The notes beneath the pieces are model-generated. The model saw nothing but the letters and a program-made list of their open reading frames with translations, was not told the origin of the DNA and made no database searches. From contig JAXMNT010000005.1 of assembly GCA_034670305.1 (NCBI GenBank), forward strand, positions 64,001 through 128,000: DNA of 64,000 bases, read 5' to 3'. The stretch is from Deltaproteobacteria bacterium. Lineage in GTDB: Bacteria > Myxococcota_A > Polyangia > Polyangiales > Houyiibacteriaceae. Shown piece by piece: positions 1-64,000 of this stretch. The translations under genes and the position numbers were made by a program. Numbering within the stretch: position 1 is the first letter of the stretch; each line of letters begins with the position of its first letter.

Positions 1-6
1 CTCTCG

Positions 7-891
7 TTGCTGGGCCCGAGGTGGCTCCTGGTCGCGCTCCCGGTGTTCGCCATCAACCTGGTCTCGACCTTCGAGACGACGCCCAACCTCGACTCGCACT
101 ACCTCACGCCGGCCCTCCCCGCGCTCGTCATGGCGGCGCTCACCGGACTCGGCCGCTTGCCCGCCCGGGTGCGATCCACCGCGCTCCGGCTCTCTGGCAT
201 CACGCTGCTCATCGGGCTCGGGTGGGCCGGGCTCAGTCCGACGGCGGACGCGTTCTGGCCCGACGCGCGCACCCACGCCTCGCGCCGCCTGCTCGAGGCG
301 GTCCACGACGGATCGATCCAGGCGCCCGATGCGCTCGTGCCCCATTTGGCGGAACGCGAGCGCGTCTTCCGCGCACCGCCACCAGACCGCGACGCGGACC
401 AGGTGGTCCTCGATGCCTCGCACCGAGACCGCTATGCGCACGACGAAGATCTGCTTCGCACTCTGGAAGAACCGCTCGTGCGCGCCTGGCTTGCGCGCGA
501 CTCGTACGGGCTGGTCGCCTACGAACCACCGTGGATGTTGTTCGAACGCGGCGCCGATCCACGCGCGCACCTGGAAGGCAGCGAGCGCCATGTGCGGCAA
601 CGGCGGCGCCTGACCCGCTGCCTCGATCTGGTGAACTCGTCCTGGGCAGAGCACGAACTGCGTCTGCACCTCGAAGCCTCCCGCCCGTGCCCCACCGACC
701 TCGCGCTGCGGTTCGACAGCGGGCGCGTCGACCTGCTCTTCGACGGACTCGTCTCACCGAGCCACCTGCGCGCCGGCGACCGCGTCGTCTCCCGCCACCG
801 CTTCACGTCCGACCGCCCGACCTCCGTCCGCGCCATCCGCAGCAGCGGCGCGCCACCGAACCCCACCGACCGCGCGCTCCCCCTCCGCTGA
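7..891 (+). CDS. DUF2079-like membrane protein, C-terminal part (starts upstream of window)
   Basis: Hydrophobic segments plus 'NLVS...[10 protein letters not shown]' and '[11 protein letters not shown]' motifs typical of DUF2079 proteins; GC3-rich codon usage. Confidence 0.6.
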
Positions 892-921
892 CCACGAAGC
901 AGCCCCGTGCTGCCGCAAGGT

Positions 922-1270
922 TTCGGAGTCGGCGTCGGCTTCGGATTCGGATTCGGAGTCGGCTTCGGCTTCGGCTTCGGCTTCGGCTTCGGCTTCGGCT
1001 TCGGCTTCGGCGTCGGCTTCGGCTTCGGATTCGGATTCGGATTCGGCCTCGGCTTCGGATTCGGCTTCGGCTTCGGATTCGAAGGGCAAGGGCAAGGCAT
1101 CCTCTCCTGCGGATTCGGATTCGGACACCGAGGGCAGGGGCAGGGGCAAGGGCAAGGGCAAGGCATCCTCTCCTTCGGATTCGGATTCGGACACCGAGGG
1201 CAGGGGCAAGGGCAAGGGCAAGGGCAAGGGCAAGGCATCCTCTCCTTCGGATTCGGATTCGGACACCGAG
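922..1270. repeat. Composite hexamer repeat tract (GGCTTC/GGATTC)n followed by three higher-order (GGGCAA)n-containing units
   Basis: Directly visible; lies between convergent genes. Confidence 0.95.
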
Positions 1271-1283
1271 TTCTCCTTCGGCG

Positions 1284-2237
1284 CTACGGAAGCCAGCGCA
1301 CGAACAGATCGTCGCCCGCCGCCGCGCCCCGCACCTGCAGATCCTGTCCGCCCATCAACGCATCCCGCACGACGGCCCAGTCGGCGTCCCGCAAAAAATA
1401 CGCGTACCCGTCTTCGAGCAGCTGGGACGCGTTGTCCGCCTGTTCGGGCACGAATGTCAGGTGGCAACCGCCGAGCTGCACCCCGGCGGAGTTCGGGGGC
1501 GCGACGGCGCTCGGGCCTGTCTGTCCGGCGCACCAGACCAGGCAGCCATCCGCATTCGGATCGACCTCATTCATCAGCAGCGTGAGCGCGGCGTTGCGCG
1601 GCAGACTGGCGAGCTGCTGCAGCAGAGACGCACTCCGCGCCCGGCTCAGCCGCAGCTCGATCAGCGTCGCACCTGCGACCTCGACCGAGGAGGCGCGGGT
1701 CACCGTCGCGCCGACCACCGCGAGCCGGGCGATCTGGTGCAGCATGCTCCCCTCGTCGTGCATCGCCGAGAGGCGGGCGCGCGCCGGATCGCTCCACGGC
1801 GGGTACGGGTAGTAGCAATGCGTTTGTGCCAGGCGACTGAGCACGCGGCGCAACCCAAACGCCTCCACCATGTCGAGCTCGGCGCTCGTGGCGAGCAGAG
1901 CGACCAGCCCTTCGGCATCGATCAGCCCGTCCATCGCAGACGGCCGTGCATAGACCACACCCTGAAACCCAGGCGCCGGTCCGCCGAACGGGAGCAGTCC
2001 CCCGAGCCGGGTGACGCCGCCGACCTGGACGCCCATGCCCTGCTCGGCCGCCGAAGCGATCGCGCGCAGCAGAGGCACGAGCGGCTCGAGGGTGGCCTGT
2101 CCGGCGAACGCGAACGCGAGCTCCCGATGACCGAGCACCCGCAGGCCATCGGTGACCAGCACTTGTCCAGGCACCTGCGGATCGGTCCCGAAGGAACGCG
2201 TCTTTACGTGTGCCTGAACCGCGCCGGTGATCTGCAT
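1284..2237 (-). CDS. Protein resembling the SARA/endofin C-terminal domain (DUF3480-like), 317 aa
   Basis: ATG at 2237 overlaps the upstream stop (TGATG). Motifs LSRLA..CYYPYPPWS, DPNADGCLVW, GGCHLTF and LLEDG...VRDAL are collinear with the SARA C-terminal region as I recall it. Confidence 0.6.
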   Translation of the reverse strand: MQITGAVQAHVKTRSFGTDPQVPGQVLVTDGLRVLGHRELAFAFAGQATLEPLVPLLRAIASAAEQGMGVQVGGVTRLGGLLPFGGPAPGFQGVVYARPSAMDGLIDAEGLVALLATSAELDMVEAFGLRRVLSRLAQTHCYYPYPPWSDPARARLSAMHDEGSMLHQIARLAVVGATVTRASSVEVAGATLIELRLSRARSASLLQQLASLPRNAALTLLMNEVDPNADGCLVWCAGQTGPSAVAPPNSAGVQLGGCHLTFVPEQADNASQLLEDGYAYFLRDADWAVVRDALMGGQDLQVRGAAAGDDLFVRWLP

Positions 2238-4672
2238 CAGCCGCTCGCGACCGGGGTCCACGCCACCGCGAAGCGGATGATCTCGATGTCGCCCTTCTTG
2301 GGCGCGATCGCGATCTCGTCGACCGGCGGCAGCTCCATCGTCTCCGCCTTCACTTCGACGAGCGCGAACTTGAGTTCGGTGTCGAGTTCCTCGAGCTCCG
2401 CCTGCAGGTCGGACAGCTTCTCTTCCGCGCGCTTCACATCGTCTGCTTCGCTCGCCACCCGAGACGCGCGACGCGCTGCAGTCGCGGCGCTGCGCGCGCC
2501 GGCCGCCACGCTGCGCCGGCCGAAGATCGCGCCGATCACGCTCGTCGCCACGGTCAGTCCGGTGTCGACCTTCTTCTGACGGGCTTGGCCCTTCTCCTTC
2601 GCGACCTTGTCTTCGGCCTTGTCGATCTTCGCGGCGAGCTTTGCGTGTTTCGCCTCGAACTTCTCTTTCACCTTCTCCATCTTCGCGTCGCGATCCTCGC
2701 GCACCGCCTGCCGCAGCCGCGCGTAGAACGCATCCGGCGTCTCGCCGAGCGTGCTGTACATCTTGAACGACTTGCAGTGGCCGATCTGCAACGGCGCGGT
2801 CGCGTGCAGGTGCTTCTTGAGCGCCGACTTCAGCGAACGAAGCTTGCCCTTCTGCAGCGCCTTGGCGGGCACGTCCTCGTACCCCTTGGCCGCGAGGGGT
2901 TGCTCGCGGATCCGCATCTGCGCCGGGTCGACGTACATACCCGCGTCCCAGATCGCGTTGGGCGCGGCGGCGGTCAACGGCGCGAGCACCGTCGGTTCGT
3001 ACCAGGTGTCGATGCCGGCCGCCGCGCGGCTGTAGTGCAGTCGCACCGTCGCGAGGATCGCCGGGCGGTAGACGAAGTCGCCCACCGGTTCGCCGACGAA
3101 GATCTCCTCCTCGATGTGGTCGGGCAGCACCGGGCGCGCGCTCGCCGAGGGCGTCGGGCTCGACGACGCCGCGCCGCCCGCCACCGCTGCCGCGACCGCC
3201 GCCGTCGCCACCGCACCGGTCGCCGACGCCGCTTTGGTCCGCGTCGCCACGTCGGCGATCGGCGCTTCCGGAGGTGGGCTGAGCACCCCGATCTGATCGC
3301 GGGTGAGCGGCCCGCGCAGAAACGACATCGCCCAACGCGTGTGGAAGAGCACCGGCGCGCGGTCGTGCACGTTGTTCATCAGGAACACGCGTTTGCCGAG
3401 CCCGGCCAAGGTCGTGCGCATGGCCGACGCATCGAAGGAGCCACCGGCCGCTTGCGCGGCGCCGCTGAGCCCATCGAGCACCCGGTCCACGTCGCGCTCG
3501 GTTTGCAGCCGACCAAGCCACCACGTGCCGCAGTTGGAGAGCGCCTTGTAGTCGAGGTCGGCTGGGTTCTGAGTCGCCAGCACGAGGCCGAGCCCGTACG
3601 CGCGCGCTTGTTTGAGCAGGGTCAGAAACAGCCGCTTGGTCGGCGGCTCGCGCACCGGCGGGAGAAACCCGAAGACCTCGTCGACGTAGAGCAGCGCCCG
3701 CAAACTCGAGGTGCCGGGCTGCGACCGCATCCACGCGACGAGCTCCCCGAGCAGCACCGTCAGAAAGAAGATCCGCTCCGCTTCACCGAGGTGTGCGATC
3801 GACAGGATGCTCACCCGCGGTTTGCCACTCTCGCTGAAGAGCAGGCGCTGGATGTCGAGCGGCTCTCCTTCGAGCCACGCGGAGAACCCTGGGCTCGCCA
3901 ACAGACCGTTCAGACGCATGCCGAGCTTCTGGCGATCCTTGGGCGGGAAGAACGTGTCGAGGTCGAGCACACCGATGCGGGAGACCGGCGGGTCGAAGGT
4001 CGCGCGCACGAGGTCCGCGAGATCCAGCGACCGTCCTTCGGTCCACGCCTTGTGCAGCACCGCCGACAAGAACACGTGTTCGCCGCTCTGCATCGGGTCC
4101 GCGTCGATGCCGGCGAGCGCCAACAGGCCGCTCACCGCGGCGCCCACCCGCTCGCGCAGCGACTCGGCGTCGGCGAGCACTTCGGCCGTCGGCGCGCCCA
4201 AGGAGCCGAGCACCGAGATCTGCCGACCCGCGGTGGAACCGGGCGTGTAGATCGTCATGTCGACCGCGTCGCGGAGGCGCTGGATGCGCGCGCCGTCCTG
4301 TCCCCAGTCGGCGAGCCCCTTCTTCCACCGCGCCGCGACGACGTCCGCTTCTTCGCCCACGCTGCGCCCATTGCGGCGCGCTTCGTCCGCGTCGATCCAA
4401 GGCTCGAAGTCGCCGGCGTCCTGGCTCGGAAACGTGAGCAAGAGGTTGCCGAGGTCGCCCTTGGGATCGATGCAGATCGCGGGCACACCGTCGATGGCCG
4501 CTTCTTCCAGAAGTGTGACGCACAGGCCGGTCTTGCCCGAGCCGGTCATGCCGACGCAGAACGCGTGGGTCGTCAGATCGGACGCCTCGTAGAGAATGGT
4601 CTCGTCGGTGACGCCATCCTCCGCATCCCATCGGCGGCCAAGGTAGAACGCACCGAGCTTCTCGAAGTCCAT
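2237..4672 (-). CDS. HerA/FtsK-like P-loop ATPase (DUF87/DUF853 type) with C-terminal coiled coil
   Basis: Walker A GMTGSGKT, IDPKGD, Walker B LYVDE, KQARAYGLGLVLATQNP; start MDFEKLGAFYLG. Confidence 0.85.
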   Translation of the reverse strand: MDFEKLGAFYLGRRWDAEDGVTDETILYEASDLTTHAFCVGMTGSGKTGLCVTLLEEAAIDGVPAICIDPKGDLGNLLLTFPSQDAGDFEPWIDADEARRNGRSVGEEADVVAARWKKGLADWGQDGARIQRLRDAVDMTIYTPGSTAGRQISVLGSLGAPTAEVLADAESLRERVGAAVSGLLALAGIDADPMQSGEHVFLSAVLHKAWTEGRSLDLADLVRATFDPPVSRIGVLDLDTFFPPKDRQKLGMRLNGLLASPGFSAWLEGEPLDIQRLLFSESGKPRVSILSIAHLGEAERIFFLTVLLGELVAWMRSQPGTSSLRALLYVDEVFGFLPPVREPPTKRLFLTLLKQARAYGLGLVLATQNPADLDYKALSNCGTWWLGRLQTERDVDRVLDGLSGAAQAAGGSFDASAMRTTLAGLGKRVFLMNNVHDRAPVLFHTRWAMSFLRGPLTRDQIGVLSPPPEAPIADVATRTKAASATGAVATAAVAAAVAGGAASSSPTPSASARPVLPDHIEEEIFVGEPVGDFVYRPAILATVRLHYSRAAAGIDTWYEPTVLAPLTAAAPNAIWDAGMYVDPAQMRIREQPLAAKGYEDVPAKALQKGKLRSLKSALKKHLHATAPLQIGHCKSFKMYSTLGETPDAFYARLRQAVREDRDAKMEKVKEKFEAKHAKLAAKIDKAEDKVAKEKGQARQKKVDTGLTVATSVIGAIFGRRSVAAGARSAATAARRASRVASEADDVKRAEEKLSDLQAELEELDTELKFALVEVKAETMELPPVDEIAIAPKKGDIEIIRFAVAWTPVASG

Positions 4673-4779
4673 AGGCGCGGCACGATACCAAACCCCTCGC
4701 CTCCGCGAGTCGCGGCGAACGGCCGTGATCCCGCGCCAGTACGCTTCTCGCGGGCTGCGGATCCCAGCGTCGAACGCGT

Positions 4780-5931
4780 TCAGTCGGTCAGGGCGAACTC
4801 CGTGTCGGCGACGACTTCGCCATTCACCAACACGTCCACCGCGTGCTTGCCGGCATACAGCGGGCGGATGCTCACGACCCGTAGGTGTTGCTTCTTCTCG
4901 AGTGTGACGGACTCGTCGCGCCCGAGCCGGCGTTCGGTCCACTTGAAGACCTTCGGCCGCGCTTCACCGTTCGCCTTCACGTAGTGCACCCGGTAGTCGA
5001 TCAGCACCGACTGGGGCGACTTGGCCGCGTTGTGAAGTTCGAGCGTCAGCTGCACGCCACCACCGATCGCGACCTTCTGCGGGTGGACCCGGAGCGTCGC
5101 GCGCAGGTCCTTCGGAGGGCGGTAGCCGAGGACCGCGAGGGCCTTCGGATCGCCCGCTTTGATGAGCGAGCGGAGCGCGTGCCGGACGAGTTTCCGCCGG
5201 GCCTCGGTGCGCGCCTCCGGTTCGCCCTTCGGCTTCTTCCACCACCGCCGCGCGATCTTCAGCACGAGCGCCGGATGCGCCTTCGCGATGTCGTTGAGGT
5301 GGTTCGCGACCGAACGACGCACGTAGAGTTCGGGATCGTCGCGCAGCGCTTCGAGAATCGGCAGCACCGGGGTGGGGTCCTCGTCGAGCGCACGCAGCCG
5401 CGCCCCCCACGGCAGCCGCGGTCGCGTGCCTTCGCTGCACCAGCGCCGCACGTGCCGGCTCGGATGCGACGTCCACACGAGCAACTGCGCGAGCACCGGC
5501 TCCGGGTACTGGGCGACGAAGGGCCGCACCGCGAACTCGGAGCTGAAGCGCTGGGTCAATTCCATCATCGCGTGCATCGCCACATCGACATCGACCGGGT
5601 CGCCCGCCGCGTGGTCGCCGATCAGTTGCCCAAGCGGCCAGAGCAAGAAGCCATCGGTCACTTGGTCGTCGTCTTCGAGGACGGGCGGCAGCGCGGACAC
5701 GATCGCCGCGAGCATCTCGGGCACCGGCTCTGGCAACTCGCGCCGGAGCGCGGCCGACCACTGGCGCACCCGGTCCATCATCTCGAGCGCGTCCAGATCC
5801 TTCAGCGCAGCACGCAAGAACCGCTGGGTGCGAAAACCCTCGACGTGGGCGAACCGTTTCGCCAGACGCTTCGCGGCGGTGGGGTCGTACCAGTGTTTGA
5901 ACGCGTTCGGGTTGTCTCGATCGTCGGCCAT
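4780..5931 (-). CDS. DNA alkylation repair protein (AlkC/AlkD-like HEAT glycosylase) with C-terminal beta domain
   Basis: TQRFSSEFAVRPF, HVRRWCSEGTRPRLPW, YVRRSVANHLNDIAK. Confidence 0.85.
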   Translation of the reverse strand: MADDRDNPNAFKHWYDPTAAKRLAKRFAHVEGFRTQRFLRAALKDLDALEMMDRVRQWSAALRRELPEPVPEMLAAIVSALPPVLEDDDQVTDGFLLWPLGQLIGDHAAGDPVDVDVAMHAMMELTQRFSSEFAVRPFVAQYPEPVLAQLLVWTSHPSRHVRRWCSEGTRPRLPWGARLRALDEDPTPVLPILEALRDDPELYVRRSVANHLNDIAKAHPALVLKIARRWWKKPKGEPEARTEARRKLVRHALRSLIKAGDPKALAVLGYRPPKDLRATLRVHPQKVAIGGGVQLTLELHNAAKSPQSVLIDYRVHYVKANGEARPKVFKWTERRLGRDESVTLEKKQHLRVVSIRPLYAGKHAVDVLVNGEVVADTEFALTD

Positions 5932-5980
5932 GCGGCGCGCATCCTAGCCGGTGGGTGAGACAGCCCGGACGAGAACGCGG

Positions 5981-6700
5981 TCAGTCCTGGATCCGGTAGC
6001 TCGCCAGCGCGGGCACGAGCCAGCCCGAGAGCAGGCCGACCACCGCGCCGACGACCACATCGCTCGGATGGTGGCGCCCGGCGAGCAGCCGAAGCAGTCC
6101 AACGAGCGAAGCGACCGCCACCGACACCCCGCACGCGAGCCGTCCCGCGAGACGGCTGTGGAAGATGTCGAGGTGGCGCTGGTTCGTGCAGGTGAGGGCC
6201 GCCCCGGTGAACGCGAGCGAGGTGTGTCCACTCGGAAAGCTGCGGTTGGCCGAACGCGCCTCCGAGTCGCCCGGCCGTGCGCGCCGGGTGGTGTACTTCA
6301 GCAGCGTGGTCGCGAAGAGCGCGAGCGCATGGGAGCGCAGGCCGAGCGCCGCCAACTGTCCTGCCGAGTCGGCGCTGCGCCCGTAGAGCAGCAGCGGTTC
6401 GACCAAGACCGGAAGCAGCGCGGTCGCGAACGCCAGCGGGTCCGACGCCAGCGCGAGGTGCTCGCGGGTCGCCGGGCGCAGCGGGGTCATGTCCACCGCG
6501 TCGAATGGGCCCACGCGCTCCCAGGCCGGCTCGGTGGTGTCCACGGCGAACGCGATGGTCAGGGTGCCCGCGAGCGCCACCCCAGACGTGATGGCGTCGC
6601 CGATCCCGAAGCGGTGCCAGTCGGGCTCCCAATCGACCTGGGCGCCAGCGGTGTGGGGCAGCCACAGCACCAGACACACCAGCCACCGACCCCACGCCAT
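5981..6700 (-). CDS. PAP2-family phosphatase
   Basis: KYTTRRARP, SFPSGH and RLLAGRHHPSDV motifs; signal peptide. Confidence 0.85.
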   Translation of the reverse strand: MAWGRWLVCLVLWLPHTAGAQVDWEPDWHRFGIGDAITSGVALAGTLTIAFAVDTTEPAWERVGPFDAVDMTPLRPATREHLALASDPLAFATALLPVLVEPLLLYGRSADSAGQLAALGLRSHALALFATTLLKYTTRRARPGDSEARSANRSFPSGHTSLAFTGAALTCTNQRHLDIFHSRLAGRLACGVSVAVASLVGLLRLLAGRHHPSDVVVGAVVGLLSGWLVPALASYRIQD

Positions 6701-6820
6701 GGCTGTCGATGTAGCAGTTTGCCCGACCCAGAGCGCACGGTGAGACCGAGAATCACCCAACCGTACAGTGTAAGATTCACGCCCTTTCGGTTCGGCCGGC
6801 CAGCGGCTACCCTTTTGGTC

Positions 6821-7078
6821 ATGTCTCGCGCCACAAAAACACATACGTTTTGTGTAGAGCTCACCCATCCAGGGGAGCACCGCAGACTTCTGGTAGAGGT
6901 GGTTGGTCGACTGAAGCGACTCACCACCGACGCAGCTCAACGGCTCGTGTCCCGAACCCCGATCATCCTTCAGGAAGGCCTGTCCCGCCCGGAAGCCGAG
7001 CGGGTCAAGGCCGCGCTCGAGGCTGCGGGTGCACGGGTCACTCTGGACTGGCGTCCCGCCGTCGACCAAACGGGCTGA
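6821..7078 (+). CDS. Stand-alone ribosomal L7/L12 C-terminal-like domain protein (85 aa)
   Basis: AQRLVSRTPIILQEGLSRPEAERVKAALEAAGARV matches the L12 CTD pattern; no N-terminal dimerisation domain. Confidence 0.7.
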   Translation: MSRATKTHTFCVELTHPGEHRRLLVEVVGRLKRLTTDAAQRLVSRTPIILQEGLSRPEAERVKAALEAAGARVTLDWRPAVDQTG

Positions 7079-7115
7079 GTTTGGCGTACGGGCCGAGAGG
7101 GCCTAGACCGAACCC

Positions 7116-7664
7116 GTGACCGAGACGCGCTGGGTGTTCGGATACGGTTCGCTCGTGTGGCGGCCGGCGTTCCCCTACGTCCGAAAGGCGCCTGGGTTCG
7201 TGCGGGGATGGAGCCGCCGGTTCTGGCAGGGCAGCACCGACCACCGTGGCGTACCCGGTGCACCGGGCCGGGTGGTGACACTCTTGCCCGATGCGGATGC
7301 AGCGCCGTGCTGGGGCATGGCGTACGAGATCGCGCCCGAAGACGCGCCGAAGATCCTCGCCGCGCTGGACCACCGCGAGAAGGGTGGCTACGCGCGGCAC
7401 GAGCTCTCGGTGCAGCTCGACACACCGGGTGAGCCGACCGTGGCTGCGCTCGTGTACGTGGCCACGACTGAGAACCCGGAGTACCTGGGGGAGGCGCCGC
7501 TCGAAACGATCGCGGCGCAGATCGCCGCGAGTCGCGGGCCGAGCGGCGACAATCGGACCTACGTCCTGCAGTTGGCGCGCTCACTCCACGAGATGGGCGC
7601 GCCGGACCCGCACGTCGAAGCCCTCGCCGCCTTCTTCGAGGGAGCCTCCGCGAAAGGCGGATAA
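7116..7664 (+). CDS. chaC: ChaC-like gamma-glutamylcyclotransferase
   Basis: WVFGYGSLVW, FWQGSTDHRG..PGRVVTL, LDHREKGGY, GPSGDN..Y. Confidence 0.9.
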   Translation: MTETRWVFGYGSLVWRPAFPYVRKAPGFVRGWSRRFWQGSTDHRGVPGAPGRVVTLLPDADAAPCWGMAYEIAPEDAPKILAALDHREKGGYARHELSVQLDTPGEPTVAALVYVATTENPEYLGEAPLETIAAQIAASRGPSGDNRTYVLQLARSLHEMGAPDPHVEALAAFFEGASAKGG

Positions 7665-7678
7665 CCTCCTGGCCTGCG

Positions 7679-8479
7679 ATGAATGCGTTTCTTGGATTTC
7701 TGTTCGGCGTGGTGGCCACGGTCGGGGCGCTCCTCGGCTGGAGCTACTACTCGGACCAGCAAGACCAGGGACAACGGTCATCGGCTCCGACGGTGGTGCC
7801 CTCCGCCCCCGAACTGATCCGAGAGATCGTCGATCCCCGACCTCGGACCCCGCGGGTCGTGTACCTCAACCGCGAAGGCGCGATCTTGCGGGCGGGCGTC
7901 GACGACTCGACGAAGAACGTGTCGAGCATCGTCGAACACGTCTTGCAAACCGAGATCGACTATCCGGCGTTCGCCTCCACCGGGAGTCGGTGGCGCGGCA
8001 TCGTCGAGTGCGTGCAGGAGAAACTCGAGGCGTTCGACGTCGTCGTGACGGACCGGCGCCCCACGGAGCCGGGCTACATCATGGTGATGATCGGCGGGCG
8101 ACCGAGTCTGCTCGGAAGCGACAACCCGCACGTGCATGCGGCGGGGCTGTCGCCGTTTCATGGCGGCGTGATCCCCGATTCGATCGTCATGGTGTTTGCG
8201 CAAGAGGTCCGGCACAGCGAACGCGAAACCTGCGAAGCGGCGGCGCAGGAGATCGCGCACTCGTACGGACTCGACCACACCTACGACTGCCGAGACCTGA
8301 TGACGTACCGGCGTCGTTGCGGACGCGCCCGCACCTTCGTCGACGAAGACATGCCGTGCGGCGAACACGAAGCCCGCGACTGCAAACCGGCCGACTCGGG
8401 CCCCACCCAGAACAGCCACGCCCGATTGATGGAAGTGCTCGGGCCCCGCCCCCCACCCGCGCCCGCTCCAGAAGAGTGA
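7679..8479 (+). CDS. Membrane-anchored metzincin-like protein
   Basis: N-terminal TM helix; QEIAHSYGLDH...DLMTY (HExxHxxGxxH variant plus Met-turn). Confidence 0.6.
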   Translation: MNAFLGFLFGVVATVGALLGWSYYSDQQDQGQRSSAPTVVPSAPELIREIVDPRPRTPRVVYLNREGAILRAGVDDSTKNVSSIVEHVLQTEIDYPAFASTGSRWRGIVECVQEKLEAFDVVVTDRRPTEPGYIMVMIGGRPSLLGSDNPHVHAAGLSPFHGGVIPDSIVMVFAQEVRHSERETCEAAAQEIAHSYGLDHTYDCRDLMTYRRRCGRARTFVDEDMPCGEHEARDCKPADSGPTQNSHARLMEVLGPRPPPAPAPEE

Positions 8480-8529
8480 CGCGACGCGCACTCGGTGCAC
8501 GCAGCGGTCAATTCTGCGAACCTCGCCGC

Positions 8530-9108
<579 letters not shown>

Positions 9109-9114
9109 CGCGGC

Positions 9115-9210
9115 AGCGTCGGGGTCGGGCTCGGCGTCGGGGTCGGCTTCGGGGTCGGCTTGAAACCGAGGGCAAGGGCAAGGGCAGGGGCAAGGGCAAG
9201 GGCAGGGGCC
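9115..9210. repeat. (TCGGSN)n plus (GGGCAA)n composite tract
   Basis: Directly visible. Confidence 0.9.
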
Positions 9211-9267
9211 CCGGATCGACGCGGTAGGTAACATCTGGCGCTGCAATGCGTCATTGTTCCAATCCCC

Positions 9268-12099
9268 ATGGGTGGACTGCGCCGAGAAGACCGCCGAGAC
9301 CTGATTCTCGGATTCATCACGCTCTTCGCGATGATGATGTCGCACGCGCTCGCAGAGACGGCGCGCGACGCGCTGTTTCTCAGCCGGCTGCCCGCATCGC
9401 AGTTGCCTTGGGCCTACCTGGCGATCGCCGGTCTGGTCGGGGTGGTCGTGCGGGGCCTGACGCGGGTCCGCACCGCGATGCCGGACAAGCGGCGGCTCCT
9501 GGTGGGCACGATGGTGGTGGCCGGCGCCGTCGACATCGCCCTCGGTCTCGTGGCGCAAGACGCGGACGCGCGGCTCCTCTTCGGCCTCTACACCTGGACC
9601 GGTCTCGTCGCGACCGTCCTGATCCTGCAGCTCTGGCTCTTGCTCGAAGACGTCGTCACGGTCACCCAGGCGAAGCGGATCTTCGGTCCGGTCGCCGCGG
9701 GCGGCGTGCTCGGCGCGCTCGTCGGCTCGGCGGCCGCCGAGGCGCTGCTCATGGCCGAGACGAGCGCGACCGGCTTGTTGGTCGCCGCGGGCGCGGTGCT
9801 CCTGGTCGGCAGCGTCCTGCCCCTGCTGTGGCGCACCCCTGCGCCGGCCGTCGGGCGCGCCACCGTTCGGGTGCCCGACAAACAGGAACACGGGTTCCGC
9901 CGGCTCTGCGGTCACCTCTACCTGCGTCGGCTCTTGATGCTGGTGCTCTTCAGCACCATCGCGTTCACCATCGGCGACTACCTCTTCAAGAGCGTCGTCG
10001 CGGAGACGATCCCGACCGCGGAGCTCCCGAGTTTCTTCGCGAAGTTCTACATCGTGCTCAACGGCGCCGCGCTCTTCGTGCAGATCTTCCTCTCCGGTTG
10101 GCTGCTGCGCGCGTTCGGTGTGGGTCGCGCGCTCTACGTGCTGCCCATCGCCATGCTCGCCGCTGCCGTCGGGTTCGCGACCGTGCCGCTGCTGTTGCCG
10201 GTGCTCCTGCTCAAGGGCGCCGACGGGTCGCTGCGCCACTCGCTCCACCGCACCGCGACGGAGGTGCTCTACCTCCCGCTCAGCCAGGAGCTGCGCGAAC
10301 GCTACAAGGGCCTCATCGACGGCGTGGGCCAGCGCGGCGGACAGGCCCTCGCCTCCCTCGGCATCCTCGGCGCGGTCGCACTCGGTGCCACGCCGTGGCA
10401 CCTCTCCCTCGCACTCATCGCCGCCGGCGTCCTCTGGGTCGGCGTGCTCTTCGGGCTGCGCGGCACCTACCTCCAGCTCTTCCGCATCGGCCTGCGCGGG
10501 GGCGAGGTTCAGGGCCAAGGTCAGTCGCTCGAGATCGATCTGCACGCGCTCGAGGCGCTGCTCTCCGGCCTGAACAGCGAAGCGGACGAAGAGGTCATCG
10601 CCGCGCTCGATCTGCTCGAGGGCTTCGACAAGGTCCGCGTCGTTCCGCGCTTGGTCCTCTACCACCCGTCGACCGCGGTGAAGGTGCGCGCGCTCGCCAT
10701 GTTCGGCCAAGAAGGCGACCGCGCCTTCATTCCGATCGCGCACCGGCTGCTCCGTTCGGAGGAGTCCTCGATCCGAGTCGCGGCGCTCCGCGCATTGGCC
10801 AAGGTCGAACCCACCGAGACCCTGTACCCGCCCTTCCTCGACGGCAGCTGTCCGGCGTTGCACGCCACGGCCTTGGTCGGGTTGCTCGCGAGCCGGCGAG
10901 ACGGCGCGGTCGGCACCACGGAAGTGGCGGGCGACCTGACCGTGTCCGAACTCGAAGACCAGCTCGAGGCGCTGATCCAAGAAGGCGACCCGCTGCTCTG
11001 CACCGAGCTCGCCCACGCGATGCGCGCCCATCCGGATCCGCTCTTCGTCGAACCACTGCTGCGCCTCATGCATGCGCGCGAACCCGAAGTCCGCGCAGCC
11101 GTCGCCGGCGCGATGGAGAAACAACCGAATCCCCGCTTCTTCGAAGCGCTGCTTCCCCAGCTCGGCGACGGCCTCGTGCGCCCCTTCGCTCGCCGCGCAT
11201 TTCTGGCCGCCGGCGACGACGCGCTCCACTTCCTCGACCAGTCCCTGGCGCCCTCCTTCCAGCTCTCGACCGACGTCGGCAGCTCCCTCGCCGGCATGCC
11301 GCGCGCCGCACTGAAGGCGGGCGCGTTGATTCCTCGGCGGGTGCGCCGCCACATCCCGCGCACCCTCTCGCGTTTTCCAGCGGAGCAAGTCGCGCCGATG
11401 CTGCTGCGCCACATGCAGACCGAAGAGGACGGCGCGGTGCGCTACAAGATGCTGCGCGGACTCGGTCGCATCCGGGCCCAACATCCGAAACTCGAGATCG
11501 ACACCCGCGCAGTGAAGAAGCTGTTCCGCGCCACACTCGAGCGGGTGGTGCACCTACTCGAGTTCCAGATGGCCGTGCGCACGCAGCACCGGGACCACCC
11601 CTCGCTTGGCGCGGAGCTGATCGAAGCCAGCCTCGAGGAGAAGGTCGCCAATGCCCTGGAGCGAAGCTTCCGCTTTCTCGGCCTGTTGAACCCACGCGAA
11701 GACTTCGCGCTGCTCTGGCGCGGGGTCCGTTCCAAAGACGCCCACTCCCACGCCGCCGCGATGGAGCTGCTCGAACACGTGCTCACCGGAGCCGAACGCA
11801 CGGCGCTCTTGGCGCTCCTCGATCGACGGCCCACGGCGCAGCGGCTGGCCTACGCCGCCCAAGCGCTGTCGATCACGTTCCCACCCCAGACCTACCCAGC
11901 CCGACTCGGCGCCGCACTGCACGACCGCAGCGAGGCGCTCCGCTCGCTCGTCGCCTACCACGTCGCCGAGCTCGGCCTGACCGACTTGGAGCCCCAGTTG
12001 CGTGACGCCAAACCCGACCGTGAAGGATTCGTCTCCGAAGTGATGGAGCGCGCGCTTCAGGCGCTGCTCGGCAACCGCGGGGTCACCGGTGCCGCCTGA
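9268..12099 (+). CDS. Npt1/Npt2 (TLC ATP/ADP translocase-like) transporter fused to HEAT repeats
   Basis: About 12 TM helices with ETARDALFL, QAKRIFG, DYLFK and LRHSLHRTATEVLYLPL motifs, followed by HEAT-like helical repeats. Confidence 0.85.
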   Translation: MGGLRREDRRDLILGFITLFAMMMSHALAETARDALFLSRLPASQLPWAYLAIAGLVGVVVRGLTRVRTAMPDKRRLLVGTMVVAGAVDIALGLVAQDADARLLFGLYTWTGLVATVLILQLWLLLEDVVTVTQAKRIFGPVAAGGVLGALVGSAAAEALLMAETSATGLLVAAGAVLLVGSVLPLLWRTPAPAVGRATVRVPDKQEHGFRRLCGHLYLRRLLMLVLFSTIAFTIGDYLFKSVVAETIPTAELPSFFAKFYIVLNGAALFVQIFLSGWLLRAFGVGRALYVLPIAMLAAAVGFATVPLLLPVLLLKGADGSLRHSLHRTATEVLYLPLSQELRERYKGLIDGVGQRGGQALASLGILGAVALGATPWHLSLALIAAGVLWVGVLFGLRGTYLQLFRIGLRGGEVQGQGQSLEIDLHALEALLSGLNSEADEEVIAALDLLEGFDKVRVVPRLVLYHPSTAVKVRALAMFGQEGDRAFIPIAHRLLRSEESSIRVAALRALAKVEPTETLYPPFLDGSCPALHATALVGLLASRRDGAVGTTEVAGDLTVSELEDQLEALIQEGDPLLCTELAHAMRAHPDPLFVEPLLRLMHAREPEVRAAVAGAMEKQPNPRFFEALLPQLGDGLVRPFARRAFLAAGDDALHFLDQSLAPSFQLSTDVGSSLAGMPRAALKAGALIPRRVRRHIPRTLSRFPAEQVAPMLLRHMQTEEDGAVRYKMLRGLGRIRAQHPKLEIDTRAVKKLFRATLERVVHLLEFQMAVRTQHRDHPSLGAELIEASLEEKVANALERSFRFLGLLNPREDFALLWRGVRSKDAHSHAAAMELLEHVLTGAERTALLALLDRRPTAQRLAYAAQALSITFPPQTYPARLGAALHDRSEALRSLVAYHVAELGLTDLEPQLRDAKPDREGFVSEVMERALQALLGNRGVTGAA

Positions 12100-13093
12100 C
12101 GGGTCCCACACGCGCCTGTTGCCCAGCCTCGGCGTCGGCCGACTCGAACGCGTGCTCGCGCTGCGTGGCTTCCCGCCCTACGACAAACTCGACGCCGAAG
12201 AGGTCTCCCTCATCGCCGCCAAGATGAAAGAGCGCCGGTTCGGCGTCGGCGACGTGTTGCTCGAGCCCGGTCGGCAGGCCACGAGCTTCTTCTTCGTCAT
12301 CCGTGGCGGGGTCGAGATCCGCAAAGACGGCCGGTTGCTGCGGGCGCTCGGCGACCGCAGCGTGGTCGGGGGCACCGCCGCCTTGGCGGAAGATCCCCTC
12401 GGCTACGAGGTCGTCGCATCGCAACCCACGCTCGCACTCGAGCTCGGTGTGGACGATGCGTGGGAAGACTTCGAAGACCACTTCGTGCTCGGCCGCACCG
12501 TCATCGAAGCGATCGCACACGAGGTCATCAAGCTGCGCCAAGGGATGCCGCAGGGCCTGGGCTACGCCGCGGTCGACTGGCACAGCGATGCGCCGCTGCC
12601 GGAGCCGCTGGATCTCGTGGGCCGTCTCGCGTTGCTGCGTCGTGCGATGACCTTCGCGGGCTCCCGCCTCGAAGCGCTCGCCGACCTCGCACGGGAAGCG
12701 CGGGAGATCCGGGCCGAGACCCCATTCGAGCTCTGGAAGACCGGCGATCCGAGCAACGGGCTCGTCGTGATCGTGCACGGCACCGCGGAGTGCACGATGC
12801 GCCGCGACGATGGAACCGAAGAAGTCTTCCGTCTCGGGCCAGGCGACATCCTCGGCGCCATGGATTCGATGAGCCAGACCGGGCGCTGGTACGACGCCCG
12901 CACCGAAGGCCCCTTCGTCGGGCTCTCGCTTGCCCACGAGAGCTTCATGGACGTGCTCGAAGACCACTTCACGCTTGCGCGCTCCGCGATCACCTCACTC
13001 TCCAAAGCGATGCTGCGCCTGCTCGAACAACAAGCGCAGCTCGACGAGAGCGAACGCCCCGCCCCGCGCCCGAGCGCCCGCCCCGCGCCCTGA
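12089..13093 (+). CDS. Tandem cyclic-nucleotide-binding domain protein
   Basis: Two Crp-like cNMP repeats (FFVIRGGVEI; LVVIVHGTAEC...LGPGDILG); overlaps the transporter stop. Confidence 0.85.
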   Translation: MPPDGSHTRLLPSLGVGRLERVLALRGFPPYDKLDAEEVSLIAAKMKERRFGVGDVLLEPGRQATSFFFVIRGGVEIRKDGRLLRALGDRSVVGGTAALAEDPLGYEVVASQPTLALELGVDDAWEDFEDHFVLGRTVIEAIAHEVIKLRQGMPQGLGYAAVDWHSDAPLPEPLDLVGRLALLRRAMTFAGSRLEALADLAREAREIRAETPFELWKTGDPSNGLVVIVHGTAECTMRRDDGTEEVFRLGPGDILGAMDSMSQTGRWYDARTEGPFVGLSLAHESFMDVLEDHFTLARSAITSLSKAMLRLLEQQAQLDESERPAPRPSARPAP

Positions 13094-13133
13094 GCGTTGC
13101 CTGGCGGTTCTCGCCGAGCCAGTCGGCCGTGAA

Positions 13134-13466
13134 TCAGTTGAGGGAAGGACCGACGACGCGGACCCACGCGGTGCGCGGTGTGTCGCACCGCGCGCAATGC
13201 AGCTGAACCCGTCGCAGCAGCTGCCCGTCCACCGCCTCCGCGTCGTGGCTGTCGGTGCGCAGATGCCCGTCGCAGTGGATGCAGCCGAGCTTCTCCGCGA
13301 TCGGTTCCACGAGCGACGCGCTCTCGACCTCGAGCGGCCGGTCCGGGTTCCCGCCGGGCTCCAGCAGCGCCAACCTCTTCTGATCTTCGCGCAACGACTT
13401 CGCGCGACGCTCCGCTTCGCGCCGCTCGGTGCGCGACCGCTTCTTCTTCTTTGGCTTCTTGGCCAC
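13134..13466 (-). CDS. Small basic Zn-ribbon protein
   Basis: Lys/Arg-rich N-terminus, CIHC and CARC pairs; GTG start. Confidence 0.65.
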   Translation of the reverse strand: MAKKPKKKKRSRTERREAERRAKSLREDQKRLALLEPGGNPDRPLEVESASLVEPIAEKLGCIHCDGHLRTDSHDAEAVDGQLLRRVQLHCARCDTPRTAWVRVVGPSLN

Positions 13467-13626
13467 GGTTCCTCTGTGCGGCCGCAGCACGCCCCACGCA
13501 ACGTGTGCTGGGCTGGTGCTGCTGGCGAAATCAGCGCTGTTGGCGTCGCAGGAGTCCGTGTGGCCGGCCGAGTGGCCGTTCGCTGCTGGAGCCGCTGGCG
13601 TGAGAAAAACTCAGGGCCTCACGAAC

Positions 13627-15771
13627 TCAGGGCGTGGCGGGGCGGGGGGCCAGGAGCTGGCGGGCCATGGTGAACTCGTAGAAGTTCACCATGTGGGTCG
13701 AGAGCACGCGCTCGAAGAGCTCGCGCGCGCCCGCTTCGTCGCCGCGGCCAAGCCGCTGCGCCGCTTCGTAGAAGTGCGCTTCGGTCTGTTCGCCGGTGCC
13801 GGACGCGGCCTGCAGGAGTTCCGCGTAGGGGAGCTGTCCCAGACCGAACGCGGCGAGTTTGCCGCTCCATCCGGAGTTGTCCGCTTGGCTTCGCAACACG
13901 CCCGAGGTGTCTTCTTCCGGATGCCCGGTGCCGCCGGCGCGCGCGGCGATGAGCCGCACCCAGAGCGCGAAGTAGACCTTCCACTCGGGCGCCAGGGTGA
14001 GCTGCCGCTGCGAGAGCTGAAACACCTCTTGGGCGTACGCCACGTCGGGCGCCGACACCGCCGCGAGGTGCGCGAGGATCGTCGCGTAGATCTCGCGCAT
14101 CTGCGGGCTCGTCCGCGTGGCCTGGCGGAACGACGCGACGGCCGCTTCGTGGTCGCCGAGCCGATCCTGGAGCACACCGCGCCGGACCTGGAGCCGCGCG
14201 AGTGCCGGCGCCGCGTCCGGTTGTGCGAGCAGCTCCGGACCGAGGTCGTCCCACGCTTCGAGCGCGCTGCGGTACATGCGCTCCGACTGCGCGGTGTTGT
14301 TCGTCGCGGCGAACGTGTCGCCGAGGCTCTCGAGGATCTGCGCCCGCTGCATCGTGTCCACCGGGCTCGCGTTCGGGGTGAGATCGAGCGCGCGGCGGTA
14401 GTGGCGCAGCGCTTCGGTCGCCGAACCGGTCTGTTCTTCCAGCCGGCCGAGCGTGAGCAGCGCGTCCGCGGTCTCTTCGCTCGAGAGGCTCGCCCGCAGG
14501 TGGCGCGCGGCTTCTTCGGGGTTGCCCGCCTGCATCTCGACCGTGCCGACCAAGAGCTCGATGCGGTTGCGCGCGATCGGAGACGCGGCGTTCGGCCAGC
14601 GCGTCATGCGCTCGTCGAGCAACTGTTCGGCGCGCTCGGCCAGCACCCGGGCGCGCGCGGCGTCGGCCGTGCCCATGCCGCGTCCCAGAAACTCGTCGAG
14701 CCGCAGGAGCGCTTCGTCGTAGAGGCCCCGCACATCGGGCGCGAGTTCGATCGCTTGCGCGTAGTAGCCGACCGACTCGTCGAAGCTGCCTTCTTGCGCG
14801 GCGAGCCGCGCCAGGCAGGTCGGGAAACGCGCGTCTTCCCGGAAGCGGCGCGCGCCTTCGCGACATACCCCGCGGCCAGTGGCCGGACGCACCTCGCGGT
14901 ACGCTTCGCCGAGCTCCACCAGCGCATCGGCCGCCAGCTCGTCGCTGCCCCGCGCGCGGTCGAGCACCCGAAGCAAACGCTCCTCGGTCTCGCCCCCGTC
15001 GCCCATCGAGCGGATGTGTGTGATCGCCGACGCGAGGTCGCCGTGCCGCAGGTAGACCGCCGCCACATCGAGCGGCGCGAGACGCATCACCTGGTTGGTG
15101 AGCGGCCCCATGCGCAACATCATTTGCGCGCCTTCGCGGAACGCTTCGACGATCGCGTCGCGCCGCTGCACGTGCAGCTCAGCGAGGGTGTGCAGAACCT
15201 CCGGCGCCGGCGAGAGGCGCGCGTGTTCGTCCCACACCTCGATGAGTTCGCTGTACCGCTCGAAGCCGGTCGAGAGGTTGGCGCGGGCGTCGCGGCCCCA
15301 CGTGGCGACCTCGGCGTACTCCGACTGAAGGGCGTCCGAATCTTCGATCGCCCTCAGGATGCGCAGGCCGGCCAGCACGCGGCCTTCACGGCCGAGACGC
15401 TGACCCTTCTCGACGAGCGCGCGCGCGAGCGGCGCCAGGCTGTCGGGCACGTTGCCGCGCTCGAGGTCGTCCGGGGTGAAAAGATCGATGAGGGTGACCA
15501 CGTGCTCCGCGATCGCATCCAGATCGTCGCTCTCGGCGATGGGTCCCGCTTCGCGGTTGAAGTAGTCCACGAGCGCCGCCCGCAGGCCTTCGCGCCCGCG
15601 CGCGTCCCGCGGGAGGCCGTGGTAGAGGCGCAGCGAGTCCGCCGCGTTCGACGCATCGATGCGTTCGGGCACCTCGACGCCGACCGGCGTCGTCTGGTGG
15701 TCGCCACCCCGGCCCGGGCCACAGGCCCAGACGAACGCGGTCGAGAGGAGGAGAAAAGCCGAGAGACGCAT
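13627..15771 (-). CDS. TPR-repeat lipoprotein
   Basis: Lipobox (FVWAC); multiple TPR-like helices such as ALLTLGRLEEQTGSATEALRHYRRALDL. Confidence 0.8.
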   Translation of the reverse strand: MRLSAFLLLSTAFVWACGPGRGGDHQTTPVGVEVPERIDASNAADSLRLYHGLPRDARGREGLRAALVDYFNREAGPIAESDDLDAIAEHVVTLIDLFTPDDLERGNVPDSLAPLARALVEKGQRLGREGRVLAGLRILRAIEDSDALQSEYAEVATWGRDARANLSTGFERYSELIEVWDEHARLSPAPEVLHTLAELHVQRRDAIVEAFREGAQMMLRMGPLTNQVMRLAPLDVAAVYLRHGDLASAITHIRSMGDGGETEERLLRVLDRARGSDELAADALVELGEAYREVRPATGRGVCREGARRFREDARFPTCLARLAAQEGSFDESVGYYAQAIELAPDVRGLYDEALLRLDEFLGRGMGTADAARARVLAERAEQLLDERMTRWPNAASPIARNRIELLVGTVEMQAGNPEEAARHLRASLSSEETADALLTLGRLEEQTGSATEALRHYRRALDLTPNASPVDTMQRAQILESLGDTFAATNNTAQSERMYRSALEAWDDLGPELLAQPDAAPALARLQVRRGVLQDRLGDHEAAVASFRQATRTSPQMREIYATILAHLAAVSAPDVAYAQEVFQLSQRQLTLAPEWKVYFALWVRLIAARAGGTGHPEEDTSGVLRSQADNSGWSGKLAAFGLGQLPYAELLQAASGTGEQTEAHFYEAAQRLGRGDEAGARELFERVLSTHMVNFYEFTMARQLLAPRPATP

Positions 15772-15992
15772 CGATGGCCGGAGGAAAGAGGCGCGGGGGT
15801 CTCGCGGAGACACCAGAGCGGTGGAGGGGGGCGCGTGCTTCCCCGACGGGGCCGGGTGGGCGTGGCGTGGGGCCGACGATGGGGGAGCGGTACGCACGAA
15901 GAACACAGGACAGCATAGTGCCAACGCACAAACCCCCAAGCTTCTTTCGTCTTTCTTGCCAATACGGGCCTGGCTCGCTTCGCGAGACTGGC

Positions 15993-16299
15993 GGCCCTAA
16001 TTCGGCGTCCAGAGCACATCGACGTGCTCGCCGCCTGTTCGCTTGATGCACTGAAGAAGCATCTGGATGCTCTTGGCGGCTGTGCGCGGTCGATGCACTC
16101 CCGCCGCCTCTATGACGCACTTGGGGAGTGCACCAGTTGCTCGGCCTGCGGCCTGCGCAGGTGCACGGGTGGAGATGCCTGACTCGCTGGCGTCATCTCG
16201 TGGCCTGGCTCGCATCGCTCGACCTGTACTCTCTGAGGGGGAAGGGTTCCCCCTCCGGCCTGCGGCCTCCTCCCCACCTGGGGCCCTAATTCGGCGTCC
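15993..16299. mobile_element. Non-coding hairpin-rich element bounded by 18-bp direct repeats (MITE/REP-like)
   Basis: GGCCCTAATTCGGCGTCC at 15993-16010 and 16282-16299; several internal perfect hairpins. Confidence 0.5.
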
Positions 16300-16300
16300 G

Positions 16301-17647
16301 TCACTCGCCGCGGATCGAACGCCAGAGGGCGCCGGCTTTGTCGGCGGCTCCTTGCGCGGCTCCTTGGGCGGAGCTCGTAGCGGCACCCAGCGCCTGGCCG
16401 GTCGCCGAGGAGAAGCCCCGCACCGAGCGGTAGGTCTCGGTCTCCGAGATCGAGTCGACCACCCCGGTCCGCTCCACGGAACGCCAGGTGACGGCCGCCA
16501 CGAACTTCCCGAAGAACACCTGGTCGAAGTAGCCGTCGAGGAAGCCGCTGTCCGAGCGGTCGAGGTGGGCGATGAGGTCGTCGATGTCCGCGCGGTCCGC
16601 GTCTTCGAGGTGGTCGCTGGTCTTGGCGAGTTCGAGCAGCCGGCGGGCGCCCGCCATGTCGTCCGCCCGGTACGCGAGGTACGCCCGCACGAGCGCGACG
16701 TCTTCCGGGGGCACCCCCGACGCCTCGGCCGCATCGCAGAAGTGTTCGAGTTCTTCCCGGGCCTCCGCTTCGTCGCCCCGCATCAGGTAGCAGCGGGCGG
16801 TGGATCCATGCGCGAGTCCCCGCAGCGCCGCGTCGGCCTGGGCGGCTTGTTCCGCGCTGATCCGGGAACCGCCCGCCGGTTCGAACATGCCTTGCAACAG
16901 CGCGTTGCGCCCACTCAGTTCGAGCAGCGCCGCGACGTCGTTGCCGGCGAGATCACACAGCTCGGCGGTCGCGTAGGTCTGCGCCCGAAGCCCGAGGATC
17001 ACCGGCGCGATCCCTTCGAACGCCAGCTCGTTCACCTGCACGTGCGACGCCTCGTAGAGCAGCACCTCGTGCGGGATCGGCATCGGGTTCTTGGGGTGGA
17101 TCTTGAGGGCCCACAGCCCGAGAAAGAACAGCGCGTGGTCGGTCGAGAGGTTGATGCGGCTGGCCACCGGGTCGTTCGGATCCTGAAGGCGCAGCATGAT
17201 CGGCAACACCGGCAGCAGCTCGTCCTCGCTGTCGCCGCGCACGATCGACGCGCCGGTCTCGCGCAGATCCCAGAGCGCGCTGCCCAGCGCCACCACCTGC
17301 TCGAGCGAGAGGTGCGATTCGGCCGCCGGCGCCACCGCCGCCGTCGCGTCCGCCGCGTCCCCGAGTGCTTCCACACCATCGGGAAGCGGCGCGTTCAGAT
17401 CGGCGCCGGTCCCGCCCGCGGCGACCCGCTGGTTCAAGTTCCGGAACGCTTCGAGCGAACGCATCAGCGCGTCGCGCGCTTCGGTCATCACCGGGTCGTC
17501 GCCTTTGGTCAGCGCGACCTTTGCGGCCACGTACAAATGCACCGAGGTGGTGTCGACCATCTCCCGCAGGCGTTCTTCGTCGGTCGGGTCGTCGCTGCAG
17601 TCGCACGCGACAAGGAGGGCGAGCGCACACACCAGGGGTCGGGTCAT
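16301..17647 (-). CDS. Hypothetical helical lipoprotein
   Basis: RBS GGAGGAG, lipobox LLVAC, typical codon usage. Confidence 0.75.
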   Translation of the reverse strand: MTRPLVCALALLVACDCSDDPTDEERLREMVDTTSVHLYVAAKVALTKGDDPVMTEARDALMRSLEAFRNLNQRVAAGGTGADLNAPLPDGVEALGDAADATAAVAPAAESHLSLEQVVALGSALWDLRETGASIVRGDSEDELLPVLPIMLRLQDPNDPVASRINLSTDHALFFLGLWALKIHPKNPMPIPHEVLLYEASHVQVNELAFEGIAPVILGLRAQTYATAELCDLAGNDVAALLELSGRNALLQGMFEPAGGSRISAEQAAQADAALRGLAHGSTARCYLMRGDEAEAREELEHFCDAAEASGVPPEDVALVRAYLAYRADDMAGARRLLELAKTSDHLEDADRADIDDLIAHLDRSDSGFLDGYFDQVFFGKFVAAVTWRSVERTGVVDSISETETYRSVRGFSSATGQALGAATSSAQGAAQGAADKAGALWRSIRGE

Positions 17648-17699
17648 GACTCCTCCATACGACCCAGCGGGCCGCATTCTTTCATCGGCTCGACACGGT

Positions 17700-18542
17700 T
17701 CACGAGCCCGGGTCCTGCCGGGGGTCCTTCAGCGACGCGCGGGTCTTCTTCTTCGCCCCGTCACGAGTCATCACGAAATGCGCCAGCCCTGGCATGTGCC
17801 GGCCAATGAAACCGCCGATCTTGCCATGCCCCGTGAACACGAACTCTCGTTTGCGCGCGGCGATCGCTTTCACGCAGACCCGCGCGGCTTTGTCGGCGGG
17901 CCACATCAAGTTGGCCGGCCGCTTGTCGGGGCGCTTGGGGTTGTGCACGCCCTGGTTGTCCACCTGGGCGATCTCGCTCTCCACGAAGCCCGGGTGAATC
18001 GTGGTGCAGCTGACGCCGGTGCCGTGCAGCTCCGTCGACAGGGTCTGTCCGATGCCGCGGACCGCGTACTTGGAGGCCGTGTAGGCGATGACACCCGGCG
18101 AAGGGATCATGCTTGCGACGCTGCCGATGAGCACCACCCGGCCCCGGGTCTTGCGAAGCAGCGGCAGCGCTTCGCGCACCGTGGTGCACAGCCCGACCAC
18201 GTTGACCTCGAACTGCCGACGCCAATCGTCGGAGGTGAGCATCTCGAACCGGCCGGCCACACTGAAGCCCGCGTTGGCGATGCAGACGTCCATCTTCCCG
18301 AAGGCCTTTTCGATCGAGACGACCGCCGCCGCGACGCTCTCGTCGTCCGTCACATCGCAGGGCACCGCGAGACCGCGCCGTCCCATCGCTTCGATCTCGG
18401 CCGCGACCTCGTCGATCTTGCCTGCCCGGCGGCCGCTCACGACCACGTCCGCGCCTTCGCGCGCCATCTCCAGGGCGATCGCCTTGCCGATCCCGCTCCC
18501 GCCGCCTGTGATCCACACCACCTGTCCACCGAACTGCGCCAT
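17700..18542 (-). CDS. SDR-family oxidoreductase
   Basis: TGGGSGIG, NAG, YTASK. Confidence 0.92.
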   Translation of the reverse strand: MAQFGGQVVWITGGGSGIGKAIALEMAREGADVVVSGRRAGKIDEVAAEIEAMGRRGLAVPCDVTDDESVAAAVVSIEKAFGKMDVCIANAGFSVAGRFEMLTSDDWRRQFEVNVVGLCTTVREALPLLRKTRGRVVLIGSVASMIPSPGVIAYTASKYAVRGIGQTLSTELHGTGVSCTTIHPGFVESEIAQVDNQGVHNPKRPDKRPANLMWPADKAARVCVKAIAARKREFVFTGHGKIGGFIGRHMPGLAHFVMTRDGAKKKTRASLKDPRQDPGS

Positions 18543-18612
18543 GCGCGGGACTGTATCAACTCTTCGGAAAGGGGTATCCCAGCAGACCTGGAGTATTGCT
18601 GGTCTCTACAAT

Positions 18613-19521
18613 ATGCCCGAGCTTCCGGACATCGAGCTGTACCTCCACGTGCTTCGTTCGCACACGGTCGGCCAGACCCTGAACGCGGTCCGGCTGCGCA
18701 GCGCCTTCTTGCTCCGCACCGTCGAGCCGCCGCTGAGCGCCGCGCACGGACAGCCGGTCGCCGGGTTTCACCGCATCGGCAAGCGCATCGTCTTCGAGTT
18801 CCCGGACGATCTCTTCTTCGTGCTCCACCTGATGATCGCAGGCCGGCTGCAGTGGAAGAAACCGGAGGCGAAGATCGGCGGGCGCATGGATCTCGCCGCG
18901 TTCGACTTCGACCACGGCACGCTGGTGCTCACCGAAGCGAGCAAGAAGAAGCGGGCCAAGCTGCACGTGGTGCGGGGCCGCGACGCGCTCGCCGACCACG
19001 ACCCGGGCGGGCTCGAGCCGCTCGCGATCGACGAGAAGACGTTCGTGCAGACGCTCCGGGCGCGCAACCACACCATCAAACGCGCGCTCACCGACCCGCG
19101 CATCTTCAGCGGCATCGGCAACGCGTACTCGGACGAGATCCTCTTCGCGGCGAAGCTGCCGCCCCACCGGTGGACCTCACGTCTGAGCGACGACGAGATG
19201 TCCCGCCTCTACGCCGCCACCCAGAAGATCCTGATCGAGTGGCGCGACGCGCTGCGTGCCGAGGTCGGGGAGGGATGGCCGAAGAAGGTCACCGCCTTTC
19301 GGCCCGAGATGGCGGTGCACGGCAAGTACAAGGAGCCCTGCCCGGTGTGCGCCGAACCGGTGCAGCGCATCGCCTACGCGGGCAACGAGACCAACTACTG
19401 CGCCCGCTGCCAGAACGAGGGCAAGTTGCTCGCCGACCGGGGCCTGAGCCGGCTGCTCAAAGGCGACTGGCCAAAGACCCTCGAACAACTCGAAGAGATG
19501 AAACGAGAACGCACCGAGTAA
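18613..19521 (+). CDS. Fpg/Nei family DNA glycosylase
   Basis: N-terminal MPELP, HLMIAG, H2TH SGIGNAYSDEIL, Zn finger CPVC...YCARCQ. Confidence 0.92.
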   Translation: MPELPDIELYLHVLRSHTVGQTLNAVRLRSAFLLRTVEPPLSAAHGQPVAGFHRIGKRIVFEFPDDLFFVLHLMIAGRLQWKKPEAKIGGRMDLAAFDFDHGTLVLTEASKKKRAKLHVVRGRDALADHDPGGLEPLAIDEKTFVQTLRARNHTIKRALTDPRIFSGIGNAYSDEILFAAKLPPHRWTSRLSDDEMSRLYAATQKILIEWRDALRAEVGEGWPKKVTAFRPEMAVHGKYKEPCPVCAEPVQRIAYAGNETNYCARCQNEGKLLADRGLSRLLKGDWPKTLEQLEEMKRERTE

Positions 19522-19526
19522 CCCGG

Positions 19527-21167
19527 GTGGTAGAACGGCCTGTGGCGTCGCCCATTCTTCGAGCCGTCGGGTCCAAGTCCGACGACGTCGCGCAGCCCTC
19601 CCAGTGGGAACGGGTCGGCGTGCAGCGGCTGGCGTGGGTCACTGGGCTCGCGACCATCAGCGGCGGGCTCGGGTCGCTGTTGGTGCTTCTGCGCCAGCCC
19701 AACCTCGGCATTCGCGCGGGGACCGAGCGCCCGCTGCTCATCCCCGCGGTCTGGGGCGCGCTGTCCCTCTTGACCTGGTTCGCCCTTCGGTCGAACGCGC
19801 TCAAACCGGCGCGCCGGCTCGACCTCGGTCTCGTGTACCTGGTCGTCACGTGTTTCATGGGCGGCCTCTTCCGCCATTGGTTGCCCTACGCGGAGAGCGA
19901 CGTCGTGCGCGGCGCGTCCCCGGTCGCGCTCGCGGTGCTCTTCTTCGCCGCAGTCGTGCCGGTGCCGCCCTTTCGCATGGCCGTTGCGGCCATCGCCGCG
20001 TCGCTCGCCGACGTGCTCGCGCTCGCGTGTGTGAACCAGTGGCTGGTCCAGCCGAGCCCGCCCTGGAACCTCTGGCTCTGGCTCTTCGCCCCCAACGTGT
20101 TCGCGGTCGCCATCGCCATCGTCACCTCCCGCTTTCTTCATCAGTTGGCGGAGACCGTGCGGCGGGTGCGTGAGATGGGCGCCTACCGCTTGGTGAAGAA
20201 GCTCGGCAGCGGCGGCATGGGTGAGGTCTGGCGCGCCGAACACCAGGGCCTGGCGCGCCCGGCCGCGATCAAGTTGGTGCGCGCGGAGTTGCTCGGCGGC
20301 GATCCAGAAAAGGTGCAGCGGCTGCTCACCCGTTTCGAACGCGAGGCGCGCGCGACCGCGGCGCTCACCTCTCCGCACACCATCGCGGTCTACGACTACG
20401 GACGCGCGGAGGACGGAAGCTTCTACTACGTGATGGAGCTGCTCGACGGACTCGACCTCGAGACCCTCGTGGCGCGCCACGGCCGACTGCCTCCCGAGCG
20501 CGCGGTCTACCTGCTCGTCCAGATCTGCGACTCACTCCACGACGCGCATCGGCAGGGCCTCGTGCACCGCGACATCAAACCCGCGAACATCATGATCTGC
20601 CGGCAAGGCGCCGAACGGGACTTCGTGAAGGTGCTCGACTTCGGGTTGGTGAAACTCGAACCCACCGCCCAGTCCTCGGACGACGCGGACGACGAAGCGA
20701 AGTTGACCGCCGAAGGCACCCCGCTCGGCACCCCCGCCTACATGGCGCCCGAGGTCGCGCGCGGGAACGAAGCGACGCCCCTGAGCGATGTGTACGCGTT
20801 CGGCTGCGTCGCGTACTGGCTGCTCGCAGGCCGTCTGGTGTTCGCCGATGCCCGCGGCGCGATGGGCCAGCTCGTCGCCCACGGGCAGGATCCGCCCGAT
20901 TCGATCGCCGACCACGTCGTGCTGAGCGGCGAACTGACCGATCTGGTCATGGCCTGTCTCGAGAAGGACCCCGCGAAGCGACCGTCGAGCATGGCGGTCG
21001 TGCAGCGCCGACTGCGCGACACCGACCTCGCCGAGCGCTGGACCCGGACCCACTCGCACGAGTGGTGGTCGGAGGTCGACCTGCCCGCGCTCATCGAGTC
21101 GGAGGGCGAGCTCGACTCGAGCGACCCGGCGCTGCTCGCGACGATGGAAGCACCCTCGAACGAGTGA
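19527..21167 (+). CDS. Membrane Ser/Thr protein kinase (start approximate)
   Basis: About 6 TM helices, then LGSGGMGEVW, AAIK, HRDIKPAN, DFGL, GTPAYMAPE. Confidence 0.9.
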   Translation: MVERPVASPILRAVGSKSDDVAQPSQWERVGVQRLAWVTGLATISGGLGSLLVLLRQPNLGIRAGTERPLLIPAVWGALSLLTWFALRSNALKPARRLDLGLVYLVVTCFMGGLFRHWLPYAESDVVRGASPVALAVLFFAAVVPVPPFRMAVAAIAASLADVLALACVNQWLVQPSPPWNLWLWLFAPNVFAVAIAIVTSRFLHQLAETVRRVREMGAYRLVKKLGSGGMGEVWRAEHQGLARPAAIKLVRAELLGGDPEKVQRLLTRFEREARATAALTSPHTIAVYDYGRAEDGSFYYVMELLDGLDLETLVARHGRLPPERAVYLLVQICDSLHDAHRQGLVHRDIKPANIMICRQGAERDFVKVLDFGLVKLEPTAQSSDDADDEAKLTAEGTPLGTPAYMAPEVARGNEATPLSDVYAFGCVAYWLLAGRLVFADARGAMGQLVAHGQDPPDSIADHVVLSGELTDLVMACLEKDPAKRPSSMAVVQRRLRDTDLAERWTRTHSHEWWSEVDLPALIESEGELDSSDPALLATMEAPSNE

Positions 21168-21170
21168 GCG

Positions 21171-22364
21171 TCAGGGGCAGCTGATCGCGAGCCCGTACAT
21201 GCCGAGGTCGGTCGAGCTTCCGAAAGCACTCGCCACCGCGTAGACCGCCTCGCCAGGACGCAGGGTGTGCACGATGCGCGCGTCGACCAGGTCGCCGCCG
21301 TCGTCGTTCGCGGCCAGGCACGTCGCGGCGTCGTTGGTGTCGGCGGGTAGTGTCGCGCCGCGGTAGAGCACCAGGAAGGGATCGTCGAGCCACGCGTCGT
21401 TCTCGAAGTCGCCGATCATGTCGATGGTGCAGGTCACGTCGACTGCGCGGTCGTTGCAAATCGCATAGCCCTCGTACTGCCGCGTCACCGGCGTGCGGAT
21501 CAGATCGCACGCGCCCGCCATCTCGTCCCGCGGCCGGGAGAGCGACATGTCTTCGGGCCCGATGCTGCTGTCGAAGCGCATGGAGATCGGCGCGGTGCAC
21601 CCACCGGTGTCGAATCCCATCGGGCCACCGTCGATGCCGCCGTCCGTGCCGCCGTCCGTGCCCCCGTCCGTGCCCCCATCCGTGCCACCGTCCGTGCCCC
21701 CATCCGTGCCACCGTCCGCGCCGGCGTCCGACGTGCCGGCGTCCGCACGCACCTCGAAGTCTCGGCACCCCAGCTCCGGATCGCAGTACTGACCGGAGAG
21801 ACAGGCACCGACCAGCGGCTCTTGCAGGCACACCCCGGCCCGGCACACCGCGCGCACACACAGCTGGGTGGCCATGCATTGAACGTCGGTCGCACACTCG
21901 GGATCGCAGCTCGGTTCGTCGCCTTCGACACACGCCTCAGGCACGCAGCGACCGCCCACGCATTCGGTCGCGTCGAATGCGTCGCCCGCACCCGGGCAAG
22001 TCTGACCGACGCAGCTGCGGGTGATGGTGACGGTGCTCGCCGTCACGCCCTCTACGGTGACCGCGACCCGACGTTCGAACACCAGCCGACGGTCCACGTC
22101 GTCGTAGAACCGAAGCGAGACGTTGGAGAGTTCGGGCGGATCGAAGAAGTGCGCCACCCGCACGCCCGCGATCCAATCGGCGTCTCCGGTCGCGACGACC
22201 GTCTCGGTTCGGTCGCCCTCGACCTCGATCTCCAGAAACCGCCACTCCGCGACCGGCACGAGATCGGTCCGCAGGTCGACCAGCAATTCGCGGGACGGAG
22301 AACTGCACCCGACGGCCATGGCCATCGCGACGTACCCCAGCACCCAGGAACACCTCACCCCCAC
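21171..22364 (-). CDS. Cys-rich lipoprotein with (DGGT)n linker and PPC-like C-terminal domain (start uncertain)
   Basis: Lipobox AVGC, Cys clusters, DPFLVLY...LAANDD motif. Confidence 0.7.
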   Translation of the reverse strand: MGVRCSWVLGYVAMAMAVGCSSPSRELLVDLRTDLVPVAEWRFLEIEVEGDRTETVVATGDADWIAGVRVAHFFDPPELSNVSLRFYDDVDRRLVFERRVAVTVEGVTASTVTITRSCVGQTCPGAGDAFDATECVGGRCVPEACVEGDEPSCDPECATDVQCMATQLCVRAVCRAGVCLQEPLVGACLSGQYCDPELGCRDFEVRADAGTSDAGADGGTDGGTDGGTDGGTDGGTDGGTDGGIDGGPMGFDTGGCTAPISMRFDSSIGPEDMSLSRPRDEMAGACDLIRTPVTRQYEGYAICNDRAVDVTCTIDMIGDFENDAWLDDPFLVLYRGATLPADTNDAATCLAANDDGGDLVDARIVHTLRPGEAVYAVASAFGSSTDLGMYGLAISCP

Positions 22365-22509
22365 AGAATGCCGGACTTCGGTCGGGGGCGGTAGGAAGCG
22401 GCGCTGGGGCACGGTCGCCGCGTCGACGGATCAGCGGTCGGGTCGGCTTCGATCGCGCTCGCCGCGTGGACGGATCAGCGCTTTGATCGCGCTCGGCGGC
22501 TCGTCCCCG

Positions 22510-23013
22510 TCAACCCGAAGCACGCGGCGTGCGGACGATGCGCGCGAACGCCACCGAGAGCGCGTGCCCCGCCCAGACTCCGAACAGGGCGCCCGTCCCG
22601 AGTTGCAACCACCACGCGTCGAGTGCGTGACCCGCGGGCACGAGCACGTGCACGAAGATGGGCGCCGCGAAGAGCAGCCACGGTTTCCAGTGGGCGGGGT
22701 CGGCCACCGGCCAGGACCGGCGCACCGCCGCAGTGCACAGGGCCCCAAGCGCGATCCCAGCATAGATCCCGACGCACCGATGACAGAGACACATCGGCGC
22801 GCCTGCGACCCAGAAACATCGGCTCGGCTCCTGATGACAGAACATCGAGAGCAGCGCGCGCAGCGTGCCGGCGCCCGCAGAATGCGGGAACCACGCGGCG
22901 TAAACCAACCCGCCGAGCAGCGGCGCCATCGCGAGCGCCAGTCCCCCACCAGTCCATCCCGAACCGGGCTCCGCGCGCCAGCGACTCATACGTTCGGTGT
23001 CCTCGCGCGCCAT
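22510..23013 (-). CDS. DUF2085-family membrane protein
   Basis: CHQEPSRCF...PMCLCHRCVGIYAG motif. Confidence 0.75.
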   Translation of the reverse strand: MAREDTERMSRWRAEPGSGWTGGGLALAMAPLLGGLVYAAWFPHSAGAGTLRALLSMFCHQEPSRCFWVAGAPMCLCHRCVGIYAGIALGALCTAAVRRSWPVADPAHWKPWLLFAAPIFVHVLVPAGHALDAWWLQLGTGALFGVWAGHALSVAFARIVRTPRASG

Positions 23014-23017
23014 CGAC

Positions 23018-25300
23018 TCACCGGACGTTCGGTGTCCTGGCGCGCACCACGACCCCGTCGCCGATCGTCGCGCTCTTCTCGGGATCGCAATCCAGCAGCA
23101 CGACGTGCGACCCGGCTTCGACCCAGATCGGTTCCTTGCTCGTGCACCGCACGAGGATGAGCGTGGAGCGGCCACTGACCCGCACCCCGCCCTGCACGAG
23201 CTCGCAGTCGACGAGCAGCGCCTGACCACCGCGCTCGAGCCGCACCGCCGCATCCTCCACCACACCCCAGGTGCCGCCGTACGCACACTCGGTGCAGACG
23301 ACGACCGCGTCGTCGACCAAGAGCCCGGGCAGGGGCCAATCGTCCCGCGGGTTGTGGGTCTGAAACCCCGTCTTGCGCTCCTTGCGATGGCGCACCACCG
23401 GGGCGGGCGCGAGCCATGGGGGCGCCTCACGGGCCAGGGGTTCGCCGAGAAACGCCAGCGCGTCGTCCATGCTTCCGCTGTCGGCCATGGCCTTGGCCGG
23501 TTGCCACCGATGCAGCGCATCGAAGCGCCGACTGCACAGCCACACGCCGCGATCGTCCGCGAAGCCACGCCGCACCACCGCGTGCGGGTAGGGCGTGCGG
23601 CTGGGCGCGAGCAGTTGTTCCATGTGTTCCTCGCTCTCGCTCAAGAGCCGGACGACGTCGCCTCCGCCCACCCAGAACAAACCCCGCGGCGGCGACTCGA
23701 ACCCGACCGAGGTCGGCCGCAGCAGCGCCGCGGTCTCGCACTGCCAATCGATGACGAAGTCGAACGGAAGCTCGGTCCGCTGAAGCGACCCGCCCGCACC
23801 CGCGCGAAAGAGGGTGTGCCCGGCGCGCATGTGAGACGCCGCGGGCCAGCCGTACAGATGGCCGGGGAGGTGGCCCACCTGGAGACTCCCCGACTTCTCC
23901 CCACACGCGAGCAACCCTTCCGAACCCACGTAGGCCCACGCGCCGTAGCCGAAGATCGCGCCCTCGCCGAAGCGCACGCACGTCTGGTAGGACACCCCGT
24001 CTGGAAGCGGGACCACCCCGAGGGGCGCGCCTTCGGCGTCGAAGCGCTCAACGCCCGTCTTCGCACCGACGAGCAGACAGCCGGGATTCGCGCCTGCGGA
24101 AGCGACGGTCATCAGGTCTCCGCGTGCGCAGAGCAGCTCGGGCGGCTCGTGGGGCCGGCTGACCGAGAGCCCTTTCGCGTTGGTGAAGTAGAGCGCGTTG
24201 CGGTGCACCGTCCAACCCCGCGCCGCGAGGAAGCGGTACACCTGGTGTTCCCCCGTCGCCAGGTGCAGCCAGTGCAGCGTGCACTCCTCCGTGTTGCGCG
24301 GCTCCGGACCGCAACTCACGAGCCAGCCATCGATCACGAGCGGCTCGTAGCCGCGGAGCAACCCCGCCTCTCCGATCGCAATGCGCGCGCTGGCCGAATC
24401 GAATCCATCCTGCCCGGCCGCCCGCACTGCGTTTCGGAGAGACAGCGCCGCGTGTCGGGTGGGCGGCTCGCAGCTCGGGACCGCGGCCGAATCCAGGTGC
24501 AGCGGCACCTCGACGATCTCCTTTCGGCCGAACAACACGAGCGTGTCTCCGCGGCGCTCGAAGAACTCGAACGTGGCGCCGCCGTTGCGGTGCGGCTCTG
24601 TCGGATCCGTCGGGTAGAGCTCCACGAACGCGGTGCCGATCGGGGTCCCATCGAAGTGCGCGACGAAGAGGCTGAGCCGCCCGTTGAGAAACGCGCACAC
24701 CGCGATCTCCGCGTTCTCCGCATCGCGAATCGGCTCGAGCAGCGCCAACCGCCAGTTCGGCGACATCGGCAGGTCGAGCGTTCGCGACACCGCGCCCTCG
24801 TTCCACCAGGCGAGCCAGTGCCGATCCTTCTCCCGGTCGTACATGAGCAACAGGAGTGCGTCGCCGCGCCGGATCATCTGGGTGCACTGGATCTGCGCTG
24901 TCGTCTGGGTCTCTGGGCCGCGGTCTGGATCCAGGTCGAAGCGTTCCGGGTGCGCGATGTTGCCGAGCGGATCGATCGTCCGCCCGCCCCGCGCGACGAG
25001 CGCCTTCACCAGCGCCCGGCGCCACCTCGGATCTCGCAGCGTGCCATCGCGCAATCGTGCGTCGACGTCTTCGCGCGCCACGATCGCGGTCGCCCAGACA
25101 TCCAAGAGGTCCGGCGGCACCGCCTGGAGCGTCAGCGCCTCGTCCACCGCCGCCGCGTCCGGGGGCGTCGGCCCGTCGTACGAGACCACCACGTCCGTGC
25201 CGAGCAACGTCCCCGTCCAGCTGGCTTCCGGCGCACCGAGCTTCCACATGGCTTGAGCGTCGCACGTCCGCGCGGGTCCGCCGGGCGTGAAGTTGCGCAC
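23018..25300 (-). CDS. Hypothetical protein, ~745-760 aa (start 25300 or 25249)
   Basis: Long ORF with normal codon bias; no recognisable family. Confidence 0.65.
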
Positions 25301-25344
25301 GCGCCCGCGCTACCCATCGGCCCGCACTGCTCTACGATGGGTGC

Positions 25345-26001
25345 ATGTTCGGAGCGTTCAAGAAGATGAAGACCCAGATGCCCACCCCCGCCGACGCGCT
25401 GCCTGGCCGCACCGAAGCGATCCCCGTCCCCGAGAAACACTTCGTGCTCGGCACCCGGCTCTCGCCTCCGTGGCCCGAAGGGCACGAGGTCGCGATGTTC
25501 GGGCTCGGGTGCTTCTGGGGCGCCGAGCGGAAGTTCTGGCAGATCGACTCGGGCGTGTACTCGACCCAGGTCGGCTACTCCGCTGGCTACACGCAGAACG
25601 CGACCTACGAAGAGGTGTGCTCCGGTCGCACCGGCCACAACGAAGTCGTGCAAGTCGTGTTCGATCCCGCGACGATCTCGTTCGACGCGCTCGTCCGCAT
25701 CTTCTTCGAGAGCCACGACCCAACCCAGGGCATGGCGCAGGGCAACGACGTCGGCACCCAGTACCGCAGCGGCATCTACGTCTTTGGCGCCGAACAGCGA
25801 AAGACGGCCGAGTCGGTCCGCGACGCGTACCAGACCAAGCTGACCGAAGCCGGACACGGCGCGATCACCACCGAGATCAAAGACGCCGGCGCCTTCTACT
25901 ACGCCGAGGCCTACCACCAGCAGTACCTCGGCAAGAACCCCGGCGGCTACTGCGGCCTCGGCGGCACCGGCGTCGCCTGCCCCGCCCCGCTCGCGACCTG
26001 A
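25345..26001 (+). CDS. msrA: Peptide methionine sulfoxide reductase MsrA
   Basis: [36 protein letters not shown]. Confidence 0.97.
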
Positions 26002-26007
26002 CCACGG

Positions 26008-26325
26008 TTTCGGCTTCGGGTTCGGGATCGGCTTCGGGATCGGCTTCGGCGTCGGATTCGGGATCGGCTTCGGATTCGGCTTCGGATTCGGCTTCGGCTT
26101 CGGGATCGGCTTCGGATTCGGATTCGGCTTCGGGATCGGCTTCGGCTTCGGGATCGGCTTCGGCTTCGGCTTCGGCTTCGGCTTCGGCGTCGGATTCCGC
26201 TGCCGCGTCCGCTGGCGCTGCCGCTTCCGCTTCCGCTTCCGCTGCCGCTTCCGTTTCCGCTTTCCGCTTTCCGCTTCCGCTCCCGCTTCCGCTTTCCGCT
26301 CCCGCTCCCGCCGCTCTCCGCTCCC
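26008..26325. repeat. (TCGGCT/TCGGAT)n followed by (CCGCTT)n tract
   Basis: Directly visible; between convergent genes. Confidence 0.95.
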
Positions 26326-26336
26326 GCGCGTGGCCG

Positions 26337-27551
26337 TCAGTCCTCCGACGCGGCTCGGAAAATGCTGCGCGCCATCAAGCTGCGTTCGGTCTGGGACCGC
26401 TTGGCGTAGATCTCGCCGCGGCGCTTCCGGATCGCCGCATCGTCCGACGCGCGCACCGCCATCTCCGCCAGATGACACGCGAGCCGGTGGTCGCCCGCTT
26501 CGCTCAGCGCGGTCGCGCGTTCGATGAGCACCGACGCACCCCCGGCCAGCGCTGCGATCTCCGCAGCCAACTTGTCCGGCGCAGCCGGCTTGAGCGACGA
26601 GGGATCGCCGTCCCACCAGCCGCCCCAAAGCCGCCAGAGGTTCTGCACCACGAACTCCGGTTCGTCGTAGATCGGCCGCAAGTACGGCCGCGCCAAGAGG
26701 TGTTCCGGCGCTTCGACGCTGTGCACGATCTCCGCGAGCGGTGCGCCTTCGTTCATCTTCGCCAGCACCTGTTCGCACAGCGACTCGAGCAGCTCCGCCG
26801 TCTCGGTGAGGGCCCGCTCGACCCGGTCTTCGCCGACGATCGGAACCCCGTGTCCGGGCAGGAGCGTCTTCGGCCGCAGCGCCGCCATCTTGCGCAGCGC
26901 ACACGCCCACTCCCAGGGGTAGCGCTGCGCTTTCTGCGGGTTGCCGCAGTTGGGCGACGCCCAGATGAAGAGATCTCCGGTGCAGAGCAGCCGTCGATCT
27001 GGCCACCACATCCACACGTGGTCGTCGGTCTCGCCACGGTCGTGGTGGAGCTCGAACGTCTCGCCCCCGAGCTCGAGCGTGCGGTGGTCGCTCAGGGTCT
27101 CGTCCGGGTAACGGTAGTCGGTCGGCCACTGCAAGCCTGGCGTCCGGAACTGACGCGCGTTGATGCGCCCGTTGTAGCCCGCGGTGCGCTTGTAGCGGTC
27201 GAACCGGCGCGGGCAGTTCTCATGCGCCAGCACCTGCACGCCGGAGGTGTCGCCCCACGCGCCAATCCCCATCACGTGGTCGACGTGGCCGTGGGTGTAG
27301 ACGACGGTGTGGAGCGGCTCGGAGCTCCACCCTTCGATCGACGACTTCGCGAGCGGCCCCGTGAAGAGCGAGCTCGTGTCGACGAGCAAGAGCCCCTTCG
27401 CGGTCTCGATCGCGGAGACGTTCCCGAGCGACGCGAAGTAGCCGACGCCCGGTTCGATCTCCCCGAAGCCGAGCATCATCGAGGTGACCGGATCCCCGTC
27501 GATGCTGCGCTCCCCGGTCCAGAGCGCGTCGGAGACCTCGAGCAGATTCAT
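26337..27551 (-). CDS. Alkyl-sulfatase-like MBL-fold hydrolase with dimerisation domain
   Basis: THGHVDH, GETDDH, GDLF...[30 protein letters not shown]. Confidence 0.88.
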
Positions 27552-27587
27552 GCAAACGTTCTACCGGGTCGGGCGGCCCGTGGCGAC

Positions 27588-28448
27588 TCAGCTGGCTGTG
27601 GCGTCGATCTCTTTGGCTTCGGAGGCGACGAGGCCAGCGGCGGCGGCGAGTGCCACGAAGGTCGAGACCACGAGCAGCAGCACCGGGACGTGGCCGAGGC
27701 CGGGCGCGGTGGAGTTGAGGCCGGGGACCTCGAGCAGGCGCGATGGCAACAAGAGCGGCACCGCGTTGTGCGCCGCGTGGATCACGATGCAGGGCAGGAT
27801 CGTGACGCTGCGCAGGCGGATGGCTCCGAGCAGCAGCCCGGCCACGAGCGCGGGCACCGCGGCCTCGAGCCGAAAGTGCACCACCCCGAAGAAGAGCGCG
27901 CTGTACACGACCGCGCCCACCGCGCCGTAGCGGATGCGCAGCTTGGCGAGCAGCAGCCCACGGAAGAACGCTTCTTCTAGGATCGGGGCGCCGACCACCA
28001 GCGCGAAGACGGTGAGCGCGCCCCGAACCGGGTCGGTGGGCTCGAGGATGTACCGAAGCTGGATCAACCGCGCCGGGTCGTAGCCAAAGATCATGCGCGT
28101 GGTGTTCGAGAGTTCCGCGAGCGGAAACTGAAGCGCCACCCCAAGCACCACCGCAAACGCGACCGTCGTCGTGCGCGCCCGCAAATGGATCACGGTCTGG
28201 CGGCCCGCGAGGATCGTGACCGCGAGCAGCACCCCGCCGTAGCCAAACATCTGCGTGAGCATCTGACCGAACGGGCGCGCCGACAGCTCCGCGAACGCGT
28301 CGATCCACGCCATGTCTTTGCTGATGGATCGCCCGAGCGACATCACCACCTGCATGCCGAGCCCTGCGCCTACCGCGGCCAGCGTCCAAAGCGTCGCCCG
28401 AGCCAACGTCGCCCCAGCATCGGGCGGTTCGATCAACTCCTCAGCCAC
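27588..28448 (-). CDS. CPBP (CAAX/Abi) intramembrane metalloprotease
   Basis: EEAFFRG, FGVVH, HAAHN motifs. Confidence 0.88.
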   Translation of the reverse strand: MAEELIEPPDAGATLARATLWTLAAVGAGLGMQVVMSLGRSISKDMAWIDAFAELSARPFGQMLTQMFGYGGVLLAVTILAGRQTVIHLRARTTTVAFAVVLGVALQFPLAELSNTTRMIFGYDPARLIQLRYILEPTDPVRGALTVFALVVGAPILEEAFFRGLLLAKLRIRYGAVGAVVYSALFFGVVHFRLEAAVPALVAGLLLGAIRLRSVTILPCIVIHAAHNAVPLLLPSRLLEVPGLNSTAPGLGHVPVLLLVVSTFVALAAAAGLVASEAKEIDATAS

Positions 28449-28530
28449 CGCCCACCATACCTCTCCCCCTGAGCCGCGCACGCGTGCACACCAGCCTCGC
28501 GAAGCGAGCCAGGCCCGTGTGGCAGCAAAC

Positions 28531-29490
28531 TCAAGTCACGTAGATGACGACGACGACGGCGATGGCCCACATCGCGAGGTTGAGCAGGAAGGGCCAGTCT
28601 TTCAGCATCTGCTCGGTCGGGCTGTCCGCGTCCGACTTGTTCCGCACCAGATCCAAAAACCGGATCACCCCGAATTCCGCGAAGACGATGGTGCCCGCGA
28701 GGTAGTCGGTGCCGAAGAACGCGCGCGTGGTCGGGTCAAGCGTGTAGAGCACGTAGGTCAGCGTGGTCGCGAGCGCCGTCAGCTGCAGCAACACCATCAA
28801 GGTCTTGTCGCTGTACTTCTCGAGCACCTTGCGGGTCTTGCCAGCTTTGCCGCTCGCCTGGGATTGACGGAGCTCGTGCATGCGTTTGCCGAACCCGAGA
28901 AAGAGGCTGAGCAGCAGCGTGACCACCAACAAGTAGACGGAGGGCCGCACCGCGAGCGCGAAGCTCCCGCAGAGCACCCGCAGCTCGAACCCCGCCGCGA
29001 TGCAGAGCACGTCGACGTACGGCACCCGCTTGAGCGAGAACGTGTAGGCGACCTGCAGCACGATGTAGCCGGCGATCGCCCCAAGCACCCAGGGCCCGAG
29101 CAAAAACGCACCGGTGCACGCTGCCAACATCAAGACGCCGGTGGCGATCTTGGCGGCCTGCACGCTGACCACGCCAGCGGCGATCGGCCGGTGGCGCTTG
29201 GTCGCGTGCGCCCGGTCGGACTCGACGTCCGCCAGGTCGTTCATCAAGTAGATCGAGCTGGCCGCAAACGAGAAGAGGCCAAACGCGATGGCGCTCCTCG
29301 TCATCATCTCGACGTCGCCGAGCCCCTTGGCGAACACGAGCGGCGCGACCACGAATGCGTTCTTCACCCACTGGTGCGGACGCATCGCTTTGAGCAACCC
29401 CGCCACGGGTCCCGTCCGCGGCCGGGACGGAGCTTCGTCGGTGGCATGGTCGGCCACCTCGCTGACAGGCTCGCTCACGGACCCCGCCAT
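28531..29490 (-). CDS. UbiA-family prenyltransferase (decaprenyl-phosphate phosphoribosyltransferase-like)
   Basis: MRPHQWVKN, YLMNDLADVESDRAH..KRHRPIAAG, GFGKR. Confidence 0.9.
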   Translation of the reverse strand: MAGSVSEPVSEVADHATDEAPSRPRTGPVAGLLKAMRPHQWVKNAFVVAPLVFAKGLGDVEMMTRSAIAFGLFSFAASSIYLMNDLADVESDRAHATKRHRPIAAGVVSVQAAKIATGVLMLAACTGAFLLGPWVLGAIAGYIVLQVAYTFSLKRVPYVDVLCIAAGFELRVLCGSFALAVRPSVYLLVVTLLLSLFLGFGKRMHELRQSQASGKAGKTRKVLEKYSDKTLMVLLQLTALATTLTYVLYTLDPTTRAFFGTDYLAGTIVFAEFGVIRFLDLVRNKSDADSPTEQMLKDWPFLLNLAMWAIAVVVVIYVT

Positions 29491-29602
29491 GCCGCAGGAG
29501 TGCGTTTCTGACAAGTCGACGGCCCGGTTGTCGGCTCCCACGGGCAACTCGAGATCGGCAAAGCCGCGAAGAACAAGCTGGCGCTCGAAGGGCTGTAGCG
29601 GC

Positions 29603-30376
29603 CTATGCGGCGCGCTGGGCGCGCTCGGCGCGGTGCTCGCGGAACATGCGGAGCGCGAACTGCCCAGCCGGATGGGCGCGGTACCGCTCCACGTGCGCGC
29701 GCAATCCGCCGTCGAGCTCTTCTGGGCGCATCAGGGTGGCGCCGTACTCCGGCGGCATGACCACGATGGAGAAGAGCGACGCGAAGCTCAGATCCGCGAT
29801 GGTGAACCGATCGCCGACCAGGTAACGGCGACCATCCGAGAGCCGCTCGGCGACCTCGTCCGCGATCGCGTCCACCTTCTGCACGGAGCGCGCGCAGCCC
29901 TCCTCGGTGATGCGCAGCGACTTGCGGAGCACCTTCTCCAGCACCGGGAGCGCAGTGACGAAGAGCCGCGCCTGCGTGGCCCCGACGTTCTCCCGCGCCA
30001 GCCGCTCGAGCCGCGGCCGATCCGGCAGCGCGTACCAGTAGACGATGCGCCGGGTGTGGGCGCCGAGGTTCTCCGAGAAGTGCCGGTCGAGTGCCTCGGC
30101 CTCCTCGAGCTCGAACAAGCTCGGATCCGCGTAACGGGCGATCTCGGTGCTGTCGGCCCAGCGGCTGCCGCCTTGGCCGACCAAGAGCGGCGTCGAGAAA
30201 CGCGTCGAAGTGCCATCGGTCGCTCCGTTGCCGGTCCCAAGAAGCGCGCGCGCCGCGAACGGGAAATGGAACGCCGGCATGTAGCCGTGCTCCCGGTACG
30301 CGACGCCCCCACGGTCGAGCGCCCAGCGGGCCTTCTCGCAGTAGTGGGAGATCTTGATCGTGATGAGCTCGTGCAT
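29603..30376 (-). CDS. Glutathione S-transferase family protein
   Basis: SHYCEKARWALD, DSTEI, YLVGDRFTIADL. Confidence 0.88.
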   Translation of the reverse strand: MHELITIKISHYCEKARWALDRGGVAYREHGYMPAFHFPFAARALLGTGNGATDGTSTRFSTPLLVGQGGSRWADSTEIARYADPSLFELEEAEALDRHFSENLGAHTRRIVYWYALPDRPRLERLARENVGATQARLFVTALPVLEKVLRKSLRITEEGCARSVQKVDAIADEVAERLSDGRRYLVGDRFTIADLSFASLFSIVVMPPEYGATLMRPEELDGGLRAHVERYRAHPAGQFALRMFREHRAERAQRAA

Positions 30377-30456
30377 GCGACGCAGCGTGTGGGCAATCGG
30401 GTGCAAAGGAAAGTGGGATGGGGTGCGTTCTTCGGCCAGCTGATCCACCATCGGGC

Positions 30457-31560
30457 ATGCGCATCGGTGACCCCGTGGATTCTCGTCTTCCCTGGGTGCG
30501 GTCGGTTCACGACCTCGACGACGCCCGGACCCTCTCCGCCACCGGACCCCGCCTCAAGGCGTACCGGCGCATCGGACGCGCACTCGGAGACGACCTGCGC
30601 TCGGGCCCGCGCATCCACGCGGTGCACACCTTCGACCTCTCGACGCTGCTCTATCCGACCGCGTTCGCGTTCAACCACGCGGTGCCGCTGCCCATCCCCT
30701 ACGTGCAGCTCAACCACCGCGCGTTGCTGCTCCAGATCCGAACCGACGAAGGGCTCAAGAACATGCTCTTCAACCCGACCGACTACGTCGCCTCGGAAGC
30801 GACGCCGTTCTTCGCGCAGATGCTCGCGATGATGCCGAACCCGGACCTCGGGCGGAAACTGCTCGCCAAACAGTCCGGCCAGCTCGACGTGCAGCTCGCC
30901 GCGCTCGGCATGCGCGCCGAAGACATCGACGTGATCGCGTTCGATCACTTCCACACCCAGGACCTTCGGCCCTTGCTCGGCAGCAACGTGCCCGAGCCCG
31001 ATGGCTCGATGTGGAAGGCTCGGTTCCCGAACGCGCTCCTGCTCGCGCCCGAAGCCGAGTGGAACGACTGGGACGAGCTGCACCCGATGCAGCGCGCATG
31101 GTTCGTCGAAGACGGCAAACGCGGCGTGCCGGAGTCCCGCGTGATCCGCACGAACGCCGACCTCGCGCTCGGCGAAGGCTGCCTCTTGCTCCGCACCATC
31201 GGACACACCACCGGCAACCAGACGCTCTTCGCGTACGGCGAACGCGGCGTCTTCGGCTGCAGCGAGAACGGCTGCAGCGCCGACAACTGGACACCCTACG
31301 AATCGAGCGTGCCTGGCCTGCGACGCCAAGCCCGCAAGTACGGCCTCGAGGTCGTGCTCAACAGCAACACGCCCGAGCTCGCGGCCGAGCAGTACAACTC
31401 GATGATCCTCGAACGCTCCGTCGTCGACCGCTGCCCCGACGAACCCGCCTACGTGCAGATGTTCCCGAGCAGCGAAGTCACCCCCTCGCTCCTCGCGCCG
31501 GGCATCCGCCCTGCGAAACGCTACCGCGAACGCAACAGCGGCACGCTGACCAAGAACTGA
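30457..31560 (+). CDS. Metallo-beta-lactamase-fold hypothetical hydrolase
   Basis: FDHFHTQD and GHTTGN metal-ligand-like motifs. Confidence 0.65.
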   Translation: MRIGDPVDSRLPWVRSVHDLDDARTLSATGPRLKAYRRIGRALGDDLRSGPRIHAVHTFDLSTLLYPTAFAFNHAVPLPIPYVQLNHRALLLQIRTDEGLKNMLFNPTDYVASEATPFFAQMLAMMPNPDLGRKLLAKQSGQLDVQLAALGMRAEDIDVIAFDHFHTQDLRPLLGSNVPEPDGSMWKARFPNALLLAPEAEWNDWDELHPMQRAWFVEDGKRGVPESRVIRTNADLALGEGCLLLRTIGHTTGNQTLFAYGERGVFGCSENGCSADNWTPYESSVPGLRRQARKYGLEVVLNSNTPELAAEQYNSMILERSVVDRCPDEPAYVQMFPSSEVTPSLLAPGIRPAKRYRERNSGTLTKN

Positions 31561-31577
31561 ACGAGGCAACGGAAGCG

Positions 31578-31648
<71 letters not shown>

Positions 31649-31653
31649 CGCGG

Positions 31654-32685
31654 TCAGCTCCGCACCACCTCCAGCTGCCCCAGCGTGTCCATCGCCACGA
31701 GCACGCCTTCCGCCGCGATCACGTGGCTGACGAACCCCTTCACCGGCACGTCGTGTTTGTCGGTCGTCTTGCCGCTGTAGAGATCGACCGCGACCACGCT
31801 GCGGAAGCCACCGACCCAGAGCACGTCGTCTCGGTGCGCGCTGACGGTGCGGCCGTTGCCGAGCTGCATCGACACCTCTTCTTCGTCGAGCGAGAGCCCC
31901 TCTTCGGCGAGTTGGTCCCAGTCGATGCCGGTCTGAAGTTCGCACACGAAGCGCGCGCCTTCGCCGCCAAGGTCGTACACGCCAACCTTCGTATCCGTCA
32001 CATACGTGTCGACGGAGACCACCACGATCTCGTTGCCCCAGAAGTGCAGCGAACCCACGCACGCGTCGTCGAGGATCTGTGCGCTCGCCAGCTCGGTCAG
32101 CTTCCCGAGCTGCACGCCGCCGCCGACCGCGCCCTCGTCGAGCACCGCCAGCACGTGCACTTCGGCGCCGCCTTGATCGGTGTGCATCACCGCCACGCGA
32201 ACCCCATTCTTCTCAAAAGCCGCGCAGGGCATGTGCGAGACCAGCGGCACCCCGCCGACCTCGGCAGTGGTCTCCGCAAACCCCGCAAGCGTCTCGCTAC
32301 CGAGCACGAGCGCATCACCGAAGCCGGACTCCGGGAACGACCGATCCAAGATCGCGAGGTTGCGGCGGCGGTCGTAGGCGCCGCGCATCAGGCCGAGCTT
32401 CGGCCGCCGGATCTCGACCGACTCCGCCACCTTCAGGTCCCAGTCCACCCGCTGCATCAAGACTGGCGCGCCCCACTCGCGGACCGGCATCGCCCACACC
32501 ACGAAACCGTCGTCGGCCGGATCGGGATCGCGGAGCAGTCCCTCCACCACCGCTGATCCCGTTTCCACGAGACCCTTCGCGGTCAGGTCGTACCGCACGA
32601 GCTCCGTGGTGCGCGCGTCGAAGTCGCACCCCACCCGCACCACCGTCGGGTCGCTCGGGTGCAACACCAGGTCGTAGATCTTCAC
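31654..32685 (-). CDS. Hypothetical beta-rich protein
   Basis: GTGA overlap with the upstream stop, RBS GGAGG; acidic, propeller-like strands. Confidence 0.7.
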   Translation of the reverse strand: MKIYDLVLHPSDPTVVRVGCDFDARTTELVRYDLTAKGLVETGSAVVEGLLRDPDPADDGFVVWAMPVREWGAPVLMQRVDWDLKVAESVEIRRPKLGLMRGAYDRRRNLAILDRSFPESGFGDALVLGSETLAGFAETTAEVGGVPLVSHMPCAAFEKNGVRVAVMHTDQGGAEVHVLAVLDEGAVGGGVQLGKLTELASAQILDDACVGSLHFWGNEIVVVSVDTYVTDTKVGVYDLGGEGARFVCELQTGIDWDQLAEEGLSLDEEEVSMQLGNGRTVSAHRDDVLWVGGFRSVVAVDLYSGKTTDKHDVPVKGFVSHVIAAEGVLVAMDTLGQLEVVRS

Positions 32686-33125
32686 TTGCTTCCTCCCTCT
32701 GCTTCGCTCAGCGCCGCCCAGCTCCGGCCATCCTCAGCCTCGATCGCGACCGGCAGCCCGCTCGCCTGCCACCCGGCTTCTTCGGTCTGACCGAACGCGC
32801 CCTTGCGGCCGCCGTACCCCGCGCACTGATCGAGCACCCCGGTGAACCCAGCATCGACCAGCGCCGCCGCCGCCTTCGCGCTGCGGCCGCCAGCCTGGCA
32901 CCCGACGATGAGTTTCGCGTCGAGCGGGAAGGTCTTCTTCATCACCGCGAGGAACGCGTCGTTCGGGACTTTGCTGCCTGGCATCTGGATCAACCACGGC
33001 ACGTTGTAGGCCCCCTCCGGGTGGCCGGCGTCGAACTCGAGCACGGTGCGCACGTCGATGTACGCGTAGTCCTCGTCCTCCATCTTCTCGAGTGCCTGCT
33101 GCGGATCGATGGTTGGTGCGGTCAT
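32682..33125 (-). CDS. Rhodanese-like protein
   Basis: IDVRT..EFDAGHPEGAYNVP, CQAGGRS. Confidence 0.9.
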   Translation of the reverse strand: MTAPTIDPQQALEKMEDEDYAYIDVRTVLEFDAGHPEGAYNVPWLIQMPGSKVPNDAFLAVMKKTFPLDAKLIVGCQAGGRSAKAAAALVDAGFTGVLDQCAGYGGRKGAFGQTEEAGWQASGLPVAIEAEDGRSWAALSEAEGGSK

Positions 33126-33150
33126 GGCAAAAGGCTATACCAGCGTCCCC

Positions 33151-33963
33151 ATGCCTGCTTCCCTTCCTGGCCTCCGCGACTGGCTTCGCCTCGTGCTCAT
33201 GTACCGAGGCGCGCACCCCGACACCCAAGCCATCCTGGATGTCATCGAGCGCTTGCTCGACGCGCCCTACCAGACCCACGCGCTGCTCTTCGGCGAACCC
33301 GGCACCGGCAAAGAAGGCCTCGCCCGCGCGCTGCACCAAGCGATGCACCCAGGCGGCGACGCACCCTTCGTGAAGATGCCCACCGGCGGACGCGATCCGG
33401 CGGTGCTCGCGCTGCATCTGTTCGGCACCAAGACCCGCCGCGGCGCCATCGCGCGCGCCGACGGAGGCACCCTCTTCTTGGATGAGATCGCGACCTTGCC
33501 GCGCGAGATCCAAGCGCGGCTCTCCCCGGTGCTGCGCGGCCGCTACCGCCGCAACGACGACGAAGAGCCGCAGCCCTGCAACGTCACGGTGATCGGCGCC
33601 ACCGACCACGATCTCAGCGCCTCGGTCGCCGCCGGCGAGTTCCGGCACGACTTCTACTTCCGCCTCTCCCGCATCGAGCTGACCATCCCGCCGCTCCGCG
33701 AGCGCGCCAGCGACGTGCCTCGGGCCGCGCTCTGGGCCGGCAACCGCCTGCTGCAACTCCACGGCGTGTCTCGCACGTTGACCACCACCACCGACGCCGA
33801 GGACAACGACCTCGTCCTCACCGACGACGCGATCGAAGCCCTCAAGAAGTACCCCTGGCCCGGCAACTTCCGCGAACTCGACCGGGTGATGGAACGCGCC
33901 ATCTTCCTCCTCTGCGACGGCCAAACCGTCACCGCCGAAGACCTGAAACAAGCGACCACCTAG
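33151..33963 (+). CDS. Sigma-54-interaction-type AAA+ domain lacking the GAFTGA loop and HTH
   Basis: GEPGTGKE, GGTLFLDEI, FRHDFYFRL, WPGNFREL; LFG is followed directly by TKTRRG. Confidence 0.85.
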   Translation: MPASLPGLRDWLRLVLMYRGAHPDTQAILDVIERLLDAPYQTHALLFGEPGTGKEGLARALHQAMHPGGDAPFVKMPTGGRDPAVLALHLFGTKTRRGAIARADGGTLFLDEIATLPREIQARLSPVLRGRYRRNDDEEPQPCNVTVIGATDHDLSASVAAGEFRHDFYFRLSRIELTIPPLRERASDVPRAALWAGNRLLQLHGVSRTLTTTTDAEDNDLVLTDDAIEALKKYPWPGNFRELDRVMERAIFLLCDGQTVTAEDLKQATT

Positions 33964-34192
33964 CCGGCGTCTTCAAAGGGTCGGGCTGTAGGCCCGGCCT
34001 TCGTGCACGTACACCCGTGTGCGTCCTCGTCCTCGCCATCGAGGATCAGACGTGAGTTCTGTTGATCGCGTCCGAGCGGCGGTTGATGCTCTGGAACTGC
34101 TTCGACTGGGACAATGAGTGGCGGCGGATTGGAGCACGCAGGGGCAACGGCAGGGGCAAGGGGACGCCCGGCCGGCGTTCGCTTCGGGCTGC

Positions 34193-35725
34193 TCAGAGCG
34201 CCAACTGCAACAGCGCGCGGACTCGGTGTTGGCCGTCTTCGATCGCGTCGCGCCAGAGGTAGCCGTAGTCGACCTGGAGTTTGTAGGCGCTGCGGCCGAA
34301 GTAGTAGTTCAGGCCCCCGCTGATCTCTTCGCGCGAGCCGAGCGAGGTCTCGGTGTCGTCGCCCCGGCCGCGCACTCGGCTGTAGCGGCCGGCGACTTCC
34401 AGCGGCAGGCGCGGCAAGAGGTAGCCGACCTGCAGGTGGGTGCCCCAGCCGTTGCGCGGGAGCTCCACCTCGATCGGGTTGCCCATCTCGTCGACTTCGT
34501 CGCCAGGGTTGCGGGTGCCGTCGCGGTAGCCCGCTTCGAAGAGCACCGACGCGCCGCGCGCGAAGAAGAGGGCGTCCGCGTAGAAGACGTGCATGTCGGT
34601 GGTGCCGCCGTCCTCTGGCGCACTGCCGAGGATGCCGCGGTTGCCGCGCGCGCGGTCCACGTACGCGTAGCCGGCGGCGAGGGCGAGCCGCGGTGCGCCG
34701 CGTTCGAAGTCGGCTTCGCCGGAGTCGTCGTCGAAGGTGCCGAACGGATGCACTTCGATCCGCGCGGTGTAGAGCAGACCGAAGTCGTCGAAGCCCTGGG
34801 AGTCGCGACCGCGTCCGATGAACGCGCCGAGCCGGTAGCGCAGCATGTCGATGCCGAAGAGATCGTCGCTCGACAGATCGAAGCCGACGTCGCGGTCGAG
34901 GTTGAACTCCGAGTTGAAGATCGACCGATCGACCAGCTGCATGTCGGCCGAGGACGTCACCCGCTGGCGGTTGGATGGCACCTTCATCTGGCCGAAGCGG
35001 ACTCGGAAATCCCGCAGGTGGTAGATGCCGATGTACGCGTCGAGCAGCGGGGTGAAGCGCGGGCCTCCGTCGAGCAGATCGTCGCCGACGCCGCCGTCGT
35101 TCGGTGAGAACGCGAGCTCGAGTTTGTACCGAACGTTCGGCCCGAACGCGTGCCCACCCATCTTGAGCCGCGCCCGCCGAATCCGAAACCGGTTCTGCCA
35201 ACCGTCGTCGTTCGACTGCGCCGTCCACTCGGCCTGCACCCGCACCTGCATCGTGAGCGCGAAGTCCCCGTCGACGCTGCGGATCCGGATCCCCGACCCC
35301 GGCCGGTACACGAACTGGTCGATGCTGATCGGCCGGTCCTCCTGCTGCGCCGCATCGCCCGGCGGCAAGAGCGGGTTCACGCCATCGGCGTCAGAGTCGG
35401 TGTCGGTGTCGGCATCGGCGTCGGCTTCGGCATCGGCGTCGGCTTCGGCTTCGGCTTCGGCTTCGGCTTCGGCGTCGGCTTCGGCCTCCGCGTCGGCTTC
35501 GGCATCGGCGTCCGCTTCGGCTTCGGCGTCGGCTTCGGCTTCGGCATCGGCGTCGGCTTCGGCTTCGGCGTCGGTTTCGGCTTCGGCTTCCGCGTCGGTT
35601 TCGGCGACAGCTTCCGCGTCAGCATCCGCGTCCGCCACCACTTCCGCATCCTGCGCGCGCACCGGCGCGGCGCACCACGCGCCCACCCAGGCAAGCGAGA
35701 CGAGCAACGCGATCGATTGGGTCAT
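34193..35725 (-). CDS. OprO/OprP-family (phosphate-selective) porin with Ala/Glu/Asp repeat linker
   Basis: Signal peptide, [23 protein letters not shown], terminal beta-strand. Confidence 0.8.
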
Positions 35726-35747
35726 GCCGGCCTTGTCCTCTCGCTGT

Positions 35748-35785
35748 GCAACAGTCCTGTGACGTGCGTCGTTCAGCTTGGTGAC
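35748..35785 (-). promoter_or_regulatory. Possible Pho-box-like 11-bp-phased GTCAC repeats upstream of the porin
   Basis: Minus-strand GTCAC at 35759-63 and 35781-85, degenerate GTTGC at 35748-52. Confidence 0.35.
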
Positions 35786-35919
35786 CTTGCGACAGCACGC
35801 TCACAACCTCGTGAATTCACAGTGAATTGTCCGGATGTCCGCCCAGATCGAGGCATGGTTCGAGGTTGGTCTGGACGGTGTCCCTGCATGTCCACGGAGG
35901 GCCCGTGTATGTTGCGCGG

Positions 35920-36987
35920 ATGATTCCGCTCACGCGCCCCTGGATGGGAGACGAGGAGATCCGCGCGGTCACGGAGGTGCTGCGCTCCGGCATGCTCGTG
36001 CAGGGTGTGCGGGTGGCCGCGTTCGAGGCGCTCGTCGCCCAGAAGACTGGGCGCGCGCACGCCATCGCGGTCGACAACGGCACCGGCGCCCTGGTGCTCG
36101 GACTGAAAGCCCTGGGCATCGGACCTGGGGACGAAGTGCTCTGTCCGGGCCTGACCTGGCCTTCGCCCGCCCACGCGATCCTCACCCTCGGCGCGACCCC
36201 GGTGCTGGTCGACGTGGACCCCGACGAGTGGAACGCGACGCCCCAGACGATGGCGGCGGCCGTCACCGACCGCACCCGCGCTGCGATCGTCATCGATCAG
36301 TTCGGCGCGCCGGTCCGGACCTCCCTCGAGCAGCTCGGCGTGCCGCTCGTGGAAGACGCCGCCTGTTCACTCGGCTCCACGATGGACGATGGCCGGCCCG
36401 CCGGAAAACTCGGCCGCCTCGCCACCCTCAGCTTCCACCCGCGCAAAGTGCTCACCACCGGAGAGGGCGGCATCGTCGTCACCGACGATCGCGACCTCGC
36501 CGACGAGCTGCGCGCGCGACGCAACCACGGGCAGACCGGACCCGGCGAGTTCCTCCATCCGTCGTCGAACCACCGCCTCACCGACATCCAGGCCGCCATC
36601 GGCGAAGCCCAGATGGAGCGGCTCGAGACCGTCGTCGCGCTCCGCCGCGCGCACGCCGAGACCATCCGAGCCGGCCTACCGACCCTGGTGTTTCAGCGCC
36701 CCGCCACCGGCGCCGCACCCAACGAACAGACCCTCGGTGCCCTGTTGCCCGCCGGCACCGACAAAGCCGCGCTCATCGCCGCCGCCCGCGAGAAAGGCGT
36801 GCAGATCGGCGCGCTCAGCTACGCGCTCTCCAAGGTGCCGACCACCGGGTCCTGCATCGGTGGCGCGTCGCTGCCGGTGGCCGAGGACATCGCCGAGCGC
36901 GGCATCGCGCTCCCCCTCTTCCCGCAGATGACCGAAGACGACTGCGCGACCGTCGTCGAAGTCGTCTCGGAACTTTTGGCCGGGTGA
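35920..36987 (+). CDS. DegT/DnrJ/EryC1/StrS aminotransferase
   Basis: VEDAACSLG, SFHPRKVLTTGEGG, LPLFPQM. Confidence 0.92.
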   Translation: MIPLTRPWMGDEEIRAVTEVLRSGMLVQGVRVAAFEALVAQKTGRAHAIAVDNGTGALVLGLKALGIGPGDEVLCPGLTWPSPAHAILTLGATPVLVDVDPDEWNATPQTMAAAVTDRTRAAIVIDQFGAPVRTSLEQLGVPLVEDAACSLGSTMDDGRPAGKLGRLATLSFHPRKVLTTGEGGIVVTDDRDLADELRARRNHGQTGPGEFLHPSSNHRLTDIQAAIGEAQMERLETVVALRRAHAETIRAGLPTLVFQRPATGAAPNEQTLGALLPAGTDKAALIAAAREKGVQIGALSYALSKVPTTGSCIGGASLPVAEDIAERGIALPLFPQMTEDDCATVVEVVSELLAG

Positions 36988-37009
36988 GGAACTTGGTAGA
37001 GAGTCCTTC

Positions 37010-37993
37010 GTGAGCGTGGAGACGACGTCCCAGGACCGCGCCGAGGACCGCAAGTGCGTCCTCGAGGTGGAAGGCCTGAAGAAGACGTTCCGCATCGGGT
37101 TCTTCCGCAAGAAGGTCGAAGCGGTCCGCGGGGTCGACTTCCGGGTGCGCGAAGGCGAGATCTTCGGCCTGCTCGGACCGAACGGCGCCGGCAAGACGAC
37201 CACCATCAAGTGCCTTTTGCGCCTCGTCTTTCCGACCGAAGGCAGCGTGAAGATCTTCGGCCTCTCGCCCGACCGGCGCGAGTCGATGTTCCGGGTCGGC
37301 TACATGCCGGAGAACCCGTACATCTATCAGTACCTTAAGCCAGAAGAGTTCCTGGATCTGTGTGGCCGCCTCGTCGGCATGACGTCGACCGAACGCAAGA
37401 AACGTTCGGATCAGCTGCTCTCCCAAGTCGGCCTCGACCACGCGCGCGGTCGGCCGATCGGTAAGTTCTCGAAGGGCATGATGCAGCGGGTCGGGCTCGC
37501 CCAAGCGCTCTTGCACGATCCAGAAGTGCTGGTCCTCGACGAGCCGATGAGCGGGCTCGACCCGATCGGCCGCAAAGAGATCCGCGACTTGCTGCTCGAA
37601 GAGAAGAAGCGCGGCAAGACGCTCGTCTTCACCAGCCACATCCTCAGCGACGTCGAGATGCTCTGCGACCGGGTCGTGATTCTGCAGCGCGGCAAAGTCA
37701 CCGCCCGCGGCAAACTCAGCGAGCTCCTCTCCGCCGGCGACCCGCGCAGCGAGATCGAACTCGGCGCAGTCGGCGAGACCCTGCGCGCCGAGCTGCAAGA
37801 CGACACCGCGCTCGAAGTCGAAGCGACCGAAGCTCGGCTCATGGTCACCGCACCGGACAGCCGCGTCGCGTCGGTGCTCCAGGCAGCGCTCACTGCGGGC
37901 GCGCGCGTGGTCGCGGTGCGGCCGCAGCGGCAATCGCTGGAGAGTCTGTTCCTCCAAGGGGCCGAAGAGACGCCGGACCGCGAGTCGGAGTGA
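37010..37993 (+). CDS. ABC transporter ATP-binding protein (PilH-like)
   Basis: KTFRIGFF, GPNGAGKTT, SKGMMQR, LDEPMSGLDP. Confidence 0.9.
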   Translation: MSVETTSQDRAEDRKCVLEVEGLKKTFRIGFFRKKVEAVRGVDFRVREGEIFGLLGPNGAGKTTTIKCLLRLVFPTEGSVKIFGLSPDRRESMFRVGYMPENPYIYQYLKPEEFLDLCGRLVGMTSTERKKRSDQLLSQVGLDHARGRPIGKFSKGMMQRVGLAQALLHDPEVLVLDEPMSGLDPIGRKEIRDLLLEEKKRGKTLVFTSHILSDVEMLCDRVVILQRGKVTARGKLSELLSAGDPRSEIELGAVGETLRAELQDDTALEVEATEARLMVTAPDSRVASVLQAALTAGARVVAVRPQRQSLESLFLQGAEETPDRESE

Positions 37994-38015
37994 CCGTTTC
38001 GCGCGCGGAGACCGC

Positions 38016-39320
38016 TCAGCGCAGCGGCACGTAGTAGCCACTCGCGACCAAGAGAGCGGGCGCTGCGGCTGGGTCGGACGACGTCTGCGGGGGCAACTCG
38101 AAACGCAAGCGCAGGACCTCGCCTTGCGCGATTCGATGAAAGCTTCGGTCCGCGTCGCAGTACGTCTGTTCCACTCCGTCCCCGTCCGTTGGCACCGCAC
38201 CGCACGCGGTCGGACGCACGATCTGTCCGTCCACCACGACGTGCACCGCGTCGAGGTAGGTCACCTCCCGCTTCTCTTCGCGCAGCTCGATCTCGAGCAC
38301 CCCCGACCGAACCGCGAGCGCCCCAGGCGGACCGAGCGACAACGACTGCTCGTCGTAGAGCGCCGCGCTTCGAAGATGTCTGAGGATCTCGCCGACGCGC
38401 CGCGGCCCGGCCGGCTCGATCACGTAGACGTATGGACACGCTGGGATCTCGCTGCACAACAGCCGCCGGCCCACCGGCCGCCTGCGCCGCTCGACGAACC
38501 GTCCATCGCGACCCAAACGAAGCACGGCCTCTTCTGGCTGCACGCGCTCCGGAAACCCAGCCCGCTCACAGGCCCCATGGTGGGTCTCGAGCACGCGAAT
38601 CGTTCCGTCGCCCGGAAACCGCAGCGGCGCCCGCCCGTCGGTGATCTCGAACGCCACCGCGTAGGTTCCTCGATGCGCCGCCACGACCACGAGCCGGTCC
38701 GGAGAATCCTCGTCGGGCTGCAGCGGAAGACGGAGCAGCAGAAGGTTTCGGCGCCGGTCGAGCCGAACCACCTCCACCGTGCGGGGGCGATCGCCTTCCG
38801 CATGCGCTGGGTTCTGCCGCACCTGGAGGCGAAGTTCGTGGGGACCGATCCGCAGCAACCCATCGCCGAAGAACGCGACCGCTTCGACTTCTCCGTCGCC
38901 ATCCAGATCTCCTCGGGTCTCTGCGACTGGTGCGTCTTCGTCGATGCTCCGGGACGCGTCCGCGACACTGCGGTCGACCGCGGCCGCGTCGTCTTCCGCG
39001 ACTGCGTCGACTTCCGCGACAGCATTCGCTTCCGCGACCGCAGGGTCCTCCGCGACAGGGTTTTCCGGGACGGCAGCCTCCGGGACGGCAGGGTCTTCCG
39101 GGACGGCAGCTTCCGCGGCAGGCGCTTCGCCCAACGTCTGTTCCTCCGCTCCGGTCTCAGTGAGGACCGTGTGATCGCCCGAACCGTTCTCCTGCTCCGG
39201 GGAGCGCTCGCTCGAATCTCCGCCGCCACATCCGAGCGCCAAGACCACGAGCACCGACCAACCCACTGGACCCAACTGCATCGCCATGCTCAACCCGCGC
39301 CACGCCGGGATGTGTTCCAT
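38016..39320 (-). CDS. Hypothetical lipoprotein (start may be 39287)
   Basis: Lipobox LALGC, acidic repeats, GDLDGDG, ACPYVY motif. Confidence 0.65.
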   Translation of the reverse strand: MEHIPAWRGLSMAMQLGPVGWSVLVVLALGCGGGDSSERSPEQENGSGDHTVLTETGAEEQTLGEAPAAEAAVPEDPAVPEAAVPENPVAEDPAVAEANAVAEVDAVAEDDAAAVDRSVADASRSIDEDAPVAETRGDLDGDGEVEAVAFFGDGLLRIGPHELRLQVRQNPAHAEGDRPRTVEVVRLDRRRNLLLLRLPLQPDEDSPDRLVVVAAHRGTYAVAFEITDGRAPLRFPGDGTIRVLETHHGACERAGFPERVQPEEAVLRLGRDGRFVERRRRPVGRRLLCSEIPACPYVYVIEPAGPRRVGEILRHLRSAALYDEQSLSLGPPGALAVRSGVLEIELREEKREVTYLDAVHVVVDGQIVRPTACGAVPTDGDGVEQTYCDADRSFHRIAQGEVLRLRFELPPQTSSDPAAAPALLVASGYYVPLR

Positions 39321-39420
39321 CGGCTGACACCCGAGCTGATCCTACATGTCGGTGATTGGGGTTCAGCGCCGCACTTCGACCGACCCAAATGCGTGAGGGG
39401 ACGCACCCGCCCGGCCTCGC

Positions 39421-39437
39421 GTCACAGAGCTGTCACA
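39421..39437 (+). promoter_or_regulatory. Pho-box-like direct repeat GTCAC-N6-GTCAC
   Basis: cGTCACagagctGTCACa with 11-bp period, 45 bp upstream of the membrane-protein start. Confidence 0.45.
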
Positions 39438-39481
39438 CAATGGTGACGCGCGGCACATAGGGGGACCGCAAGGTCCTCTGC

Positions 39482-40600
39482 GTGACGACCCAACCCGTCC
39501 CTGCGCCCACCCTTGTCCCCACCCGGGACTCGAGTGCCCCTGAATCGCGGATCGCCGTCGTCTGGCGAACCGAGCGCAACTTCATCGCCTTCATCGGTGT
39601 GATGTTGATCTCGCTCGGGTTCATCGCGCCGCACGCAGAGCTCGCCCGATGGGTCGGCTTCGTGCTGGCCGGGTACTCCGCGGTCGCCAACGACAGCGTG
39701 CAGACGCTGGGCACGTTCATCGCGTCCAACAAGGGCAAGCCCTGGTGGATGTTGTGGCTCTTCATCGGAGGCATCTTCGTCGCAACGGTCGGCTACAGCT
39801 TCATGGTGAACTCGGGGGACGTCACCTACGGCCGGCTCGCCTCCAAGGGCTTCGAGTCGACGCCCATGAACTTCACCTACCTGCAGCTCGCGGCGCCGGT
39901 CGCCCTGCTGGTGCTGACCCGCGCGCGCATGCCGGTGTCGACCACGTTTTTGCTCCTCAGCTGTTTCGCGACCGAGCCGGCCAGCATCGGCAAGGTTCTG
40001 ATGAAGAGCCTCGCCGGCTACGGCGTCGCGTTCGGCTCCGCGATCATCGCCTTCCTGCTCGTCTCGAAAGCCGTCGAGAAGTTCCAGGAGCGCGGCCCGG
40101 CCCACCCGGCCTGGCGCGTCGCGCAGTGGGGCACCACGGGCCTCCTCTGGTCCGTGTGGCTCATGCAGGACGCCTCGAACATCGCGGTGTACCTCCCGCG
40201 TCAGCTCAGCTGGCTCGAGTTCGGCGCCTTCGCGACCGTCATCTTCTTGGGTCTCGGCCTGCTCTTCAAGCTCGGCGGCGCCCGCGTGCAGCATGTCATC
40301 GACGCTAAGTCCCGCGTCACCGACGTCCGCGCCGCCACCGTCGTCGACCTCATCTACGCCGTGGTGCTCTACATCTTCAAGATCCAGTCCGGCGTGCCCA
40401 TGAGCACGACCTGGGTCTTCATCGGCCTGCTCGCCGGCCGTGAAATCGGCATGGCCATCCGCGGCGTCTCGGGCGGAGACAAACGCCACGTCGCCCGCCT
40501 CATCGGCAAGGACCTCTTCTACGTGACGATCGGCCTGCTCGTGAGCCTCGCCTTCGCCATCTGCGCAAACCCCGAAGCCTTCGCGGACCTCCTGGGCTAG
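39482..40600 (+). CDS. Conserved polytopic membrane protein, distantly PiT/PHO4-like
   Basis: ANDSVQTLGT / QDASNIA and duplicated PVSTT / PMSTT motifs resemble PiT signatures. Confidence 0.65.
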   Translation: MTTQPVPAPTLVPTRDSSAPESRIAVVWRTERNFIAFIGVMLISLGFIAPHAELARWVGFVLAGYSAVANDSVQTLGTFIASNKGKPWWMLWLFIGGIFVATVGYSFMVNSGDVTYGRLASKGFESTPMNFTYLQLAAPVALLVLTRARMPVSTTFLLLSCFATEPASIGKVLMKSLAGYGVAFGSAIIAFLLVSKAVEKFQERGPAHPAWRVAQWGTTGLLWSVWLMQDASNIAVYLPRQLSWLEFGAFATVIFLGLGLLFKLGGARVQHVIDAKSRVTDVRAATVVDLIYAVVLYIFKIQSGVPMSTTWVFIGLLAGREIGMAIRGVSGGDKRHVARLIGKDLFYVTIGLLVSLAFAICANPEAFADLLG

Positions 40601-40616
40601 CAGGCCAAAAGGCCTG

Positions 40617-40790
40617 CTCCCTTGCCCTTGCCCTTGCCCCTGCCCCTGCCCTTCTGAAGCAAGTCTTCGGAACCAGGTGCCTCGGACCGATCCCGTAGGC
40701 GCGGTTCCCGTGCCCGTGCGAAGCCGAACCCGAAGCAGACACCGAAGCCGATCCCGACTCCCGAAGCCGATCCCGATCCCGACTCCCCCT
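40617..40790. repeat. (TTGCCC)n plus (CCGAAG/CCGATC)n tract
   Basis: Directly visible; between convergent genes. Confidence 0.85.
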
Positions 40791-41448
40791 ACAGGTCGTG
40801 GCGCGCCCGCACCAGGGCTTCGTAGTCGGAGCGGTCCATGTTCGCGACGGGCCTCAGCGCGACCCGTTCGCCGGCTGGGGTGATCAGGCTCGGAGGATCG
40901 CCCGGGACCACGGTCCAGTCGCCGCCGGAGAGCTCGATGTTGCAGCGCTCGCGGTGGTGGGAGAACGAGGTGCGTTCGTCGACCGTTCCGTCGGCGCGGT
41001 CGACGCGGATGTGCTCGTGGTGGAAGTTCTCGCCTTCGCCTTCCGCGCGCACATCGCCCCCGAGGTGGTAGCCGTCTTCCCGCCAGGTGAGCCCAGCGGT
41101 CAACGTGATGTCGCAGAGCCAGTCGTCGGTGCGGCCGCTCTCGCACAGGAACTCGAGCCGGCTCGTGACCGCGTCGTCTTCGAATCCGATCCGCCAGTGC
41201 ACGTGGTAGCAGGCGGGCATCTGCGCTTGGAGCGCGGCGACGACCTCGGTGGTGACGCCCTCGGAGGTGAACGAGACGATTTCGTACGCGTTCTGAATCG
41301 TCGGTGCGATGGGTTCGATCGACTGCGGCAGCTCGACCACCTCTTGTCCCTGCGTGGGCTCGGGGGCCGGTGGCGGCGGCGGACAGTCGGCGGCGCACCC
41401 GGCGGCGAAGATGAGAGCGGACGCGAGCAAAAGGCGGAGGGTCGTCAT
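40789..41448 (-). CDS. Hypothetical lipoprotein
   Basis: Lipobox FAAGC, Pro-rich linker. Confidence 0.75.
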   Translation of the reverse strand: MTTLRLLLASALIFAAGCAADCPPPPPAPEPTQGQEVVELPQSIEPIAPTIQNAYEIVSFTSEGVTTEVVAALQAQMPACYHVHWRIGFEDDAVTSRLEFLCESGRTDDWLCDITLTAGLTWREDGYHLGGDVRAEGEGENFHHEHIRVDRADGTVDERTSFSHHRERCNIELSGGDWTVVPGDPPSLITPAGERVALRPVANMDRSDYEALVRARHDL

Positions 41449-41492
41449 CGCCGGACTGTCTCAAACCGCGGCGATTGCGTCGACTGCCGGCG

Positions 41493-42914
41493 CTACTCGC
41501 CGACGCGGCGGTAGGTCGTGTCGTAGAGGCGGATGCGGTTTCCGCCGAACACCCGGACGCTCAACACACCGCAGGCGTCGACGCGGAACGGGACGATCGT
41601 GCGGGGGAACATGCCTTCGGTGTTCGACTGGGTGACCGAGCCGACTTCCATTCCGTCGATGAACACGGTGAAGGTCCAGGTGCCGCGGGCGCCCCAGAAG
41701 AACTCCGCTTCGTATGCGCCAGGCGGGAGCGGCGCGCGCGGGCCGTCGCTGATCACCGCACAGGAAGGCGTGCCGGCGCTGGCCACGTAACACCAATCGT
41801 CCGGTGCACAGGCGCTGCCGCACTCGTGCGTGTAGAGCATCGAGTCGGGGTTGATGGAGATCGTGTCGACTTCGAACTCGCCGCACGCGCTCTGTCCGCA
41901 ACCCGACGGGTTGCATCGGCGCACGCCGGGGAAGATGCCGCACGCGGTGCACCGGGTGGTCGAGCCGGGGAAACACAGCGTCTCGGACGCGCCGTCGCAG
42001 TCGTCGTCGAGTCCGTTGCAGCGTTCCGGTGCGCCTGGGTAGATCAGCGGATCGCCGTCGTCGCAGTCGCTCTCGAGATCGCACCCGGCCGGCGAGCTCG
42101 GCGGGAAGCCATCGCCGTCGCCGTCCTCCAAGAACGACGCGCAGCCGTCCTCGCCGCACATGTCGCTGGTGCATGCGTCGCCGTCGTCGCACGCGTCGTC
42201 GTCCGGATCGAACACGCAGCCGAGCCCCGGCTCGCAGCGATCGATCGTGCAGGAGAGGTCGTCGCCGCAGCGGCCATCTCGGGGCAGGAACTCGCAGCCG
42301 TCGGCACGGCAGCGGTTCACCGTGCAGTCGAATCCGTCGTCGCACCGCTCGTCGATCGTCTCGCTCTCGCAGCGACCGGTGTCCGGATCGCAACGGTCCT
42401 CGGTGCAGTCCACCGAGTCGTCGCACCTGGGCGGCTCGCCAAGCTGGCACACACCGGTCGCGCGGTCGCAGGTCTCCTCGCCGTTGCAGAGATCTCCGTC
42501 TTCGCACTCGCGGTCGTTGCGACACCCGATGTCCACGCAGCCGCGCACCGGGTCGCAGGTCGCGTCTCCGGCGCAGAGTCCGTCGTCCGGATCGAACACG
42601 CAGCCGTCGTCTTCGCAGGTGTCCACCGTGCAGGGCACGCCGTCGTCGCACCCATCGGGACAGGGACCCGCGTCCATGCCCGCGTCGGACCCGCCCGTGT
42701 CGCGGCCGCCGGTGTCGAAGCCACCCGTGTCGAGCAGCGGGGTGTCGGGCAGGGCGCCGTCCGGCAACCGAGCATCCACACCGCCGCCGTCCACGCCGCC
42801 GACATCGCTCCCCGAGCCGAGCAACGACTCGTCCGGATCGATGATCGCACTGCACCCCGCCAGCGCCGAAGCCAACACAAGTCCAGCCGCCCGCACCCAA
42901 GCACACTCACCCAT
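41493..42914 (-). CDS. Cys-rich surface lipoprotein with CDDG..CTxDxC repeats and a MopE-like metal-binding motif
   Basis: Lipobox LAGC, repeats, DCDD...IYPGAPERCNGLDDDCDG. Confidence 0.8.
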   Translation of the reverse strand: MGECAWVRAAGLVLASALAGCSAIIDPDESLLGSGSDVGGVDGGGVDARLPDGALPDTPLLDTGGFDTGGRDTGGSDAGMDAGPCPDGCDDGVPCTVDTCEDDGCVFDPDDGLCAGDATCDPVRGCVDIGCRNDRECEDGDLCNGEETCDRATGVCQLGEPPRCDDSVDCTEDRCDPDTGRCESETIDERCDDGFDCTVNRCRADGCEFLPRDGRCGDDLSCTIDRCEPGLGCVFDPDDDACDDGDACTSDMCGEDGCASFLEDGDGDGFPPSSPAGCDLESDCDDGDPLIYPGAPERCNGLDDDCDGASETLCFPGSTTRCTACGIFPGVRRCNPSGCGQSACGEFEVDTISINPDSMLYTHECGSACAPDDWCYVASAGTPSCAVISDGPRAPLPPGAYEAEFFWGARGTWTFTVFIDGMEVGSVTQSNTEGMFPRTIVPFRVDACGVLSVRVFGGNRIRLYDTTYRRVGE

Positions 42915-42999
42915 GCCGCCCAGTGTGCCCCGACCGGCGGTGAGTTGCGAACGCACGCAACGAGCGCAACGAACCACGCGCTCAGGCGTATGCTGGTGC

Positions 43000-43878
43000 A
43001 TGTTCGAGACATTGCAGGCTGCGGTGGACATTCTTCGGCAGAGCCGGGGGCTTCGGGAGACGGCGGCGGCTTTGGTGCCCGCGCTCCGGGAGCGGCGGGT
43101 GCTCAACCTGGCTGCGCTGCCCGAGGTCGACGAGGGTGGCGCCGTGCGGGCGCTTCGACGGGCGCGCAACGAACTGAAGGGGCACCTGTCGGATGGCAAG
43201 TTCGACTACGCGTCGGTGCGATCGAGCGGCGCGTACGCGCGGCTGCAGGCGCTTGCGCCGGTGCTGCGGGAGACGACGCCCGAGGACCTGCCGACCGACG
43301 CCGATCGCATCGCGTTCTTCTTGAACGTCTACAACGTGCTCGCGCTGCACGGCGTGATCGCGCTCGACATCCAGAAGTCCGTGATGGAGGTGCCGGCGTT
43401 CTTCGACATCGTGGCCTACGACATCGGTGACGCCGTTCTGTCTCTGAACGAAATGGAGAATGGGGTGCTGCGCCTCAACGCGGGTCACCCAGCGACGGGG
43501 CGACCGACGCTCCCCGCGGACCACCCCGGACATGGCTTCGCGCCTTCGTACGTGGAGCCGCGCATCCATGCGTCGCTCGTGTGCGCATCGACCAGCTGCC
43601 CCGCGGTCGGCTTCTACGATCCGGAACACCTGGAGGCGCAGTTGGACCTGGCGACGCGTCATTGGGTGAACGCGGACGTGCGGGTGGTGGGCGGCGAACT
43701 GCACTTGCCAGCGATGTTCCGCTGGTACGAGGCGGACTTCGGTGGCGGCAAGGCCGGGGTCGAAGCGTTCGTGCTGCACCACGCCGACCCACCTCTGCGT
43801 GATGCGATCGACCGCGCCATCCACGCCGGCGCCCGCCACCGACACACCCGCTACGACTGGTCGCTCAACCGGCTCTGA
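43000..43878 (+). CDS. DUF547 domain protein
   Basis: AFFLNVYN, SLNEMENGVLR, EPRIH.SLVCAS.SCP, F.WY..DF, YDWSLN. Confidence 0.85.
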   Translation: MFETLQAAVDILRQSRGLRETAAALVPALRERRVLNLAALPEVDEGGAVRALRRARNELKGHLSDGKFDYASVRSSGAYARLQALAPVLRETTPEDLPTDADRIAFFLNVYNVLALHGVIALDIQKSVMEVPAFFDIVAYDIGDAVLSLNEMENGVLRLNAGHPATGRPTLPADHPGHGFAPSYVEPRIHASLVCASTSCPAVGFYDPEHLEAQLDLATRHWVNADVRVVGGELHLPAMFRWYEADFGGGKAGVEAFVLHHADPPLRDAIDRAIHAGARHRHTRYDWSLNRL

Positions 43879-43904
43879 GCGTTGCCGGTCTCGGAGGCGG
43901 ACGA

Positions 43905-44056
43905 GATCGCATCGGCATCGGCTTCGGGATCGGCTTCGGCTTCGGCTTCGGCTTCGGCTTCGGGATCGGCTTCGGGATCGGCTTCGCAATCGGGATCGGC
44001 TTCGAGAGCCAGAGGGCAAGGGCACGGGCAAGGGCACGGGCAAGGGCGGGGGCACG
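43905..44056. repeat. (TCGGCT/TCGGGA)n plus (GGGCAA/GGGCAC)n tract
   Basis: Directly visible. Confidence 0.9.
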
Positions 44057-44099
44057 CACCACGGCTTGACGGCGCGGTTGGCGTGGCGCACTTTCCTCT

Positions 44100-44275
44100 C
44101 GCGTATCGAGTCTCCTACGGGAGACCGGCCTCGGGAGAGACAACCTGAGGTCGAACGGGGAAGCCGGTGAAAGACCGGCGCGGACCCGCCACGGTAAGTG
44201 GACCTCCTCATGGAGGTTCCACGAGCCCGACACCCACTCGAAAGCGCGCTCCCTCACACGCCTCGGGGATGGCGA
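44100..44275 (+). promoter_or_regulatory. Cobalamin riboswitch (compact type)
   Basis: AACGGGGAAGCCGGTGAAAGACCGGCGCGGACCCGCCACGGTAA core, B12-box-like GAGCCCGACACCC, P1 TCGAGT/ACTCGA; upstream of a TonB receptor. Confidence 0.85.
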
Positions 44276-44335
44276 TCGGGACCGTCGGTCTCATGAGCCG
44301 AGTGCGGTCCGGGTCCTCGAGTCGGGACCCGATCG

Positions 44336-46636
44336 ATGACCCCCCGCACCCTCCTGCCGATTCTGTGGATCGCTGTCGCACTGTTTGGTGCGCGGGCCGT
44401 GGTGCAGGCGCAGCCGGAACCGGAAGCGGAAGCGGCAGCGGGAGCGGGAGCGGAAGCCGACGCCGACGCCGAAGCCGACGCCGAAGCCGAAGCCGAAGCC
44501 GACGCCGACGCCGACGCCGAAGCCGAAGCCGACGCCGAAGCCGACGCCGAAGCCGACGCCGACGCCGACGCCGAAGCCGAAGCCGAAGCCGACGCCGAAG
44601 CCGACGCCGAAGCCGACGCCGACGCCGAAGCCGAAGCCGACGCCGAAGCCGAATCCGAAGCCGACGCCGAAGCCGACGCCGAAGCCGAAGCCGATCCCGA
44701 TTCCCACGCTGCCTTCGGGGCCAGCGCCGTCGTCTCGGTGCCGAGTGAGGTGGATGCGACGGCGGCGTCGACGGTGGTGTCTGCGCGGGATCGGGTGGCG
44801 GCGGATGCGCAGCTGGAGGAGTTGCTGTTCGAAGTGCCCGGCGCGCATGTGATGCAGACCGGTGGGCTTGGATCGTTCCGCTCGTTGGCGCTTCGCGGCG
44901 GTGAACTCGGGCACACCCAGTTGGTGCTGGGCGACGTGCCGCTCACCGGGCCGGACACCGGCTTTCCGGATCTCTCCGTCTTTCCGCTCGACGCGTTCGA
45001 TCGCATCCAGGTCTACCGTGGGGGCGCGCCGGTCGCGCTCGGATCCGGCGCGATCGGTGGCGTGCTTCGGTTGATGCCGCGCGACGATCGGGCCCAGGCG
45101 CTGCGGCTCTCGGTGTCGGGTGGTTCGTTCGGATCGTGGCGGGTCGACAGCTCGGCCAGCGTGCGTGCGGGACGCACCCACTTCACCGGCGCGGTCGGCA
45201 TGCGCGGCAGCCGAGGCGACTACCCCTACCTGGACGACAACGCGACCGCGTTCGATCCGAGCGACGACACCGAGCGACGACGCGCCAACGCGGAAGCGAC
45301 CGCCGGGCACGTGCTCCTGCACAGCACCACGCAACTGCGGAACAACACAGAGGTCGACGCGATGGTGCTCGCTACCTCGCTGCAAACCGGCGTGCCCGGC
45401 GCCGGCGCGACGCGTGCGCTCGACGCCCAACGCAGCGACGTTCGGCTGACCGGTTCGCTCGGCGTGCGGCACACCGTGGGCCCCGCGCGCTTTCACTGGA
45501 TGGCGGCGAGCGGGACGCGGCGGCACCGCTTCACCGATCTGCACAGCGAGGTCGGCGCGGGGTTTCAATCCACCGACGACCGCACCCGCTTCGGCATTCT
45601 ACGCGGCACCGCGCTGGTTCGGCTCGCGCCTTACCTCGACTCGACCGCGCTCGTCTCGTACCGGCGCGATGGGTACCGGCCGGAGAACACCCTCGGTCCG
45701 GACGAACGCCCATCGCACCGAGACACGATCGCGGGCGCCGCCGAGCTGCGCCTGCACGGACCCCTCGGCCGGTGGCGGTTCGAGCTTCGGCCCTCGACGC
45801 GGATCGAACACAGCCGCACCCGCGCACGCGAACACGTACCCGGGTTGCCACAGCGAAGCTTCGACCTCGACGTCACCCGACCGACCTTCCGCGTCGGCGC
45901 CGCGATCGCGCCGACGCATGGTGTGCGCTTCGTGGCGAGCGTGTCCCAGGGCACCCGGCTGCCATCGCTGCTCGAACTCTTTGGCGATCGCGGCGCGCTG
46001 GTCGGCAACGGGGAACTCTCGCCCGAGCGCGGCCGCACCGTGGACGGCGGCGTGTTGCTCCGCGGCGCCAAAGGGCCGGTGTTCGGGAGCCTCGAGGCGC
46101 GCGGCTTCCGGCTCGATCTCGAAGACCTGATCCGCTACCGGCCGATCACCAACTTCACCGCCAAAGCGCAGAACATCCTCTCCGCTTCGGTGCGCGGACT
46201 CGAGATGGGCACCCGCGGCAGCATCGGGTCCCGCACCGCCTCGTTCGGATTGAGCAGCACCCTGACTTGGCTGCGCAGCGAGACGAACTCTGGCGCCGAG
46301 CTCAACTGGCGGCCGCGGCTGCGCGCGCAAGTGCAACCCGAACTGCGCCTGAGCAGCACCGAGAGCGGACCGAACCGCTGGCGCTTCGTCGTGTTCGGTT
46401 CGCTTGTGCACCGCGGCACCTACTTCCACGACCCGGCCAACCTCGTCTCGATCGAAGCGCGCAACTGGCTCGGTGCCGGCGCGCGCGTCGAACTGACCCG
46501 CCCGAGCGGCACCTGGTCGCTCGCGTTGAGCGCCCGCGACCTGCTCGACCAGCGCGGCCAAGACCTCCTCGGCTTCCCCCTTCCCGGCCGGCGGTTCTCC
46601 GCCGAGGTCGGCTATCGACTCCCCCTCTCCCCCTAG
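44336..46636 (+). CDS. TonB-dependent receptor, probably a cobalamin (BtuB-like) importer
   Basis: Signal peptide, plug motifs (VPGAHV, LRGG, IQVYRGG, GAIGGVL), C-terminal GFPLPGR; riboswitch upstream. Confidence 0.85.
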
Positions 46637-46655
46637 CGCTCCAAAGAACGAATCC

Positions 46656-48056
46656 ATGAACAAGCTTCTCTGCTCCCTCCTTTGTGTAGGCCTGCTCGCC
46701 GGTTGTGGCGACGACGACTCGACGACCCTCGACGCGGGCACCGACGCCATGGTCGCCGACGCACCCGAGACGCCGGACGCGAACACCGACACCGGACCCA
46801 TGCCCGACGGGGGATCGGACGCCGGCACCGACGCGGGCCCGAGCGCCTGCGAAGCCGCCGAGTCCGTGCTCGACCCGCTCTCCGGCACCCCGCGCTTTGC
46901 GGTGCTCGGCAGCGACTACACCAGCACCTCGATCGCCATCCTGGACGACGCCGGCGACGTGCTCGACGACGCCTGGCTCGACTCCGGCACGACCGCACCC
47001 GGTCTCGTCGCGGCGCTCGGCGGAGACGTGGTGTTGCCCGGCCAGGCGCCCGGCACCCTGACGGTACTCGACCGCTTCGGGGCCGACGTCGTCTCCCGCT
47101 TCTGCTTCAACGGCAACCTCCTTGGCCAGGTCCGCCTCGGGCCGGGCGAAGGCTTCAGCGCCAACCCGCACGACGTCGGCATGTTCGAAGGCGGCGCCAC
47201 CGCCTGGGCCACGCGCCACGAGCGCAACGCCGACCGCGACGCGGCGGACCTCGGCAACGATCTGATCGAGTTCGATCCCACCGCGCTCACCCGGCTCGAA
47301 GGCCGGGTCGCGTTCGACGAGTTCGACGCGGTCGTCACCGGACGCACCACCGAAGGCGCCGACGTCGACGTGCAGATCCGCGCGCGGCCGAGCGGCATCG
47401 CAGCCGCCGGTGGACGACTCGTCGTCGGCCTCTCGCTCCTCCCGGAGAACCTCTTCGGCGACGACCGTGGACATGGCGCCGGCGCCGTCGCCGTCGTCGA
47501 CATCGCCGGCACCATCGAGCGCGTCGACCTCGCGCCACTCGCCGACTGCGGCGTGGTCTTGCCGGTGCCCGGCACCCTCGACGAAGTGATCGTCGCCTGC
47601 AACGGCTACAGCGACGCGGGCTTCGGCGAAGAGACCGGCACCCGCGCGACGGCCGGCCTCGTGCGGCTTCGAGTCGGCGCGGAGGGCACCACCGAAGTCG
47701 ACCGCTGGGACGCCGAGTCCGACGAGTTCTCCGCCCTCTCGACCTGGTCCCCGATCCCGCTCGGTGGCCCGTTCGTGCTCGCGATCGCGCTGCCCGACTT
47801 CGCCAGCACCTTCGTGGATGAGCTCTACCTCGTGAACGTAGCCACCGGGACCCAGACCCTCGCGTTCGAAGCCGACGGTGCGTTCGTGCTCGGCCAAGGC
47901 GCGCTGGCCGGCACGCTCGTCCTGCTTCCCGACGCCACCGAAGACGCCGCCACCGTCCACCGCCTCACCTGGGACGGCAGCACCCTGACGGAGACCGCGT
48001 CGGTCGACGTCGGCCCCGCCTCCCTCCCGCCCCGAAGCGTGATCGCACTGCAGTAG
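46656..48056 (+). CDS. Acidic beta-propeller-like lipoprotein co-transcribed with the TonB receptor
   Basis: Lipobox LLAGC, SDY, NPHD motif; 19 bp after the receptor. Confidence 0.7.
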
Positions 48057-48057
48057 G

Positions 48058-48248
48058 ATCGGCGTCCGCCTCCGTGTCCGGCGTCGGCCTCGGCGTCGGC
48101 CTCGTCGGCGTCGGCCTCGTCGGCTTCGGCGTCGACTTCGGCGTCGGCGTCGGCTTCGGCGTCGGTGTCGGCGTCGGCGTCGGCCTCGGCCTCGGCGTCG
48201 GATTCGGCCTCAGCGTCGGCCTCGGCCTCGGCGTCCGCATCCGCGTCC
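48058..48248. repeat. (TCGGCG/TCGGCC)n tract
   Basis: Directly visible. Confidence 0.9.
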
Positions 48249-48380
48249 CGTTCCGGCCGTGTCACCGGGACGGGGTTTGGGGCTGTGCCCCCAAGGAATG
48301 TTCCCGCCTGTTTGTTGGTTTGAATCGGACACTGTTTGTGGACTTTCGCGCATTGCGCGCGGGCGCTACACTGGGTGGTC

Positions 48381-49862
48381 ATGGGGATCGAAGCAGCGCT
48401 TCGGAGGCGGTCGACGTCGTCCGACATCGCGCTGGTGCACGGCGAAGTGTCGTGGACCTTTGCGCAACTCTTCGAGCAGGCCTCGCAGTGGGCGGAGATC
48501 CTCACCGCCCGAGGCGTCGACGCAGGCGATCGGGTGCTGCTGCACACCACCAAGCAACTCGACACCGTCGCGGCGCTCTACGGCATCTGGCAGGCCGGTG
48601 CGGTGGCCGTCCCGATGGCGCCTGACACCCGCGCCCGGGGACGTGCGCACCTGCACGCGAACTCCGGTGCCTCCCACATCGTGACGGAAGAACGCTACCG
48701 CACGCTGTGGCCGGACGCGCTGCTCCTGGAACACCGCGACGAGTACACCCGCACCGCCGTGGTCGAAGCGCACGCGGCCGACGCGAACGCGGGCCTGGCC
48801 ATTCTGCTCTACACGAGTGGCTCGACCGGGCGGCCGAAGGGCATCGCGATCACCCACGACAACCTGATCGCTGGGGCGCGCATCGTATCGGGCTACCTCG
48901 AGCTCACGGCAGCGGACCGGATTCTCTCCGTGTTGCCGCTGCACTTCGACTACGGACTCAATCAGCTTCTGTGCGCCGTCGAGGTCGGGTGCGCCCTCGT
49001 CCTTCAACGCAGCAGTCACCCCGGCCGGATCGTGCAAACATTGGTGGACGCCGAGATCAGTGTGCTCGCCGGCGTGCCACCACTGTGGCACCTGCTGCTC
49101 CAACCCGGTTCACCGATCGCCGACGCGCCCCTGCGGCTCCTCACCAACAGCGGCGGCGCGTTCCCCGCCAAGCTGCTCGCGACCACGCAGCGGGTGCTTC
49201 CCAAGAGCGCACTCGTGCTCATGTACGGGCTGACCGAAGCGTTCCGCTCGACCTACCTTCCGCCGGGCGAACTCGCGAGCCGGGGGCCGATCCTCGGGCG
49301 CGCGATCCCCGAGACCGAGATCGATGTGGTCGACGGCGAAGGCCGGCGGTGTCCGCCCGGCGTGGAGGGGGAGCTCATTCACCGCGGCCCCACCGTCGCG
49401 CGCGGTTACCACGACGATCCCGATGCGACGGCGCGGGTGTTCCGAGAAGATCCTCTCGGCCGCGGGGGCACCGTCGTCTTCAGCGGCGACACCGTCTGGT
49501 GCGACGAAGACGGCTACTTCACCTACGTCGGACGGCGCGATCAACAGCTCCAATGTTTCGCGCAACGGGTCTGCCCGGAGGAGGTCGAGCAGGTGCTGCT
49601 CACCCATCCACGCGTGGAAGAAGCCGTGGTCGGTGGTGTCCCGAGCGAGGTCGCCGGCACCCGGGTGGTCGCCCACGTGGTCGCAGTGCCGCTCGATGAA
49701 GAAGCGCTGCTCGACTGGTGCCGAGAGGTGCTGCCGCCGCATGAGCAGCCCCTGGCCATCGTGGTGCACCGCGCCTTTCCGACCACGCGCAGCGGCAAGA
49801 CCGATCGGGCCGCGGTGCTCGAGACGCCGCTGCCGGCGCCGAAGGTCCCGGGGTTCCATTGA
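48381..49862 (+). CDS. AMP-binding enzyme (acyl-CoA ligase-like)
   Basis: YTSGSTGRPKG, PLHFDYG, MYGLTEAFRS, SGD, SGKTDR. Confidence 0.88.
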   Translation: MGIEAALRRRSTSSDIALVHGEVSWTFAQLFEQASQWAEILTARGVDAGDRVLLHTTKQLDTVAALYGIWQAGAVAVPMAPDTRARGRAHLHANSGASHIVTEERYRTLWPDALLLEHRDEYTRTAVVEAHAADANAGLAILLYTSGSTGRPKGIAITHDNLIAGARIVSGYLELTAADRILSVLPLHFDYGLNQLLCAVEVGCALVLQRSSHPGRIVQTLVDAEISVLAGVPPLWHLLLQPGSPIADAPLRLLTNSGGAFPAKLLATTQRVLPKSALVLMYGLTEAFRSTYLPPGELASRGPILGRAIPETEIDVVDGEGRRCPPGVEGELIHRGPTVARGYHDDPDATARVFREDPLGRGGTVVFSGDTVWCDEDGYFTYVGRRDQQLQCFAQRVCPEEVEQVLLTHPRVEEAVVGGVPSEVAGTRVVAHVVAVPLDEEALLDWCREVLPPHEQPLAIVVHRAFPTTRSGKTDRAAVLETPLPAPKVPGFH

Positions 49863-49978
49863 CGTTGCAAGAGGGGTCGCACGTGTGGGCGACGGGGCTC
49901 GAACCGCAGGAGCGTTTCGATCGCCGCCGCCAGGTGAAGTCGTGCTTCCGACTCGGTCGCCACCGCACGGCCTGAACG

Positions 49979-51409
49979 TCAGCGTTTGCCCGCGCGCATC
50001 GTGCGAAGGATCCGATCGACCGTGTCGCGTTCGTCGTCGAGCTGCGCGTCCTCGAGCACCTGTCGATCGAACCGCAGGTAGCGCCGGGCTTCTTGGAGCT
50101 GTGCGATCGCCCGATCTTGCTGACCGGCCTCCCAAGCCGTGAGTCCGACCCGCAGCCGCTCGCCGTACGACACCAATGCGTAGGCCAGGTAGGCGCCGTG
50201 CGATGGGAAGTCGGCGATCGCATCCGGCCGCAGGCTTCGGTGCTGCGTGCGCCGTTCCCCCGCGTAGCGCTGCCCGCTCTCGGGCAGGCGGTAGGAGAAA
50301 CGAATCGTCGCGTCGGCGTGCAGCGCTGCGTCGGAGCCCGGCACCGTGGGCGCGAGCCGCACCACCGCGCCCCGCCGAATCGGATCGAAGAACACGGTGG
50401 ACGCGCGGAACGTGGCGCTGCCATCCGGATGGAGCGACACCCGATCCCCCGGCACGCCGAACACCTCGGCGACGCGCAGACCGGGGCCCGGCTCGACCCG
50501 CACCTGTAGCCCGAGCGCCACCGGCATCACGAAACGCCGCAGATCCGAGAAGAGCGCCGCCGCGTCTTCGGGCCGCCAGAGGTAGTAGGACGCCGCGCCC
50601 TCCACCTGCGCCATCGTGTTGGCGAGCTCTGCGCCGAGATCGAGCCCCACGCCCACGACTGTCAGCCCGATGCTCTGCGCCGCGTGCGCGCCGATGAGCT
50701 CCAAGAAGTCGCCGCCTTCGGTGGCGCCCACGTTCGGTCGTTCGTCGGTCAACATCAGCACGCGCCGCAAACGCGGCAGCGCGTCGACCTCCGCCGCCCG
50801 CACCTGCGCGAACCCGAGCGAGAGCCCATCGTAGACGTTGGTGCCGCCGCGGATCTCGATGCCCTCCACCGCCTCGTGCAACTGCGCGCGATCGTCGACC
50901 GGCTGGGAAGGCGCGTGCACTTCGGCCTGCTCGTCGAAGGTCACGATCGAAAGCCGGTCCTCCGCATGCAGCGCGTCGATGAGCACGTGCGCCGCCTCTT
51001 TGGCCGCGTCGAGTTTCCACCCCTGCATCGATCCGGAGCGATCGACGACGAGCACCAGATCGAGGAGCGGCCGCTCGGTCGTCTCTGGATCGAACCCGCT
51101 GACCGGCTCGACCACCAGGTAGGCCGACTGTTCTCCGCTCGGCCGGTGCTGCCCATGCCCCATCGCACCGAGCACGCAGAAGCGACTCCCACACCGCTGG
51201 TCGCGCGCTGGGAAGTGGTGCTCGGCCAAGAGCCCCTCGATGTGGAACGCGTTGCTCGCAGGCACGTACCCCTCGGCCGCCTGCGCCCGCACGAGCGCGT
51301 CGTTGCTCCACCCACCGAAGCCGTCCTGCGCCTCCGCGAGCGGCGGCGCTCCGACCGCGAGCAAGAGCGCCGCTGCCCCCACCGCGACTCGGATCGCCCC
51401 ACGATTCAC
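49979..51409 (-). CDS. Secreted vWA domain protein (YfbK-like)
   Basis: Signal peptide, DRSGSM, GGTN, LTDERPN. Confidence 0.85.
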   Translation of the reverse strand: MNRGAIRVAVGAAALLLAVGAPPLAEAQDGFGGWSNDALVRAQAAEGYVPASNAFHIEGLLAEHHFPARDQRCGSRFCVLGAMGHGQHRPSGEQSAYLVVEPVSGFDPETTERPLLDLVLVVDRSGSMQGWKLDAAKEAAHVLIDALHAEDRLSIVTFDEQAEVHAPSQPVDDRAQLHEAVEGIEIRGGTNVYDGLSLGFAQVRAAEVDALPRLRRVLMLTDERPNVGATEGGDFLELIGAHAAQSIGLTVVGVGLDLGAELANTMAQVEGAASYYLWRPEDAAALFSDLRRFVMPVALGLQVRVEPGPGLRVAEVFGVPGDRVSLHPDGSATFRASTVFFDPIRRGAVVRLAPTVPGSDAALHADATIRFSYRLPESGQRYAGERRTQHRSLRPDAIADFPSHGAYLAYALVSYGERLRVGLTAWEAGQQDRAIAQLQEARRYLRFDRQVLEDAQLDDERDTVDRILRTMRAGKR

Positions 51410-51499
51410 TTCACTGCCTTCGACCTGCCCACGCATCCGTCACCTCCAGGAAGGGAGGTGGGACGCACGAGGACCGCGACGGATCTATTCCGAGATGTT

Positions 51500-51708
51500 G
51501 GCGGCTTCGGGCTCGGCCTCGGGATCGGGGTCGGGGTCGGGGTCGGCTTCGGGTTCGGCTTCGGGATCGGGATCGGCTTCGGCTTCGCCTTCGGCTTCGG
51601 GATCGGGATCGGGATCTTCGGATACGACTTCCGGCTTCCTTCAAACACCAAAGGGCAAGGGCAGGGGCAAGGGCAGGGGCAAGGGCAGGGCAGGGCAGGG
51701 GCAAGGGA
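51500..51708. repeat. (TCGGSN)n plus (GGGCAA/GGGCAG)n tract
   Basis: Directly visible. Confidence 0.9.
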
Positions 51709-51772
51709 CGTCCTCTCGACAGAAAAAGTTCGGGGTCCCCCGAGACATGTCACACCCCAGCCCTACTCTGGC

Positions 51773-51800
51773 TTGACGCTGCTCGTTTGTTCAGTACCTT
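51773..51800 (+). promoter_or_regulatory. Sigma70-like promoter with a Myxococcus-type LexA box between -35 and -10
   Basis: TTGACG (51773-78), CTGCTCGTTTGTTCAG (51779-94), TACCTT (51795-800); close to the M. xanthus consensus CTRHAMRYBYGTTCAGS. Confidence 0.75.
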
Positions 51801-51817
51801 GAGAGAGGGTGCCAGCC

Positions 51818-52510
51818 ATGATCCCCCAGCCACACAGTCCCGCAACCATTGAAGAATTCGCCGAATCTGCCGGATCGGACAATTCCCTCAGCTGCGCTCC
51901 CGCAGCGCGATTGTCGGAGATCCGGGGCGGCCAGGGGCGCACCACGCTGGCCGCGCTCGAGATCTTGGCCGCCCAAACGCGAGGTGAACCGGTCGCATGG
52001 ATCCAGCCCCGGGCTTCCACTTCCCTCTACCCGCCGGACCTCGCGGCCATGGGCATCGATCTCGACACCCTCGTGGTGGTGAACGTGCCGCCCAAAGCCC
52101 TCGAGGTGCTGGCCGCGTCGGAGGTGCTGCTCCGATCCGGCGGCTTCGGACTGGTGGTCGCGGACCTGACCGGCAGCGGTTCCACCATCGCAACCCGCGC
52201 CACCTCTCGACTGGCCCGGCTGGCCCGTCAACACAGCGCACGCCTCTTGCTCCTGACCGAAGAGGGCGTGGGCGAAGTCGGACCGCTGGTCAGCCTCCGG
52301 GTGCGGCCAGCGCTCGAACGACAGGGAGACGACTTCCGTCTCCACGTCGAGATCGAACGCGACAAGACCACCGAAGCGGGCGGCAGCGCCGCGCCCGGGC
52401 GCGTGATGGTCCGTGGACCGGTCGGCGCGTCGGAAGCGGACCGCGTCACCACGAACCGAGACCGATCGAGCGGGACTTCGGTCGTGTCGATCCGCCGGAG
52501 GGTGGCATGA
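51818..52510 (+). CDS. imuA: ImuA-like RecA-fold protein
   Basis: Degenerate Walker A (GGQGRTT), LYPPDLAAMGIDL, LLRSGGFGLVVADL; first gene of the cassette. Confidence 0.8.
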   Translation: MIPQPHSPATIEEFAESAGSDNSLSCAPAARLSEIRGGQGRTTLAALEILAAQTRGEPVAWIQPRASTSLYPPDLAAMGIDLDTLVVVNVPPKALEVLAASEVLLRSGGFGLVVADLTGSGSTIATRATSRLARLARQHSARLLLLTEEGVGEVGPLVSLRVRPALERQGDDFRLHVEIERDKTTEAGGSAAPGRVMVRGPVGASEADRVTTNRDRSSGTSVVSIRRRVA

Positions 52511-54738
52511 CCCAGCTCGCCATCGACGGACTCGAACCCGAACGCGATGCACGCGAAGAGGACGACGTGCCCTCCCGCGCGCAGCGGCGGCCCGAACACC
52601 GGCCCCCTCGGAGCAAACGCCGCAAGACCCGTCGCGCCCTGCGCCGCTCCGTGCTGCCGCCGAGCACGGACGAGAGCGCGACTGCGTCGGGAAGCACTGC
52701 GCCTTCGGGAAGCACTGCGCCTTCGGGAAGCACTGCGCCTTCGGGAAGCACTGCGCCTTCGGGAAGCACTGCGCCTTCGGGAAGCACTGCGCCTTCGGGA
52801 AGCACTGCGCCTTCGGGGGCGGCGGCCAGCGAACTTCCGGTGGGCGCCACGGCCGTGCTCCCCACGTTCCCTGCTCCGGAGCCCGCGCCCAAGCGGCGGG
52901 GCGTCTCGGTCGGGGACGATCCGGAGCTCGCGCACGCGGCGATCGTGATCGGCCAGCTCCCCGTGCAGCTCGTGCTTCGACGGGAACCTCGATGGCGCGG
53001 CACCCCGGTCGCGATCGTCGCGGGTGATGGACCCAACGCGTTGGTCACCCACCTGTCTCGGGAGGCACGCAAGCGAGGCCTGCGGGTCGGGTTGAGCCAA
53101 GGGGTCGCCCGCAACCTGGTGCCCGATCTTCGAACCCGCATCGTCACCGACGCAGAGCGCGACGCACTTCACCAGGACCTCGCCCGCGGTCTGCAGCTCT
53201 TCTCTCCGCGCGTGACGATCGAAGAACGTTTCGAAGGGTGTTTCACCGTCGACCCGACCGGGCTCGGTCCGCTCTTCGGCGGCATGGCCGCGTGGACGCG
53301 CGCGGTGCACGCGTACCTGAAAGGCCGCGGACTCTGGGCCGCCGTCGTGGTCGGCCGACACCGCTACCGCACGCTGGTCTCGGCGCTGTCGATGAACGGC
53401 CCCGCGGTGCTGAGCGCGGAAGACGAGTCCTCGAAGAGCGACGCGTGCACGCTGCGCGCGCTTGGGGTGCCGGAGAAGATCGCCGACCCCCTCGCGATGT
53501 TGAAGGTGCGCACCGTCGGCGCGCTGCGCGCACTCCCGGCGGGCGAACTCGAGACCCGGTTCGGAAGAGACATCCGCGCCCTGCAGGATCTCTTCGCCGA
53601 CCAGGGGCACCTTCCGATGCAGCCGCTCCGCCCCGAGGCACCGCGGCGCATCGAGCGAGAACTGCTGCCCCCGAGAACCACCCGCCATGCCGCGCTCGCG
53701 GATCTCTCCGCGTCGATCGACGAGCTCCTCGTGGATCTTCGTGGGCGCGGGGAAGTCGCCGAGGCGCTCACCTTCTCCCTTCAACTCGAGCGCCACGGAA
53801 CAGCCCGGCTGAGCGACTCCGAACGCCAGGTCGAAGCCCGCCTCGAACCGGCCGAACCCACCTGCGACCATGCGGTCTGGATGGAACTCGTCGGCCTGCG
53901 CTTCGACGAGATCCCCTTGCCCGCCGCGGTCCAGTCACTGGTCGTCGAAGCGGAGGTCCGGGCGCACCACGGCCAGCAGCTGCGGGTCCAGACCGAACCG
54001 GTTCCAAGACGCGACGCCCACGCCGCGGCCCGCGCGCTGGCCCGCCTGCGCGCCAGCTACGGCCCCTCCGCCGTCGCGCGTGCCGAGCTGCGCGACGCCC
54101 ACTTGCCGGAAGCGAAATTCGCGCTGGTCCCCTTCGAACCCGGCGCGCGCCTCGTGCGCAAGGCCGCACCGTCGCGGGCCAAGCCGGCGGTTCGGCACGC
54201 CAGCGCCTCCCCATCCGCACTGGCAGACGCGAAGGCGACACCGAGCGACGCGCCGAAGTCCGCCGGCGCCACGACCGAGCGCACCGTCATCGGAGGCGCG
54301 TCCGGCGCGCGCGCCGCGGGGTCGCTCGTCCTGCTCCGGTCCGACGCGCCCCGCTCCGACGCCATTCGGACCGACTCGGCCGACGCGGACGAAGACGCAC
54401 GCAGCGACGCAGCCGAGGACGGCGGCGACGACCTGGCGAGCCGGCGGGACGCCAGCGTGCCACTGCACGACCACGCACCGGACCGCCCGCGCCTGGCGCG
54501 CCGACTTCTCGCGCGTCCGCGTCGTTTGGGGGCGGGCCGCGAACCTGCGATCGGGGAGCGGGTGGTCGCGTTCTACGGACCGCACACGATCAGCGGGGGA
54601 TGGTGGGGCGCGCCGACGCCGAGCGGCGCGGTGCGCTCCACCGAACGCACGTACTTCTACGTCGAAGGAGAGAGCGGCCGGCTGCACTGGGTCTATCGAT
54701 CGCGCGGCGAGTGGTTCCTGCAGGGACACGTGGACTGA
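52507..54738 (+). CDS. imuB: ImuB, inactive Y-family polymerase-like protein
   Basis: ATGA coupling, ARKRGLRVG, FSPRV, C-terminal GP..ISGGWW...RTYFYVE...WVYR...WFLQGHVD. Confidence 0.85.
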   Translation: MTQLAIDGLEPERDAREEDDVPSRAQRRPEHRPPRSKRRKTRRALRRSVLPPSTDESATASGSTAPSGSTAPSGSTAPSGSTAPSGSTAPSGSTAPSGSTAPSGAAASELPVGATAVLPTFPAPEPAPKRRGVSVGDDPELAHAAIVIGQLPVQLVLRREPRWRGTPVAIVAGDGPNALVTHLSREARKRGLRVGLSQGVARNLVPDLRTRIVTDAERDALHQDLARGLQLFSPRVTIEERFEGCFTVDPTGLGPLFGGMAAWTRAVHAYLKGRGLWAAVVVGRHRYRTLVSALSMNGPAVLSAEDESSKSDACTLRALGVPEKIADPLAMLKVRTVGALRALPAGELETRFGRDIRALQDLFADQGHLPMQPLRPEAPRRIERELLPPRTTRHAALADLSASIDELLVDLRGRGEVAEALTFSLQLERHGTARLSDSERQVEARLEPAEPTCDHAVWMELVGLRFDEIPLPAAVQSLVVEAEVRAHHGQQLRVQTEPVPRRDAHAAARALARLRASYGPSAVARAELRDAHLPEAKFALVPFEPGARLVRKAAPSRAKPAVRHASASPSALADAKATPSDAPKSAGATTERTVIGGASGARAAGSLVLLRSDAPRSDAIRTDSADADEDARSDAAEDGGDDLASRRDASVPLHDHAPDRPRLARRLLARPRRLGAGREPAIGERVVAFYGPHTISGGWWGAPTPSGAVRSTERTYFYVEGESGRLHWVYRSRGEWFLQGHVD
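52687..52812 (+). repeat. Perfect 18-bp tandem repeat x7 (TCGGGAAGCACTGCGCCT; SGSTAP) inside imuB
   Basis: Counted directly. Confidence 0.97.
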
Positions 54739-54747
54739 TCTCTCCGC

Positions 54748-57700
54748 ATGGCTGCGCCGCCGTACGTTCCGCTGTGGACCAAGAGCCACCACAGCTTTCT
54801 CGAAGGGGCCAGCAGTCCGGAGGAACTGATCGACACCGCCGGGGACCTCGGACTGCCGGCGATCGCCCTGACCGACCGCAACGGTGTGTACGGCGTGGTC
54901 CGCGCCCACGAGCGCGCCCGTTCGCGAGACGACGTGCGCGCGATCTTCGGCGTCGAACTCCGGATCGACGACGAGGAGGGCTCCCACGGTGCGCGTGAAC
55001 TCCAGCGCGGCAAGACCAGCGCCCGGTCGGCCGCGGTCGGTGGCAGGTGCGGTGGCACGCGCGGTGGCACGCGCAGTGGCAGTCGCGGTGCCACGCCCAG
55101 CAACGCAGGCAGCGCCGCCGGTGGCACCCGGAGCGCCATCGATGGCCAGCGCGTTGGCGAGGGTACAACGAGCGGATCGAGTCGCTCGGCACCGCGACGA
55201 GTCGGAGGCGCGCCGGCGGGCCGGGTCGTGCTCTTGCCGGTGGACCGGCGCGGCTGGGCCAACCTCTGTCGGCTGACCACCCGCGCGCACACCCGCGGTG
55301 CCAAGGGCGACGCGTGGGCGACGTGCGAAGAACTCGCCGACCACGCCGAGCACCTCATCGCGCTGAGCGCCGACCTCTCGCTGCTCCCAGTCATCCGTGG
55401 CGCCTTCGATCGCCGCGGACACGCCTTCGTCGCGCGTCACCGCATCTCCGGAGAACGGGAGCGCGAACAGCAACTGCGCGCCGCAGCATGGCGCCTCGGC
55501 CTTGGCCTCGTCGGCGGCCAAGAGGTGCTCTACCACCACCCCGATCGGCGCCGGCTGCAGGACGCGGTCAACTGCATCCGCCACCACACCACGCTCCGCC
55601 ACGCCGGCTCGATCCTCAAACCCAACCACGACTTCGCGATCCGCAGCGCGCGGGCGATGCGCGCCCTCTTCCGCGACGACCCGGCGCTGCTCCACGCCAC
55701 CCTCGACATCGCGGCGGAGTGCACCTTCCGGCTCGAAGATCTCCGCTACCGCTACCCGGAGGAGTCGTTGCCCGACGGAGAGACGGAGCAGAGCTGGCTT
55801 CGCGTCCGCACCCTGCGCGGCGCCGAGAATCGGTACCCGGCCGGCGTGCCCGAAGGCGTGCGCACCCAGCTCGAACGCGAGCTCGGCGTCATCGAGCAGC
55901 TCGAATACGGCGGCTACTTCTTGACCATGGTGGAGATCGTCGACTTCTGCCGCGCCGAAGGGATCCTCTGCCAAGGCCGCGGCAGCGCCGCCAACAGCGC
56001 GGTGTGTTTCTGCCTCGGCATCACCGCCATCGATCCGGTGCGCATGGATCTGCTCTTCGAACGTTTCCTCAGCGTCGAACGCGCCGAACCACCCGACATC
56101 GATCTCGACATCGAACACGAGCGCCGCGAGGAGGTCATCCAGCACGTCTACGAACGCTATGGACGCCGCCGCGCCGCGATGGTCGCCAACTGCATCCGCT
56201 ACCGCGGCAAGTCCGCGGTGCGCGAGATGGGCAAAGCGCTCGGCATCCCGGAGACCGATCTGGACGCGGTCAGCAAACTCATGCCGCACTTCGGAGGCGA
56301 GATTCAGGACGCAGAGGAACTGGCCAAGGGCGCGGGGCTCGATCCGCACGCGCCCTCCACGTTTCATCTGTTGAAACTCGCCAGCGAACTCATCGACGCG
56401 CCGAGGCACCAGTCGATCCACCCCGGCGGCTTCTTGCTCGGCGACGTGCCGGTCGACGAACTCGTGCCGGTCGAACCCGCGACGATGGAAGGCCGCACGG
56501 TGATCCAGTGGGACAAGTACGACGTCGAGAACCTGGCGCTCTTCAAGGTCGACCTGCTCGGCCTCGGCGCGCTCACCTGCATCCGCAAGTCCTTCGAGCT
56601 GCTGCGCGAACACGAAGGGCTCGACCTCGGCATCGCCACCGTGCCGCCCGACGACAAAGCGACCTACGACATGGTCTCCCGCGGCGACACCGTGGGCGTC
56701 TTCCAAATCGAGAGCCGTGCCCAGATGGCGATGTTGCCGCGCCTCAAACCCCGCACGTTCTACGACCTCGTCATCGAAGTGGCGATCGTGCGGCCGGGCC
56801 CGATTCAAGGCGACATGGTGCACCCCTACCTGCGCCGCCGCGACGGACTCGAGACCGTCGAGTACCCGCATCCGAAACTCGAGCGTGTGCTCCAGAAGAC
56901 GCTCGGCGTGCCGATCTTCCAGGAGCAGGTGATGAAGGTCGCGGTCGCGGTCGCGGACTACACGCCGGGCGAAGCCGACCAACTGCGCCGCGACATGGCC
57001 GCCTGGCGAAGCTCCGGCAAGATCGAGCAGCACCACGAACGCATGACCGGCGCGATGGTGAACAACGGCATCCCCCTCGACTTCGCCGAGCGTGTCTTCT
57101 CGCAGATCCGCGGCTTCGGCGAATACGGCTTCCCCGAGAGCCACGCCGCGTCGTTTGCGCTGCTCGCCTACGTCACCTCGTGGCTGCGCTGCCACCACCC
57201 CGCCGCCTTCGCCTGCGCGCTCCTCAACAGCATGCCGATGGGCTTCTACAGCGCCGCCACCCTGGTCGAAGACGCGCGCCGCAACGGCGTCGACGTCCTC
57301 CCCATCGACGTCCTGAGCAGCACCTACGACCACTGCCTGGTCCGCGACGCACTCGACTCGGGCGTGGGGGCGGGAGCCGGAGGGGGCGCGGAAGCGGGAG
57401 CGGGAGCGGGAGCGGGAGCGGTGGCGGAAGCAGGGGCGGGAGCGGAAGCGGGAGCGGCTGCGGGATCGGACGCGGCTTCGGGGTCGGCTTCGGCTTCGGC
57501 TTCGGGGTCGGGATCGGCTTCGGCTTCGGGATCGGCTTCGGGCGCACCCGAGGGCACGGGCAAGGGCAAGGGCACGGGCAAGGGAGCGCCGCCTTTGGCG
57601 GCGCTGCGAATGGGCATGCGGCTCGTCAAAGGCCTCTCCGAGTCCGACGCCCACTCGATCGAAACCCTCCGCCGCTCCGGCCGGCTCACCTCGCTCGAAC

Positions 57701-58314
57701 GCCTCGTGCGCGAGACAACCCTCTCCGAACGCGCCCTCGTCTCTCTCGCCGAAGCCGGGGCGCTCGAACGACTCACCCGGAGCCGCCGCGATGCGCTCTG
57801 GCAGATCCGCGCTTTGACCCGCGCCCGCCAAGACGGCATCGCCGCCGCCGCGCCCCGCACCCAGCTCAGCTTCGACGCCCTGACGGAAGACGAAGCCGTG
57901 CTCTGGGACTACCGCGCGTCGAAACACAGCGCGCGCGGCCACCCGATCGCGCGCTTCCGATCGGAGCTCCATGCGCGCGGCATGCCGAGCGCCGTCGACC
58001 TCGAACGCAACCTGCACGGCGACGTCGTGAAGTACGTCGGGCTCGTCATCTGTCGGCAGCGGCCGATGACCGCGAGCGGTGTCACCTTCATGACGCTCGA
58101 AGACGAGACCGGCTTCGCCAACCTCGTCTTCTGGGCCCGTCAGTTCGAACAGGACAGCGTGCTCTTGAAGACCGCGGTGGTGCTCGGCGTCACCGCCGAG
58201 GTGCAGAAGGCCGACGGCGTCACCCACCTCATCGTGCAGCGCGCCTGGCGACCACCCCCCGAGCTGCAACCGAAGACTCAAGAGCTGAACCACCAGTCCC
58301 GCGACTTCCATTGA
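54748..58314 (+). CDS. dnaE2: Error-prone DNA polymerase DnaE2 (ImuC)
   Basis: SFLEGASSPEEL, CQGRGSAANSAVC, PPDIDLD, GFPESHAASFA, C-terminal SRDFH. Confidence 0.95.
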   Translation: MAAPPYVPLWTKSHHSFLEGASSPEELIDTAGDLGLPAIALTDRNGVYGVVRAHERARSRDDVRAIFGVELRIDDEEGSHGARELQRGKTSARSAAVGGRCGGTRGGTRSGSRGATPSNAGSAAGGTRSAIDGQRVGEGTTSGSSRSAPRRVGGAPAGRVVLLPVDRRGWANLCRLTTRAHTRGAKGDAWATCEELADHAEHLIALSADLSLLPVIRGAFDRRGHAFVARHRISGEREREQQLRAAAWRLGLGLVGGQEVLYHHPDRRRLQDAVNCIRHHTTLRHAGSILKPNHDFAIRSARAMRALFRDDPALLHATLDIAAECTFRLEDLRYRYPEESLPDGETEQSWLRVRTLRGAENRYPAGVPEGVRTQLERELGVIEQLEYGGYFLTMVEIVDFCRAEGILCQGRGSAANSAVCFCLGITAIDPVRMDLLFERFLSVERAEPPDIDLDIEHERREEVIQHVYERYGRRRAAMVANCIRYRGKSAVREMGKALGIPETDLDAVSKLMPHFGGEIQDAEELAKGAGLDPHAPSTFHLLKLASELIDAPRHQSIHPGGFLLGDVPVDELVPVEPATMEGRTVIQWDKYDVENLALFKVDLLGLGALTCIRKSFELLREHEGLDLGIATVPPDDKATYDMVSRGDTVGVFQIESRAQMAMLPRLKPRTFYDLVIEVAIVRPGPIQGDMVHPYLRRRDGLETVEYPHPKLERVLQKTLGVPIFQEQVMKVAVAVADYTPGEADQLRRDMAAWRSSGKIEQHHERMTGAMVNNGIPLDFAERVFSQIRGFGEYGFPESHAASFALLAYVTSWLRCHHPAAFACALLNSMPMGFYSAATLVEDARRNGVDVLPIDVLSSTYDHCLVRDALDSGVGAGAGGGAEAGAGAGAGAVAEAGAGAEAGAAAGSDAASGSASASASGSGSASASGSASGAPEGTGKGKGTGKGAPPLAALRMGMRLVKGLSESDAHSIETLRRSGRLTSLERLVRETTLSERALVSLAEAGALERLTRSRRDALWQIRALTRARQDGIAAAAPRTQLSFDALTEDEAVLWDYRASKHSARGHPIARFRSELHARGMPSAVDLERNLHGDVVKYVGLVICRQRPMTASGVTFMTLEDETGFANLVFWARQFEQDSVLLKTAVVLGVTAEVQKADGVTHLIVQRAWRPPPELQPKTQELNHQSRDFH

Positions 58315-58351
58315 TGCACGTGAGCCGCAGTCACCGTGACCTCAACAGCGT

Positions 58352-58458
58352 GTGCCGTGGCCGTGCCCGTGCCCGTGCCCGTGCCCGTGCCCGTGGCTTC
58401 CGAGGCTTCGGAGTCGCCACCCGCAGCCATCTTCGGATTGGGCTTCACGCTTCGGCGT
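58352..58458. repeat. (GTGCCC)n plus degenerate TCGG tract
   Basis: Directly visible. Confidence 0.8.
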
Positions 58459-58598
58459 CAAAGTGCGTCGGACACCACGCACACATGAACGACGCCGATC
58501 CGAAAAACTTCTCTCAATGTGCAGACGGGCGGTTGACGGACCGGAAGGGCGTACCCAATCTGCTGTCTCCCGCGGCGCAGAAAGAAAAGGGAACTTCC

Positions 58599-58799
58599 AT
58601 GATTCATTTGCGCTTCGAAGGACGCTCCTACGAGTTCACGCCCCTGCAGCTCGGTGTTCACGCCGGCAGCGACGCGCGGCACATCAAGGAGCGGATCGCT
58701 CAGTTCCTCGACGTCGGCACGGACCGGCTCCAGCCCTACGTCGTCGATCATTCCCCCACCGGACACGTCATCGTTCGTCCGGAAGCCGTCTACGGCTGA
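58599..58799 (+). CDS. Small ubiquitin-like (beta-grasp) protein, 66 aa, ending RPEAVYG
   Basis: Purine-rich RBS (AAAGGGAA); beta-beta-alpha-beta-beta pattern; C-terminal Gly. Confidence 0.7.
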   Translation: MIHLRFEGRSYEFTPLQLGVHAGSDARHIKERIAQFLDVGTDRLQPYVVDHSPTGHVIVRPEAVYG

Positions 58800-58840
58800 A
58801 GCCTCTCGACCGACGCTTCCCGTCTTGGCATCAAGAGTTC

Positions 58841-59011
58841 GGTTCTCGCGACCCTACGTAGAAAGCCTACATACCCATTTCAAACCTGAGGATGTCGGTG
58901 CAAGTCCGACCCGGCCCGCCGCGACGAACCGTCGCTTCTCCAATGGGTCGGTAGTTCAATAGATAGAACGCAGGAGAGTATCCAAAAGCTTTCGCGACTC
59001 GCGCGAGATCC
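58841..59011 (+). ncRNA. Unit 1: circularly permuted tRNA-like RNA (YrlA/Y-RNA-like topology)
   Basis: T arm GTCGG-TGCAAGT-CCGAC (58894-910) precedes D arm GTTC-AATAGATA-GAAC (58954-69); acceptor CCGGCCC/GGGTCGG is internal; ends closed by GAAAGC/GCTTTC and TCTCGCG/CGCGAGA. Confidence 0.8.
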
Positions 59012-59053
59012 AATCCAACACTGTCCCAAGGGACCCCAACTTCGTCAGGCTAC

Positions 59054-59112
59054 GGTCTGGCACCGTCGGACGTGAGTCCGGCAAAGGGTTGGACGCAAGT
59101 CCAACCTAGACC
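59054..59112 (+). ncRNA. Small three-way-junction element with two GGAC-GYRA-GTCC hairpins
   Basis: GTCGGAC-GTGA-GTCCGGC and GGTTGGAC-GCAA-GTCCAACC, closed by GGTCTG/TAGACC. Confidence 0.45.
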
Positions 59113-59135
59113 AAGATGCAAAGCAGCTTGGTTAT

Positions 59136-59284
59136 GGCGTTGTAGCTCAGTGGTAGAGCTCCAAGTTTACACCGCTTTCGAAACTTACGCGCAGAGCAAT
59201 CAAGCGCGGCCTCATCGTGGAAGCGTACATACTGTTTGGCCTCATAAGCCGGATGTCATAGGTTCGAATCCTATCAACGCCACC
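59136..59284 (+). ncRNA. Unit 2: tRNA(CAT)-like RNA interrupted by a 75-nt structured insert in the anticodon stem
   Basis: Acceptor GGCGTTG/CAACGCC, D arm GCTC-AGTGGTA-GAGC, T arm ATAGG-TTCGAAT-CCTAT; removing 59163-59237 restores CCGGC-CTCATAA-GCCGG. Confidence 0.8.
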
Positions 59285-59312
59285 GACGAACAGATGTCTT
59301 CGACGTCTGACC

Positions 59313-59408
59313 TCGCGCCCACCACCTGTTCCTACACACTCTCTTTGCAACAGAAGTTCTGTCTTCGGGGAGCGATCCCCGTCGCAAACGAACAGGCGAC
59401 TTTCGCGA
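59313..59408 (+). ncRNA. Unit 3: degenerate/minimal member of the same RNA family
   Basis: TCGCG/CGCGA and CCTGTTC/GAACAGG stems, CTACACACT motif, GGGGA-GCGA-TCCCC hairpin where the T arm would lie. Confidence 0.55.
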
Positions 59409-59558
59409 ACACTCGTCACCAACGTTATTGCCCGTCTCTCGCGGGGTTTCTGTGGGCCCGGACGCCTTCGGCTTTCCGAACCCTCGAAAACGGCTCCGGA
59501 CCTGCTCGTCGCTTCGCTCCTGCGCGGGCCCAGAGCCTCCCGCGCGAAAGATCACGTT

Positions 59559-59678
59559 CCTCGTGCCCTCACCCTCGCGGCTTACACACTCGTCTAATGG
59601 CTAGACACCGGATTATGGATCCGGCCATGGTGGTTCGATTCCACCGTGTCCAAATCAGCCGAGAAACCTTGCACGAGG
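59559..59678 (+). ncRNA. Unit 4: tRNA-His-like body (loop TT-ATG-GA) with the acceptor stem replaced by the conserved bulged helix
   Basis: D arm GTCT/AGAC, anticodon arm CCGGA/TCCGG, T arm GGTGG-TTCGATT-CCACC; closed by ACAC/GTGT, CGGCT/AGCCG, CCTCGTGC/GCACGAGG. Confidence 0.8.
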
Positions 59679-59690
59679 TTCACAACTTTC

Positions 59691-59820
59691 TTCCTCGTAC
59701 CCTCACAGGACCGGCTTACATACTAGCCTAATTGGTAAAGGCGACGGATTCTTAATCTGTAGATTGGGGGTTCGAGTCCCCCGTATACTCAAAACAGCCG
59801 ATCCAATCTTGTACGAGGAA
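59691..59820 (+). ncRNA. Unit 5: tRNA-Lys(CTT)-like body with the acceptor stem replaced by the conserved bulged helix
   Basis: D arm GCCT/AGGC, ACGGA-TTCTTAA-TCTGT, T arm GGGGG-TTCGAGT-CCCCC; closed by ATAC/GTAT, CGGCT/AGCCG, TTCCTCGTAC/GTACGAGGAA. Confidence 0.82.
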
Positions 59821-59853
59821 ACTATTTTGTCGGCGCCATTCGGCGCCTTCTGC

Positions 59854-59889
59854 ACCTGACACCTCGACCTGCGGGTCGAGGTGTCGGGT
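59854..59889 (+). terminator. Strong 16-bp hairpin after the RNA array (terminator or processing/stability element)
   Basis: ACCTGACACCTCGACC-TGCG-GGTCGAGGTGTCGGGT; no clean U-tract. Confidence 0.45.
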
Positions 59890-59947
59890 CGCTTGGGTTT
59901 CGAAGCATCGGACACGTTCCGAAGCCGGTTCTCGGCATCGGAACGCG

Positions 59948-60080
59948 GAGTCGGTTTCCGGCTTCGGACTCGGCTTCGGCTTCGGCTTCGGCTTCGGATT
60001 CGGCTTCGGCTTCGGCTTCGGCTTCGGCTTCGGCTTCGGCTTCGTATTCGGCTTCGGTTTCGGCTTCGGTTTCGGTTTCC
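59948..60080. repeat. (TCGGCT)n tract
   Basis: Directly visible. Confidence 0.92.
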
Positions 60081-60119
60081 GCCTCTGTTTCCGCGACCGC
60101 GACCGCTCTTGGGCGATGA

Positions 60120-61694
<1,575 letters not shown>

Positions 61695-61900
61695 GCGGCT
61701 GCGTCCTCTACACCTCCCACCGTGACCGCCGTCGCCGTTCCACCGAACGGCGGCGGCGGCATCACGCATGGTCGGCCGACGGGCAGTGCGCCCTCGGTCT
61801 TCTCTCGGACGCCGCGCGCAGCGGCGGGGCACGTACCAGCAGCACGTGTCGCGACGCTGCGCGCGGCGCCCGACCACAACGGCTCCGGTGCGCGAGACGG

Positions 61901-61960
61901 ACTGCGTTTCGACCGGACGACACTGCGTTTCACCGGACGACACCGCGTTTCGACCGGACA
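61901..61960 (+). repeat. Three 19-21-bp direct repeats ACYGCGTTTC(G)ACCGGAC
   Basis: 61901-21, 61922-41, 61942-60. Confidence 0.85.
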
Positions 61961-62089
61961 GCGTTTCGGAGAATTTCGAAGCGACGTTTCGGAGGGACCA
62001 CACAGCGCTTCGAAGCAGCGCTTCGCGAACAGCCGCCGTTCCAAACCTTCGTGCGTGGTCCGCCACGCACACCACCTCAGGAGGTCGTC

Positions 62090-62911
62090 ATGACCCAGAC
62101 CCAGATGCACAACGCCTACCGCCTGGCCGCCGCCGCGGTCCGTCGCCGCTACCTCGAGCAGCGCCCCGCCACGCTTGACGCACTCGATGCGCTCGCGCGT
62201 GGACACGTCGGGGTGCTCAAGGGCACGTACGACTCCGTCGAGCACGTGCTCGAGGCGCTGGGTGTGCCGTTCGAGATGAACCCGAAGAAGCTGACGCCCA
62301 AGTCGGGCAAGAAGGTCGTCTTCGCGAACTGCGCGAGCGCCTACACGCCCGAGCTCGTGTCCGACATCGAACGGTCGGTGCGCGAAGGTGCGCTGCTCGT
62401 GAGCTCGGACTGGGCGCTCGGCCGGCTCATCCAGGTCGGTTTCCCCGGCACGATCCGCAAGGCGCCGAAGGGCTCCAAGGACGAGGTCGTGGGCGTCGAG
62501 CCCACGCTCGACGGCATCTGGTCGGAGATCGTCGTGCTTGGTGCCGACCCGCAGTGGTGGCTCGAAGGCGGCAGCGAAGCGATCGAGGTTCTCGACCACG
62601 AGCGCGTGCGCGTCGAAGCGTCCAGCCACGAGATGCTGTGCAGCTACGACGCGTCGCCGGTCGCGGCGAGCTTCGACTGGCACGCAGGCCGCGTGTTCCA
62701 CGTGGTCAGCCACTTCTGGCTCAAGCGCACCCGCGCCGCGACGCCGGCGACGGCGGCCGACTTCCTCCGGCGCGGCATGCGCCTGAGCGAAGAGGGCATC
62801 GAGAAGGTCTTCGCGACCTCCAAGGTGCCGAAGGACCAGATCGACTTCGCGTCGCTTCAGAGCGCCGCGACGTCGACCGAACTGGTCGCGCGCCTGGTCG
62901 CGGAGGCGTGA
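62090..62911 (+). CDS. Hypothetical protein, class-I glutamine-amidotransferase-like fold suspected
   Basis: [44 protein letters not shown] pattern. Confidence 0.6.
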
Positions 62912-62952
62912 TCGAGAGGGCGGCGCTCCCGAAGGGGGCGCCCGCCATCTCG

Positions 62953-63240
<288 letters not shown>

Positions 63241-63261
63241 ATCACCGAAAGCCCATTCCCC

Positions 63262-64000
63262 ATGACCCACGTTCTCGATCTCATCGATCGGCTCGCCAAG
63301 CGCGAGGCCGAGTTCGCGCAGCGGCGGTTCCTCGCGCCGTGTGTGCCGGGGGCCAAGCTGCGTGTGCGCATCGATGGACTCGTGCACGAGGTTCGGCCGA
63401 ACCCGGCGGGCTTCGCGGGGTGGGGGGTGTTTCAGGCGATCGACGCGAAGCGCGCGCAGCTCGTGGCGCGTCCGGAAGCGTCGTCGATCGAGCGGTACCT
63501 CGGGGCGCTCGATCTCGTGCGCTTGCACCTCGTCTCGCAGGCGCGCGGTCGCGCGTGGTGGGCGGTGCCCGTCGGCGCGGAGGCGTTGCGGGTGCGGTAC
63601 GGATTGACGGCTCCGGTCGTCGTCCACCTCACGCGGGATGCCACCCAGTTCGAGACGGTGCAGGCACGCTTCGACGGCGCGAACTTCTGGTACGCCGGAC
63701 CGGAGTACCTCGCGGATCCGGTGCTCGCCGAGACCCTTCGCGACGCGCTTCAGACGTGGATCGAAGCGCCTCGGGCAGCGCATCTGACGCCGGAGCTCCT
63801 GCACGCCTACGCGCTCGCGTTTGGCATCCAGGCCGAGGCCCGGGCCAAGAAGCTCGCCGCAGAAGTCGCCGAACGTCGCAAGACGGTCGACGGCCGCATC
63901 GAGCACGCGCTGCACGTCGGTGGCGGCACGCTCATCGGGCACCGCGAGGCGCACGGTGCGCTTCAGGTGGAGTGGCGGGACCGCCACGGCCACCGCCACA
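63262..64000 (+). CDS. Hypothetical protein, truncated by the window end ([28 protein letters not shown]...)
   Basis: Open frame from ATG 63262 to the end, absent from the ORF track because it has no stop; normal codon bias; same strand as the TROVE-vWA operon. Confidence 0.75.

Follow-up and report, generated by a model that had tools for sequence, protein, structure and literature searches.

A widely conserved 66-residue protein with a predicted beta-grasp fold and an invariant C-terminal glycine, encoded in a cassette with structured RNAs, a Ro60-like protein and a ThiF-type candidate E1

Does the short open reading frame at positions 58599..58799 (+) of the 64,000-nt stretch of DNA analysed here (the window) encode a genuine ubiquitin-like protein (Ubl), and if it does, is its C-terminal glycine a site of E1-type activation? 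The frame runs from an ATG at 58599 to a TGA at 58797-58799 and specifies a 66-aa product that closes with RPEAVYG, and translation bears out both the placement and the product length given in the preliminary description. That description had also regarded as spurious the 1250-aa ORF in which the frame lies hidden, and rightly so: the Ubl frame is the in-frame tail of ORF 55047..58799, which is spurious because it is an alternative frame of a real gene at 54748..58314. The product of this upstream gene contains the Pfam domains PHP, DNA_pol3_alpha, finger, HHH_6 and OB, and on sequence grounds we class it as a DnaE2-type polymerase.

Because the frame closes a long spurious ORF and the DNA has a GC content of about 70%, one might take it for a random open frame of GC-rich sequence or for what is left of a decayed gene, but the conservation data refute this reading. 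Close homologues at E<=0.01 number 77, of which 70 are exactly 66 aa long, and in contigs from one genome per species 475 of 484 pattern matches encode a relative, corresponding to 475 species genomes. Throughout the 78-sequence alignment R5, E7, G8, S10, A34, D50, G55 and the final seven residues, RPEAVYG, are invariant. Because of these homologues, their constant length, the number of species genomes and the invariant residues, the frame lies far beyond chance; hundreds of fixed-length homologues spread over several phyla, plasmids and a phage likewise speak against a remnant. The known range takes in Cyanobacteriota, Myxococcota, Vulcanimicrobiota, a Beggiatoa relative, plasmids and a 595-kb phage. 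The ORF is a real, widely conserved gene, and we found no published description of the family or of the cassette to which it belongs. A scan of 58250-60300 for sigma-70 promoters and terminators returned no promoter and one terminator-like site, which does not stand above shuffled sequence.

The identity of the product as a beta-grasp protein is drawn from the translation, the homologues and an AlphaFold model built on the 78-sequence alignment (pLDDT 90.1, pTM 0.77). The model has strands at 2-6, 9-13, 47-51 and 57-61 and a helix at 26-37, in the ββ-α-ββ arrangement of the beta-grasp topology, and the order of hairpin, helix and later strands that had been read from the sequence agrees with it. 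The ubiquitin/YukD-like fold proposed at the same time holds as far as the predicted beta-grasp goes, but not as family membership: no Pfam family is matched at E<=10 (ubiquitin, ThiS/MoaD and YukD included), no NCBIfam family at E<=10 (PRTRC protein C included) and no PADLOC family at E<=0.01. In a Foldseek comparison of the model with the PDB the top rows all belong to the ubiquitin family (ISG15, NEDD8, Ub and SUMO), with a best E of 0.31 and TM of 0.51, and none reaches E<=0.001. With VIA-align the top 50 rows are nearly all beta-grasp proteins at modest Z scores, the best being 5.3 (PB1); four MoaD chains lie at 4.4-4.9, TtuB (5gha_E) at 4.1 and SAMP1 at 3.8.

An exposed single Gly at the C-terminus had been proposed, with its conservation as a check, and G66 is indeed invariant in 78/78 close relatives; in the predicted structure pLDDT drops to 67 in the last block, as a flexible tail would lead one to expect. 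Among the best 150 representatives of 50%-identity clusters, the C-terminus reads P-x-x-x-[YFWH]-G in 112, the motif is followed by an extension of 1-215 aa in 14, and the 24 that lack it are chiefly fragments. The extensions of these distant relatives always start directly past the motif Gly, and judged by sequence such proteins look like precursors. One of these 14 (P0151) is a fusion to a vWA domain. A second apparent fusion (P0200) seems to be a product of gene calling, and P0119 (1983 aa, with 11 matched stretches) is a false positive because it is an ankyrin/NACHT protein. Most E1-activated Ubls end in Gly-Gly; this family ends in Tyr-Gly, or Phe-Gly in relatives, which weighs against E1 activation. 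A single Gly following an aromatic or aliphatic residue forms the mature end of Atg8, Atg12 and Ufm1, some of which are made as C-terminally extended precursors, although these proteins are eukaryotic, have no detectable sequence relation to the Ubl and are served by far larger E1s.

The genes that follow on the same strand form a cassette in which the Ubl gene comes first, succeeded by at least four structured RNAs, a Ro60-like (TROVE+vWA) protein, two orphan proteins (c25 and c6) and ThiF. The general plan of the RNAs is a tRNA-like cloverleaf, with an anticodon that changes between copies, inside a Y-RNA-like terminal stem. RNA element 1 (58838..59015, +) has a family-like outer stem, internal loop and GAAAGC helix around a divergent inner domain; our covariance model (R1) matches it over the whole model length at 24.9 bits (E 2e-4), and the Rfam YrlA model matches it below threshold at 58856-59000 (28.2 bits against a gathering score of 69). 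Element 2 (59136..59282, +) is tRNA-like, with 66 extra nt separating the D arm from the anticodon arm, scores 50.6 bits with Rfam tRNA and 22.1 bits in a partial R1 match, and is called 'Met cat' by ARAGORN at 59208-59284. The next two elements, at 59553..59685 (+) and 59687..59825 (+), both place a Y-RNA-like stem around a tRNA-like cloverleaf and match R1 at full length, the former at 75.1 bits (E 3.5e-17; Rfam tRNA 39.4 bits; ARAGORN 'His', anticodon ATG, 59582-59654) and the latter at 98.9 bits (E 2.8e-23; Rfam tRNA 50.5 bits; ARAGORN 'Lys', anticodon CTT, 59717-59790).

Of the 31 base pairs in the consensus fold of these RNAs, 19 show compensatory changes. The motif GCN-TACA[CT]AC, present at 58865 in element 1 and at 59223 in element 2, occurs exactly four times in the window, always directly 3' of the Ubl gene; it is found on the + strand between -600 and +4200 of the Ubl start in 80/80 genome loci, and over whole loci in 327 copies on the + strand versus 4 on the - strand. 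The tRNA-like RNAs of the cassettes have a common conserved acceptor stem and anticodons of all kinds, including stop-type and four-base ones. Most of them are without an encoded CCA, and the acceptor stem runs on into a flanking helix. An ORF family that we had designated c19 proved to be translated tRNA-like DNA and not a protein. Metatranscriptome contigs (X12) cover 58958-59105, 59126-59276 and a short piece at 59238-59273 only, none lying over the Ubl ORF, and contigs of this kind can show neither transcription nor silence. In cyanobacteria the cassettes often adjoin inducible tRNA arrays.

The Ro60-like gene (60231..61694, +) encodes a divergent 487-aa protein with a TROVE-like N-terminal part and a vWA domain carrying DxSxS, in which D304, S306 and S308 are invariant. 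Its Pfam match to VWA_2 (E 4e-4) falls under the cut-off, and neither the protein nor its family matches Pfam TROVE; among 41 members, vWA_Ro60 is matched by one (E 0.004) and VWA_2 or VWA_CoxE by 25-26. The best PDB match of the family profile (A2) is a 'TROVE domain-containing protein', weak at E 0.024 and colinear over 224 positions, and in the ESM Atlas the TROVE-named clusters score 0.94-0.97, with 14 of 30 hits in the TROVE-named set that scores 0.95. The passages of Chen et al. 2014 (PMC4201824) on the Rsr (Ro60)-YrlA Y-RNA modules place these often with RtcB and also in phages, and the present cassette resembles the modules as portrayed there in setting a TROVE+vWA-type protein beside structured RNAs with a tRNA-like domain. 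It differs in its tRNA-like domain, a full cloverleaf in non-permuted order whose 7-nt anticodon loop carries variable anticodons, in that Rfam YrlA stays sub-threshold in the window (28 vs 69 bits) and finds no match at E<=1 in a cyanobacterial locus, and in that the protein misses Pfam TROVE. No Ubl or E1 was found described with Rsr in the searched text of PMC8421152, PMC7824862 and PMC4201824.

We measured the linkage of these genes by tblastn within 10 kb of the Ubl gene at 80 loci and in the genome of the window itself (locus L086), giving 81 loci; the sampling as a whole comprised 80 loci and 106 whole genomes, set against 475 genomes that encode a relative. The Ro60-like gene is present in 69/81 loci, in every one downstream of the Ubl gene and on the same strand. 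The gene for c6 (63262..64000, +, running off the window; the whole gene encodes 290 aa and ends at window-equivalent position 64134) is found in 34/81 and ThiF in 33/81, and that for c25 (62051..62911, +; 286 aa, with invariant Cys and His residues and no family match) in 9/81, among them all six Myxococcota-type loci. Wherever c6 and ThiF both lie downstream on the Ubl strand, c6 is immediately 5' of ThiF; at two loci (L011 and L019) ThiF is upstream of the Ubl gene on the opposite strand. Five genomes whose locus is without c6 within 10 kb of the Ubl gene were examined, and 5/5 have exactly one c6 elsewhere (E 1e-121 to 1e-134). Sampling 101 genomes from the same class located the Ubl in three, all of which have a strong c6 match on the same contig and strand, and the remaining 98 together have one weak c6 match. 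The cassette is conserved and horizontally spread.

The preliminary description had left room for a neighbouring ThiF/E1, and there is one: on the same strand, 5.5 kb downstream of the Ubl gene and just beyond the window end (window-equivalent 64288-64914, +), lies a ThiF gene (Pfam PF00899, E 3e-29), a candidate cognate E1. The family alignment (A4) retains GAGALG, DRDRxEExNLxTQ, FDN..R and an invariant Cys in DDVCDYP, and the protein is small, at about 208 aa, without a fused rhodanese domain. Its best NCBIfam matches are ThiS/MoaD adenylyltransferases, all under the curated cut-offs (for example, 98 vs 159 bits), PRTRC_ThiF is matched at 39-56 bits against a cut-off of 144.75, and the E1 part of PADLOC 'E1-E2' models is matched with E down to 2e-20. 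The PRTRC cassette (TIGR03736/TIGR03738) is similar in being mobile and in pairing a short ThiF with a protein of about 70 aa, but the Ubl has no counterpart in NCBIfam, and ParB and the PRTRC A/B/D/E/F genes are missing here.

When the Ubl and ThiF were modelled together, the predicted complex gave an ipSAE of 0.71 (0.70, 0.73 and 0.71 in separate runs), the best of three controls reaching 0.02, with a partner pLDDT of at least 89 and contacts that agree to at least 98% between runs. As calibration, 116 of 157 solved complexes attain the docking mark, against 2 of 215 mismatched pairs; these counts apply roughly because our own alignments served as input, and a pass may merely mirror known complexes because MoeB-MoaD and ThiF-ThiS structures have been solved. 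In the prediction, Ubl residues 60-66 contact ThiF residues 57, 59-62 (the GAGALG loop), 145-149 (FDN) and 169-172, and the invariant Ubl residues 5 and 7-10 contact ThiF 228-235; the RPEAVYG tail is thus predicted to sit in the nucleotide pocket with Gly66 at the site, and ThiF may well adenylate Gly66. A small beta-grasp protein whose C-terminal Gly enters a ThiF-fold ATP site, here as docked geometry, is what the MoaD-MoeB and ThiS-ThiF pairs have in common with the cassette. Unlike those pairs, the Ubl has no Pfam ThiS/MoaD match and ends in Tyr-Gly, ThiF stays under the cut-offs, and nearby lie RNA genes and the gene for a Ro60-like protein but no thiamine or molybdopterin genes.

We favour, at a probability of about 0.6, the interpretation that the protein belongs to a previously unrecognised Ubl family, which a dedicated minimal E1 activates at Gly66 and which works with a Ro60/Y-RNA-type module. 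This builds on the conserved gene, the predicted fold, the invariant Gly end, the gene linkage and the in-silico docking observed or computed here, and from these we infer a course of adenylation, thioester transfer, acceptor and physiology as follows. The E1 would grip the Ubl by the invariant N-terminal hairpin RFEGRS, while the invariant RPEAVYG tail would thread into the ATP site for adenylation of Gly66. From there the activated Ubl would move on, with conserved Cys residues in the E1, in the translationally coupled c6 protein or in both as the probable relay, and with Cys195 of ThiF and Cys27 and Cys264 of c6 as candidate thioester sites. The acceptor would belong to the Ro60-like/RNA module and might be the vWA protein or a component of translation or RNA repair. 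The system would probably act in translational or RNA stress or in phage conflict. Besides the Tyr-Gly end, points against an E1-activated modifier include the modest structural scores (no Foldseek match at E<=0.001 and a best Z of 5.3), the presence of ThiF or c6 within 10 kb in just 33-34 of 81 loci, and the scanned neighbours, among which Pfam, NCBIfam and PADLOC recognised no E2, JAB or other deubiquitinase.

Candidates for conjugating or deconjugating enzymes are c6, in which C27, C264 and H246 are invariant (alignment A3), and c25 with its Cys and His. The c25 protein has no match in Pfam, NCBIfam, PADLOC or PDB sequences; c6 has none in Pfam or PADLOC and no usable one in the ESM Atlas, and its profile finds noise only among PDB sequences (E>=0.63). 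VIA-align gives c6 weak matches to OB/NfeD/TRAM-like barrels (Z<=5.7), which are not E2-like and are unreliable because the AF2 model is poor (pLDDT 52.7). A motif resemblance seen by eye had suggested that c6 is E2-like, and no analysis supports it. Bil, Bub and CBASS-Cap2 are prokaryotic Ubl conjugation-type systems, and Iyer, Burroughs and Aravind are said to have described prokaryotic Ubl-E1-E2-JAB conjugation operons in 2006. The cassette shares with such operons an operon-borne Ubl with a reactive-type C-terminal Gly and a dedicated E1, but neither the Ubl nor c6 nor c25 matches a PADLOC model, and E2 and JAB were not recognised. In the papers searched we did not find a link of a Ubl system to a Ro60-like protein and tRNA-like RNAs.

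Since linkage within 10 kb is commoner for the Ro60-like gene (69/81) than for ThiF (33/81), the Ubl might instead be a non-covalent adaptor, a structural subunit of a Ro60-like/RNA particle, with ThiF binding it without chemistry or having another substrate. The Ubl-vWA fusion and the retained DxSxS of the vWA domain would fit: an acidic or C-terminal Ubl tail could lie on the vWA metal site, or the Ubl could, like beta-grasp domains of the TGS type, attach to the 3' ends of RNA. We think this unlikely, as c6, in most loci the gene immediately 5' of ThiF, accompanies the Ubl across whole genomes (5/5, and 3/3 vs one weak match in 98), the docking sets Gly66 at the nucleotide pocket, and a Gly kept at the exact end with extensions starting right past it bears the hallmarks of C-terminal chemistry.

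That chemistry might be sulfur transfer and not conjugation. TtuB/TtuC of Thermus and Urm1/Uba4 are sulfur-donating tRNA-thiolation systems in which a Ubl and an E1 are functionally tied to tRNA, and by analogy a Gly66 adenylate made by ThiF could be turned into a thiocarboxylate that thiolates the cassette tRNA-like RNAs or tRNAs. The nearest folds of the Ubl include MoaD and TtuB, the top NCBIfam matches of ThiF, under their cut-offs, are ThiS/MoaD adenylyltransferases, and tRNA-like RNAs adjoin the Ubl gene. The neighbours scanned, however, contain no TtuA/Ncs6-type PP-loop ATPase, rhodanese or cysteine desulfurase, ThiF is without the fused rhodanese domain, and the terminus is not Gly-Gly; moreover, the RNAs are a private tRNA-/Y-RNA-like family and not cellular tRNAs, and the precursor-like extensions and the vWA fusion suit a modifier better. 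A sulfur carrier is accordingly a doubtful reading in our judgement.

The constant neighbourhood of the Ubl gene and a private tRNA-like RNA family with a common acceptor stem and all kinds of anticodons allows one further proposal: in the manner of an aminoacyl-tRNA synthetase, the E1 would join Gly66 by an ester bond to the 3' end of these RNAs. The want of a recognised protein E2 would fit, and the weak fold matches of the c6 N-terminus do include RNA-binding TRAM barrels. Such chemistry is without precedent, though, most of the RNAs have no encoded CCA and continue from the acceptor stem into the flanking helix, the c6 model is unreliable and the idea is pure inference, so that we rate it very improbable. 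We give similarly little credence to a ribonucleoprotein system in which the E1-activated Ubl, or its sulfur, is moved onto the cassette RNAs, so that tRNA mimics charged with protein, or modified in a Ubl-dependent way, would act at the ribosome under phage attack or translational stress.

To our knowledge, the bacterial Ubl systems characterised to date work in sulfur transfer or in the antiviral tagging of proteins; the known role of Ro60/Y-RNA modules in bacteria is in RNA quality control. Here a single conserved operon joins the Ubl theme to the Ro60/Y-RNA theme, a hint at a bacterial connection of Ubl-type chemistry with RNA quality control. The cassette has spread by horizontal transfer among filamentous cyanobacteria, Myxococcota, plasmids and a huge phage, and the neighbouring tRNA arrays, inducible by translation inhibitors such as chloramphenicol, aid cell survival under such inhibitors. 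If the cassette E1 does activate the Ubl, the result would be a new Ubl family of very small size that ends, Atg8-like, in an aromatic residue and Gly, together with a minimal, easily studied E1 of about 208 aa. Such activation would also give a first way into a step of protein modification in Ro60/Y-RNA biology, and would account for the hundreds of cyanobacterial "tRNA genes" with impossible anticodons.

The 66-residue protein quoted in the preliminary description, referred to here as Ubl (beta-grasp-like and ending in RPEAVYG), is the exact translation of an open reading frame at 58599–58799 on the forward strand, and its gene is real. A 1250-aa ORF (55047–58799), which had been called spurious, runs in the same frame and is indeed an alternative frame of a real gene at 54748–58314. 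That gene encodes an error-prone polymerase of the DnaE2 type, in which Pfam recognises the domains PHP, DNA_pol3_alpha, finger, HHH_6 and OB. An ImuB-like gene with an IMS domain lies 5' of the polymerase gene, and this imuB-like and dnaE2 mutagenesis pair (51997–58314) is situated directly upstream of Ubl; in both ORFs, hexamer repeats rich in GC encode low-complexity inserts, for example runs of PSGSTA and GAGAEA. The GC content drops from about 0.70 to 0.57–0.59 over 58500–60000. Ubl and the RNA segment that follows it are flanked by microsatellites with hexanucleotide units, (GCCCGT)n and (GGCTTC)n, at 58356–58395 and 59950–60080; the longer one separates the last RNA element from the Ro60-like gene.

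A word-indexed search returned 77 homologues at E<=0.01, of which 70 are exactly 66 aa and all are annotated as 'hypothetical'; they belong to Myxococcota, to cyanobacteria including Coleofasciculus, and to a Pyrinomonadaceae MAG. Across the alignment of 78 sequences R5, E7, G8, S10, A34, D50 and G55 are invariant, and the C-terminal RPEAVYG is kept in 78 of 78, which answers the question raised earlier of whether the terminal glycine is conserved. In an exhaustive profile search, 379 cluster representatives reach E<=1e-3 and 172 of them E<=1e-10. Among the best 150, P-x-x-x-[YFWH]-G forms the C-terminus in 112, is followed by 1–215 further residues in 14, and is absent in 24, mostly fragments but also one protein ending VYA; an ankyrin protein among these 24 was rejected as a false positive. 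In one relative (P0151, 291 aa) the ...FFG end of the Ubl domain continues directly into a vWA domain that carries DxSxS. This natural fusion is a hint of the Rosetta-stone kind that Ubl and the vWA protein may function jointly; other relatives have tails of 1–56 residues beyond the glycine.

The distribution of Ubl is patchy. A relative is encoded at 475 of the 484 pattern matches in contigs taken as one genome per species, and the best 80 Ubl-bearing loci are mostly from filamentous cyanobacteria, with Myxococcota, a Vulcanimicrobiota MAG and a Beggiatoa relative also represented; only 3 of 101 sampled genomes of the window's own class have the gene. Relatives are also found on two plasmids and in a 595-kb uncultured phage (LR756511.1; 32% identity, C-terminus RPDAIFG).

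No family match to Ubl was obtained in Pfam, NCBIfam or PADLOC. The AlphaFold2 model, computed from the alignment (pLDDT 90.1, pTM 0.77), has strands at 2–6, 9–13, 47–51 and 57–61 and a helix at 26–37, and agrees with the beta-grasp fold originally guessed. Foldseek against the PDB gave nothing at E<=0.001, and its top rows are all ISG15, NEDD8, ubiquitin and SUMO (best E 0.31, TM 0.51). Exhaustive VIA-align comparison lists PB1 (Z 5.3), four MoaD chains (Z 4.4–4.9), TtuB (4.1) and SAMP1 (3.8), and nearly all of the 50 top rows are beta-grasp proteins; these Z values are modest in absolute terms, and the weight of the predicted fold comes from the consistency between rows.

Comparison of neighbours across related loci reveals a conserved cassette with its genes on one strand. 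In the window Ubl comes first, followed on the forward strand by RNA elements (58838–59825), a 487-aa vWA protein (60231–61694), a 286-aa orphan, c25 (62051–62911), and a second orphan, c6, which starts at 63262 and extends beyond the window end. A neighbouring ThiF/E1 had been raised as a possibility, and the organism's own genome has an orthologue 288 bases beyond the window, in the orientation of Ubl (67% identity, E 6e-89 to a Myxococcota ThiF query; 3e-29 to Pfam ThiF). It is minimal, at about 208 aa, retains GAGALG, DRDRxEExNLxTQ and FDN..R, has its invariant cysteine in DDVCDYP, and falls under the curated cut-off of all NCBIfam ThiF, MoeB, PRTRC and SAMP-E1 models. Past ThiF, 1.9–8 kb beyond the window end, dnaA and dnaN (8861–10240 and 13739–14875 of the own-genome locus L086) come next on the opposite strand, and thus the cassette ends at ThiF and lies near the probable replication origin region of the genome.

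Complex prediction with ThiF residues 30–237 and Ubl, both supplied as alignments, gave an ipSAE of 0.71 (best of 3 controls, 0.02), with partner pLDDT of at least 89 and at least 98% agreement of contacts between runs; in calibration, 116 of 157 solved complexes scored at or above the mark, as did 2 of 215 mismatched pairs. Ubl residues 60–66 touch the GAGALG loop (57, 59–62), the FDN motif (145–149) and 169–172 of ThiF, with Gly66 contacting 61, 147 and 170, and the invariant N-terminal hairpin (5, 7–10) touches 228–235, so that the predicted contacts would account for both invariant blocks of Ubl. The docking supports binding of Ubl to ThiF, although the pass may mirror likeness to known structures, as complexes of the MoeB–MoaD type have been solved.

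Linkage was assessed by tblastn over 80 loci and the own genome (81 in total). The vWA protein is present in 69, in every case downstream of Ubl on the same strand, c6 in 34, ThiF in 33 (31 on the Ubl strand) and c25 in 9, among them all six Myxococcota-type loci; wherever c6 and ThiF both lie downstream on the Ubl strand, c6 is directly 5' of ThiF. Sequence extends for 9 kb or more downstream in 60 of the 80 loci, and therefore many cyanobacterial cassettes have no c6 and ThiF nearby. All five genomes checked that lack c6 near Ubl have exactly one c6 elsewhere (E 1e-121 to 1e-134). In the 101-genome class sample, strong c6 matches are confined to the 3 genomes that have Ubl, and in each of them c6 shares contig and strand with it. 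A weak partial match (E 3.6e-5) occurs in one further genome, G044, which lacks Ubl: there the C-terminal 67 residues of c6, carrying the invariant GxxCLxGxDxxFDLxSLV motif, match C12:655170–655370 inside a 997-aa open frame, and this part of c6 may be a separable domain. Cyanobacterial loci have extra genes, namely a two-domain GNAT (41), an L7/L12 C-terminal-domain paralogue (24), a second 66-aa protein (21), DUF6847 (9), Tpt1/KptA (9) and several orphans. Such variants (L7/L12, GNAT, the RNA 2'-phosphotransferase Tpt1/KptA and DUF6847; for example L008:12332–12733, L011:8555–9514, L011:15252–15848 and L011:14276–14734) lend the cassette a flavour of translation and RNA repair.

The vWA protein is likely, not proven, to be a divergent Ro60. 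The best PDB match of its profile is a TROVE protein (E 0.024), TROVE-named clusters (score 0.95) hold 14 of its 30 Atlas matches, and vWA_Ro60 was found in 1 of 41 members.

In most loci ARAGORN calls short tRNA genes beside Ubl. Their anticodons are of every kind (Leu/Ser types lacking a long arm, 'Pyl' cta, 'Stop' tta, 'SeC' tca, Asn att, His atg, 4-base), and the acceptor strand UACAUAC opens 118 of the 155 calls around Ubl. Their flanks are conserved and mutually pairing. For 42 copies RNAalifold predicts an outer stem, internal loop, second helix and D, anticodon and T arms, with compensatory changes at 19 of 31 pairs; the elements form a large family, each with a Y-RNA-like terminal stem and internal loop around a full cloverleaf. 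They show an A:A mismatch, and annotation pipelines would label them tRNA genes. Most lie 200–4000 bases 3' of Ubl, and their anticodon varies between copies and among closely related strains. A covariance model built from those copies picks out four elements in the window (98.9, 75.1, 24.9 and 22.1 bits) and, at a cut-off of E<=1e-4, 466 across the 80 loci and the phage locus. The motif GCN-TACA[CT]AC occurs near Ubl in 80 of 80 genome loci, 327 times on the forward and 4 times on the reverse strand over whole loci; in the window it is present exactly four times, each time between Ubl and the vWA gene. Rfam recognises the tRNA part only, plus a single sub-threshold YrlA match.

By eye, a shorter copy of outer stem and internal loop lacking the cloverleaf is seen at 59308–59415 (CCUCGCGCCCAC ... 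UACACAC ... GACUUUCGCGAAC), for which the covariance model reports nothing at E<=1. In contigs of relatives from two marine metagenome runs, 59423 is followed immediately by 59552, the 128 bases of 59424–59551 being absent, and the spacer between RNA elements is therefore variable in close relatives. Flanking the phage Ubl (L088, 7929–10725) are two full-length model matches (82.7 and 70.1 bits) as well as tRNA-like genes, of which one has a 4-base anticodon.

An array of 13–38 tRNA genes lies 5' of Ubl in about 14 loci. In many cyanobacteria it is directly upstream on the same strand (L005, L009, L010, L013, L040, L041, L046, L047, L048, L052 and L077), and the Ubl/Ro60-like cassette therefore appears to be the protein-coding tail of the 'L-arrays' of PMC8421152. 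That paper names HNH, rtcB, dpsA and unnamed genes beside tRNA arrays, and a term search of its text found no mention of ThiF, ubiquitin or VWA. Passages of PMC4201824 place Y RNAs with a permuted tRNA-like part beside Ro60, and report that such RNAs proved scarce in cyanobacteria and delta-proteobacteria. Full-text searches turned up no paper tying a ubiquitin-like protein or an E1 to Ro60, Y RNA or tRNA arrays, and an Asgard-virus preprint has Ro60 and ThiF genes in one virus with no connection drawn between them.

The observation in the preliminary description is confirmed and its interpretation supported. The best reading has as weaknesses that no E2 or DUB is recognised in the cassette, that the structure model of c6 is poor, and that the fold scores of Ubl are modest. 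We put at roughly 60% the probability that Ubl represents a new minimal ubiquitin-like family in which a dedicated E1 activates Gly66 and which works with a module of Ro60-like protein and tRNA-like RNA. The activated Ubl might be passed to a protein as a conjugate, the fate we favour because of the precursor-like tails and the vWA fusion; it might instead serve, as a thiocarboxylate, in the thiolation of RNA, and the boldest possibility is that the cassette RNAs themselves receive it.
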